A stretch of 64,000 nt of DNA from Monocercomonoides exilis PA203 (lineage: Eukaryota; Protista; Preaxostyla): the NCBI GenBank assembly GCA_001643675.2, contig LSRY02000024.1, forward strand, positions 1,116,001 to 1,180,000, read 5' to 3'. Positions 1 through 64,000 of the stretch are shown here, one piece after another; within the stretch, counting starts at the first letter, position 1, and every line of letters starts with the position of its first letter. Under the pieces are notes generated by a model. It was given only the letters and a program-made list of their open reading frames with translations, was not told where the DNA came from and searched no databases. The position numbers were made by a program, and so were the translations under genes.

Positions 1-1755
1 GAAAGAAGAAGACGATGAAGTTGAAGGAGAAGAAGAGGGAGAAGAAGAAGATGAAGAAGAAGAAGGAGAAGGGAATTCAGGAATAGAGATTGGAGAGAGA
101 GGCGGGAGTGGCTCATCGAACAGCGAGGAAGAAGGAGGCAAGTCAGAAGAAGCGAAAGAAGAAAACTGAGAAGGTGAAGAAAGCGGGCGAAGAGGCTGAG
201 AAGCATCTGCCCCTGCCATTTTATGCACAGCCACATTCTCATTCACTTTCTGTTTTGTGTGTTGATTTCCAACAATTTCATCATTCCTCTTCTTCATCAT
301 CATCTTCTGTTCTTCTTCTTCTTGTTGTTGGTGTTGTTGTTGTGAGCTGTTGTGTCTGAGAATGTCAGCTACGCTGCTGTCGTCGAAGGAGGGTGAGAGA
401 GCATTCGCCATCAGAGGAAGAAGCGTGTGGCGTGGTAGAGGCGGATGAGACGAGCCAATGGCTGTATGCGGAGGTGCTGTTTGAACGAATTCTTTGCTTT
501 GCTGCTTTGCCAGCTGCTTCTCAGCAGGTTCTTTGGATTTTTCGGCAGCTTCCTTTTTGAGGTGCTCTTTCAGCTTTTCTTCCTCCAGCAGCTCATCTGC
601 TGACTCATATCTCGAAAACTCCTTCTTCTTTATGTCTGCTTTGCTTGGCTGTTTGTGCTCTTCATTGGAAGTATTTTCGTTTTGTATGGCTTCATCAACT
701 TCTCTTTTTGGATATCTTCCATTTTCTTGCATGCTGTTAAATTTCTCTCTCGCTACACTTTCTGAATCAATTGTCATTGTATCGTTCGTTTCTTCTGCTT
801 CTTTTTTCTTTCTTGCAGCTGATGATGATGCTGCATTGCCAACTTCATAGCGAGATTCTTTCACTTCAATCTTCTCTTCACCGTTGGCATTCATCTGCCC
901 ATCTTCTCTTTCATCTTCTTTTGTCATGTCCTTTTTCGCATTCGCTCCACTATTTTTCAGTGAAGGCGGCATTGCAAATCCGTCTGGAAATGTGAAATGC
1001 CTTTCAATTTCGTTTTCTTTCTTTCCACTTGAAACCCCTTTTTCATTTTCATTCATGCCCAACGTTGGATATCTCGGTGCATGCCCAATTTTTGCTTTTT
1101 CTGCACTAAAAGCATCGTCAATATTTCTTTCCAACTGCAAATTTCTGTCTGCTTTCTTTAGGAATTCGTCAGCGCGTGCCTGGTCATAATTTTCTGTCTT
1201 TCCATGAGCTGACCTTGGAGAAACCAGTCCAAATTGCGAGTGCTGAACTGGCTGCATAAATGTGGCAGAAGGAGAAACGCGCGCTGGTAATGAAGAAGAA
1301 AGAATCGGAGATTGATATGGTGCATTTTCTTCAAAATCGTGCTGTGTTTCTGTTGAATAAAGAGGATGAGATGTTTCACGAGGTTGAGTTATCGCTTGAA
1401 GAAAACGCTGCTTCGAGACGTGATAAACATCATCTGTTGGAATTTGTTGCGATGAAGGCTCAGAAGAAAAAAATGTATTTGATGGAGTGTTTGCTGGGAT
1501 TTGTATATCTGGAATTCGTAATGAATCATCGTCAATTGTTTGTGAATTCTTTGGTTTGTCAGTGACAGAAGGTATTCTTGATTCATCATTTGGATTTGCG
1601 CGTAATTGTTGATTATTTGGTTGCGCATTAACCTTCACTTTTATTCGTTCATTCAAAATGCCTTGTTTTGAATTTTCGATTGAAGTTGTGAACTTCGATG
1701 ATAAACTTTTTCGTGGATTCTCTCCTGCATTAGACAAATCTATGCGAGTTCCATG
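1..1755 (-). CDS. Large low-complexity hypothetical protein, partial (runs off the window start; 5' exon not resolved)
   Basis: Manual translation gives a stop-free minus-strand frame from about 1755 to base 1 (HGTRIDLSNAGENPRKSL...SSSSSF). It follows a pyrimidine-rich CAG acceptor and is absent from the ORF track because it has no stop in the window. Confidence 0.75.
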
Positions 1756-2478
1756 CTGGATTTTTGAAATAAAAATGTATAAAAATAACGATTTCTATTC
1801 TGCAAACCTTATTCAATGTCAAACATGGATAAAATGCAATTAAAATACAAATGCAGGAAAATAAACGAAACAAAAAAATTGTTTTCATATGGCTGCATGA
1901 AGAGGCCATAAATTAAACCCAAGTAGCTTTTCGATTTATTAAAAACTCGTCATTGTTTTCTCAATAAAATATTGTGGGATATTTCTCCAAGCAATCAATT
2001 TTTCGAAAAAAGAGAAAAAGTTTAGCATTCTTTATTTCATTACTGCAGTATATTGCGAAATAATTATCTTTATACCGGATTTATCCAATGATTATCACAA
2101 CTTGTACCAAAATGTTCGTGGCAATTTTCGCATTTAACTATTGAAGCAAAGCAGATATAGCTATCTTCAAATATCATCAATCCTTTTAACTTATTCATTT
2201 TTATAAAAATGCTATTCATGCGATTGCCGTATTGCATTAACAGTTTACAAAATTGCTAAAAGAATTCATCGAATGTTTTGATAAATTAAGAGAAAAGTAA
2301 AAATCAAAATTTGAAATTAATAAATTCATTTTTGTTTATCAATTTCATGCTGGATAATGACATTTACCGAGAAAGTGCCTGTAGCGTGCATAAAAGTTGA
2401 AAATATGCATATATCCCTCAAAACAATATGCAAATACCTTCTCTTTTATCTTCTTCAGATGGAGTGAGAGTATTTGAT

Positions 2479-4665
2479 TCAAATGCCTGGAAGAGTCGGT
2501 GGAAGTGGGATGTTTCCGTTGTGGATGCCTGTGATGCGAAGAGGGAGCATTTCAATCATTTGCTTGCACATTTCGATCTGATAAAGAGAAAATAAAAATA
2601 CAAAAATGAAAAAGAAAAAAAGGAAGAAAAAATGAAATATTGTAATCAAAATAAATTTCAAATAGAAAATATTAGTATTTTTTTTGTTTATTCAAACCTC
2701 TTTTTGGAAAAATGTTTTGATTTTGTTGTTTTCATAGAATGAAACAGAATATCTGTATTCGTCCAGCGAGCATTTCAGGTTCTCTTCGTATTTTTCCTTG
2801 TTGAGTACACAAAACCTTCCAAACAGCCTGGCGATGCTGAAGTGCGTGGACAGGTACAGCTGAAGACTGTCTTCTGGTATCTTCGGATACGACGACGGAG
2901 GCTTTCGGACAATCAGTGGTTGAATGCGAGAAGAAGAAGAAGAAGATGATGATGAGCTCATTCCAGTCTGTGCAGAGTAGGATGCTGCGGAATATCCTGT
3001 GTAGTCTGCATCAGGCTGGTCAAACGGTGCCAGCAGTATTCGGAAGTGAGTGATGGCACCATTCACATACTCATCTATCTGCGCCACCAAACTTGCCTCT
3101 TTCCCTTTCTCGTAGTGTGCCTGCTGAATCTTCAGATCTGCCAGCCTCTCATACGCCGTGGCCACTTCGTGTGACAGGTCTCCGATAGTCATCCGATACG
3201 ACGCCGGATTCAGCTGCTTGACGAGGGGCTGCAGGAGCGTGACTGTCCTCTTCAGCAGCTTGCAGACGGTTGCAATGTCAGACGGGTAGAACGGCACCAT
3301 CGCCTGGTAGAGCGACGAGATGTCCAGCTGAATCGCCACGTGGTCTGTCACAAACCCATCAAGCACATAATACTTCGCAGCTGCGTTGAACAGAGCCAGC
3401 CCCCTTTTGAACAAAGCAGAGGCTGAGGAGAAAGTAGGCTCAGACTCTGAGGAATATGCAGGTGAAGACGCTGATGACGATGCAGATGCTGAAGAATTGC
3501 GTGGCTCAGAGTCGATAGTTGTTTGAAGATAATCCGAAATGCGACGTGGAGATGAGCCAACAGGTGGGACAACACCTGGATGCACATCAATCACAGAGAA
3601 GAGGGACGAAGGTGAAAATTCCAGAGCACCTGCAAGAAGCTCCTCTTTAGTCTTCTCGATTTCAGCCAGATCCTGCATTTTCCTTGCCTTGCGCCTCTCT
3701 TCTGATTCTTCTTTTTGCTTCTTTTTTTCATTCATAAATTCTTCTCTCTCTTTCAAAAACTCATCGTTTGTGCCTTCTTTCTTTTGCCGTTCAATAGTCA
3801 TTATCTCTTCTTTCCGCTCTGCCATATCCTTCAGTTCTGCCAAATACAAACGAGCTTTTGTTAAAGAAAGTTGGGCCATCGTTTGCTGTTCTTCTTCAGA
3901 TGAAGCAGCATCAGCCTGTTTCTCTGTTTTTTCCTTAATTACAATGTCAGCTTCTTTCATGCACGCTTCAGCACGTTCAAATTGTCTTGTATCTATGTAG
4001 TGAGTTGCCATTGAACAACAATTCCCGACCCAATCAAATGGTATGTATTCACCGAATTCAAGTTGCCTTGAAAGAGTAACCTCACAATACTCACCCCCCA
4101 AATCACGATCCCCAATTTGAGTTAGAACCTGTGCTTTATAAAACAACGTAAGTGTATGCATGCTTTCAGATAAAGGTGTGATATTATCGGAGTCTTTTGA
4201 TTTTTCAATAAGATAAGCTGATTCTGATTTATTGAAAAAGTCCATGGCTTTTGAATGCTCGCTTCGATTTGCCCATAGTACTCCGATTTGATTATATCCA
4301 TTTATTAAAGCTACAGCATTTTCAATGGGGCGTTTTGCAAGGGTTGGCATACTTGCCATTAAACGACTTTCTCCAGCAGATACCTCTTCGCCTTCAATCT
4401 CAACGCATCCGCAAAGGTAATTCATTTGCGCAAGCATAATATCAATATCCGCTCGTTTATTTGGTTCAATGTCCATCTGGAGCAAACGCGTTAAATGAGC
4501 CTGGTATTTATCAAGATACGTCACAGCTTCATATTTTGATTTGAATGGCGTTTCCTGTGGATCTTGAATAGAAATTAATCTTTTGAATTCACTTATTACT
4601 TTTGGAAAATCGTTAGCAAAAGACTCTTCAAGTGAATCAGAATATTCCTGAACTTCTGAAGTCAT
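2479..4665 (-). CDS. KIFBP: KIF-binding protein (KBP/KIAA1279 family, TPR-like), 2 exons, intron 2697..2578
   Basis: Has the KBP-type motif YYVLDGFVTDHVAIQLDISSLY. Splicing GAG|gtttga...cag|ATC restores the C-terminal KEIEMCKQMIEMLPLRI. Confidence 0.85.
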
Positions 4666-5469
4666 ATAAAATTTTATGGGTGCATTGACTTTCACAAATG
4701 TTGATATTTGTTGAAGATCTTTTCAACAACAAATCCTTTTTCACTTCAATAAAAAGAACGAACAAAGATTGACTGCAAACAAATTCGTTTCTTTTGACTT
4801 GTGAAATTCATTTTTTAAATGTTGAGAATCTTTTCAGGACAAATTGAATACGAAAGTTTACACAAATTTTTCGTTTTATAATTCAATTTAAAAAAATATA
4901 CAAATATATGCATTTGATTAGAAACAATCATTTTTGTGTATATCGTATCTTTATTGCATAACTTATAAATTTTCTCTTCTTCTTCACTGTGTAATAATCA
5001 AAGAGAACTTTTCAAATATTTTTTATTTTATCCTTATCACAGAAACAATCACCAAAAAGATATTTTTTATTTCTAAGATTGAAAGTCATTCGTTTTTATA
5101 TGTTAAAAAATGAACATTTTTTGTTTATTGAGAAAAAATAAAAAAAGAAAAAGATAACTTATTCAAAAAGAAATTATTGAAAGCAATTTATTCTCATTCC
5201 ACGTATAAATAGTTATGCTTTCAGTTTGTGAATGTCATTATTTCCGATGAATTGACAAAATAGAACAACACTCTGAATTTGCAAAAAAAAAAATCAAAAA
5301 TATCATCAATGTTTCTTCATAAATATTTTTCCTGTCAATATATTCTTAAAAACTGGATTATTTTTGTAAATTAACTTTGATTTGAACTAGCAAGAAAAAC
5401 AGTTAGACACATACCCAACATAAGGAATCCCATCGAATTTGTTGCTTTTTAATTTTTTTTTATTAATCG

Positions 5470-7558
5470 ATGTTTGCCACTTTTTCCATCCATTTTTACA
5501 TTAAATGTGAATTTTCGATTGTTATATACAAATTTCTTGCATTTTTAAAAACACTATTTCCAGGGGTTGTTGTTCCAGCAACTATGTTTTCCAAAATACT
5601 GAAGCTGAGACTTATTACGGTCATGTTGTCAAAAAATACAAAGAGTTAATAACAGAGGATCCTTCTGATGCAGTTAAAAACTTTCTGCCTACCACTGCTC
5701 AAAGCTTAACCAAAATTCCACATCGCACTTTTCTTGTTCCTCTACCTTTTGATAACATTCGTCTTAATTCTACCTGTCTTCAAGCACTTCACGAAGGGAT
5801 GGTTGGTACGCGCTGCATTGTAGAGCTATCTTTGTCCCACTGCTTTTTGGCTGATGATGCAATAAATGTTGTTTCTGAGATGTTGAAGGAGAAACGGATG
5901 CTAAGAAAGGTATTTGCTTTTATAAATAACAAACATCATTGCATTTGAATTAATTTTGGAAACATTTTCCTTTTATTATTTCCTTTCTTATTGTCATTTA
6001 GTTGGATTTATCATACAATAAAATTGGTCAAGCAGGATTTATCCTTCTTGGTCAATCACTTCGCGCAAATAAAACTCTAAGTACTTTAATTCTCAATCAC
6101 AACCCCGGTAAAATGGAAGGAGTGATGCATCTTTCTATTGCATTACGGCTCAATAGAACTTTGCTTCGGCTTGGTCTTGGATATCTGGATATGGGTGATG
6201 AAGGCGCTTGTCACATAGCGTCAAATATCACGGAGAACAAAAGATTAGCTCATCTGGACTTATCTGGGAATCACATTGGAATGGAAGGAGCACAACAGCT
6301 TGTGCTGGCTATTGGACAGAATACGTCTTTGCGCTCAATCGATGTCCAAAACAATCCAATTCCTCAAAGCTATCTGCAGGCAATTGAACAGGTGCTCGAA
6401 AGAAATGCAACAGTGGGATACTGTCTGCAGCACATCATCAATGACTTCTGGGAGAAAGTGACATCATCTAACTTGATTGCTGAAGAAGAGACAACTGAAG
6501 GAGGAACTCGACTTTACTGGATTACTCCTGGACAGAAACAGACTCAATCAACTGCTTCTTTAAACACTTCTTCCTCTTCCTCTTCATCCTCCTCTTCTTC
6601 TTCAATTGACGACGAGGACTCTCTCGACCACAACCAAGAGCTCTCTCTCATCTCCTCAAGCCTCTCTCAGTCCGACCTCACCCAAATGAGCGGGCTGGCC
6701 GGGATGCACCTGCCTTCCCGCGAGGCCATCCAGCGGGCTGCGCAGTACCTCGCCCAGCAGTTCGGCCCCTTCGAGCTCCCGTTCCTGCTTCCCGGGCAGC
6801 AGCGGCACTCTTCTCTGCGGCGCCCGAGGAAGCTGAGGGTGGGCTATGCAGACACAATCGGCAGAAGGCTGACGATGGAAGATATGATTGTGATCAAGCG
6901 GAACTTCCGTTCGCGTCCAGACGAAGATCTGCTTGCAGTGTTTGACGGGCATGGCGGCAGGTCGGCCTCAGAATTCTGCGCTGAGAACCTCCCGCAGATT
7001 CTGGCAGCACATCTGGATGCAGGGCAGCCTCCGAACGTGGCGCTGAGAGAGGCCTTTTTGGAGACGAACCAGGAAATGAACCGGTACGACATCAACGACG
7101 GTACAACAGGTGCAGTGTGTCTGCTGACCGGAGACAAGATTTACTGTGCGAACGCTGGTGATACCAGAATTGTGCTGTCACGGAAGGGGAGAGCTGTGCG
7201 TCTGACGTTCGACCACAAAGCGGATGTGCCAGAGGAAGTTGCTCGAATCCAGGCGCTTGGGGGGCACGTGGTGGACAAGCGAGTGCTGGGCATTTTGGCT
7301 GTGGCACGCTCGCTGGGTGACTTCTTCCTGCATCCGTATGTGACAGCAGACCCGTTCCTGACTGTCACTAACATGTCGCCTGGGGACGAGTTCTTGATTT
7401 TGGCGTGTGATGGTGTGTGGGATGTGCTGAGCGATGATTTGGCCTGTCAGATTGTGGCAACAGACAACGATCCTGTGCAGGCGAGTCTGAAGCTTATTGA
7501 TCAGGCGTTCTTGACAGGCAGCACAGATAACATATCTGTGATTGTGGCGTACTTATGA
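5470..7558 (+). CDS. N-acylated LRR + PP2C (PPM-type) protein phosphatase, 3 exons
   Basis: Has RI-type LRRs (LDLSYNKIG, LDLSGNHIG) and PP2C motifs (GRRLTMED, VFDGHGG, ANAGDTR, DHK, LAVARSLGD, LACDGVWD, GSTDNISV). Exon 5564-5909 is in frame with the 6002 ORF through intron 5910-6001. The start codon is split as AT|intron|G, with the donor at 5472 or 5507. Confidence 0.9.
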
Positions 7559-9048
7559 GCATGGGCTCTGGGAAATTGCTGATAGTTTCATTTCTGATAA
7601 TATCATTGTTAAGATGCTGGAAGTGCTGCAAAGGAATTGAGTGGAATAAACAAGCATGCTTCAAATAAGACATTGGTTTGAATAATTATTTGTTATTGTA
7701 ATGAAATTTAATGAACTGTGTTTTGTTTCCTTATTGAAACTCTTAATCCATATATAAAAAAATAAAATGACTTTAACATATTTTTGCTTTGCTATTTCAA
7801 TTAGGCAAGAATTCTTCCAATGTTATGAAAAAGATGAGCATTCATTTCACTGTATATTTTTCCCTCCATTCAACAACGAGTGAATTTGAAAATGAACCTT
7901 CTGCAAGTCTTTCCATCATTCTCACATCAAGTTGTTGCCACCTTAGGGTGACATCGTTTATAGTTATCTCAGTGATTTATTTGTTCTATTTTTATTTCAA
8001 TTCTTTGTTAGGTTATTGTTCGTATGTTTTTTTTTTTTTTTCGATTTGTCTTTCTTTTCAGGTATTTTTATGTTGCTATTTTTTTTAACGTTATTTTTTT
8101 AGCTGATTGAGAAACTTTTATAACTTATGGCTGTATATAATGACACCGTTTAATCGTAATTGATTCCGTCTCATTTTGTGCAACTTTTCTGTTTGCGTTT
8201 TGCAGCGTGTTTGTTGGAATAAGTTGCAGTCATACACTTCAACGATAACAAGTCTTTTCAAAGACTTCAAAATTTCATCACCGTTCTCGATTAGATTCTT
8301 TGATTCCATTTATTGAAACATCTTTGAATATTTGTTTGTTTTTCTTTCAATTTTTTTTGAAAATAAAATACAATTAATTAGTATTCACTTCGATATATTT
8401 TTAAAACAGCTTATGAATTTTTGCAAACAGTTGCAAAATTTGTCGAGAAAAAGAAAGCAAAAAGAAAAGAATTCATACTTCTTCATTGTTCAAGAATATT
8501 TCACAAGTTCCTTTTTTCACATCCTAAACATTTTCCTATTTCTGATGAAAGTTTGAACAACTTTCATGAATAGTTCAATTACGAAAAGAGAATGATTATC
8601 AACAGTTTTTAAAAAATAAAAGCAACATCATTCATTTGACTACCATATGAAATAAACTTGCTCTTTAATTGCTTCTGTATCATGTATTATTTTGGTGACG
8701 TGAAATAATAACATATGCTCACAAAAATAAAATAAAAAAATAAAATAAAAATTAAAAAACTCACATTATCTAAATGTTCAAAAATGGATTTGTAAAATAT
8801 AATTATTGAATAACATGTGAGGCTCATAATAATTATCTAATATAATTATTACATGTTACTTTCAAAAGAAAAAAAAAAGGCACTCCTAATGAAAAATAGC
8901 TATAAAACAAAACATAATAAATAGCTGTTGAAATATTGAGTGAAAGCTTTAATCATCACCCACTTAGAAAAGAAAGTTTTTTTTTTTGACTAGATCTATT
9001 TTCATCTCCTTTTCATCTCCTTCCAATCTCTCAGTAGTCAGAAGGAAA

Positions 9049-9078
9049 TATGTATGTATGTATGCATGTATGTATGTA
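9049..9078. repeat. (TATG)n microsatellite
   Basis: tatgtatgtatgtatgcatgtatgtatgta just downstream of the GH3 stop codon. Confidence 0.8.
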
Positions 9079-9106
9079 TATAAGCGCTCCACTTTCATGC
9101 ACTGAA

Positions 9107-10699
9107 TTAATATCTCACACATGCTGATCTTGGCAGCCCCTCCACTTCCACAGGTGACACACCTTCAGCTTTTTCTTTCCCGCTCAAAACATCAGCCACA
9201 GCCAGCACAGCATCATCCCAGCTGTTGTACACAGCAATGAGTGTTGGGGAGTTAGATTCAGAAAGAATGTACGGAGTGTCCAGTGCCACTGTAACAGATG
9301 CCTGCTCATCCAAATCTTCTTTCGTCTGATGGTACCCCACAAGTCGCACAATGCTTTTGGCTTCTGCTCTGTTATCTGTTACTCGTATTCCGTTTTTAGA
9401 CAGCCTCTCCTTCATCAGTTGAACCTGCGTTGTATAAGAATTGCCAGAGCAGGAGACAAACACTGGATTTGTGACAAGAGGACCACTGCACCTGCCACGC
9501 AATACGGTCACCGCTCTCTTTTGCAGCCACTTTGCAAAGGACTTCTTTTCTTGTGTATTCAGCTTTGATAAGTCTGGCTGCTTGTAGCTGGACAGACGTA
9601 GTCTCAAAGATATGATTTTTGAAGCTTTTTCAGTCACAAGATTCTTGCTTAATCTCCCAGATTCGATGGCCTCTTTAATTCCTTTTGTTGCTTTCTCCAA
9701 ATCAGGAGGCATCAAAAGCACATCATTTCCTGCCAAAAGCGCACGGACTGCTGCTTCTCCTGCATCCCACTGAAGGGCTGGCTCCATTGCCATGGAATCT
9801 GTAAAAACCACACCGTTGAAATGCAGCTGCTTCTTCAACAGGTCGGTTACAATTTTGGATGAAAATGAAGATGGAACAGAATCATCAATTGCAGTTACAT
9901 TAAGATGCCCTACCATTGCTGTCCAAGTTCCCTCTGCTATTCCTCTTTTAAATGGAGGAAGATCCGTCTTTTGTAATTCCTCAATAGATTGCTGAAGTAA
10001 TGGAAGTGATTTGTGGCTATCAGTGGATGTATTTCCGTGACCAGGAAAATGCTTAACTGTTGCCGCAATTCCCATGCTCTGCATTCCGCTAATCGATGCA
10101 ATAACATTGTTGGTAACATTCGTTGGCAAATCTCCAAATGATCTGGATCCGATAACTGGATTCTTATAATTTGTTTGAACATCAGCACTTGGAGCGAAGT
10201 CCATGTTAAAGCCAAGAGCAGCAAGATCTTCAGCAGCGTACTTCCATCCTCTTTGAACGTAATCATAATTTCTGACGGCTGCAAGTGCCATTGCAGATGG
10301 AAGGCCCATAAGCCCTGTTCTCACACGGGCCACAACACCAAATTCCTGATCGACTGAAAGAAGAGGATCAGCATCAAATCCAGCTTCTCTTGCAACCTCT
10401 CTCCCAACTTTTTTCATTCGGTCAGTTAAATCACGAAGATATTCGGGAGCATTTTTAACTTTATCTGTAACAGAACCATCGAGAATAAATCCGCAAACAC
10501 GGTATTTTCTAAACGTCTCTTGGAAGGTCTCTGGCTTGTTCAACATTGAATGAACAGGCATCAAAAGTTGACCAATAAGATCGTCAATTGGCATTTCCCT
10601 TGCTATTCTCTGCGCCCTTCGTAAATAGTCTATCTCCTCAAACGAACTTTCAAAGCAGTTAACATGCAAAAGAGAAAGGAAGAAAATTGAATAAAACAT
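9107..10699 (-). CDS. nagZ: Glycoside hydrolase family 3 beta-N-acetylhexosaminidase (NagZ-type) with signal peptide, intronless
   Basis: Has SVDQEFGVVAR, NPVIGSRSFG, the KHFPGHGNTSTDSH Asp-His dyad signature and the VFTDSMAM nucleophile, plus a hydrophobic N-terminal signal peptide. Confidence 0.92.
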   Translation of the reverse strand: MFYSIFFLSLLHVNCFESSFEEIDYLRRAQRIAREMPIDDLIGQLLMPVHSMLNKPETFQETFRKYRVCGFILDGSVTDKVKNAPEYLRDLTDRMKKVGREVAREAGFDADPLLSVDQEFGVVARVRTGLMGLPSAMALAAVRNYDYVQRGWKYAAEDLAALGFNMDFAPSADVQTNYKNPVIGSRSFGDLPTNVTNNVIASISGMQSMGIAATVKHFPGHGNTSTDSHKSLPLLQQSIEELQKTDLPPFKRGIAEGTWTAMVGHLNVTAIDDSVPSSFSSKIVTDLLKKQLHFNGVVFTDSMAMEPALQWDAGEAAVRALLAGNDVLLMPPDLEKATKGIKEAIESGRLSKNLVTEKASKIISLRLRLSSYKQPDLSKLNTQEKKSFAKWLQKRAVTVLRGRCSGPLVTNPVFVSCSGNSYTTQVQLMKERLSKNGIRVTDNRAEAKSIVRLVGYHQTKEDLDEQASVTVALDTPYILSESNSPTLIAVYNSWDDAVLAVADVLSGKEKAEGVSPVEVEGLPRSACVRY

Positions 10700-11355
10700 T
10701 ATTCGTTTAAGTTTTATGGAATCGATCCAAATATCATTTTTTCATTCAACATGAAAAGAAATTGAAAAATTGAAATTTGCAGAATATTAAAATAGATGAT
10801 AGAAATTTATCAAATTTGACAGATAAATAAATGCATTGCCATTTCTTTTTTTGTTAAAATTCATTTGCAGACACAAATTCTGAAAGTATTAACTTTGAAG
10901 ACTTAAAATTGTTCTTCACTTAAAACATCCACTGGACTCAACTTTAAACTCTCGCTTAAATCTTTAAAAACAATATACAAACATAAAAAATACAAAGCTA
11001 CGTATTTGGTGAGTAAACATTAAGTACTATTTAATTTACGTAAAAATACTTATTTGTTGAATAACTTTTGAAAGAATCAAGCAATACTTTTCAATTCGTT
11101 TAATTTCAAAAATATAATCATTGAAAAATAATACTAAGAACTTGTTCACATCGTGCGAATAAAAATTCTCGAAATGAAAAAATGAATGAAACCACACAAT
11201 TCAGAAAGGAGTGAGGAGAGAAACACATTTCATCAATTCAATTGAAACATTAAAAATAACATTTCAATCAATTGAATATTCTGCTAACTTCTCAAGCCTC
11301 AGCTGCTTCTCAATTATGTTTTCAATCATTAATAAAACAGAAGATACTAAATCAT

Positions 11356-12714
11356 TTAGTATTCTTCGCCACCTTCTCCCTCTTCCTCGTCTTCACCTGA
11401 TTCAGCACCAACTTCTTCGTAATCTTTCTCAAGAGCAGCAAGATCTTCTCTTGCTTCTGAGAATTCTCCTTCTTCCATACCTTCTCCAACGTACCAGTGG
11501 ACGAAGGCTCTCTTGGCGTACATAAGATCGAATTTGTGATCGATTCTTGAGAACACCTCAGCAATGGCTGTTGAGTTGGAGATCATGCAAACAGCTCTTT
11601 GGACTTTAGCCAAATCTCCTCCTGGAACAACTGTTGGTGGTTGATAGTTAATACCGCATTTGAATCCAGTTGGGCACCAGTCGACAAATTGGATTGTTCT
11701 CTTTGTCTTGGTGGTTGCAACAGCTGCGTTGACATCCTTTGGAACAACATCACCACGATACATCATGCAGCAAGCCATGTATTTTCCATGTCTTGGATCG
11801 CATTTTGCCATCATGTTTGCTGGTTCGAATGAGGAGTTTGTGATTTCAGCAACTGACAATTGTTCATGATATGCTTTCTCAGCTGAGATAACTGGAGCAT
11901 ATGATGAAAGCATAAAGTGGATACGTGGATATGGCACCAAGTTGGTCTGGAATTCAGTAAGATCAACATTCAAAGCACCATCGAAACGGAGTGATGCAGT
12001 CAATGATGAGATGACTTGGGCGATCAATCTGTTCAAGTTGGTGTATGTTGGGCACTCGATATCGAGGGAACGACGGCAGATATCATAGATAGCTTCGTTG
12101 TCGAGCATGACGCACACTTCAGTGTGGTTCAAAAGGGAATGAGTTGAAAGAACTGCATTGTATGGTTCAACGCATGCGTTGGAGATTTGTGGGCTTGGGT
12201 AAACAGTGAATGACAATTTTGATTTGCGGCCATAGTCAACAGACAAACGTTCAAGCAACAATGATCCCAAACCAGCACCAGTTCCTCCACCAACTGAGCT
12301 GAACACCAAGAATCCCTGAAGACCTGTGCACTGGTCAGCAAGTTTACGGATTCTGTCAAGGCACAAGTCAACAATTTCCTTACCAATTGTGTAATGTCCA
12401 CGAGCATAGTTGTTGGCTGCATCCTCTTTTCCAGAGATGATCTGTTCTGGGTGGAACAACTCTCTGTATGTTCCTGATCTCACTTCATCAGCAACAGTTG
12501 GTTCGAGATCGATGAACACTGCACGGGGTACGTGTTTGCCTGCACCAGTCTCAGAGAAGAATGTGTTGAAGGCATCATCTCCTCCTCCGATGGTTTTGTC
12601 TGATGGCATCTGTCCATCGGGCTGAATTCCGTGCTCCAAGCAGTACAATTCCCAGCAAGCATTACCAGTTTGGATACCAGCCTGACCAATATGAACTGAG
12701 ATAACTTCACGCAT
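11356..12714 (-). CDS. TUBA: Alpha-tubulin, intronless
   Basis: [13 protein letters not shown] start, GGGTGAG motif, K40 loop DKTIGGG, C-terminal GEEY, 452 aa. Confidence 0.99.
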
Positions 12715-12910
12715 TTATACTTTTAATATTCTTTGTTGACAACCGCCAGCAATATTGAACTTGTGAGTTTTAATGACTTACTATTTTGGATTAAACCATA
12801 AATATTTTTATTAAATTTTATTAAAAAATGAGAAATACAATTTTTAATAAAATATTCATTCTGCAAGTTGTCTCTGAAACATTTTGTGTTAATAAATGAA
12901 TCAAATTATT

Positions 12911-12944
<34 letters not shown>

Positions 12945-13259
12945 CATCTGTTGATATTTTTCACATGCTCCTCTTGAGCGTTTCTCCATTAAACGATCAC
13001 TTTCTTCCTCTTCACTTATCCTTCCTCTTCCTCTTCCTTTTCATTTACCAACACCAAATTAATCAATTTTTTTTTATCTTCACTATTCGTTCACAGCTTT
13101 TCCTTATTTATCTTTCATCACAAAACCATTCCACAAATTGTCCAACAGATGCACGTTTCTCTTTATCTCAATCTCAATTTTCATTAAATCTTTCTTCAAG
13201 CTCCTGTCTGCTTCTCTTGTAAATTCATTCTCATTCCTCTTCATATCCCAATATGTTTT

Positions 13260-14150
13260 AGCAGTCACGCAAAGAAATGGGAAAAGATAGCATCTGTGAT
13301 TTGCGAAATTTTGAGAAAATAACTGTCGATATTACTAACTCACAAATCTCAGCCCACTCAACCCAAGCGCCTCCGCAACCAGCGGCGCCATTGCTTCTTC
13401 CAGCTTTCCCTGGTTCTCTTTGATTCTCAACACAAACTATCAATGCGCTGTAAAATACTCGCCTTTTTCCTCATTTCCATCACCTCCTTCTCTCCCTCCA
13501 TTTTCTTCTCCATTTTCTTCTCCCTCTTCTCCCTCTTCTCCCTCTTCTCTCTCTCCTCCAGCACCTTCACGCTCCTCCAACACCACCAGCACAATTGTTG
13601 TTGGTGATAGTACCACATCCTCCATCCTCAGCCCCATCGCTTTCTGACCCTTCTCCACAATCTCTTCCATCCTTCATGCAACATCCATTATCTGCACAAC
13701 TTCTTTGTTCAGCTTCACCACAAGAAGTTTCAACAACTTTTAATGGAACTCCAGTTGTGCTATCATTGATTCCAGCAGAGACTGGTCAAACAGATCAGAA
13801 GATTGACTGGAATGGAAGTCGCATCTGCGAACGCAAAGATATGCTTGCACCCTGACTACGCGCCTGTCCATGCAGAAAGTGAGAGGAGTAGAGATACATG
13901 CAGGACTGTAAATGTGTAAAAGAGGGACACAACATAACCCCTATGACATCTTAATCTTAATCAGAGACAGCTTCTTGGGCTTTGCATGCAACACACCGTT
14001 TCTGGAACTATCATCAACAGACGTCACTGCTGTCCAAAACGGAGCTACTTCTGCAATGCATCTGAAGGATTGACTGTGGATGAGAGAATAATGAAGATCC
14101 TTTCTCTAATATTGTAACTTCCTTCTTCTCTTCGCTTCTCCTCCTCCAGA
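13260..14150. other. GC-richer, coding-like degenerate segment of unknown origin
   Basis: GC is higher than in the flanks and there is a purine/pyrimidine tract, but I found no long open frame and no recognisable domain. Confidence 0.3.
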
Positions 14151-14604
14151 ATGGTGAAAAAGAACAGAAAGAAATTTAGATTATATTGATTTAACATTCA
14201 AAAAATGCTAAAAAAAGTGATATTATCAATAATATTAAATTAATGAATAAATAAAATTTTTAGTGCAAAGGTTTTAAAGTCAAAGTGATTTATATATGCT
14301 ATCTGAAAGATCCTGTTTTTATGTTTATAATTATTATTTTTTTATTTATTGAATTTTTCCTTTTTGAGCTTTTTGAAGATTTTGAAATACATCAATTTGC
14401 TTGTCATGGTTTCAAAAATGATAATGAAAAATGTTCGCTTTGTTTTGTTTTGTTTTTATAAGAACAATTTTCTGTGGAACGGTTCATCAATTAAAATTGA
14501 TAAAAAAACTAATCAACACTTATTCTGCAAAATTTTGTTGTGGGATTCTTATTTAAGGCAATGAAAACACACAATTTAGTGGCTAAAAAATATAAAAAAT
14601 ATCA

Positions 14605-15032
14605 ATGAAGTACGCAGCAGCATTACTTTTATCTCAAGTCGGTGGAAAAACACATCCAAAGAAAGCAGATATAATCAACATATTGAAGGCAGCAGGTGCT
14701 GAGGTTGATGAAGCCAGAGTTGCCGATTTGATTTCAAAAGTCGGAACGAAAACTGGACAGGAAATCTTAGATGATGGTCTGAGGAAGATGGCTGCAGCGT
14801 CATTCGCAGTTGCAGCTGCTGCTCCATCAGCTTCCGCTTCATCAGCTGCTGCAGCACCAGAAAAGGAATCAAAGAAGGAAGAGTCAAAGAAGGAAGAAAA
14901 GAAGGAGGAGGAGGAGGAAGAGTTCGAAGGGGTTTGTTTTGATTATGTTTTTGCTTTGTTTAATTATTTAAATTTTTATTTTTTTGAATTACATTTTTTT
15001 TTCTAAAGGGAATGTTTGATTTGTTTGGCTAA
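14605..15032 (+). CDS. RPLP2: 60S acidic ribosomal protein P2, 2 exons (intron 14932-15008)
   Basis: MKYAAALLL start, Ala-rich hinge and acidic tail. The spliced C-terminus reads EEEFEGGMFDLFG*. Confidence 0.93.
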
Positions 15033-15419
15033 GTATTTTACGCTGTGCGCTGTACAATTTATTCCATTTCATTCATTTTATTTTTTAAGAAAAAAATCAA
15101 AAAAGAAAAAGAAAAAAATAAAAATGAATGAAATGAAAATAATTCTCTTTTTTTTTTTTTTTTTTTGAAATATACAAATTTTTTTTATAAATTTCTTTTC
15201 AAATAAATAAACAATTCAAAAAATGATGAAGTTTAGAAATTGTGTTAAATCAATGGTATTGCTATCAAAACACATTTGAGCTTGTTTCATCGTTGTCAAA
15301 GTCTCTTAGTTCATGAGCCTTATCAATATCATCTCTCTCATTGTTTACCCTTTCCTCACTGCCCAGAACCTCTCTGCTACCACCTTCTTCTCCTCCACTT
15401 TCCAAATCACCTGACAGCA

Positions 15420-17248
15420 TGCAAGCAGCTTCTGTGAACGAGTCTTCCTTCGACTTCATGACAAGCATCATTCAGAAAGATAATTCAATTTTTGGACATG
15501 ACAGAACACAAATGTTAAGCGATTGGGATGTGGACCTGTTTATATTTCTGGATGGATACTTTGATGATACAATATACGTGGATGGAACATCTGGAGTGGA
15601 GAAGGTGTATTGTTGAATGGAGAGGGCACCATGCTTGAGTGTGAATTATGGAATGGAGCGCTCGAAGAGAACACAGAATGCAAAAGAGGAGATTATTCTG
15701 AGTGCAAAATCGACGGTAGCTGGATGTGTGGATGTGAGAGGAGTGCATATAAAAGCAAAAGAGGAGGAAACGATAAGAATCGAATGCCAAAGAGAAGTGA
15801 GTGGATCTGAAGGAGAGAGCGTTCTGAAGTCAACATCTCTGACGGAAATAGAGTTTATTGGGATTGTCGTTCCATCGAGTTTTAGCAGAACAATCACATC
15901 AGTGATTGAGTCAAGCAGTACAAATGGGGAGTTGTGCATAAAGAACTGTGAGATGAGTGTGGTTGGGGGAAAGGAAAACACAATTGGATTTTCACTGATC
16001 AAATCAACTGGGAAAATGATTGAATTGGAGTTAATGAAGATTTCAGAAGTGAACTTAACAATTTCGTTTTTTTCATTTTCTCTTTTATCCACAAATGTGA
16101 ATGAACATGAATACAAAGTGAAACTGTTGAATTGCGCAATGGATGAGAACAGTTTGGATGAATCCTCATTTGGTGAATCTTTGTTGATGATTTCTTCTTC
16201 TGTTTTGTTTGAAAACAACAACTTTTCAAACATTGTGAATTCGGGAAGTGGAGAAGAAGGAGGCGTTGCAAAAGCGACGTTGCAAGGGAATGGAAAAATG
16301 GAAATTGAATTAACAAATGCGTCATTTTGCACACTTTCAGCAGGGAGTGGGAAAGGAGGATTCTTGTATCTGGATTGCCAAAATTGTTTGAATGAGAAGC
16401 CATTTCTTTTTGAAAACGTCTCGTTTGCAAACAACAATGCAGCCATTGGAAAGAATATGTTCATTTTGGGAAATGATTTATACAGTTCTGTGACAAATGA
16501 TTCATTCAAGTTCGATTATTCCTCAATGAAGGATGATAAAACTCTATATGTGGGAAGTGATTGCAGGTATGAAGAAAAGGATTTGTTCATGTTTCTGATT
16601 CCATACAGCTCCTATGAGATATTTATCTCATCGAATGGATTTGATGTTGCAAGATGCGGAAGTGAGGAAGAACCTTGCTTCACGATGTGGAAAGGGATGG
16701 AAAACATGAAAGATGGAAATGCAATGAAAACAATTCAAATTGAAGGATCAACTGTTATTCGAGATTCATATGACCTATCCAATTATCAGATCAAAAAGGC
16801 TTTTTCGATGGGAGAAGAGAATGTGAAAGCAATATTGAATTTTGAAAAGTCAATTGGAACCCAACTGGAATATTTCATGGGAAATGATGATCATTTTGAA
16901 TTGACAAAAATCCAACTGCAACTGTCAACTGGATTTGACAACTCAGCCAAAACAATTATTTCGAACAGAAATGGAGATTTGATGATAAGTGGATGCTCAT
17001 TCCATTCAGAAGCTGGAGTGAACAATGGATTTAATTGTGTGTTTGTGGTTGCGATTGGAGGCAGAGTGGAAGTGAATGGTTTGTCGATGGAATCATGCAA
17101 TGTTGGAAACAGTATTTTTGCCATTCATGATTCTGGAATTACTTGCCATTTTGTGAATATTCGAGTGGAATCGTTGAATGAAAGCAGAGGATGTCTTCTT
17201 CTGATCAAAGGAACTGAATTAACAACAAAGATAAATGAAGAAAATTAA
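15420..17248 (+). pseudogene. Truncated fragment of a large repeat-containing surface-protein-like family (CGxxxxPC repeats, beta-helix-like)
   Basis: Two internal repeats: DLFIFL..TIYVDGTSG..YC*MERAPC and DLFMFL..EIFISSNG..RCGSEEEPC. An in-frame TGA at 15614-15616 replaces the Gly of CG. No convincing start and an abrupt end. Confidence 0.75.
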
Positions 17249-17589
17249 ATAGTAAATATCTATATTCGCAAATAAGCAAAAGGTTTCATGTTGGATACAT
17301 ATTTTTAACAATGAAAATAATTCTAATTTCTTGTTAAATAATAAGCATTCAAATGTTTAAGTTCAACTCATGAAGAAATTTGTTTTGAAATGAAGAATTT
17401 TGTGAAAAAATCCATCAGAAAACTGTTTTTAATATTGTTTTCACTCAACGGTTATTTTTTTTTTTTTTTTTTGACACAAATCAATTTTGGACTTTTTCTT
17501 CAATAAAAAAATTTTTTAATATTTCAAAGTCATCAGCTCTTGAAAATTTTTGTTTTATTATTATTTTTTTATCAAAAATTTGTGGATAG

Positions 17590-17990
17590 GTAACCAAGAT
17601 TTCTTTTTTGGTTGTAACCAATTCGGCCATTCAAAATAATTTCTCCTTGAAGCATAATAATGTCGCAGTCTTTTCGATATCGATTATTCACTTGATAATC
17701 ATTTTTCTTCTGTCAGAGGCTATCATTTTTTGTAAATCATTGTGTTCCTCTATCCACAAAAATTTCCTTTTCCTCTGAAGTTTTCTGAACGTTGTTCGTA
17801 AAGGACGTACAACTCCATAATCAAACTTATTTGATTCAAAAATTTTCACAGAGTAAATATGAAACTAAACATTTTCAAAATAAAACCAACGCTGAATAGC
17901 AAAGATGAGATGGATGTCCTTCAATAATTAGAAAACCAGGAGAATGAAGTGGAATAAATCGAAGCTAACTGCGTATTGATATCATGAACA
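17590..17990 (-). mobile_element. Decayed pogo-like (DDE_1) transposase relic
   Basis: The minus strand reads GFLIIEGHPSHL and FDYGVVRPLRTTF, matching LLLLDSHSS and PLDRGVFAVLK in the intact transposase at 58-60 kb. Contains stops. Confidence 0.65.
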
Positions 17991-18056
17991 AAAATGAAAT
18001 ACATAAAAAATCGAAGGCATTACAATATATGTGTGTTTAATTTTGAAATCATATGA

Positions 18057-20079
18057 GTGATTATTTTTGAAATCATAACTTTTTTCGCGGCATTAGTAAT
18101 TCTAAAAATTTGTTTCTTGGAAGAGGAATTATTCTTTTGAAGGAAAAAAAAGCATAATAATTGTATGAAAAAACAATATTCGAGAACGTATTTTAAAAAA
18201 ACAATCTTTTGAGCAGCAATAACTTTTCAGGATCGATTAATCTGCATTTTAAGTGAAGACTCAGACCGAAATGTTTGATTGAAAAAATATGGATTCAAAA
18301 ATAATTACATATATGGGGGATAATACGTTCTTTCAAGCTTTTTTTGCACAAGGCATTGAAAAATTGCATCACTCATAACTTTATTTCACTTTCTCATATT
18401 TCCTATAAATTTTGATTTTCATATCCTAAAACAAGCATCGTTGAAATCAAAACATAAAGTTTTCCAATATTTCACGAATGTCAAAAAAATGAACCTATTT
18501 TTAATATGTTCTTTGATATAAAAAAGTCAATGAAAAGTGCATAATTTTTCAATGAAAATGCCTGAAGAAAAATATTTTGCCCCATATTATTTCTATGAAA
18601 TATTCTATTTCAAAAATTCGTGTTCAATGTTTGGAAAAAAACGTTTGAAAAAAACAACATGCTTTCAAATAAGCATTTATCTTTCTTTGATCTCGAACAT
18701 TGGCTTTTTATCTTTTTTTAATGCATTTGTCTTTTCGTCGAAAAATTTCTTTTTTAAAAACATAAAATCAAATTTATAATCAATATTTCCAAAAAAGTTA
18801 AGGAAAAAAAAAATAATCGCACATATTGCACTTATCGTACATCGTATTTCCAAAAATTTTTGCATTTCTCTCCGATAAATTTAACGAAATGTTAGATATA
18901 TAAAAAAATGATTTTTTCAACAATATTTAATTATTCCAAGGAGAATTTTGGAATATCCATAAAAAACAATGTCTTTTTATTTTTTGATTTTAAACAGATG
19001 AAAGAAATTGCGTATTTTCAAAAAATAACTTTAGTTATTTAGTTAAATGAAGCTCCATATAAAAGGCGGCCCTGGCTCGTCAACTGGAAATTGCAAAAAT
19101 TCGATCAAGGAGCCCTGAATGTGTGACAAATTGGTTTGAAGAAGCGAAAGGAATAATTGAGGATAACAATATCGAAGTTTCCTTTTTTTAATTTTGACGA
19201 ATCTTTTATGAAGATCGGAGAAAGTTCTTAAAAATTATAGATATGTTTGAAAGACCAGATCCATCCTTCTTTTCCTGGACATCGAAAGACTTCCAATGAA
19301 ACTCTTTGCGTTTTCGTATATTCGTATGTTCTTGTCTTCATCATTTTTTGCTTCATCCAATGAAAAAAAACCTGAAGAGTTTTAATGTTATAAAATTTTT
19401 TGTTAACATTATATATTTGTGATTATTTTTGATTTCATGCCTTTTTTAAACAAAAATTGCGGTTCGAAAATTTCCCTCAATTATTTACAAAAATACACTG
19501 AAATTTGATATTATAGTTAGTGTTAATAATGGTGGACACTTTCAATAACTATGGACAGCTGCATTATCTCAACAACCGTTGATTGTTGCTTTTTGACAAT
19601 TAACCCGATAATTCCCTCGATGAATGTGAACTATTACGAATCGTTTTTTTCATTCACATATCACCATAATAATTTTTTAATAATTAATTATTATTTTCGG
19701 AGAAACTTGAATAATCTTATTTCTTCGAGTTTCTCCGAAAATCAAAAATGTCTTTTATAATATTCCAGAGAGAAAGTCATTAGATTTCTGTATGTTTTAT
19801 AAGTTTGTATTCATTGGGGGAATAATTGGGTTAATTATTTTTTGCAACTATCATCGGTTGTTGAGAAAATGCCACTGTCCACAGTTATTGAAAGTGTCCA
19901 CCATTATAAACACAAACTATAATTATTGAAGTCACCTTCATCTTTGTATTAACAAAAACATTTTGTGTTTAAAACAGTTGTGATATGTTTTCAATTTGAA
20001 TTCAAAACCTCCATCCAATTAAAACAACGTTTGAAAAATCAACATCCCGAAAAAAGGTTATGATTTCAAAAATAATCAC
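18057..20079 (+). mobile_element. Internally deleted pogo-like element with inverted repeats
   Basis: GTGATTATTTTTGAAATCATAAC(C)TTTTTTCG occurs at 18057-18087 and inverted at 20048-20079. An internal relic at ~19060-19320 reads ARQLEIAKIRS..VTNWFEE..FNFDES, with a frameshift and stops. Confidence 0.75.
19514..19919. mobile_element. MITE (~406 bp) with ~110 bp imperfect TIRs and TA target duplication
   Basis: TA|TAGTTAGTGTTAATAATGGTGGACACTTTCAATAAC... pairs with ...GTTATTGAAAGTGTCCACCATTATAAACACAAACTA|TA. No coding capacity. Confidence 0.9.
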
Positions 20080-20457
20080 ACGCCTGTATTTTTTACAAGA
20101 TTTTTTTTTTTTTTTATGTCTCATTCATGATGATGTTGAGTAAAGTTTAAAAAATATTTTCTTGAAAACCAGAAAGAGCAAACATAAAACATAAAATATA
20201 AAGTGTAACAGTTTATTTATTTATTTTTAAATTTGTGTTCGTTTTACAGAAATTTTTTCAAAAGTTTAATGTTTAAAATAAAATGAATAAACAGCACAAT
20301 TTTCCTCTTCAAAAGACAATAACGACTTATTTGCATATTTTTTAAATAATAATAATATAACAAAAATAACATAAAACACTCAAAATAAATTTCAACAAAT
20401 AAGATTAAAATTTAAAAATTATTTCCTTTTTTCTAATTTAATCTGATCTGAAATTTT

Positions 20458-21071
20458 TCAACCTTTGTGTACTGATTTTTGACGTTTAGAAAGAGTTACA
20501 AATGAAAGAAGCGAAGTCGCAAATTCCATCAATTGTGTTGATGACGTTTTAGATTGCTCCGTAATTGATGCTTTCGTGGTTTCAACGATCCACATATCAA
20601 TTGGTGATTGGATTGAACCGTCTTGTTCATCTTTCCCAATTGATTTGATACTTGATAGATCTTTCTTTTTTTCAACTGCTAAAGGAGAATAAATTGAAAT
20701 GCGTATTCCAGATGGATGAATAAATTCAACTCCAATTCGAATCATTTCATAATCATATGAAAATCCTGTTGCTTCAAGGAAAGAGATGGGATCTCCTGTT
20801 CGAAAAGTAAATTGCTCGATTGGAAATAATGATATATCCCTTTCAACAGTAGTGTCACGTCCCAATGAAATTAATTTCCATGTAGAAGCAAGATTTGATT
20901 TCCCCTGATACTTTAATGCTTCCAGATCTTTTTCAGAACACTCAAAAAGAATCTTCGAATGTATCAATCTAGACAAATAATAAGTACAACCATCGTCTGC
21001 AAAAAAATAGATACATATCTTCAAAGAGTAAGGAAAGTTTTAAAACATAAAATGATGGATGCCTTTGACAT
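20458..21071 (-). CDS. MED18: Mediator subunit Med18-like, 2 exons (intron 21046..20997)
   Basis: FLEATGFSYDYEMIRIGVEF matches the Med18/Srb5 core, and the size is ~190 aa. A 50-nt GT-AG intron joins MSKASIILY in frame. Confidence 0.75.
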
Positions 21072-21231
21072 TTTTCAAATAAATACGATGTTCCACAAAA
21101 TTTTTTGCTTCATTTCCCGTATATGAAGTTAAGCAAGCAATAAAATCAGATCTTATTTCATCTGGGATTACGCCTTCCAGCAAACAAAGAACAGTCATAA
21201 AAGGACTAATTTGCTTGTGGTTATTTTGATC

Positions 21232-23583
21232 ATGAAATTTTCATTTTGGAGCTGTTTTTCAACATTTCTTGTACCTTTGTATGCTTATATTAAGGCGCAT
21301 ACCCTGAAGCAAATCAATGCTAATTTATATAATCGAGAATTGTTTTTTGCACAAATTTCAATTGTTTGTTGTTTGGGAACGTTTATAAATGGATATTTAT
21401 TGAATTGCAAGATTTATACTCAATGCGTAATTTGGGCAGTTCTTTTTGTAATTTCTCATATTATTTCTTTTCCCCATTCGTCGTTGGTATTGGTGTTTTT
21501 ATGTTGTGATATTTTCAATTTATTTATGAAAACATATTTTTCTTCGGTACTTTCCGTTGGAGAATGCTTGATAATTACCCTACTTCACGTTCGTCCATTT
21601 ATTTCACTTTTTATTATTCCTTATTCTTGCTTATTTAATAAATTATGTATTTTCATTCATAAAGGAATTTTCAAGACGAATCTCCATTTCCAGAGCATTT
21701 TTCATTTTCACTTTTTTCCTTCAACCGTCTTTGAATTATCATTTATGATCATACCTTTTGTAACACTATTGTTATTCCATTTATCTTATGAGTTTCTTCG
21801 AAACGCGGGCTACAATCGCAACCTGCTATTACGTGTTGTTTTTGTAGTGATCTTCATTTTATGCATTTCGTTTGCTGTATGCGCAATAACTTGTAAATTT
21901 TTTACAACATTCTCAACAGTTCAATCAATATCTACATTATTATCTCAATGGAAGCAAATTATTTGGATAGCGATTTTTTGGATTTTGAATGCTTGTATTA
22001 TCTTGTTCTTTGGCACAAAGATGGAGAGGACCACAAAATCAGAAAAGCCACTCACTACAAGTTTTGATTACGATACGATGTTTCATTCATTCACGAGATC
22101 ATTTTTCAATACGTTAAGATCATATCACGTAAAAAGGAAATTCTATCATTTAATAGCTTTGTGCTGTATTTGCTTTCCTTTGCTTATATCAGAGACTTCG
22201 AGCCAATCATTGTCTACGGCAACGTTTCTTGTTAGCACAGCGACTGGAGTCATGATGGGAGTATTTATTTCTGTGAATGTTTTTTCAGTCTTGCTGGAAA
22301 GGAAATTAAACCGTGAAAAAGCTGGAAAATTTCTGAAGAAAGCACAAGCCGAAGAAGCATTTGAAATAATTAACGAAGATGAAAGAGCAACAGCAAGCTG
22401 CGTTCACAAGAAATTCAAAGGGCGCACAAAAAAAAGCGATGAAAAGATTGACTCAACTCCTCCTGCTTCAACTGATTCATGTTCACATTGCCCATTGTCA
22501 ACACTTCACTCAACAATCTCTGCTTTCCTCACATCTCTTCTCGACAGCCGCGATCTGCCTTCGTTTCCTCTTTCGCACATCTTCCTTCTCTTTGGGTGCG
22601 TCTGCTCTTTTTTGCTTTCTGCTGATCTGTTGGCTGCTTCACCCCAGAGCAATTGGCATCTTCTGTTCACAACAACAGATAAAATAAAAAATTTTGCTAA
22701 TCCTTTTTTCGCTCCGCCATTTTCTACACCTGTTTCTTTTGTTTGGGAATGGGAAAAATTATATTCGTCTTTTTCCAACAAAAATGAAAACACAATCAAA
22801 GATGACAAAGAAAATGAAATAATAGACAATATTCAAGAATCCAAGTTGAAGAAATTTGTTGAATCTTCTTCTCCTTCTTCACTGCAACCACAATTCACAT
22901 CGCTTTCTTCTTCTTCTTCATCCTCTTCCTCTTCTTCAATTCACCACTCCCCGTCAACGGATATTAACCCCTTCACAAAGTACATTCCATTTATTCTTCT
23001 TCGAATCAGTGGTGTTGTCATTTTGGGTGTTGGCGACGCAGCAGCTGCGTTTGTTGGCATTTTTCTATCAAACTTTGAAGACTCACAGAAAAAGAGAGCG
23101 TCTGCTTTATCTGAGGAGAAGAATGAACCAGATGAAAACAACAATAAATACGAGAATAACAGAACTCAATTAAATCAACCACAAGCTGAGAACAATTCAA
23201 ATTCCCCACATTCGCTTCTTGAAACGGATGCCTCAAGTAAATCACGTGAAAGAAATAGAACTCAAAACAGAGTGACTTTTCATTGCCATCGTCATGTTTG
23301 GCCTCATACTCAGAAATGTGTGGAAGGAACCATAGCTGCCGTTATTTCATCCATGCTATGCTTCTTCCTCTTTCTTTTGATTGATTATTATTTCTTTTCA
23401 TTGAATGTCCCATCAAATAGAATTTCTTCTCCGATTTCACAATGCTTTGAAGCTGTTTTCTTGAATTGGAAATTGTGGCTATCTGTTATTATCGTATTTC
23501 TTGTTGAAGCATTCACTCCTTTAAATGACAATCTTGTTTTATCGCTTGTTTCGAACATAGCTTCACTTCTTGCTTTATTTTAG
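21232..23583 (+). CDS. DOLK: Dolichol kinase (Sec59/DOLK), multi-pass membrane protein with hydrophilic insertions
   Basis: Has RKFYH, DSRD..LSHIFLLFGC, GVGDAAAAFVG, WPHTQKCVEGT and EAFT..NDNL. Confidence 0.9.
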   Translation: MKFSFWSCFSTFLVPLYAYIKAHTLKQINANLYNRELFFAQISIVCCLGTFINGYLLNCKIYTQCVIWAVLFVISHIISFPHSSLVLVFLCCDIFNLFMKTYFSSVLSVGECLIITLLHVRPFISLFIIPYSCLFNKLCIFIHKGIFKTNLHFQSIFHFHFFPSTVFELSFMIIPFVTLLLFHLSYEFLRNAGYNRNLLLRVVFVVIFILCISFAVCAITCKFFTTFSTVQSISTLLSQWKQIIWIAIFWILNACIILFFGTKMERTTKSEKPLTTSFDYDTMFHSFTRSFFNTLRSYHVKRKFYHLIALCCICFPLLISETSSQSLSTATFLVSTATGVMMGVFISVNVFSVLLERKLNREKAGKFLKKAQAEEAFEIINEDERATASCVHKKFKGRTKKSDEKIDSTPPASTDSCSHCPLSTLHSTISAFLTSLLDSRDLPSFPLSHIFLLFGCVCSFLLSADLLAASPQSNWHLLFTTTDKIKNFANPFFAPPFSTPVSFVWEWEKLYSSFSNKNENTIKDDKENEIIDNIQESKLKKFVESSSPSSLQPQFTSLSSSSSSSSSSSIHHSPSTDINPFTKYIPFILLRISGVVILGVGDAAAAFVGIFLSNFEDSQKKRASALSEEKNEPDENNNKYENNRTQLNQPQAENNSNSPHSLLETDASSKSRERNRTQNRVTFHCHRHVWPHTQKCVEGTIAAVISSMLCFFLFLLIDYYFFSLNVPSNRISSPISQCFEAVFLNWKLWLSVIIVFLVEAFTPLNDNLVLSLVSNIASLLALF

Positions 23584-23798
23584 TTAAAAATTTAGAATAA
23601 CTTTCAATTTTGGTTGCATTTGTTTTTGAAGAATTTTTAAATTAGATCTTATATCCATAAAGTATTTTTCTTGAATAATTTTGGAAAAAGAATTTCCTTT
23701 GTGCAGTTAAGCGGAAAAGGTATTGACATTTAAAAGTTTTAGTGATTATCAAAAGAATAACTAAAAATTTTTAAAAGAGGCAAAAGCATTTTTTGAAC

Positions 23799-25032
23799 AT
23801 GACCACGCCGAGAATATCTTTTCAAAAAGATGATATTCTAAAGCTTCAACGTGAATTCTTAGCGTTCAAAGATATGCCTCATAAAACGAGCCGCAAGAAT
23901 TTACCTTCAAAACAGAAGAAAGTTCCATCGCTGGATTTTCTCGATGAATTTGTATGCGATTTATTCAATGTGTAAATAAAGTGTTTATTTATTGGGAAAT
24001 TAGGAAGAAAAATTAAAGGCTCGAAAAACAGAGTTTAAAGACGAAATTAAAAATCATTCAGAATTGCTTTCTGAACAGAAAAGGACTCTTCGCGAGCAAG
24101 ACCAGGAGCTGATGGAAATACAAATTCATCAGCAGTTGCAAGAAGAGCCTCCTCAATACCAACAATCATTTGAAACTGATAGGAATTTTGATCAAAGAGA
24201 TTTGATTGATTCGCAACAATTTCTATCTAAGACTGGGGAAGTGATGCATCAGCCATTCAATCAGTCTTTAACACAATTTCCAATGTCTCAAACAACTCCT
24301 ATGAGTCAGCATCAGTTAGCCCAAACTCCCCAGCAATTAGCAAACGGGTTCAATACTCCAAGTACTTCTTTCGCCTCAGGAGGGTTTCCACAAACTCCGT
24401 ATTACCCGATGTATCCTCCTCTCCCGTTTCAGCAAATGATGCCATTTCAATCTCCATATCAGCCAGGATATCCACTTCAACAAACACCTCAGCCTCCTTT
24501 CGCTTCTTCTCCTTATGCATTGCCACCACAGCAGCAACAGCAATTGGCAATGTCGCAACCTCCGTATATGCCTTTAACTCCATATCATCCATTTTATTTC
24601 TATCCAAACCAAACACAGGCTTCTCCTATGACAGAACCTGCATCTTCTTCACAGCCTTCTTCACAAATGCCTTTGTCTCAACCAGCTTCTTCTGCATCGC
24701 AGGCTCTTACATCTGGGCAGCATCCCTTGATGAATAGCGAAACTTCTCCTTCTTCGACTTCTCGCCGCAGTTTGAGTCATCAAAAAGAAAGAGGGACAGG
24801 CGGGGCAATTGCAACGCCTGCGTCTGACAGAACAGAAACTGCAGATACCTCAGCAGTGCGACAGTCCTCGTCTGCGTCTTCTTCTCTGGACTCTTCTGAT
24901 CATCGCACATCCACCCCGTCCTCTTCTCGCATTTACATTCCTCCTCTCTCTTTGCCATCTGAAGAAGCACTTCCATTGCAGATATCTTCTCCCACTTCAT
25001 CATCTGCATCACCATCACCATCACCATTACCG

Positions 25033-25064
<32 letters not shown>

Positions 25065-27120
25065 TTCATCATCTTCTTCTTCATTGTCCAAGCCTTCTTC
25101 AACAGATCGCCAGCGGATGGCAAAAGGCAAAGCAGTCTCTTCACATCGACCGCCAACTCCTCCTTCATCTTCTGCAAAGGCATTATCACGCTCAGCAAGT
25201 GGGCTAAACAAAGCACGTTCACAACAAACACTTCCACGCAAAACTTCGTCTTTGTCGTCTTCTTCTTCTCCTTCTTTTGCTCCTATTTCTCCTTCGTCTT
25301 CGTCCTCCTCCTCTTCTTCAAATGAGACGGAAAAACGCAAAGTGACATTTTCTCCGCGGCAGACATCAACCACCCCACCTCCTCATGCGCCTTCTCCTTC
25401 CTCCTCACAAACAGCCTCAGCGGCAGCACTCGCAAAGCCCAAGCAGGTTAAAAAGCCATCTTCCAAAGCCAAACAGCATTCAGCTGTTTCTTCTCGTGCT
25501 GCTTCTCCAACTGCCCATTCGCCTGCCCCATCGCCAGCACACACACCGACAGCTGTGTCTCAGAAGAGTTCTTCTGCTTCAGACAGAACTGAGCAAGTAG
25601 GAAAGCAAAAGGCGCTGACGAAGAGTGCAGCGAATTCATTGAGCAGAAATGCGTCGTTGTCATCGCTGCAGTCGTCTCAGGAACAAGATGATGAATTGCT
25701 AACGAATTTGACAGCCAGCAAAGAGTTGAAAATGCACACAGACGAATCTGAATCTCTCCCACAGCAACAGAGAAGAGCGTCTGTGAATTCTCACTCGATG
25801 CGAATGGAAGAAGAGGGCAAAGCAAGTTCTGAAAGAGAAGGAGAAAGAATTGGAGGGAACAGGATTCATTTCAACTTTGATGATGAGGAGGAAGTAGGAA
25901 CAGAAAGAGAAACAGAGAGAAAAGAAGAGAGAAATACGAAAGACAACAACACAAAAGCAAATGAACCAAAGAAAAGCATTACACCCCGAATGAATGAAAA
26001 AGCACGCTCATCAGACAATGAAGAACAAAAGCATCACACACCTGTGTTTCCTGTTTCAAGATCAAGCATTGAAGACTTATCTCATCCATCTTCTTCTTCC
26101 TCTTCTTCTGTTTCATCATTGCCAACATCACCAACTATGCCATTGAATTCAACAGATGCACAGTTTGAAGAGAAAGGAGAGACAGAAAGAGGGCAGGACG
26201 AGTTTCCGTCTCTTCTTGTGTCGTCTGAGCGATCTGCTTTCAGTTCTCCACAAAAGACGAACAACAGAGACAGTTTTGAAAAGAAGGAGAAGATGGAGAG
26301 AGAAAGGAATGAAGAAGCAGAGAAAGAGAAAGAGAAAGAGAGAAAGGAGAAAGAAAGAAAGGAAGAAGAAGAAAGGAGGAAGAAGATGGAGGAAGAAGAA
26401 GAGGCTCGAAGAAGAAAAGAAGAAGAAGAACAAAGAAAGAAAGAGGAAGAGGAAGAGAGGAAGAGAAAAGAGGAGGAAGAGAAGAAGAGGAAGGAAGAAG
26501 AAGAGAGAAGGAAGAAAGAGGAGGAGGAAGAAAGAAAGAGAAAAGAGGAAGAAGAAAAGAAAAGAAAAGCTCAGGAGGAAGAAGAAAGGAAGAGGAAGGA
26601 AGAAGAAGAAAGAAAAAGGAAAGAGGAGGAAGAGAGAAAGAAGAAAGAAGAAGAAGAGAGGAAGAGGAAGAACGATGAAACAGATCCGTTTGATCTTTTG
26701 GATTTGCTTGATGACGATGCTGGGCCCAGCCAAGCACAAGAAGCGATTCAGCTGATGAAAGAGCAGCACAGCTCATCTTCAACATCCTCTTCTTCCACAT
26801 CAACTCCATTCTCATCTCTTTCTTCTTCCTCTTCCTCTTCCTCTTTTCCTTCCTCTTCCCCCTCTTCTTCATCGTCATCCACTTCATCTCTTTCCATTCT
26901 CTCTCCATCTTCAACATATCCACAATCATCTCCTCCTGCCACTCCATCGCCTTCTCCTTCAGCATCATCAACTTCTTCTTCTTCTTCTCATTCTTTTTCT
27001 TCTTCTTCTGTTCCTTCTTCTCGCCCTGTCTCTGCCAGACCAAAAACTCCTCTCCGCAGCGCCTCCGCTCGAAGACGCAATGCCCAGCTGTTGTCTTCTG
27101 CCTCTCCTTCTCCTTCTTCC

Positions 27121-27151
<31 letters not shown>

Positions 27152-28432
27152 CTTCCTCTTCCTCTTATTCCTCCTCCTCTTCTTCAGGAGGTCTGTCTCC
27201 ATTTCCTCAGCCATCTGCGAAGCGCTCGAGTGTTAGAGGGCGGGCAGGCTCAGCCGCTGGAGTGAGAGGAATGAGTTCTCCTTCTCCTTCTCCTTCTGCT
27301 TCTTCATTGGCGTCTGCTTCTGCCTCTTCAATTCCAAAAAAGAGTGAGCCATCGCCCTCACGAAGCTCAACTCCTCCCTCTTCGCTGACGTTGGCTGAGC
27401 CATTCAAGCCATTCAACAACCTGTCCACATTTGAGATACCTTTGGCGTCTGATGAAGAGAGCGATGATGATGATGAAGATGATGAAGAAGACGATGATGA
27501 GGAAAGAAATGGCGCAATCAAAAAATCACTGGAGAGCTACTTTGGAACAACCACAAAGCCAAAGAAGAGCAAAGAGACTTCGACAAACAAACATGACACA
27601 GGCAGTTCAGTTGTGTCTTCTTTGTCTTCTTCTACTCCTTCCTCAGAACTGAATGCACTTTCCTCGCTTTCTCTCTCATCAGCTGCAAAACGACGCTCAT
27701 CCACAGCATCAACTGGAAGAAGACTTTCTTCTTCTCGTTCGCCTTCTCCAACACATATTTCAGGCGATTCTTCTTCTTCTTCTTCTTCCTCTTCCTCTTC
27801 TTATTCTTATTCTTCGTATTCTCCTTTGTCTATTTCTGAAGCCAACACACCCCAGCAAACGCCAAGAGATGGCTTGGACTCTTCTCTTTCATCAACATTA
27901 GCCACACAACAGCTGTCACTTGCTCAAACACCAACAAAATCACAATCATCATCATCATCATCTTCTTCTTCTTCTTCCTCTTCTTCCTCTTCTTCTCCAT
28001 TTCCTCCTCCTCCTTTCCCTCCTTCTTCGTCATCGTCTCAACCAGACTCGTTTTCAGCATTCTCAACACCAACAAAAGAAGAACATCATCCAACAAAATC
28101 GTCTTCTTTGCCCTCTGCAAAAACTCCTCCAGTTCAAAACACACTTGATCGGGTGTCAAACATTCTGAAAAGCCATTCAGAAAAATTCAGTTTGCATTAA
28201 AATAAACGTTCTCTTCTTTGTTGGTTATTTGATTCATTTTTACAAATATAATTCATTTTTTAATTTTTTCATTATCAAAATATTTCTTTCTTTCTTTTTT
28301 GAATGATTTCATTAATAATTAACAATTTATTTCATTTTAATCTCTTTCGCTTTCAAATTATTTTAACTTTTATTTTTATTTTTATTTTTATTTTATTTAG
28401 ATCAAGATGACGATGATTCTGATGATGATTAA
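23799..28432 (+). CDS. Large disordered Ser/Pro/Gln-rich protein with ER/K single-alpha-helix region, 3 exons
   Basis: A 1378-codon open frame. Intron 23952-24003 joins the upstream exon in frame. A probable last intron at 28190-28400 gives the tail NQDDDDSDDD*. Confidence 0.8.
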
Positions 28433-28803
28433 CCATTTGAACCTTCAAGCTTTGGGAATAATTTTAAATTTTTTAAAAAGTCAGTTGCTTTTATAATGAA
28501 TTTGTTGATTGGCAAAATCCATTTTTACCAATTTATTTAAGCAGTTCCTTGTATTTTTTAAACCAGAAAATAATCTTTCAACCGAATTCAACATTTTATT
28601 TCTGAAGAAAATCATTAAATACACAATTGATAAATGTCATTGTTTTATTCTCAATGAAAACAGAAAAAATCCTGTTTAACGAAAAAATTGAATTGTTAAC
28701 CTTGTTTTATATTTTTTATTTTTTTTCACAATTGTCTGAAAAATTGAATCAAAAAATCTTTTTAACTGACTTGAGAAACGAGATCAATAGTCCCATAGAC
28801 AAA

Positions 28804-29915
28804 ATGGAATCGACAAGCCTTCCTGAAATTGCCTTGCATCCTCTTATTCCAATTCAGATCTTAAATTCTTATGCTCGCTCAAAGGATGAATCTTCACCAT
28901 ATACAATTGGATTGCTATTAGGTTTCAAAAAAGCAACATGCTTTGAAGTTACAATGTCATATCCATTACCATCGTTTGATGGGAAGTCTGAAGAAGCACA
29001 AGTGAAATTTTTCCAATCTACCATTGAAACCCATCGTACGGTCAATCAGCACGAGGATTATATTGGATGGTTTATTTGTTATATGTTTTTAATTTACAAA
29101 TTAATATTATTTTTCAATTATTGGAAATAAAGGTATATTTGCGGGTCAATACCAACGCCAAGTCAGTTGTTTACTTTGCACAATTTCTTTTCAACGCTAT
29201 CAAAAAATGATTTAATCATGCTTTCAATCATTCCAAATCAAACAACAAAGAAATTTGATTTCATGGTTTGATAAGTCCATATATCAAGACTTAATTTTGT
29301 TATTCATTATTTCCACCAGGCACGCTTGATGCAGTCAGACGTTGTACAAGCAGTTCAAGGTGATTATCTTAAAAGTTTTCAATCTGGAACAAATCAAGCT
29401 GTTATTCAAGAGATCATGAGTCGAATTAAGGTCTTACCAATCTACACCGTTGCATCATCGTTAGAGGAGCAAATTGGAGGTTTGATGATTTTCGTTATAT
29501 TTTTTCGTGTTTGAATTAATGTTCCGTTTTTATTAAATCTTCATTCTTTCATATTGAAGTGAATGCGATGATGGAGATTGCAGAAAAAAGAGAGAAAAAA
29601 GAGGGGAAGGAAAAAGGTGAAAAGAAAGGAAAAGGAAAGGAAACACAAGACGATCCTCTAACAGCGATTCGACGGCTTAAAGAGATGATTGATATTGCTG
29701 TGAAGTACACAGATGAGGTTGTGAAAGGAGAGAGAGAAGGAGACAAAGCCATTGGGATGAATTTAATGGAAATGCTGAAGCATTGTGCAGTTATGGATGA
29801 AGCTTCTTTCCGACCAATGCTCAGAGAAGAATCACAGAACATATCAGCTTCTACTCAACTCCTTCAGGCCGTTGTTCAGTTGGCGGATTTATCTGTTCAA
29901 CTTATCACAAAATAA
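28804..29915 (+). CDS. EIF3F: Translation initiation factor eIF3 subunit F-like (inactive MPN domain), 4 exons
   Basis: MPN motifs LHPLIPIQI, TIGLLLG and EDYIGWY. The C-terminal YTDEVVKGEREGDKAIG is typical of eIF3f. Introns 29070-29132, 29266-29319 and 29480-29559 keep the frame. Confidence 0.78.
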
Positions 29916-30438
29916 ACCTTTTTATCTCATTAATCATAACGTTCTTCTATTTAAAATATAATTCATATCTTGATGCAGTTCATTTTCTTTGAAATAGTTC
30001 TTCATCGTTTGCTGTCACTTCATTTTGACATATCATCTTTTAGATGGAACCTTCAGTCTAAAATTGAAAATTCATATCTTTATGAAAATACCTTGATTTC
30101 TTTTTAATAATAAGAATAAAGATTACCAATTATCAAAATGGAAAGAAATAATTTTTCTATCAATCGACAAATTATCTCTTAAAAAAAATATTGTCAAGCA
30201 ATACAATGAAAACTGAAAAATAGCAAATGATTTTTTTCCAATGATATTGTTTGGATAATATGACTTCTATCATTATCTTTCAATTTGCATTTTTTCGTTT
30301 TATTTATTATAATATGGTTATGGCATTTTTCGACCCATAAAAACTTGTATCTTTCTATTCCTGTTATTTTCTCCCTGTATGAGGCCAGGGCGCGACTTAG
30401 CCTTGACATTTTAAATATAATTTTTACATTTGCGATTT

Positions 30439-33400
30439 ATGTCGGACAAAATTGATGATGAAACTCTCTGGCTTTTAGGAACTTCATTTTTGAAAAGACG
30501 TCCTCCTCATTATAAAAACACTTGTGCCGTTACAAGAAACCCGAAACAAAAGTTTTCTTTAAGCATGCAATCATTGTTGTGGTTCACTTATCGAAAGCAT
30601 TTTAGCGAGATTGATAAGACCGGTTTTACTTCTGATAAAGGGTGGGGATGCGTTCATCGCACTTCTCAAATGATGTTGGCCGAAGCATTGAAAAGAATTG
30701 AGTTGTGGAGGAAAGGAAGCACGTGCTCAAAAAAGCAGGATACAATCAACCGTTCAATTATCATGGAATTTCTTGATGATGATGAATCAACATTTTCTAT
30801 ACACAATATCTGTAAAATTGGTCATTCAATAGGGAGGACAATTGGAACGTGGCTTAGTCCATATGATGCTGCTCGTATCCTTCAGGTTATAATTAACAAG
30901 TCTTTGGAGCCCAGATACCCTGTTGTTAAAATATGCATGGATAATGCAATCATCATGGAAGATGTATTCCTTGCGCTATGCACAGCTAATGAACAGAGGC
31001 AAAAAATGCTCATCGAGAAAAAGCGAAAGCAAGCAACTAGCGCTTCAAAGGATTTTATTTTTCAAGACAATATAAAAGGAGCTTTCAATTCGAAAAAATC
31101 TTCTGGCATGTTCTCACAACAAAAAAACACTTTTTCTGAGCTGAACCACAAAAACTTGCAAGTTTCAACTGTTACGCACAGGATCTCAATTCCTTCTGCA
31201 ACTGAGACTTTTTCTTCTTCGTCTCTTGCAATCATTTCTCCTCCTCGGCCACTAAATTTCATCGAGCAATTAAAAGCAATAAGTGCACAAGAAACAAGAA
31301 AAGAAAGAGTGTTAAAAGCGAAAAACGACACAAATTTCTTGTTTGAAGCCACAAAGTCCTCTTCTCCTTCACCTTCACCAACATCCTTAACCACTGATTC
31401 ATTTCCAATTTCATCTGCAAAGTTTTCATCTGCAGTATCATCTTTCGTTGCAGAAAAAAACGCTGATAATAAAATAGCCTCAATGAAAGGCAGAAATCTC
31501 GAAGAAAGCTTGAAATTTGCTCGAGACAACGAAAAAACCCAAAACATGTTTCGCAACACATCATCATCAACAACATCAACTTCATCATCATCCTCCTCAT
31601 CAATTTCTTCTTCTTCTTCTCCCTCCTCCTCCTCCTCTTCTTCTTCTTTTCTCAAAACAGGAACGAAACCTGCATCTGTACCATCAGCAAAGGGGAGCAA
31701 GATACAAAATGTGAAGAGTGAGCAGAGTGAAGCTGATGCTAAAAGCAGAAGAGAAGAAGAAGACAAAGACAGAGAAAGGCGGATCAAAGAGCACAGAGAA
31801 GCAGTTCTGAAGAAGAACGAGAAGAATCTCATTTTCCTGGTGAATTCGATCACAGACGAGGTGGATGATGAAGAAGACGACGAAGGCAGTGTGATTGTGT
31901 GTGATGATGATGAAATGGGGGACGATGAGTTTGTTGTGGACGATGGGTTGAATGAAGAAGAAGGGACAGACACAAAACATGGAGACAGGAAGGAAGAAGA
32001 GGGGAAGGCGAAAGAAGAGAGAGAAAGAGAAGAAGAAGAAGAAGAAGAAGAAGAAGAAGAAGAAGAAGATGATGATGATGATGATAGTGATGAAGGAGAA
32101 CAGATTGATGTTAGAAGTTCAAAGGAATCGAATGAAAAGCTGCTGAAAAGAGGAGGACGGGGAAGGGGAAGAAGAGATAGAGATAGGGGAAGTAGAAGAA
32201 GCAGAAGGAGAAGTAAAAACGAAAGAAATCATAGAAAACCCAGCAAATTGGATGGAACAAAGGGAAAAGCCAATGCAAAAGAAGAAGAAGAAGACAGCAA
32301 AGTGTTGATTGTGGATGATGAGAGCGGGAGAGAAGAGAAGCGAGGGAGCATTCGTGAATGTGGGTGTGGATGTGCTGATGACTCAGGCGATGGAAGCAGC
32401 GATGCGGCGAAAGGGAAGCGGAAGAGGGTGGAATATGGCTTTGAGGTGCATTCGTGGGATGATGGAGACACAGAGTCAGTGACAGAGACAGAGACAGAGA
32501 CAGAGAAAGAGGAGGAAGAGAACACAGACAAGGGAAGGAGGAAGAGAGAAGGAGGGAGAAGTTCAGAGGATGTTATCAGCACAGAAGACGGAGATTATGA
32601 CTCGGCTGATGAGTATTCGACGATCACAAACACGAGCGTGATGGAGGAGACAGGTATAAGCAGCAAAAGGAGCAGAGAAGAGAAAAAGAGGGAGAAGGAG
32701 AAGAAGGAGAAGAAAGAGAAAGAGAAAGAGAAGAGAAGGAGAAGGGAGAAGAAGCAGAATGACAGAAAGAACAGAAGAAGCAGTGGAATAATAGTTGATC
32801 AGAACAAAGGAAAATCTCTGATAAAAGTGCTTACCAGAACCAAAAATGAAGGAAGCAGCGACGAGTGGGAGAAATGGGATGAGCTGGATAATTCCAATGG
32901 AAATGCCAAAAAGGGAAAAAATGATCAAAAGGGAGTGTGTTCTTTGTCTCATCAGCATTCTCAGCAGCATCGCAGACATAAACATAAACATAAACATCAT
33001 CAATGTAGACATCATCATCATCATCATCACACTCAACACAAAAGTCCAAAGAAGAATAGCATTCCAATTGAAACCAAACAGACTGAACATGAAAAGATAG
33101 TGCCAGCCAAGCAGAATAAAGAGACGCCAATCAAAAATGCATATGAAGAAGAAGATGATGATGAGATAACAGAGATTTCTCTATCAGATGTGCCTTGTTC
33201 AATGCATCCAACAGCATTTGACTCTAAATCAAATACAAAAACCAATTCTAATAATAATTCCAATGCTAATTCCAATACAAGCACTAATGCTAAAGCTAAA
33301 CATGAAATTGACTCTGAGAACGAGAAAGAGAATAAAAGCGATTTTGACTCAGACACATTTTCGTATTCTGATTCTGATTCAGCTTCGACTTCATCATCAG

Positions 33401-36400
33401 CCTCAACTTCGTGTTCTACTTGCCTCTCTTCATCATTTTCTGCATCATCATCATCATCATCGTCTTCTTCTTCTTCATCAGCATGCTCAAAATTATCTTC
33501 TTCTCTCTCGTCTTATTCTTCCTCTTGCTCTTCTTGCTCTTCTTTTTGTTCCACCTGCTCCTCTTGTGCTTCTATTTCTCCTTCTCCTTCTTCACATCGC
33601 CATTCACATTCACATTCACATTCACCACAAGTATTATATTCTTCTCTTTCTCCTTTGTCTTCCCATCATCAACGTCATTCTTCTTCTTCCTCTTTTTCTC
33701 AACACAAAAAAGAAGAAGTCAAAAGAAGCGGAAAACGAGCTATTCCACACAACAGCAGTGAAACTTCTGCATCTCAGTCATCTTTTGCCTCTCTTCCTTC
33801 TTCTCCTTGTTCTTCTTTTTCTCCTTCTCCTTCTTATTCACCTTCACCTTCACCTTCTCCCTCCTTCTCTCCTTCTCATTCAGATCCATCCACAATTGCC
33901 CTGTCTAATGCTCCTTCTCCTTTCCAGTCACTTTCTCCACTCTCTTTGTCCTCCCGCAATTCTTCTGTCTCTTCTGACAGAAATATCACAAAAGACACAA
34001 AGAAAAGGAAAGAATACAAGCAGAAACATAATCATTCGCATAGACAAGGAAAAGGAGAAGGAGGAGGAGGAGGAGAAGGAGAAATAAATAGAGAAGAAAT
34101 GAGAAGAGGAAGAGAAGCGAATGAGAGGGAAATACAAGGAAACAGCAAGGGAATAGGAAAGATGACCAAAAAGGAAGATAAATCCAATCAAAATGGAATT
34201 AATGTTGATAACAAAGAAAGCAAAGAAAGCAAAGAAAGAACAGAAAGAAGTGAAAAAGAGGAGAAAGAAGGCAAAAAGGAGAAGAAAGATATGATCGTGT
34301 CGTCCAATTTGGTTGCTTTGCTGGGGGCAGAAAACGAAGTTCGAAGATTCAAACACAAAAGTCATATGAAAGAGCAGATGAAACAAATGAAGAAGGCGAA
34401 GGAGGAAACAAGAATGAAACATGAAGAAAGCAGAAAAAGGAAAAGAGAAAGAGAGGAAAGGAGAGAAAGAAGGGAACTTAAAGAGAAAGAGAAGGAGAAG
34501 GAAAAAGAGAAAGAGAAAGAAAATGAGGAAGAAGAAGTCGAAGAGGAAGAATTTGAAGGGGAAGAAGAAGAAGAAGAGGAAGGGACAGATGAAGGAGAAG
34601 TGTTCATTGAAAATGATGAGTCAACATCTGAAGGAGAAACACTCCACGATTACCTCATCAACTCTGTCACCCCTTATCTTTCATCATCATCATCTTCGTC
34701 TTCTTCTTCTTCATCATCCTCATCCTCTTGTTCTTCTTCCTCTTCCTCCTCTTCCTCTTCTGCTTCTGCTTCTTCTGCTTCCTCTTCTCCTTGCCCTTCT
34801 TCATTCATATCGTCTCCCCCCTCTCCCTCTCGCCCTTCCTCCTCCTTAGCCTCCTCCTCTTCCACCCTCACCTCTTCCTTCTCACTCGTCTCTATGTCAC
34901 AGGGCGAGCTTATCACTTCTCCTGTTCCTTCTCCTTTCTCTCCTTCATTCACCTCCTCCACCCCGCCTTCTGCTAATCTTCTTTCTTCTGCTAATTTTTC
35001 CTCTTCTCCCTTTGCTGACACACAACTGGTGAAACATTCTCCTCCTCTTCTGATTAGAAACATCAGCAGCACAGATACTACTTCTAATAATAATACTAAT
35101 AATAACAAGACTAATGATAACACTGATGTTTCATTGCAAATGAAAATGCAAAAGGAAAAGGAAAAAGTAGAAGGAAAAGAAAATGGAAAGGACAAAATGA
35201 AATGTGAAGACAAAATGATAGAAAAGAAACATAACTTTGCATTTACAGAGCAAAGCAAAGGTATATCCACAAATTATGTTGATCATCATCGACATCATCA
35301 GAATAAGCATGAACAGAAGCATCACAATCACCACAACCATCGGAGACATAGGAACAGACACAGACACAGACGCCATTCAATCAAGAGTGCACATGATGAT
35401 GATGATGAGGAGGAGGAGGAGGAAGAAGATGGAGGAGGAGGAAGAAGGTTGAAGAGACGCAAGAAGACAAGAAGGCATAGAAGAAGCAACACAAAAGATG
35501 AAACTTCTGACAGTGAAGGCAAAGCAGGACGCAGAAGGCGTCTGACAAAGAGCCAAAAGAACAGCAACAAAAAGAAGAAGAGCCGAAAGAAATCTGACAA
35601 GTTCATGTCAAATTACATCAAGAGGTCTCGTCTGTCTCCTACTCGTGTGCGTTCCATGAGCACTCCTCCATTCACATCGCTGTGTTTCTCTCCCGCACGC
35701 TTTCGCATCCAGCCATCGCTCTATTCACCCATCTGCCACTCATTCCCTCCGGTTGCACACAAATACAATCAGAATAGAAGTTATGCAGCACAAGGGGAAT
35801 ACAACAGCAAGACTAAAGAGAAAGAAGGAGAACAATACAGTTCCAATGGAATTATTTCTTCTTCTCCTTCCTCTCCCCTTCTCTTCAGTGACATCTTCCC
35901 AGAGACTCCTTTCTGCCCCTTTGACACTCCTCTCTCGTATGTGCTCAAGATCAGCAGCCAGCCACACAAACACCACAAAACAAAGGCAGATGAAGACGAT
36001 CTCTTCGAAAGGAGAGGAGGAGGTGGTGGTGGAGGAAGCAGCAGAGGAAGACTGAAAAACGACAAAAAGAGTGCCATTTCGAGTGAAGAGAGCACTTTTG
36101 ATGAAGAAAACTCCAACCTCTTTCCAGTCTCGCCTTTCTTTTCGCCTCAGCTTCCTTTCCTCCCTTTCTTTGCCCACTCCACTGCCTATCCTTTGTCTCC
36201 TGCCTTCTCCTCTCGCTTCCTCAGCTGCTTCATCTCTCGCTCTCCTTCTTTCTTCTTCTCTGATCCTTACTCTGCCTCCTCCTCTTCTTCTTATTCTGTC
36301 ACCTCTTCCTCTCTCTTTTCTTCTGCCTCTGCAACTGCCTCTATCTTCTCCCCTTCTTTTGAGAATGGCCCGAAGACTGCTTCTTCTGTTTCCTCTTCCC

Positions 36401-38647
36401 ATTCTTCACCATCTTCTTCTCCTTCATCTTCTCTTCTCTCAAATGCTGATAGATTCTCTTCTCATTCTTCTTCACCATCTTCTTCCTCTTCCTCTTCTTC
36501 CTCTTCTTCTTCCTCCTCTTCATTTCACTCCAAACTACCTCCCAATCTCCTTCTCCACCACCGCTTCTCCTTCATCCCTTCCCTTCCTTCCTCTGTCCTC
36601 TACACCTCTCTCGTCGCCTCCTCCTTCGCCTTCCGCCCTCTCCTCATGCTGATCCCAGTGAGGTTGGGGCTGAACTCCATCAACAGCGAATATTACTCAG
36701 CCATCCTCAAATGCCTCTCTCACCCGCTTTCTGTTGGAATCGTGGGCGGAAAGCCAAGATCGTCTTTGTGGTATGTTGGAAGTTCTGTATATTTGATATG
36801 ATTGAAGAGAATAGGAGTTAATTTAGAGAAAGAGTTAATATGCTATTTGATATTTAGATTATTCTGATTATATTTTTCATACTGTTTTTTTTTTTTTTTT
36901 AATTGTCTTTTAAAATAATCTTGTTACTATTTCTTCTATTTCTTTCTGCCTTTTTTTTAATTTTTTATCTTTCAACCACTTCCCAATCAGGTTTGTTGGT
37001 TTCCAGAAGAATTCACTTTATTATCTCGACCCACACACCACACAAGAGGCTGTGACTCGTCGCATTGTGCGTGAAAGGATTGAGTATCTGTCTTCTCTCT
37101 CATCTTCTTCATCTCCTTCTCCTCCCCCTTCGTCTTCTCCTTCTCCTTCTCCTCCGCCTCTGATGAGGGCACAGCACCCACGAAGCTCTTTGTCTGATCA
37201 GCCCAAACACAACGCTGCCCTTTCCTCTGCCCCTTCTCCTCTGTCATTTCATGCACATTCATCGTCTTCTCCATCTTCTACGTTGAAGGCAATGGCTTCT
37301 GCAACTTCTTCTTCCTCTTCCTCTTCTTCTTCATCATTTTCTCATTCTTCTTATCCTCCTTCTTTGTCTTCTCCTTCTTCATTTCCACTGTCTTCCCAAA
37401 AAACAGCTGAATCTTCTCATCTTTTGAGAAATGCACAAAATGCTTCTCAAATGAAAGGCTCGCCTCTGAAAGATCAGTCTCACAGGCTCCATTTGTCTGT
37501 TCCTTCGCCTTCTTTCTCTTCCTCTTCTCTTTCTCCTTCTTCATCACCGTCAAATTCATCATCACCTTCTTCTTCTCTTCCTCTTTCAATGCAGTTGCTG
37601 TCTGTTGATTCTGCCAGAGCGACAAATACACCTCGCATTTCTGCTGAAACAACAACAACTTCTTCTACCTCTTCCTCTTCCTCTTCCTCTTCCTCTTCCT
37701 CTTCCTCTTCCTCTTCCTCTTCCTCTTCCTCTTCCTCTTCTTCATTTGCACGCAATCTATCTTCTTCTCAGCCATTTCGCTTTCCTTTCTTCATTTCAAA
37801 TATTGATCCTTCCTCTCCTTCTCCTTCGTCATCATCATCCGTTGCTTCTTCTTCTTCTTCTTCCTCCTCCTCTCATTCATCTCCACCTCCACATATTCCT
37901 CACGCATCCACTTCTTTCCCCTCCAAATCATCTCCATCATCATCAGCTTCAAACAGCCAAATAACAAACACCATTCTGAATGCCACAAAAACAGCTATTG
38001 TTCCCAAGCATTCCACACATCCCACTCAGCACCAGTCGCAACACACTCCAAAACTCACTTCAGCAAACTCACTTCCAACTAAGCTCACTTCATCTTCCAG
38101 TTCAGTTGCATTGCAGATACCTTCATCTTCATCATTTTCCTCTTCTTCCTCTTCCTCTTCCTACTCGGACTCCTCTTCTTCCTCTTCTTCCTCTTCTTCC
38201 TCCTCTCCTCGCCCTCATGTAACATATTCATCCTCCATCCTTCGCTCTCTTTCTCTCCTTCAGCCTTCGATGAACATCTCATTCCCTCTACCAACCACAC
38301 GATCGCCTTCCATTCCATATTCTTCATCTCGAAACGGTTCCTCCTCTTTTGCCGGCTCTTCTCGTGCCTCTTACACCTCCTCTTCGTTCCCACCTATTCC
38401 TCCTCTTCCGCTCTCTTCCTCTCCTCTCTACACAAACCCCTCGCCTTATTTGTCGTCCATCGGCCTTTCCTCCTTCTTCTGCCGCAAGATGAAGAAGATT
38501 GCGCTGTCCAGCGTTGATCCATCGATGATGTTGTGCTTTCTCGTCTGCTCGCGTGCTGAGCTGAGGGAAGTGAAGGAGATGTTCATGTCGATTGATTCGG
38601 GGCTGGTGAGTGTGGTGATGAAGAGGAACGACATGTACAAGGAGTGA
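30439..38647 (+). CDS. ATG4: Autophagy cysteine protease ATG4 (peptidase C54), ~2660 aa with two very large low-complexity insertions; intron 36771-36990
   Basis: Has WFTYRKHF, TSDKGWGC (catalytic Cys), QMMLAEAL, FSIHNI, LIPVRLG, GIVGGKPRSSLWFVG (after splicing), YYLDPH (Asp/His) and DPSMMLCF. Confidence 0.93.
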
Positions 38648-39589
38648 GAATGGGCCGTTGTTGCACTGTTGTTCTGACTTGCTGGTTGGCTGTAATGCTT
38701 GCACAATAAAGAGATTGGTATGAAGTTGTTTGCTGATGTTATCTGAAATTGCTGCATGGATGAATTGCAATGCGTTGAAATTATTATCGTTTGAAAGAGA
38801 AACTGATTGATGGATGCATTTGATAGTGAAAAGTGATTTTCTGGAAGGAAAAAAAAACTTTTTCGCCATCTCTAAATCAAAGAGAATGTTCGTCATTTAT
38901 GTTTTCTTCTACCAGCTGACCTTTCAATAAAGCGAAATAATCCAAAATGGAATTGTGTGAGATTGATATCTGTATTTTATTCAATGGTTTGGCTTCTGTG
39001 ATAATTTTCTTAAATAGCTAGCTTTATTATGTTATTAGTCATTGATGTTATTTGTATTAATTGTTGTGTATATTTCAGCTTCACCCCAATTTCACACTCA
39101 CTTCTGTTAATGTCAGATTATGTTTTTGAAATAAAGAGTTATTGCATTATTTCTTTTACAAGTTACTTTTTTCTTTTTGTTTCTTTCTCTTTTCATCAGT
39201 TTTTCGATTTTTATTGTGAAAAATCTTTTATTTCTGTTGACTGCATTCTTAACTTATTTAAATTGGTATAATCCACTCGAGATTTCACATCATGCATGAT
39301 TTTGTAACAAATTTACAGTTAGTTTTCTTTTCTCATTCATTTCTTTTCATTCACCAATTTCTTTTTCATTCTTTTTTGTTTCATCTTTTTTTTTTTTAAA
39401 CTAATTATCTCGTTTCTTTGCGGTATTATGTTATTGTGTTCTTTATATAACGAATTGTTAATTGTTCTGAAAAAGGAGAGCTTACAAAAATATCTAATTC
39501 TGAACATTAAGGACTATTTCTCAGATTTTTTTTAAGTTTTCGAGGTTCATCAAAAAGAAGTTAATACTTCTTTTTCGCTGTATATATGC

Positions 39590-39965
39590 ACTACCAAATA
39601 ATTGAACGAATTATTGTGAACCTGATTGAAGAGTCTGAAAGTGACTGAGTATTTTACGAATTACTCAATCATTCTCCAATTTATGGAACAATTGTGATGC
39701 TGAGACAATCAACATAAATCTGTCTAAATTCATTCAATAATCCGTAATTTTTTTGCAAAATATTGTCTCAGTTTATATCTCCACTTGTGTATTGTTTAAA
39801 ACATTTTTTTTTTAAAATGATTACTTAACCCAAACTTTTCGGACAATGCTTCAACGAAAAAAATTTCATCATTTTGGTGGTTCTTTTTGATATCATAACT
39901 ATTCTTTTTAAATTTCCGAATTAACCAATTGGGTCATAATTTTTGATATCGTAACTTTGTTCGAA
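39590..39965 (-). mobile_element. Possible pogo-like relic
   Basis: Two TTTTGATATC(A/G)TAACT motifs resemble the 18057/20079 inverted repeat. Weak peptide match: EFRQIYVDCLSI versus QFKEAEIDVVTF. Confidence 0.35.
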
Positions 39966-40999
39966 GAAAGATCTTTTTTTTTATAATTGTGGAAGAAAGT
40001 GAGAAAATCAAAAATACATGTAAATAAATGAATAGAAAAAGAATGGTGATTGAATTTTTGAAAACTTAGTTAATTTGCGATTATCTTGATAATTCCATTA
40101 TAACATTTATTTATTGAGTTTTTATTTATATCAAAATTATATTGCATAACATCTCCCTTCAAGCTCAGTTATTGAATATCATTGATTAATGTTTGAGTAT
40201 AATTTAACGATATTGCTTTTTTAATGCTTTTAATAAACCATCATCTTTATATTAATAAATAATTGTTTCATTAAATTTACATACGATATAACGAGATTTA
40301 TAAATTTATATATTGTCACTTAAAACTTTATTAATGTTATGAACGATCATAATTCAATTTAGGTCGATTCGAGAGGTTGAAGAGAGGCAATATAACTTGA
40401 AAAGGAATTAAAAACTGAAATGATGTTAATGGACTTTCTGATGGAAGTGACATAATTTCAAAGAAGAATGTGAATAATGGAGAAAAAATGTGATTCATAT
40501 AATCTGTTTGATGTTTTCCTCATTATTTTTTATTTATTGATTTATTTGGCTGATGATTTATATGTTGATTTGCATGTTTGTTTGTTTGCTTGGTGGGCAT
40601 TCTGCAAGAAATGGGAGGAGGAAATGGGAGGCGGAAATGGGGGTTGTGGTGGCTGCAAAATTTTTGAGCGCTTGGCAGTGGCAAGAAAGTGATGTTGATG
40701 AAGAAGGAAAGTTGAATGAGAAATGGAGAAGGTGGCAAAGTTGAGTGAAATTCCTGTTAAAATGATGAATACGCCAAAAGATTCTGTGAGGCGTTATAGC
40801 GGCAAGAAGAGGAGAGAAGAGGGAAAAGGAGGAACGAGTTGTGTGAGAGAGCGATGGAAAGGAGGAGCTTTGGAAGGATGGTTGCAAAGGAATGGAGGAG
40901 CTGCGAAGCACGTGGACTTAATTCCAAAGAGACAAAACAGGCGATGCTACAACGTTCGTTGATGCCTTTATCTTCATCACCATCGTATTTTTTTTTCCC

Positions 41000-41202
41000 T
41001 TCTTCTTCCTCTTCCTCTTCTTCATCTTCTTCATCTTCTTCCTCTTCTTCTTCTTCTTCATCTTCTTCCTCTTCTTCTTCTTCTTCATCTTCTTCCTCTT
41101 CTTCTTCTTCTTCTTCTCCTTCTCCTTCTCCTTCTCCTTCTCCTTCTCCTTCTTCTCTTTCTCTTTCTCTTTCTCTTTCTCTTTCTCTTTCTCTTTCTCT
41201 CT
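41000..41202. repeat. Compound microsatellite (TCT/TCC)n-(CCTTCT)n-(TTTCTC)n
   Basis: Directly visible, nearly pure pyrimidine tract. Confidence 0.9.
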
Positions 41203-41309
41203 CAATCTTCAAGGGATGCATCAAAACTCCCTTCAGAATTTCTTCCTCTTCTCCAATTTTTAAATAAAATATTTATATTGCCTTCAGATGCTACAAACGG
41301 ATTGTTTTA

Positions 41310-41570
41310 ATATTTGGAAATGGAAATGATGAATGAATAAACAGGCAGAGGAAAGCGTTTGGGTTGAATGTTTCTCTTCACTTGAATCAGCATCAACATC
41401 GTTGTTGCTGTTTTTGTTTCATTTTCAACATTCACTGAGGGTTTCTGATATTCCTTGAAAGCAAAGGAAGCATTGAGAAAACACCATTTTCTTTTTGCGA
41501 ATGAGCTGAAAAAAGGTTGTTTTGAGAAAAACATGCAAAGGGTGAATGAATACTTTGAAATGATAAATGT
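41310..41570 (+). pseudogene. ABCC-type transporter TMD fragment (decayed)
   Basis: Reads MFLFT*ISINIVVAVFVSFSTFTEGF*YSLKAKEAL...MQRVNEYF, resembling the end of ABCC TMD1. Confidence 0.45.
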
Positions 41571-41841
41571 TTGTCAACTCATTTTGGGAAGAACTTTGGT
41601 GAAAGAAAGAAGAAAATGGAGAAATTCATGATTTTTAATAAATTTATTATTTTCATTTGGAAAAACAAAAATTGAATCTTTTTTTTTTTTTTGTTGTTAT
41701 TTCTTCACTTCATTTTGATGAATCTGGGTAATAAATCACTTTAAGCAAACATATGAAAATTAATTTTTGTAACGTTTTGCGAAATGAATGAAAAAAGAGA
41801 AAGAGAAATTGTGAGTCATGAAATTCTAAGCATCTCATTCC

Positions 41842-43298
41842 TCAAACATTCACAAGATAATCTGAAATATTCAAAGATAAATTAATTCAATGTTTTTTTT
41901 AAAAAAGGAACGAAATGCTTTATGAAAGCTTGCGATTGTATCTTCGTATCCTTCTTCTTCCATCTTTTCAAGCATCTTCCTTTTTGTTGCCTTTCTGTTC
42001 ACTTCTTCCATTTCATCATCCTCCTTTTCTTTCAATCTTTTCGAAACATTCTCAAAGAATCCCAAGCAATTATAAACTGCACGTTCATTCAACGTTTGTC
42101 TCTGAATCTCCACCAAAACAGTATCGACAGCTTCTCCGTTCAGCAAGTCTTCAACTTTCACAACTCTATTTTCTGATGCATTCCTCAAGGGATAAGTGCA
42201 ATAATCTATAATATCTCTGCAATTATCCTTCGCTGCTTGATATATCCGAACAATGTTTTTGAGCAGCCCAACATTATCTTTATTCTTCAATCGACAACTT
42301 TGAAAATAAATTGCACATGTTTCGACCCATCTCATCAATGCCAATTCTTCTTTCGCTTCTTCTTTGCTCATTTCCTCTTCTTTCTTCTTCCAATTCACAT
42401 TTCTTGTCAGTTCTTCCAATTCTCTTGCTGCTTCTCTTCCGAAATGCAGCTCATTCGTAATTGTATCTTCCAAAAATCCATTGTTATAAAATCTGTATAT
42501 AAAAAATTGCCAGGCAGACTGATAAGCAAGTTTTGTGAGATTTCTGTGTTTCTGCTGATGTTTGATGATTTCTGTAATTTCCTTCAAATACAGTTCTTTT
42601 TCAATTTCCTAATAAATAATGAAAGAGAAATTCAAAAACTTCAAAAATAAAAATAAGCGATTTCAAACATAAAATTTACCGATCCTGCTCAAATCCAGCA
42701 AAGCAATTTCCACTTCCTTTTGTTTCGCCTCGCTTTCCTCTTTCTTCAATGCAACTTTAAGAAGGTCAGGAATACAAATTGAAAGTAATTCCGAAGACGG
42801 AACTCCGCTGTAAAACAAAAGATTGCATTCATAAATATCAGTCAGAAGCTTTTCATTCTTTTCTTTTTCTTTCTTTTCTTCTTCTTCCGTAATCTTTTGA
42901 AATCTTTCTCCAAGCGAAGACGAATCAAAGCATGGATTCCACACGTTTTTCAGCACATTGCAATATCCAACATGTTTCAGCAGCAAAATTGTACTTTCCA
43001 TTTGAAATTTTCTTTTCTTCAATCATCTTGTTCATCTTGTTAAACATTATAATTGATGAAATAGACCGAAGTTCTTTTTTGTTCATTTCCTCCACAAGTC
43101 CGTTCATTTCTTCGATTTTCGCTTTCTGCTCGCTTTCTGTGCAATGCTCAAGTTCAGAGAACATTTCTTCAATAAATTTATTTATGATGGAAAGCGCTGA
43201 ACACTCAAAAAAAGAAAAATGAACAAACTTGAAAACTTGTTTGCAAGAGATGGCCCTTGAACGTCATCATTGGATTTATCTTCATCGCGTATTTCCAT
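41842..43298 (-). pseudogene. Expanded helical hypothetical family, copy A (3 exons, two frameshifts)
   Basis: Paralogous to the copies at 48323 and 53612 (FSELE..EQK.KIEEMN, LAYQSAWQF, EKMEEEGYEDTIASFH, DY.VNV*). Frameshifts near 43003 and 41890. Confidence 0.85.
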
Positions 43299-43539
43299 TC
43301 AACTTGTTGCGTGAATGATCAATTTGTGCGTAACAGTATATTTAAAACAAAAAACAAAAAATAAACCATTGATGATTGTTGACAAAACAAAGATAAAGGC
43401 CAAACTCAATTCCTTTGATTAGTTAAAAAATAAATGTGAAATCGAAATCACAAAAAAGCCAACGGTATTAGCAGTATATAGCCAAATACTAAAGAATTTT
43501 ATTTCTTTCTGATCGAATCAACAATAATTTATTTTTAGG

Positions 43540-44550
43540 ATCTGGATGGCATTTCGAATGAAAACTTGAACGAATTGAGAAATACCCCACATATTTGCTG
43601 TTGAATGAAAATACATATGTATTTTTATTCCAACATTCTGAGTGGAACAAAGAAGGGGAAATTTTGTGCTTTTTTGAACTTTTCAAAAAAGTGACAAAAA
43701 AGCAACAGTTTGTTCATTAATCATGCGCACACTTCATTCTCCTCCAAATTAAAATTCAAACATAAATATTACACTTATTTCCCTCACATTTAGAGTTATT
43801 TGGAAGCTTTGCTTCATCGAAATGATTTTTTCTGTTATTTCAGAGTGTTTGCTTGTTTCCGTGAATGTTTCAAATAAAATGTGTTGAGAAAAGTTTTGAG
43901 ATATCTCGATAATTTTATAATTAGTTGCTTTCTTGAGTGGGTTGTTCAAGCTGAAGGAAGATTGGGAGGGAATCATACTTTCGACAATTCACATTTTTTT
44001 GATGATTGGGCGCATGATAATTGAACGCATAAGAGAATTTATCAAGGCAACAATGGACAGCATCGTTTATTGAGCATTGAAAGAGATTCTATTCCAAAAA
44101 GCTTTGAGGCTGAGCGAAGATGAAAGAATTCGAGATGGCAAAGGGAGATTGATGCAATATGCGGAACCAAGCTCATGCGGAATTTTGAGTACGTTTAAAT
44201 CTGTTAAAAACTTCATGGTGATGCCGCTTGACGTGTATTTATCTGTTAAGACGCTTGTTACGTTTTTCGGAAAATCATCATTTTTGGTTGTTTTGATGGT
44301 AATCATTGTTTCACCGATTTCTGTGTGGATTTCGAGGAAAACCTTGAAGCTACATGGGAGAAGAAGAAACGAATCAAAAAGACGGAACAGATAACGATAG
44401 AAATGTTTGATTTAATTAAGGTGTGTTATCCAATTTATGAAACAATTTTGCATTTTTTTATAATAATTAGAAAGAAGGAAATCATAAAATAATATAAAAA
44501 TAACTCAAACTTTTCAGAAATGATAATTTCATGTTTTCATTTTCATTTTT

Positions 44551-44586
<36 letters not shown>

Positions 44587-45190
44587 TTCTTTTCTTTTCT
44601 TTTATTTGTTTTGATGTTTCATCACTATTCTTTTGATTTTAGTTAATAAAAAATAAATGGTTGGGAAGAAATGATAAAAGGCAGACTGCTTCAATCAGAG
44701 AGGCGAGAAGTCGAGCATTTTTTTTAAAAATGGTATTGCCTCATTTGTAACTTCATATTTTTCTTTTTCTCTGTATTCTTTTCTTTGATAATTTTTTGGT
44801 TAATTTTGCGAATTTTAAAAATATGATTCACTCAAAAACGGATTCGTCTTGCAGATCCTTATCAATTCAGACTCAGCAACTTGCAGTAACTTGCGAAGGC
44901 ATTCACCCTCATCGAGCTTGTTGGCCTATGTTTTTTTTTACAGCATCTGCCTTTGAATGTGCCTTTTTTGTTTCTTTCCATCAAAATCGTTGAATCGCTC
45001 TGTTCATTGCTGAACAGCAGATGGATGGAGAGAAGAAGCATTAACAGAATGGAGATGCTGATGCAGTCACCAGGGTTTGCTGACAGATGCGAAGGGAAAG
45101 AAGGAGAAGAGGGAGAAGAGGAGGTTAGAGTTATCAGTTCGTTTGAAGAGGAAGTGAAGGAAGTGAATGGAAGAGATGAAAAGAAATGAA
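43540..45190 (+). pseudogene. Decayed intron-containing ABCC/MRP transporter TMD1, head-to-head with copy A
   Basis: Reads ALKEILFQKALRLS..R..GKGRLMQY, MPLDVYLSVKTLVTFFGKSS..VSPISVWISRK, EMFDLIK|intron 44421-44642|LIK.NGWEE and SINRMEMLMQS in ABCC order, with stops and frameshifts. Confidence 0.75.
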
Positions 45191-46999
45191 GAGGAAATGT
45201 TGAAAAAAAAGAGAATACGAAAAAGACGAGAAAGACAGAAAGACAGAAATAAATAAAGAGGAAATATGATGAATGTTTGGATGAATACAAAAAACTCGAT
45301 GGAAGAAACAATAAAAAACACTTTTCAATAGAAGAGCAGAAATGCTATTTGGATGGGAAAAGCAATAGATTTCATTCAAAAGGGGAAGGAAAGGCTTGTC
45401 AAAAAGAGCGAAAGAAATGAAAGGAAAAATCGGGAAATGATTCATTTTATTGGAGAATTAGGTGAAAAGTGGAATATTACTTGCTAATTTCAAATTATTT
45501 TAATGATAAAAATCTTGCTTTTCATTTGAAAAAGAAAAATCTTCTCTTTTTATTTCATTTCTGTTCTTTTTTTTTTTATTTAATTTTTTTCTGTTAAGAG
45601 CAATAAAATAAAAATTAATTCTTTCATGGATTTTTTCAAAAAGTTATTCATAGAACTTCTTCAAAGATACTTCAAAACGAAGGGATGACTATTAAATGCT
45701 GGCTAACAACATTAACATTGAACTACAACAATATAATCAAAAAATTTAGATAATTATCTCGATTTTCCAATTTTCTTTTAAAAAATTGCTTTTCAATCCA
45801 TTCAACAAAAAAAGAAATTCGCTCGTTGAATGTATCAAAAACGCAAAGTTTTTAAAAAATGACAAAAATAAATATTTTCTTTTTAATAATTAATAAATAA
45901 TTTCATTAAGAGAACAAAAGAAAACTATTTCTTTCGATTTCAACTGAAGGAAAGAGATGAGAAACACTAAAGTACAATTTTGAAAGTCATTCAAAGATAA
46001 AAAAAGAAAAAATTTCAAAGAAAGAGAGAGAGAGAAAGAAATGAAAAATTTAACAAACAAAGCCAGAAACTAATTCACAACATTCAAAAAATTGAAGCAT
46101 CAAGGTACTAAGCAGTCTAAAAAAAATGAAAGAAAGAAAAAGAAAAAGAACATGAAATCTTATTTTTCGTTCTTCAAATGAAATTTCTTCCGCTTCGCGT
46201 CTTTCCTTAATATAAATTCAATTCTTTTTTCATTTCCGTTTCATTTCATTTCTTTTAATGAAATCTCACAATTTCTTTCATTAACTCCAACAATTCTCTG
46301 AAATATGCCATTTCTTCAAATCTTTCTCTCTTTCTCTCTTTCTTTCATCCAATACGAAAACGATTTCCTTTTCTTCAATGCATTTTTATATACTTCAATT
46401 TTCCCTGTTCAATCAGAAAATCTTTGTTTTCAGCACAAATGAACAATTTCCAGTGAAATTTCTACAAACAACAGAAGATGCTGAAGGAAATGGCATAAAT
46501 AAAACAATCCTTTTGAAACAAATTCCCTTCAATTAGCTTTCTCTCTCTCTCTCTTTCAACATGCGTTTGTTCAACACTCATCATTTTGTTCTTCATTTTC
46601 CTTCTTCCTAATTTCTTTCCTTCTTTCTTTCCTTTTTTTTCTTTCCTTTCTTTTCTCTTTCTCTTCAGATGCATCAGTTTCTTTGAAATATTCTCTACCC
46701 ATTTTCATATCTTCTATTTGATTATTCGGATAAAGGAGATGCAATATTTTTTTTATATAAATCCATTCATATTCGTCTCTAATTCATTTCCTTGTAATCC
46801 TTCTCCATTCAACACAGAAGAAGAAGAAGAAGAAGATGAAGGAGAAGATGAAGGAGAAGATGATGATGATGAAGAAACAGATAGAATGGAAGGAGGAGGT
46901 GGAGGTGGAGGAGGAGGAGAAGATGTTTAAGAATAGGAAGAAGAAGAAGATGATGAAGTTTGTGCTGAATGATCAGAATGCAACACAATAACAGTATTC

Positions 47000-47850
47000 G
47001 CAAACAGAATTCATTCATCAGCAGATATGAAGAAAGAACGAAAGAACGAAAGAACGAAAGAACGAAAGAGAAGCTGAAAGAGAAATGGAATGAAATGAGT
47101 TGGATGGAGCTCTTCTGGAGGAAGTTGAGCGACAAATGTGGACAAGACTCATTTGAAGAAAATGAAGACACAATGAACAGATACGAATTTCATAACAGCC
47201 AACAGCAGCAACAGACAGCAGTTTCATTGTGTGTTGCAACATGAGAATTTGATGGCTATTCAAACAACAAAATTCTCAAATAACAAGAGGATGTTCTTTT
47301 CATCAACCATGCAAAAATATCATCAATGAAGAGATTGAAGGAGAATGAGAAGAAACCATATAATCTTCAAAAATGCTGCTTGAAATGGATTGTTCCTGTG
47401 AATGACACTCAACATGAAAAATGCTGTTGATTGGAATGGAAAAATGATTAAAAAAATACATAAAATTGTTTGTTTTGCATTTATTAAAAAAACTCCTGAA
47501 AAATACAGACATACCATTCCAATCACAAATGCAGAAGATTGTCCAACCACTGTGCTGTCAATCTCCTTTTCCATTGTTTCGCAGTGCTTCTTTCTCCATC
47601 ATCCTTTTCCCCCTAAATATCCTGCTTTCGTTAATGCTTTAAACTGTCTGTTCAAATGAAATATAACTTTGTTTTTTTCTTTCCAAGTGCTTTCCAATTG
47701 TTGACATTCCTTTTCGCTCTCATCAAAATGCTTTTCAATCGAATATGTTTTCTTCCCTTGTTCCAATTGAATTCAAAAAAATATGCAATTCCCATCTGCT
47801 GACTGTATGTCGACATTCGGCATTCTTCTGATGTTCTCCTTAGAAAAACA
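47000..47850 (-). pseudogene. Decayed membrane-protein gene, probably ABCC N-terminal part, head-to-head with copy B
   Basis: Hydrophobic segments. LEQGKK..LESTWKEK is lasso-like and HQILMLQHTMKLLS resembles KEILFQKALRLS. Many stops. Confidence 0.4.
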
Positions 47851-48322
47851 AAAAAATGGCCATTTTTAAAATCTATCAGATTCTTGGGCTCTGAAAAGAT
47901 GGTTTATAAAAGAATCTTCAAAACAAACAAGAACAATAAAAAACGCATACATGTGAATATTTTGATTTTCAAAAAAATGTTGAATTTCCTTTAAAGATAC
48001 TTTTCATAAAAATCATTTCGCACAATTCCATCATCAATTCCCCGCCGTCGCTGTCTCGTTCCAACGCACAAAATAATATCGCTAATTCCGCAGAAAACAT
48101 CTGCTCATCCATCTCTCATTTCAACAAGGAATATTTTTGTTTTTTCAAATCTGATGATCTGTATATCCATTACTGCATACAAGAAATAAGATTTTTCGTT
48201 TTTTTCTTTCTTTGTTTGTTTATAACGCCTTGCCAAATATCACCAACAACGCAGAATGGTATAACAACTTATGCTTTCATGATTATTTTGAGTTAATATT
48301 TTGCGCCGATTTCTTCTTTCCA

Positions 48323-49814
48323 ATGGGATCCGAATTCAAATCAAATGACGAATTTTCGTTGTTTTCTGTCTGCAATGTGCTTTCAAAAATGCAGTCAACG
48401 AGTAGAATCAAAAGGTTTAATGGTTTGTGCTTGTTATTGCATTAAAATTCATGATTATTGCGATTTAATTTATTCTTTATTTATTTGAAGAATTGTTTTG
48501 TGAACTGGAGCGTAGCAATGAAGATGAACAGAAACAGAAAATTGAGGAAATGGATGAAATGATTAATGAAATGAATGAAATAGAATTAAGATCAATTTCC
48601 TCGAAAATACTCTTCAATAAAATTCACCAAATGATTGAAGAAAGGAAATTGTTATTGGAAAATGCAATCTTGTTGTTGAAGAATATTGGATATTGCAAAG
48701 TTATAAAAAATAATTGGCTTTCCGGTTTTCAAGAGACTTCATTGAACAAAATATTTGAGAAGATGATTATTGAAGAAGAAAAGAAAAAAGAAGAAAAGGA
48801 CGAAAAGCATTTAGCTGATCTTTATGAATGCTTCATATCTTTGAGCTTCGATTTCCCACAAGGATTAATTTTAATGTGTGTATCTTGTCTTCTGAAAGTT
48901 GCATTGAAGAAAGAAGAAGATAAGGAAACACAAAAAGAAGTGGAAATGGCTCTTTTGGCATTGAGTTGCATTTACTCACATTATGTTTAAACATTTTTAT
49001 TTTATTTTTAACGTTTTTGAATTTCTTTTCTTTTTTTAAAGAAAATTCAACAAAAACAGTTCTTGAAGGAAATCAAAGAAATCATCAAATATCATCAGAA
49101 ACATCACAATCTGACTCAACTCGCCTATCAGTGTGCTTTGGACTTTTTGATTTGCAGATTGAATGCCGACGGAATCTTGGAAGAAGTTATTGTGAATGAA
49201 CTGCATTTTGGAAGAGAAGCAACAAGAGAATTGGAAGAACTGATAAAATGTGTGAATTGGAAGAGAAAAGAAGAAGAGAATGAAAAGAGAAGAAAAGAAA
49301 CGAAAAAAAAGAGCTTATTTTGAGAAGATGGCTCCAAACATTGAACATTTTATTTTCCTCATGCAAATTGTGGAACGAAGAACTTGCAAAGCTAATAGAC
49401 TGCATTGTGAGAGTATTTCGAGCATCTAAAGATTATTACATAGAAATTTACTATCAGAGTATTGATACATTGGAAAAGATAACGGATAAAAGAAATGTGA
49501 AAATTGATGCATTGCTGAAGAGCGGAGCTATTGATGCTGTTTTTTCGGAGATTCAGCGACCAACACTGAATTACAAAACAGAATTTCTTTGCTTGCGATT
49601 CTTTATGAATATTTCAGAAAGACTAAAAGACGCGGAGAAAGATGAAAAAGAAGAAGCGAAAAGAAACCCAACCAAAATGGAGATATTTGAAAAGATGGAA
49701 GAAGAGGGATACTTAGATACCATTGCAAGCTTTCATGAAGTTTTTGATTTTCTCAACGAACATTATTTGAATGATTTATCGTTGGATGTTTCTGATTATT
49801 TTACGAATGTCTGA
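48323..49814 (+). pseudogene. Expanded helical hypothetical family, copy B (3 exons, one frameshift in an A8 run at 49303-49310)
   Basis: Same motifs and intron positions as copies A and C. The frameshift could be a homopolymer sequencing error. Confidence 0.8.
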
Positions 49815-50199
49815 GGAAATGGTGCGTTTCATATTTTGTAATTCAAAAATGAAATATTTTTTTTTTTTTATCGGTTGATGATTTTTCAAAACTTTGAATA
49901 TGTTTTCTTTATAAAAGCGGAATTTTTTAAATAGATTATCTAACATTTTTTCTGATTGTTCTGTAAATGTTTGAGGAAATGAGATGAAATTTATTCTGTA
50001 AATCAAAATTATTTTTTATTTTTCTTTCAGCATCGTATCACAATTCTGCAAACCTCGAGCGAGTTTTATATCTTTGTTTGTTTTAGATTTTGTGAAATGA
50101 TAAAAATATTCATTAAAATCTTATTTCAAAAGCCGGTTTTTTATAATTTTGAAACGGAGCAAAGCAAAAAAAATGAAGAGAAAGAAGAAGAAGAATATG

Positions 50200-50621
50200 A
50201 AGATGACGACGAAAGAAGAAGAAGAAGAAGGTGAAGCAGAAGGTGAAGCAGGTGAGGAAGAAGAAGAAGAAGAAGAAGAAGAAGAAGAAGAAGAAGAAGA
50301 AGAAGAAGAAGAAGAAGAAGAGGAGGAGGAGGAGGAGGAGGAGGAGGAGGAAGAAGAAGAAGAAGAAGAGAAAATTGTAGAGGGGAGGAAAGAGACGGAG
50401 GAGGTGTAGAAAGTGGAGGAGGAGATAATGGAGAAGAAGAAGAAGAAGAAGAAGAAGAAGAAAATGATGATGATGAGGAGGAGGATCCAAACGAGGAGAA
50501 GGAGAAGGAGAATGTGGAGGAGGAAGAGAAAGAAGGAGAAGAAGAAGAAGATTCAGAGGAAGATGAAGACGAAGATGACGATGAAGATGAAGAAGATGAA
50601 GATGAAGAAGAAGAAGAAGAA

Positions 50622-50654
<33 letters not shown>

Positions 50655-51300
50655 GGACGAGGTGAACGAATGTTAGATGAATATGATGTGCCAGAAGCAT
50701 TCGATGGAGAAGGAGAGCGGGCAGACGAAGGAGGAGGAGGAGGAGAAAACGAAGAGTACGAAGAAAAAGAGGAAGGAGAAGAAGGAAGCACCTGGAAGAA
50801 TGAGCGGGCTGTTGATTGAAGAGAAAGCGAGGTGAAAGGAAAGACGGCAGGAGAAGACGAAGGTTTTGGAGAAGTTGGAGGGAGCGGTGAAGAAAAAGGA
50901 CGGAGCGACGTGAACGGAGAAGAAGGGCTTTGAAGTGAAGGCGATGGAGATGATGAAGCGAATGAACGAGGAGAAAGAGAAGAGGAGAAAGTGGAAGAAG
51001 AAGAAGAAGAATGAGAAAGAGAAGAAGGAGAAGAGGAGGAGGAGGAGGAGGAGGAGGAGGAAGAAGAAGAATTTGATAAGTTAATATTCATATCAGCTTT
51101 TTCAATGGAAAGTGGGTAATAAAAAGATGAAGAAGAAAAAGATGATGATGAAAAGGAGGAAGAGGAAGAGGAAGAGGAATTTGAGGAAGAAGGAGAAAAT
51201 GATGAAAGAGAAAGAGAAGGAGAAAGAGAAGGAGAGGGAGAGGGAGAGGGAAAGGATGAGGAATAAGAGGAGGAAGAGGAAAAGGAGGAGAAAGAGAGAA
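50200..51300. repeat. Long purine-rich (GAA/GAG/GAT)n low-complexity tract (poly-Ser on the minus strand)
   Basis: Includes about 20 perfect GAA units at ~50258-50320, followed by GAG and GAT runs. Confidence 0.9.
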
Positions 51301-51949
51301 AAGGCAGCTTGGTTGATTTGGAGATGAAGAAGAAGGATAACGACATTTGCAATGAAGGTGATGTCAGCGAAGTGTCAATCGAAGAAGATGAGTGTTGAAT
51401 TACATGAGAAGTTGTTTATCTTTTGAATGTGAATGCCCAGCCAGCCCATCTGCTCCGACAAAAGAGTCGCTTCTGCCAAACACTCTCATTACAAATATCC
51501 CAAACAAACTGCTTCTTCTTTTTCAAGCTCATGTCAAGCATTGTCAGGCTATGCAGCATTCAAAGCAAATGGCAGAAGTCACGAATGCCATCGTTGAGTG
51601 CAATCCAAACAATAGATAACCTCAAAACTTCTGAATCTTTCGTGAAATGAAAAGAAGATTTCTTTCCATGGAATTCCTGTTCATGGCCAATCTGTATTCA
51701 TTGAAAAAACATCTTTAAAGAAAAATGAATGAAATAAAAAAAAGTCAAACCATTTTGTTTTTTGGCCTTGAAATATTTTCCCATCTCCAATGGATTGGTA
51801 ATTATCAGCCCAGATGGCTTTCTTGTTCTCCAAAATTTCCTCTTGCCACATTTTAAAAAATCAGATAACAAAACAACAAATGGCTGGCAAAGAACATCAT
51901 TGAAGGAAGAGAATCTATCTTCAGTCATGTCATGATATCAGATGAAAAC

Positions 51950-53400
51950 ACACATTCTCCACTCCTTCTTTTAACTGACTGATAATTCTAACCTCTTCTT
52001 CTTCTTCTCACCTTCTCATCTGCAAACAGACTCGGCTGACTGCAGAAACATCTCCAATGTGTTTGCATCTGCTTTCTTCAATTTGGATTCTCTCCATTTA
52101 TTTTCTTAACGATTTCGACAATTCAGATGGAAGGAAACAAGACAAACACTTTCAAAAGGCAAATGTTGTCAAAAGCTCAATGAAATAAATAAGATGAATA
52201 TGAGCGCATTCACAAAGCGATTGAATGTTGCTTCAGATGGAATTGATGAGAAGCTGCAAGAAGAAACAGTTTATGAGCGAAGGTTCATAAAAGCTTGAAA
52301 ACAAATCAAAAAATAGAAAAAGAAGAGAAAGACAATAGAAAAAGAAAGTGTAATTGAAAATGTGAAATTATTATTGTCCAAAAAGAATAAGTAATTTTTT
52401 ATATTTTTTATGATTTCTTTCTTTCTTTCTTTTTCTTATGTTAATTTTTCAAAAAAAAAAAACATTGCAAATGCAACAATAAATTGGATAACACACCTTA
52501 ATTAAATCAAACATTTCTATCGTTATCTGTTCCGTCTTTTTGATTCGTTTCTTCTTCTCCCATGTAGCTTCAAGGTTTTCCTCGAAATCCACACCGAAAT
52601 CGGTGAATCAACAATAACCATCAAAACAACCAAAAATGATGACTTTCAATAGAATGCAACAAGCGTCTTTACAGATAAATACATATTATGTGGCAATCAC
52701 ATAAAACAATTAATGTATTGAAATGAACTTAAAAATTCGATTGTAATTTGATTCCAATATTGCAATAATCTCCCTTTGCCATCTCAAATTCTTTCTTCTT
52801 CTCTCAGCCTCAAAGCCTTTTGGAATAAAATCACTTTCAATGCTCAATAAACGATGCCGACCATTGTTGCCTTGATAAATTCTCTTATGCGTTCAATTAT
52901 CATGCGCCCAATCATCAAAAAAATGTGAATTGTCGAAAGTATGATTCCCTCCCAATCTTCCTTCAGCTTGAACAACCCACTCAAGAAAGCAACTAATTAT
53001 AAAATTATCGAGATATCTCAAAACTTTGATCAACACATTTTATTTGAAACATTCACGGAAACAAGCAAACACTCTGAAATAACAGAAAAAATCATTTCGA
53101 TGAAGCAAAGCTTCCAGATAACTCTAAAATGAGTGCAAAAATTGAAATGCTAATGCTTAATGCAGTGATGTGGCATGCACCTAATTAATGAACAAACTGG
53201 TGCTTTTTTGAAGCTTTTTTGAAAAGTTCTTTTCAAAGTCCTTTCGCTTCTTCTTCATTTGCTCAGAATGTTGGAATAAAAATATATATGTATTTTCATT
53301 CAACAGCAAATATGTGGGGTATTTCTCAATTCGTTCAAGTTTTCATTCGAAATTCAATCCATTTCCATGAAATGGATTATTGTTGGTTCGATCAGACAGA
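51950..53400 (-). pseudogene. Second copy of the decayed ABCC TMD1, head-to-head with copy C
   Basis: Reverse-complement paralog of 43540-45190. Reads LEMFLQSAE (ABCC R..FL..E motif) and has the same GTGTGT donor at 52496. Confidence 0.75.
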
Positions 53401-53611
53401 AAATAAACTCTTTTGTATTTTGCTAAATACGACCAATATTGCAGATTCTTTGTAATTTCTTTTTTAACACAGAGTTTTACTGAGCAAAGGAATTGAGTTT
53501 GACAATTATATTTTAATTTTGTCAATTATCAACAATGGTTTATTTTTTGTTTTTTGTTTTAAATATACTGTTACGCACAAATTGATCATTAACGCAACAA
53601 ACAGAATTGAA

Positions 53612-55056
53612 ATGTGCAATAAAGACAAATCAAATGATGATAATCAGGAGATGTCATGCACAGATAAGTTAAATAGTTTGCATAAATTGCGTATTTTCAA
53701 AGATTTCATGTTATATGTTTTTTGATGATCGAGGAAGAATTGTTTTCTGAACTGGAGAATTGTCCGGAAAGCGAGCAGAAAGTGAAAATCGAAGAAATGA
53801 ACGGACTTGTGGAGGAAATGAATGAAAAAGAATTCAAATCAGTTTTCAACACAGAATTGTATGATAAAATATTCAAAATGATTGAAGAAAAGAAAGTGTC
53901 AATGGAAAATACAATTTTGCTGCTGAAACATGTTGGATATTGTAAAGTTCTTTTGGACTGGTTCAGTTATGCCTTTAAAAGTTCTTTGCTGAGCAGAAGG
54001 TTTGAGAAAATGCTTGTTGATGAAGATAAGAAAAATGAAGAAAAGAACGAAAAGCTTTTAGCTGACCTTTGCGAATGCTTTATTTTGTTTGACCATTGCT
54101 TATCATCAGAATTGGATTTAATTTGTATTCCTTGCCTGATGAAATTTGCCTTGAAGAAAGATGAAAGCGAGGAGACTCGAAAAGAAGCGGAAATGGCTTT
54201 GTTAGCATTGAGCAGCATAAGGGATAATGTGTGTGAAATTCAATTTCCTTTATGAAATCAGAAATTTTATTCTTTATTTTTTTAAAAGTTTGTCGAACAA
54301 GAACTTTATCTGAATGATATCAAAGAAATCATCGAATATCATCAAGAACACAGAAATCTGACACGACTTGCCTATCAATCTGCTTGGCAGTTCTTAACAG
54401 ACCGATTTTTTATTGACAATAGCTTGGATGGAGAGATTGTGAGTGAACTGCATTTCACAAGAGAGGCAGCAAGAGAGCTGGAAGATCTGTCAAAGTGTGT
54501 GGATTGGAAGAAAGAGAAAGAAGAGGAAAAGGAAAAAGAAACGAAAGAAGAGCTTGTTATCGAGAGATGGTTCGATGAAATTTTTAATTTTTTGTACTTA
54601 AACGCATTGTGGATAGAAGAATTTGCTGGACTTATTGGAGGAGTTGTACTGGTGTATCGAGCAGCAAAAGGGAATAATGAGAAGATTGGCAGAGAATGTG
54701 TTTTTGTATTTGAAACGGCAGCAGAAACTAGAAGTGTGGACGTTGAAGAGCTTCTTAAAGGTGGAGCTGTTGATGTTGTTTTGGAGGGAATGCAGAGACA
54801 AACATTTAATGAAGGCATGACAAGCAAATGCTTACAATTCTTTACGACTATTTCAAGACGATTAGAAGAAAAGAAGAGGGATGATAAGGAAGAAGAGGAA
54901 AGAAAGGCAACGAAAAGGAAGGTTTTTGAAAAGATGGAAGAAGAAGGATACGAAGATATCATCGCAAGCTTTCATAAAATATTTGAGTTACTCAAAAACA
55001 AACATCAAGACTATAGATTATCGTTGAAAATTTCTGATTATTTTGTAAATGTTTGA
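53612..55056 (+). CDS. Expanded helical hypothetical family, copy C (intact, ~440 aa; introns 53676-53737 and 54229-54288)
   Basis: The exons splice to an uninterrupted frame MCNKDKSNDD...LFSELENC...SDYFVNV*. Confidence 0.85.
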
Positions 55057-55280
55057 GGAAATGTAATGCCATTCTATTTGTATCTCAAAAATTTCTTTAT
55101 TTTTTTTTCTTTTTTTTCATCATTTATTATTCGACACAACTTTGTAAATGTTTGAGAAAATGTGATTTTTATTTATTTTGTAACAAAAACTGTCTTTTTA
55201 ATACGCTTCACAAAATGGCAAAAATATTTAGGGTTGTAATTTGATCTTGACCTTTTTTTTTATCAAGACCTATTTTTTAT

Positions 55281-55415
55281 TAGAAGGTATTGGAATAAGA
55301 AAATTTTATTGAAATAAAAATAATAATTCGAATAACCAAAGTTTATTCCAGATAACACCAGTTTATTCGAATAAATAAAATTTATTCCAGAAAGACCAAG
55401 TTTATTCCAATAATT
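55281..55415. repeat. Array of ~20-bp units containing TTTATTC(C/G)RA; partner array at 60215-60340
   Basis: gtttattccagataacacca/gtttattcgaataaataaaa/tttattccagaaagaccaa/gtttattccaataa. Confidence 0.7.
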
Positions 55416-56159
55416 CCCTCAACAAAAATTTTAATGATCCTTTTTGTCAATTCGAATGTACTAAAAAATCAGTATATTTTTTGATAAAAAGATATTATTA
55501 ACACATGAATGTGAAATTCCGAAAAATTTTGTCTGACAGTTATGGTAAAAATTAAAAAATGGGAATAAATTTTTTGTTTTATGAATTTTGTTCCATTCTT
55601 CTCTAACATATATTTTTCTCAATTTTTCAATTTTTCAGTAATTATTTGCATAGTTTAGGTTGATTTATAATGAAATGATTGTAGAAAAAGTTTGGAACAC
55701 ATCTCAGTTTTTTTCACAGTTGGAAAAATTTTGCCCCAAATGATTATTTGAAAATTTGTTCCAAAGGATTGGAGATCAAATAGAATTACAAGAAACACTT
55801 CAAATAAAAAAGATGAAATCTACATAAATGTGAATGGATCATAATGATGTTCAATATTTGAAGGGTTTAACTCAATGAAACAAAAAGCGTTAATTATGCA
55901 AGGAATGGCAGGCTATTGATGAAATTATTTATTGAATCGATTAACGGAATTGAATTGAAAACAAACATATTATGCAGATTACGAATAAGCATTTCCTTTC
56001 GTAGAATTTCAAATGAGAAAATCCAATTTGGAGCAGAATGTTGCAAAGGGGAGAGTCCGTATGTTTAAGTACTTTAATACTTCGCATTCTTTCTCAAATT
56101 TCAATGAAGAGAGTTTTATTGCTCCTTCATTCCTACAACACAAATCAAAATAAGAAATG

Positions 56160-56510
56160 TCCTATTCATTTTGTGCAATACATCAACAAGAGGTGGAGGA
56201 TTGGATTTCAGGCAGTATCAATCAGAAGCTCCAAGTGACTATCATAATTGTTATTTCATCTTCTTCCACGATTGCGGTTGCAGTAATTCAACTCCTTATG
56301 TCCACGACGTGTATTTTCAAGATGATCACGAACTTTTTTCGTCGAATAACTCATTCTGTGAATGTTACACAACAAATATTGATGTTCAGAAAGTATAAAA
56401 CTGATGTAATTTTGTTATTTCATGGATTTGGACATATCATCATGCAGAAAAGATGAATGAGCTGAATACTGGGATGAAAGATCGGAAAATTGTTGTGGAT
56501 GGTAATTACA
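56160..56510 (+). pseudogene. Fragment of a Cys-containing expanded hypothetical family
   Basis: GGGLDF..NCYFIFFHDCGC..DVYFQD..FCECYTTN followed by in-frame stops. The family assignment is from memory. Confidence 0.5.
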
Positions 56511-58183
56511 AGAGCGATTCGCGCGGGATGAGTATGGCAAGTGGGAACTTGGTTACGTGTCATTTGAGTATTGGATAAAATGCAACTAGAATCTCATGCC
56601 AAGAGTATTTGTGGAGTTGCTCTGTGAGCAGTTGGAAGCAAGAAGCAGGCAAGCACAACTAACCTGCTTTTTTCATAGCCTTGTTCTGATTGCATGTGCA
56701 GCTCATTGGCTGCACAAGACAAGGCACATACTTCTCTTTCAGTTGCCAGAGATGGAATATTGGCTCTGTTCAGATACCGCAGATTTTTCTGTCTTCGAAC
56801 AGATCGTCCTGTTCCTCTCCCTCTTCTTCTTCTTCTTCTTCTTCTTCTTCTTCTTCTTCTTCTTCGCCATCAATGCATTCTGCAGCTTCTATGAATGTGC
56901 ATCATGATTTATTTCATCTTCCACAGCTGTGCATCCTGCTCTGCTTGGAGGTTTGAACGGCTTCCGCGAGATAACTGTGCTGATTGAGCGAATAGATATC
57001 GAGGGGAAATGGGAATTAGAGGAAGAAGCTGCCAGACACATCACAGTCATCCACTTGCTTTATATTACCCCGAGAAGCGAAGAGAAAGGAGTTCAAGCTC
57101 AAATGGATGAGGCAAAGAAGGTGAATTTCAGAAGCAAATTGAGCGCAGAGCAGAGGAAAGGGAACCTGCATGAAGAGCCAAAAGCGAAGACGAAGGCGAA
57201 GGAGAAAGACGAGTTTTGAACATCGCAAATTGATGCTTTCGACACAAGGTTTGCACAGGCAGCAGCAGTAAGGAGGAGGAGAGAAGAGTGGAGGTGATGA
57301 TGATGACGACGAATTGCAGCAGACATTCTGCTTGTTCGGCAGCTCACTCTTATCTTCCCTGTTGTGCACTCAACACATCACAGCCTCTTCTTCATTTGCT
57401 ACTCCTCCTTTTTCTCCCTTGCCACACACACAATTGTCTGCCCCTTCTGTTCATGTTGACACTCCGCTGAAGCCCCTCACGCCTTCATCTCCCTCCGCAG
57501 ACTCATCTTCAGTCCACAGGAGTTCAACTACACATCTCGCCCAAGCTCTGCCTCTTCGTCGAACATGTCTTCTCTTCCTTTCCTTCTTTTCCTCCTCTAA
57601 CAATTCGGTCATTGGGTTCTATCGCTCTCGAAGTGCTGCAGTCAATAAAAGTGCAAGGAATCTGCAAAAGTTAAGGAAACAGCAGATAGCAGAAGATCAG
57701 GAAAATTTCTTCTCTTAGTGCGAATGGAATGACTAAAAAACAACTGGAACATTATCATCCGCAACTGATAGAGTTTCAAGTGGAGGGGCGAACAACATGA
57801 ATAACCAGGTATCTGGAACAATTTCAGTGAACCATTGTTCATTCAATTTCTTTTCCGCAAGCAATTGGTTGTATTTTTTTTCTGTTTGATCAAAAATGTG
57901 AAGAATAAACTGAAAAAATAACAAAAAAAAATTAACATACGTTGTGAAATGATAAATTATATTTTGCAGCAAACTACAGGTCTATTTTGATAACTTTTAT
58001 TATTTGTGAATAATAGAAAATTTCTTATCATTGTTCATTTTACAAAAGCAATTCAAAGTTTTTCGATCATAAAACATTTTAAACAAATCTTATCAATTAA
58101 ATAGTTTTTTCAAGAATATAATTGAAATTTATTAACGCATTTATGCTGTTTAAGAAAGTGATTCAAGTGAATTTTTTTGAATA

Positions 58184-60193
58184 GGGTCATCTTTTTATTG
58201 GCACTTTTTTCTTTATTGGTACCAAAATTTTTTGAAATGAAAAAAAAGTTAAAAACACATCAAAAAAATACAAAACTCGAATCAATTACTCTTCTCACTT
58301 TTCTCTTTCCATTTTCACGTTCAAAGGTGTCAAATTCATCACTTGTTTCATCGTCATCATTCTTAATTTTTCTGAATTTTCTTTTCACTTTTTTCTCCAA
58401 AGGCAATTCTTCTTCTTCAATTTCCTTTTCTTTTTCTTCAGTTTCTTCAATTTTCATCTTGTGCTTTTCATTATATTCATCCCATTCATCAAGAAGTTTT
58501 TCTTTAGTTATTTCTTTTCCGAAGAAGTCGAAACAATGTGAATGAGAAGGAATGAAGTATTGAGAAGACTGAGGTAGCTTCATTAGAACAGATCCAGATC
58601 CATTGCTGAGGACTCCGCTGTTGATGAACGTTTTTTTGATCACCGATGGGGTGAATGCTGTGTGAAGGGCTTGTGGCAACACGTCTGCAACAGCTGTTCT
58701 TTTTGAAGATGAGTATGTGGATGATGGAGAGCTGTAATTGTTTGATAGCTCTGACTTCAATACTGCAAATACGCCTCTGTCCAGCGGCTTCGATATGTGC
58801 GTGGTGTGTGGAACGAAGGTGACGACGTCAATTTCGGCTTCCTTGAACTGTCTCCATATCGTTGGATCTGCCCGCGATGAGTGTGAATCCAGGAGAAGAA
58901 GGCAACGATGAGTTTCTTTAAGAATTCGCTTTCTTCTGTCAATGATAGCTGGCAGCAGGACTGTTAAGGTGTATTTTTTGAATGCTGTTTTGTCCATCCA
59001 GCCGTTTGTGTTTGGCCAAATGTCAAGCGACGGCGTTAACAGTGTTGTCAGTTCTTTCGGAAGATTTGCACTCGGCCACAGCACGACAGACGGAAGCGAG
59101 AAACCATCAGCAGCAATTCCAGCAACGAGAGTAGCATTCGGCATCCTTTCGGCAGTCTTTTTGAATCCAGCTTGTTCATCTGCTGGATGAACAACAATAC
59201 CACGTGTAGAAGTTGGAATTCGAAGCGAAGATTCATCTATATTGAAGATTAGTTCCTCTGGATATTTATTTTCGTCGTGTAATGCTTGTAATTCCGTATA
59301 CCACGGCTTTAGGACTTTCTGACAAGATGCTGCAAGTCTGTTAATATCAACTTGCTTTGGAAGTGATGACTTCAATTCCGGATGGCGCTTTATGAAGGCG
59401 TGAACCGTCTTTAGAGTAACTGTCTTTTTTATTTTTTCTTCATTTTCTCCTTCTTCTTCACTATCGTTAATTATATTTTCCATCTAAATACCAATTAATA
59501 TACAATTCAAATATTAATTACAAACCAGATCGCGCGCTTTTCGTAATGTGAGGCTTGTCCCAGATCGAGATTCTATTGTAACTTCTTCCAAGAATTGTTT
59601 TTCTTTTTCGCCGCTGATAATTGGCGGGTGCCCAACTTTTGCAATCGGCCTGCCGTTTTTTATGGCTTTAACTGCGTGCTCCAAAGATTTTTTGCTGATT
59701 CCTCCATATTTAACGCCGTCTTCCAGCCTGACAACATTGTCATTAACAATGTGCGCAATCCTTTCCAATCTTGAACTATATTTTCTGTAATGTAATGTAG
59801 GCATTGCTTCCTTCAGCCGCTTCTGCGCCGCTTCAGCTTTCTTTTTCACTAGCAATTTCATATATATATAATGTGAAATGATCGTTAATAAATTTTTTTA
59901 TTTATTAATTCTCATTAAAGAATTTTTAATTAATATTTAAATTTTTGAATGAATTAGAAATATTTACAAACCTTGGTGCAGTCCAATTTCTCACGAAAGC
60001 TCAATGGAAGGACTTGAACCCCCCCATTTCCCCCCCATGAGTAATTGGATTTCTTTCAAAATTCAAATATTAGAATACTTGACATTTGTATATATACCGA
60101 AAATATATTTTAAAATATTATTTGTGGGTCAGATTAATTTTTATTTAAAAAAAAGAGCCAATAAAGAAAAAAGTGCCAATAAAAAGATGACCC
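58184..60193 (-). mobile_element. Intact pogo/Fot1-like DNA transposon (2010 bp), 36-bp perfect TIRs, TA target duplication
   Basis: TA|GGGTCATCTTTTTATTGGCACTTTTTTCTTTATTGG at the left end and its exact reverse complement followed by TA at the right end. Confidence 0.95.
58260..59861 (-). CDS. DDE_1 (pogo-like) transposase, DD35D, ~519 aa, 2 exons (42-nt intron 59525..59484)
   Basis: Catalytic motifs FNIDES, LLLDSH and PLDRGVF, with 35 residues between D2 and D3. CTG|gtttgt...tttag|ATG joins an HTH-like N-terminal exon in frame. Confidence 0.93.
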
Positions 60194-60214
60194 TACCACA
60201 ATAAATTTTCTTTG

Positions 60215-60340
60215 AAAAAAGTTATTCCGAAAAGCCAGAGTTTATTCCAATTAATTTTTTTTATTTCAATAAAAATAATTTATTCCGAATAAACTTTGTT
60301 TATTTGAATAAGTTATTTTAATTCGAATAAAACCTTTCTA
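60215..60340. repeat. Second TTATTC(C/G)RA array
   Basis: gttattccgaaaag, tttattccaatt, ttattccgaataa, attcgaataa. Confidence 0.65.
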
Positions 60341-61139
60341 TTCTCATTGTATCTATTAATTAATCATTAACTTTTCCCACAATTTCATATTTTTAAATAA
60401 GCCTGTCTGACCTGACAAATCAATTTTTGCCTCGTCCATCACAAAAAAAAAAATAAATAAATAAAAAAAATAAAAATAAAAAAATAGAAAATTGGAAAAT
60501 AAAAGATTATTATAATTAAAATTAAATGAACATTTTGTTCTGACTTTGTTTTTTGAGCGTCTTTGTTTGTTTGTCGAAATTTGACAACAATTGATTTTTT
60601 CAAAAAATAGACCATCATAAAATATTTTTTAATTTCAAACAATCACATCCACTCTTCTGTTCTTCAAAAACATTCCAAAACGTTAGTGATCAATGCTTTC
60701 TTTAATTTCAGTGTTGTAGCTAACTCATTTTTGAAACATTTTGTCAGTTATTAGAATTAATGAAGTTTCAGTATTTTTTCGATTCAAGTGTTAGGACTAA
60801 ACAATCAAGCTGCCGAAAACTACAAAATCAGCATTACTGTTATCGAGTTGTTTACATTTGCTGAATGACTATTTTTAATTTGCTGTTCCCCTTTCTTTTT
60901 GTAAAATTAATTGTTTTGCGTTGTTACAACATTCTGTGAGCAGAATAAAAACATTTATCAAAGTTTCTTTGTTGTACCAAACGCTAATATTAACAAGCAG
61001 AAATTATTTGGCAAATCATTTGTTTGTTTAATGATATATTTCTCATGTTAAAGTGATTATTATATTTCACTTTGGATTCTATCCTTGTGCACAATATTGT
61101 TATTATAAAGAAATGATTTCGCTGAGTGAAAGAAAATAT

Positions 61140-62599
61140 GGCATATGCTCACTTTGCCTTACAAGCCAAAAATAATTCAAACGACTTTGTTTTTATTTAT
61201 TAATTGTTGCAATGCATAAATAACATGTTAATAATAGCGGGTTTTAGTTATTTCAATTCAAAAAGTGAATGAAACAATAAAAAAGTTATTATTTTAAATG
61301 ATTAAAAATGATAAGATTCAGAATATTCACTAGCATCTGCTCCATCTCCTGGGTCGTCGTAATCTTCTTCATGAATTTCAACTGCTTCCTGCTCAATTTG
61401 GGGAACATCTGCTTCATCGTCTCCTTCTCCATCATCATAGTCATGGGGAAATGCAGCTTCAGTAGGTTTATAATTCGTAACATTCCTCACAAATTCTGGG
61501 AATAGCATATCTTTTTCTTGTTGAAGAAAAATGAAGCAATAAAATCATCAAAGAACTTTTCTTTGATTCCACATGGAGGCAATGATCTTCTGAAATGAGA
61601 TCAACAACCTTCTATCAAATTTGTGCATACTCCAGTTTCTGTATTTTTGAATTCGTATTTGTGGCAAACTGTCTGATGTTTGTAACCTAATTCATTCAAG
61701 CACTTATATGCATCCCACTCATCACTGTAAATCGTTGTTATTTTCTGGATGTTGGCTTCAATGATGGGAATCAGAGTCTCCTTTTTTCTGTTTGGAACTC
61801 TGATAATTAAACATTTTCCAATTTCATCATTTTCTTTTCTTTCCACTGCACAAAAAAGCCATATTTGTTTCTTCTTTTTCCCTTTGTGGAACTTTCTTTT
61901 TCTCAGAATTGCCTCATCAATTTCCACAATGAATCCTTCTCCTCCAAGAGCAAACCTCACACTCGACATTCGAATTCCAATAGATGCTCTTGCAACAGAA
62001 TACCAATAACCAACTGTATTTCGACCAACTCCAGTGAAAAACGAGCATTGATCAATTCGAATTTTTAGCCAGAAGTGCAAAAGAATAAGAAAAATTGAGT
62101 AGATTTTGATATGACTTCCATAAAAAGATGTCTCCTTCAAATATGAAATGAATTTGTTACATGCTGAACATCTTTATGATCGATTTGTTTCATCAACTGT
62201 AGTTTGTTTCATATATCTTCTACAAGATGTGCATTTTTTCGTTTCATTAAAGTTGATAATATGAATGAACCACTCCCAACTCTTTTCTAAATCTTGAAAT
62301 AGCTTGTTATAATAAGCAACATCTGATTTCTTATCAGGAACAAGAGACATGAGCGAAAAAATAATTAATAAGCATTCGATTATTTTTGTTAAAAATACTC
62401 ATATTAACAAATTTTCCATTATTTGTGTTCAAACAAATAATTTTAATTATGGAATTTTTGATCTTTTCAAAAAAATTTTCATTTTTGATATAAGATTTTC
62501 CGCTGCTAATTTGAATTGATAATTGCTTGTTATAATATTTTTTATTGTTTTGAAATAAAATATATAAAATTTTCATGTAACGTCAAGTGTGCACTTGCC
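61140..62599 (-). mobile_element. Decayed Merlin (IS1595/ISXO2-like) transposon
   Basis: Imperfect TIRs: GGCATATGCTCACTTTGCCTTACA versus GGCAAGTGCACACTTGACGTTACA. The flanks GAAAATAT and GTAAATAA match at 6/8, consistent with an old 8-bp TSD. Confidence 0.8.
61302..62350 (-). pseudogene. ISXO2-like/Merlin transposase pseudogene
   Basis: CTSC..CSAC zinc ribbon, VEIDE, IYSDEWDAY, HQTVCH and TNLIEGC*. Has an in-frame TAA near 62175, a TGA at 61601 and a frameshift near 61520. Confidence 0.92.
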
Positions 62600-62874
62600 G
62601 TAAATAAATATTTCCAATTTTCTGTTCATGGAAATAAATCAAAAAGTCACTTTTGCAATCACAAACAATAACAAAATTTTACAAAACAATATTGTGACTT
62701 TATGACATTCACTTCTGAACTATCTTGAAAACAAATATGAAATTCAATTTATAACAAAACTCACAACAACTGAGCAAAAGATTCATAATATATTCATCTG
62801 ATCTAATCTAATCAGTTTTTCTTTTCCTTTTTACGTTTGTACGATTTTACTTCGGATAAAATCATTATTTATAA

Positions 62875-64000
62875 ATGATATCTGGAATTATAGATCCAGA
62901 GATGTTGCAATATTCACAAAACCAATCAATTAAAACTTTTAGAAGTGAAAGAGATGAAGAAAATGAGTGCACTACACCTAAAAATAGCAAAAATAAAGCA
63001 TCAAAAACTATGCAAAACGTTTCCAATTTTATTAATGAAGCTTCTCTTGAGGTTTGTTTTCATATTCGTGGAAAGAAATTATTTTCAAAACTATAAATTG
63101 ATTTAGTCTTTTTTTGGATTTGTGAAACGAATTTTACAATCAGAATCCGTTTTAATTGATGAAACAATTCAGCATCTTGATGAAACGTCATTTATAATAT
63201 CATCTCTAACTGCAAAAGCATTCACCAATCGAAGTGCTTTTTTACCAATTCACAACTATTTAACTTCTGTAACTTGTGTATTACTTCAAATTCTCATAAA
63301 ACAGTTACAGAACGAAAGTGACATTAAAGGAAATATTTCTGAACTGTTATTACACAACTTTTCATTTGTGGATCGTCTTATAAATTATTTCGTGATACTT
63401 TTAACTGGATGCGTTCCAAACGATACAGAGCCAAAATCATTTCAAGGAATATCTTTTCTTAAATGTGAATTTTCTACTAAAGATTTGCCAGCTGCGACTA
63501 ACGTCGCACAAAATATTTGGATGTGTCTTTCATTACTCCTTTTTTGTCACATTGCTGTAAATTCTTCAAGTGATGGTCACAGAGCTTCTCAAGCTGCAGG
63601 AGTTACTTATTTGCCATGCAATTCTCCCTCTATGAATATGATTTGTCCTTCTATCAACAATAAAGTGATTTTTTCTGATATAACAAAACTGCGCTTGATT
63701 GAAGATATACCAAACTTTCCAAGTGAATTCCTGAATGAAAGATCGAAAAAAGATTCGAGCTTATCTGGAACAGAAACGGAAGGAAAAAGCAAAGAAAAGA
63801 AAGAAAACAACGAAGACTCGATTAAATATATAGATTTTGAAAGATTTTCATTGAAAGAATTAATAAATACTGTGCTTCATGAAGCAGATCATCCATCAAC
63901 AACACTTCAGAAAGATGCTTCAAGTTCAAAGGCAGCAGAAGAAACTGCGGTGGAAGCGAAAACGAAGGTTAATACAGACAACTCTAAACAACTAGGCTCT
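62875..64000 (+). CDS. Hypothetical protein, 5' part (intron 63052-63106; runs off the window end)
   Basis: GAG|gtttgt...tttag|TCT joins to a stop-free frame that reaches the end of the window. Confidence 0.7.

Follow-up and report, generated by a model that had tools for sequence, protein, structure and literature searches.

Fast-evolving gene families that are copied together with pieces of their neighbours are known from primates, where the NPIP, NBPF and TBC1D3 families of the core duplicons have spread with fragments of neighbouring genes. These share with the locus described here a lineage-specific core family, decaying pieces of neighbouring genes that ride along, mosaic copies, nested and variable ends, and gene conversion. 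The units of Monocercomonoides exilis differ from them in measuring 2–5 kb, in belonging to a far larger family (about 1,100 copies in the 82-Mb genome of a unicellular anaerobe), and in having a 5′ flank that is more conserved than the gene. Pack-MULEs and Helitrons likewise carry a host-gene fragment with introns in tens of dispersed copies, whereas in the M. exilis cassette no terminal inverted repeats (TIRs) were detected and no autonomous partner was seen, the ends are variable, and the gene is intact, of host type and apparently under selection. The host fragment concerned has its homologue in the exon-1/TMD1 portion of ABCC/MRP full transporters (TMD1-NBD1-TMD2-NBD2) that form one M. 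exilis subfamily; unlike these transporters it consists of TMD1 only, with a lost or useless start codon, several frameshifts and stops, and neutral evolution. Within M. exilis, the birth-and-death families Rab7L, cathepsin B and tyrosine kinases (PMC6759080) show the same lineage-specific expansion with both intact and disrupted copies. The family considered here (about 1,130 motif matches) is probably larger: the tyrosine kinases, named as the largest M. exilis family by Karnkowska et al. (2019; PMC6759080), number 332.

An orphan gene family and its copies A, B and C

The window, i.e., the whole stretch of 64,000 nucleotides that was analysed, comes from contig C19 of M. exilis and carries three members of an orphan family:

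41842..43298, minus strand: family copy A (MONOS_4767), three exons, two frameshifts, A-type exon 1
48323..49814, plus strand: family copy B, exon 1 different from that of A and C, one frameshift
53612..55056, plus strand: family copy C (MONOS_4770), exons 2 and 3 open

Copies A and C were identified by tblastn of database proteins. In copy A, one inserted nucleotide near 43000 shifts the frame of exon 2, and two more near 41890 alter the C-terminus; the frameshift of copy B sits in an A8 run near 49320. The initial annotation had described three paralogs with identical intron positions. The alignment confirms their coordinates and shows that the layout of exons 2 and 3 and the site of intron 2 are common to all three, but exon 1 of B shows no homology to exon 1 of A and C. 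Full-length protein work was done with database proteins, the exons of A, B and C were searched individually, and exon columns were joined only to count divergences and build trees.

A family motif gave 1,133 genomic matches, compared to 19 in the control, and the family proteins form 333 clusters at 50% identity. All 120 matches listed by a word search, and 10 of 10 sampled from a profile search, are uncharacterised M. exilis proteins. The family protein matched no Pfam family, and no ARM or HEAT match reached threshold. Its AlphaFold2 model is all-helical (pLDDT 82), and the best Foldseek matches of this model in the PDB are designed armadillo repeat proteins, though only at E 5e-4 and TM 0.4–0.5. 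The family is restricted to M. exilis, and its proteins are about 440 aa long, predicted to be all-helical and perhaps armadillo-like. Each of the 150 exon-3 matches that were scored has E < 1e-68, and nearly all are open (about 254 aa). Most family copies are open despite 25–30% divergence, and dN/dS across family genes is 0.2–0.75; by these sequence measures, the family is maintained by selection. Searches by term found no description of such a family in two M. exilis genome papers, and it is probably both undescribed and larger than the tyrosine kinases.

ABCC relics and the B-type module

Upstream of copies A and C, in divergent orientation, lie the following features:

43299..43647, no strand: divergent intergenic region of A, 349 bp, from the start codon of A to the former ABCC start codon
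43648..45300 (end approximate), plus strand: ABCC relic beside A, exon-1 remnant and TMD1 exons
52004..53256 (5′ end approximate), minus strand: ABCC relic beside C, TMD1 exons riddled with stops, ATG still present
53257..53611, no strand: divergent intergenic region of copy C

The intergenic region of A was delimited by a five-way alignment and is a candidate bidirectional promoter, which the two genes would share. Relic A begins with an exon-1 remnant that has lost its ATG, followed by a TMD1 exon (43791–44425), an intron containing (TTTC)n repeats, a mini-exon (about 44646–44725) and a second TMD1 exon from 44856, which stops within the acidic linker. No NBD1, TMD2 or NBD2 homology was found in relic A past about 45300. 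Two ABCC genes of M. exilis, at C64 and C15, served as references, and both match ABCC2, ABCC5 and MRP1 in the PDB at E 1e-116. By tblastn, relic A matches their TMD1 exons at E 1e-65 (C64, 82% aa) and 2e-54 (C15), and relic C does so at E 3e-45 and 5e-37, respectively. Identity to the ABCC TMD1 region is 73–78% in DNA over 1.1–1.6 kb, and 68–82% in protein. The relics are colinear with the two reference genes, former introns included (donor AAG/GTGTGT, acceptor TTGCAG/), and keep the motifs KALRLS, EMFDLIK and NGWEEMIKGRLLQSERREVEHFF in order. The initial annotation had taken the stop-ridden sequences beside A and C to be ABCC-derived, with motifs in order and an intron donor preserved, and this is confirmed by the tblastn matches and by the retention of an acceptor as well. 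As the introns are kept in the copies, copying was DNA-mediated, again as first proposed.

All 11 relic copies examined contain frameshifts and stops. A 1-nt deletion is common to nine of them and a stop at codon 150 to seven, which places most of the copying after the death of the relic. Copy-specific substitutions number 39, 38 and 37 over the three codon positions, and coding constraint on the relic was rejected, the NG86 ratio being 0.55 in frame and 0.59 out of frame. The relics are dead and evolve neutrally. Judged from their structure and homology, those beside A and C are pseudogene fragments of ABCC that comprise TMD1 only.

The region upstream of B is different:

46990..48390, plus strand: B-type upstream module, non-coding, dispersed, not ABCC-derived

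A weaker relic had been suggested here, but tblastn found no ABCC similarity in this region, and the sequence belongs to another dispersed module, which is preceded by a reading frame that ends near 46973 in an acidic C-terminal tail. A first look gave 966 candidates for the module, and the 40 that were scored are 76–85% identical. Its coding potential was rejected, as there is no three-base periodicity and there are no common ORFs. The B-type 5′ flank is commoner in the family than the ABCC relic: perhaps half of the family copies have the B-type module, and about 5% the ABCC stub. The sequence-level analysis took in 11 cassettes and seven B-type units.

Genome-wide distribution of the cassette and its rival explanations

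A 26-nt motif from the ABCC TMD1 stretch has 54 matches on 30 contigs, compared to none in the control. By cross-matching, at least 31 of these loci are paired with a family gene whose offset and strand fit the head-to-head arrangement, and besides A, 20 loci align continuously across gene, intergenic region and relic. Set against the 1,133 family-motif matches, the 54 loci indicate that the cassette is dispersed yet present in only about 5% of the family. The bipartite cassette proposed as the amplifying unit therefore exists, being colinear at 20 further loci, but it is not the general unit of the family; and while the relic is indeed absent from most members (about 95%), it is not a local peculiarity. 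A scatter of about 50 copies on 30 contigs is wide for plain segmental duplication. One stretch beyond relic A is narrower in distribution:

45301..45816, no strand: non-ABCC flank, shared only with the closest cassettes (C48:410988, C48:270706 and C62:125956)

This flank marks a later duplication round of the already truncated unit.

Other loci preserve more of the transporter. The relics of C59 and C41 extend through NBD1, and C27 has a near-full-length ABCC with stops together with a family gene. The ABCC gene of C15 has open reading frames and a broken family gene upstream; that of C64 is open too, with nothing upstream that still matches the family gene. As the C15 ABCC frame shifts inside its acidic linker, only that of C64 looks fully open. 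An intact orphan gene beside a decaying transporter, as initially described, is thus one outcome, and at C15 and C64 it is reversed. Upstream of the apparently full-length ABCC genes, no alignment with the cassette intergenic region or exon 1 was found, so the C15/C64 arrangement is a plausible but unproven ancestor. Both the first exon and the intergenic region of 349 bp occur in the cassette only, and the promoter of this sub-lineage may derive from the ABCC gene.

Several domain and sequence searches, taken by themselves, would suit a chance resemblance to ABCC in AT-rich, stop-ridden sequence. Pfam ABC_membrane (PF00664) found nothing in 43540–45190, either in ORF pieces or in a six-frame search of the genome; none of the 17 other ABC genes of the genome matched the relics better than E 0.003 by tblastn; and a PDB search with a 105-aa relic ORF ranked GABA receptors first, with ABCC2 at E 3–4. 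The 17 genes belong to other ABC subfamilies, however, and the homology is visible only with the right paralogs, so that the ABC_membrane test would have failed the relics. The significant ABCC match on which the initial annotation had made its reading of this interval depend was thus missed by the HMM but obtained by tblastn with the right paralogs. Chance similarity is refuted by the extent of DNA identity to TMD1, and by protein matches at E 1e-54 to 1e-65 to genuine ABCC genes, and has practically no probability left. (At gathering thresholds, Rfam gave no match in the window.) An inverted segmental duplication confined to the window would account for A and C, which are inverted neighbours 8–10 kb apart that exchange sequence, and would fit the many family members that have no relic, but it is refuted by the same colinear unit at 20 further loci on other contigs and by the spread of the TMD1 motif, and is extremely improbable.

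Dispersal of this kind, with a fragment of an unrelated host gene that retains introns as captured fragments do, could also point to a non-autonomous mobile element (a Pack-MULE, Helitron-like or of another class) that carries the family gene as cargo. At 3 kb from copy C there is a pogo-like DDE gene, and about 35% of the M. exilis genome is unclassified repeat (PMC8767320). Against this, candidate ends share inverted matches of 9–11 nt at most, a length reached by 22–159 of 200 shuffles, and Pfam detects no enzymatic domain in the cassette; the initial annotation had likewise found no TIRs or transposase. In the copies inspected, end points differ on either side and form nested sets, and sub-lineages share extra flank, like segmental duplications. 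The cassette gene is, moreover, one of about 1,130 copies, mostly without a relic, and most of these copies have stayed open at a divergence that is more typical of selected host genes than of decaying transposons. The earlier suggestion of a mobile unit with captured cargo is accordingly not upheld, and we consider a mobile origin distinctly unlikely.

Flank divergence and a proposed history

The gene is more diverged than the ABCC relic in every one of 55 pairs. Relics A and C share identical runs of 167, 116 and 87 bases in an alignment that is 82.5% identical overall, and none of 20,000 shuffles reached 167 bp; gene conversion between A and C is clear from these runs. For the gene bodies of L021 and c48, which are neighbours, recent conversion is not supported (78% identity overall).

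Such conservation could mean that the ABCC stub has been retained for a function, as a promoter or enhancer, a source of first exons, or a divergent non-coding transcript, and the cassette-specific first exon and intergenic region would agree with this. The B-type non-coding flank shows the same excess conservation (21 of 21 pairs), which would also fit a function. Against this, conservation is even over 1.5 kb and equal in two unrelated flank types, arguing for a regional process rather than a function of the sequence. The relic also varies in length, from TMD1 alone to TMD1 plus NBD1, and long identical tracts adjoin stretches of 78–85% identity, a signature of conversion. The copy-specific changes show no codon-position constraint, which rules out coding constraint only. 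Retention for function is, on balance, rather unlikely. A further, speculative and unlikely possibility is that the 5′ modules are ends that initiate recombination and have a regulatory role in a diversification system resembling contingency genes, here of intracellular proteins in a gut commensal. If so, conversion starting in the 5′ modules would leave the flanks alike, and over 1,000 armadillo-like gene bodies would be shuffled and would diverge faster than the neighbouring neutral DNA.

The reading that we prefer, with a probability of about 0.65, is ordinary duplication of a divergent gene pair, with a hitch-hiking pseudogene and differential decay. The family would grow by intron-retaining, DNA-level duplication of 2–5 kb segments. 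In one lineage, a member would have come to lie head-to-head with an ABCC gene, 349 bp apart, and this pair would have been duplicated with variable end points to give about 50 dispersed copies. One partner would then decay, usually the transporter by truncation, which would leave TMD1 plus NBD1 in some copies but no more than TMD1 in A, C and their nearest relatives, where the stubs end in the acidic, GAA-rich linker. The dead stub would subsequently be copied along with the family gene, while at a few loci the transporter would survive and the family gene decay. Ectopic conversion, in a gradient from the 5′ flank, would explain why flanks are less diverged than genes. The order of events, the shared promoter and the conversion gradient are what we infer from these patterns.

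The copies resemble segmental duplications in being colinear, in keeping introns and intergenic DNA, in their nested, variable ends and in the flank shared by sub-lineages; outer ends were inspected for a few copies only. Gene and relic share part of their ancestry: their divergences are correlated (Spearman 0.40, p 0.003), and a clade of L022 and L027 is present in both gene and relic trees. The gene of A groups with L020 and L023, and its relic with that of C, while A-type genes do not form one clade (0% of 200 bootstrap trees). Because the two genealogies conflict, joint copying explains only part of the history.

The loci make up a natural series, from both partners open, through one truncated, to a stub copied onward, illustrating how divergent gene pairs resolve after duplication. 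For annotation, the dozens of short 'ABC-like' or orphan ORFs beside family genes should be regarded as pseudogene debris, and the family itself makes up some of the unclassified repeat that occupies 35% of the M. exilis genome. The dead ABCC stub provides a built-in neutral yardstick beside each gene, against which the genes look 2–4 times too diverged, at silent sites and in introns as well, so that region-specific gene conversion or mutation becomes directly measurable in M. exilis.

Three members of a giant gene family

The three paralogs of the M. exilis orphan family in the window are located as follows:

41842–43298, minus strand: copy A, MONOS_4767 (tblastn of database proteins)
48323–49814, plus strand: copy B (five-way DNA alignment)
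53612–55056, plus strand: copy C, MONOS_4770 (tblastn of database proteins)

The five-way DNA alignment confirmed part of the paralogous structure described in the initial annotation: exon 2, intron 2 and exon 3 are common to A, B and C, but exon 1 of B has no homology to exon 1 of A and C. Copy C is open. In A, 1 nt is inserted in exon 2 and 2 nt near the 3′ end; in B, an A8 run is frameshifted. Assembly errors could explain the homopolymer lesions. Searches used exons singly, by reference, and in full-length work database proteins took the place of joined spliced models of A, B or C.

The window also encodes ordinary eukaryotic genes (tubulin, PP2C, GH3, ATG4, DDE_1 transposase), and all named protein matches were to M. 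exilis. The front of the ATG4 domain (Peptidase_C54) is carried by an ORF of 2,123 aa (30430–36801, plus strand) and its end by the next ORF, of 531 aa (37052–38647, plus strand). A 407-aa ORF of a pogo-like element (58260–59483, minus strand; DDE_1 endonuclease domain, E 1e-13) lies 3 kb past copy C. Directly next to the low-complexity tract downstream of copy A is another repeat, about 1.2 kb long (39930–41200), with copies 85–86% identical at C27:146562, C39:129346, C7:1635519 and C15:433092 (C-numbers are contigs).

In the assembly (82.3 Mb, 101 contigs), the exon-3 ORF of A gave 1,956 first-look candidates, and all 150 that were scored matched at E < 1e-68 with 50–70% amino acid identity, almost all being open over about 254 aa. 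At least 25 of these best 150 copies lie on one 658 kb contig (C48). A 26-nt family motif from the KMEEEGYE region, with as many as 3 mismatches allowed, has 1,133 genome matches, and its reversed control 19. Among 1.84 billion representatives, a profile search returned 333 clusters at 50% identity, and the ten clusters sampled were all M. exilis. No Pfam family matched the proteins. The AlphaFold2 model of a 441 aa database member (P0002; 40-sequence alignment, pLDDT 82) is all-helical and, among PDB structures, comes closest to designed armadillo repeat proteins, with weak scores (E 5e-4, TM 0.4–0.5). Values of dN/dS among copies are 0.2–0.75. Frames remain open despite 25–30% divergence, indicating that copies are individually under selection; family members are host genes, not decaying transposon copies. 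This armadillo-like MONOS family appears to be larger than the 332 tyrosine kinases named as the largest M. exilis family in Karnkowska et al. 2019 (PMC6759080). The M. exilis ONT genome paper gives 46% repeats, 35% unclassified, and suspects expanded gene families among them (PMC8767320).

The ABCC-derived relic

Domain and database searches did not recognise the relics adjoining A and C. Pfam gave no ABC match to relic ORF pieces, the suggested check with the ABC_membrane model (PF00664, six frames) found nothing at the relic, and neither tblastn with 17 other ABC genes nor a PDB sequence search recognised the relics as ABCC. Their homology was found via paralogs on C15 and C64. A DNA search of the genome with 43400–45400 revealed a dispersed repeat (102 candidates; 40 of 40 scored were significant), some copies of which sit about 3 kb upstream of same-strand ABC_membrane matches. 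Two reference loci, L019 (C15:31000–38999) and L018 (C64:22000–29999), each hold an apparently full-length two-half ABC gene, the large exon of which matches ABCC2, ABCC5 and MRP1 at E 1e-116. Relic A matches the TMD1 exon of L018 at E 1e-65 (82% aa) and that of L019 at E 2e-54 (68% aa), and relic C matches them at E 3e-45 and E 5e-37, bearing out the ABCC/MRP TMD1 assignment at both copies; by sequence homology the relic is ABCC-derived. In the C15 gene, otherwise open, the frame changes inside the acidic linker (L019 3566–3620), where its C64 paralog runs on unbroken; an intron, an early lesion or an assembly error could account for the change.

The anatomy of relic A was read from the five-way alignment:

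~43648: former ABCC start codon, kept in C and in cassette locus L020, lost in A
near 43790: acceptor
43791–44425: TMD1 exon, KALRLS ... EMFDLIK, donor AAG/GTGTGT
following intron: contains a (TTTC)n tract
~44646–44725: mini-exon, NGWEEMIKGRLLQSERREVEHFF
second intron: acceptor TTGCAG
from 44856: last exon, extending into the acidic linker

Only 349 bp separate the ABCC start codon from that of the family gene. Homology to ABCC stops near 45300, beyond which there is no resemblance to NBD1, TMD2 or NBD2. Both former introns are retained, which upholds the proposal of DNA-level copying.

In an alignment of 11 cassettes (A, C and the further loci L020 to L028), every TMD1 exon has several frameshifts and stops. 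Nine share a 1-nt deletion, seven a stop at codon 150 and five a stop at codon 133; this sharing is not strictly nested. The relic is dead, and was already so before most of the copying. Copy-specific substitutions fall evenly on codon positions (39/38/37) and the NG86 ratio is equal in and out of frame (0.55 and 0.59), showing that the relic is under no coding constraint.

Dispersal, states and ends of the cassette

With a 9-kb query, family gene, intergenic region and relic aligned continuously at 20 loci besides A. A TMD1 motif has 54 matches on 30 contigs and none in the control; three are open-frame ABCC genes (C5, C15, C64), and at least 31 are accompanied, at the expected distance, by a family gene on the opposite strand, by cross-match among the matches listed. 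Set against the 1,133 family-motif matches, the cassette type makes up only about 5% of the family, so that the relic, although widespread, is not the general unit of the family. Real and dispersed though it is, the cassette forms a minority sub-lineage within a giant gene family.

The weaker relic reported beside B was not substantiated, the region upstream of B having no ABCC similarity. It holds instead a different module:

46990–48390: B-type upstream module, dispersed, 1.4 kb, non-coding

Copies of this module share no ORFs and show no three-base periodicity. The module gave 966 first-look candidates (40 scored, 76–85% identical), and elsewhere occupies the same position relative to family genes as at B. 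Homology between A-type and B-type units ends in intron 1, near 43177, so the first exon and promoter differ between the types.

States of the ABCC and family genes by locus
C64: ABCC, all ORF segments open; family gene, no upstream match left
C15: ABCC, ORF segments open with one acidic-linker frame change; family gene, four frame-shifted pieces
C27: ABCC, near-full-length with stops; family gene present
C59, C41: ABCC, relic through NBD1; family gene present
C76: likely as C59 and C41 (genome search only)
A, C, L020, L021, L022: ABCC, TMD1 only; family gene present

Retention of the gene with decay of the transporter, as initially proposed, is thus only one outcome; the reverse is seen at C15 and C64. 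At two other loci, L011 (C10:1273500–1280500) and L015 (C19:1296000–1304500), a family gene lies directly upstream of an ABC gene of another subfamily in the same orientation, which may be chance given about 1,100 genome copies.

The initial annotation had raised an unrecognised mobile unit. A and L022 have one further flank in common beyond 45816, and L020 and L021 another, gene-side ends also vary, and inverted terminal matches at candidate unit ends did not exceed shuffled controls. Such nested or variable ends without inverted termini fit segmental duplication rather than a fixed-terminus element, and speak for a pseudogene hitch-hiking on duplications rather than for a new mobile element: a divergent gene pair would have been repeatedly duplicated with variable end points, and then have decayed differentially. 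Several break points fall in GAA-rich tracts (the ABCC acidic linker, 46800–46990 upstream of B, 40990–41200 downstream of A), a lead rather than a result since alignments themselves tend to stop in such tracts. Long GAA/GAT-rich tracts flank family units in the window (46800–46990, 40990–41200, 50140–51350). In translation, the tract upstream of B gives the acidic C-terminal end (...EEDDEVCAE) of a preceding reading frame with its stop near 46973, and in other copies this frame belongs to the repeated unit.

Divergence of flank and gene

In 55 cassette pairs, the relic TMD1 exon has a mean raw divergence of 0.165 and the gene one of 0.264 overall (third positions 0.314, dN 0.276, dS 0.60). 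The relic is the closer in all 55 pairs, even against dN. Among seven B-type units the pattern recurs: identity is 0.874 just upstream and drops to 0.778 in exon 1 plus intron 1, 0.704 in exon 2, 0.686 in exon 3 and 0.572 in the 3′ UTR; the module (0.81–0.87) exceeds the exons (0.69–0.70), with upstream identity higher in 21 of 21 pairs. Selecting copies for their likeness to A or B biases the absolute values of both sets, but leaves the order of values inside a unit unexplained.

Gene and relic trees agree partially (Spearman 0.40): L022 and L027 group in both, but the gene of A groups with L020 and L023 and its relic with the neighbouring C. None of 200 bootstrap trees recovers the A-type genes as monophyletic, yet the strongly supported branches by themselves are compatible with a single origin. 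In the A–C alignment, which has an overall identity of 82.5%, there are identical runs of 167, 116 and 87 bp, the longest reached by none of 20,000 shuffles, demonstrating gene conversion between relics. With modest confidence, the divergence gap may be attributed to ectopic conversion that would be strongest in the 5′ flank and fade into the gene, or to gene bodies exchanging with a family pool that is far larger and more varied; alternatively, mutation may be transcription-associated. The cassette itself is a finding ordinary in kind, which gains some value from the anomalous divergence of flank versus gene and from how large and new the family is.
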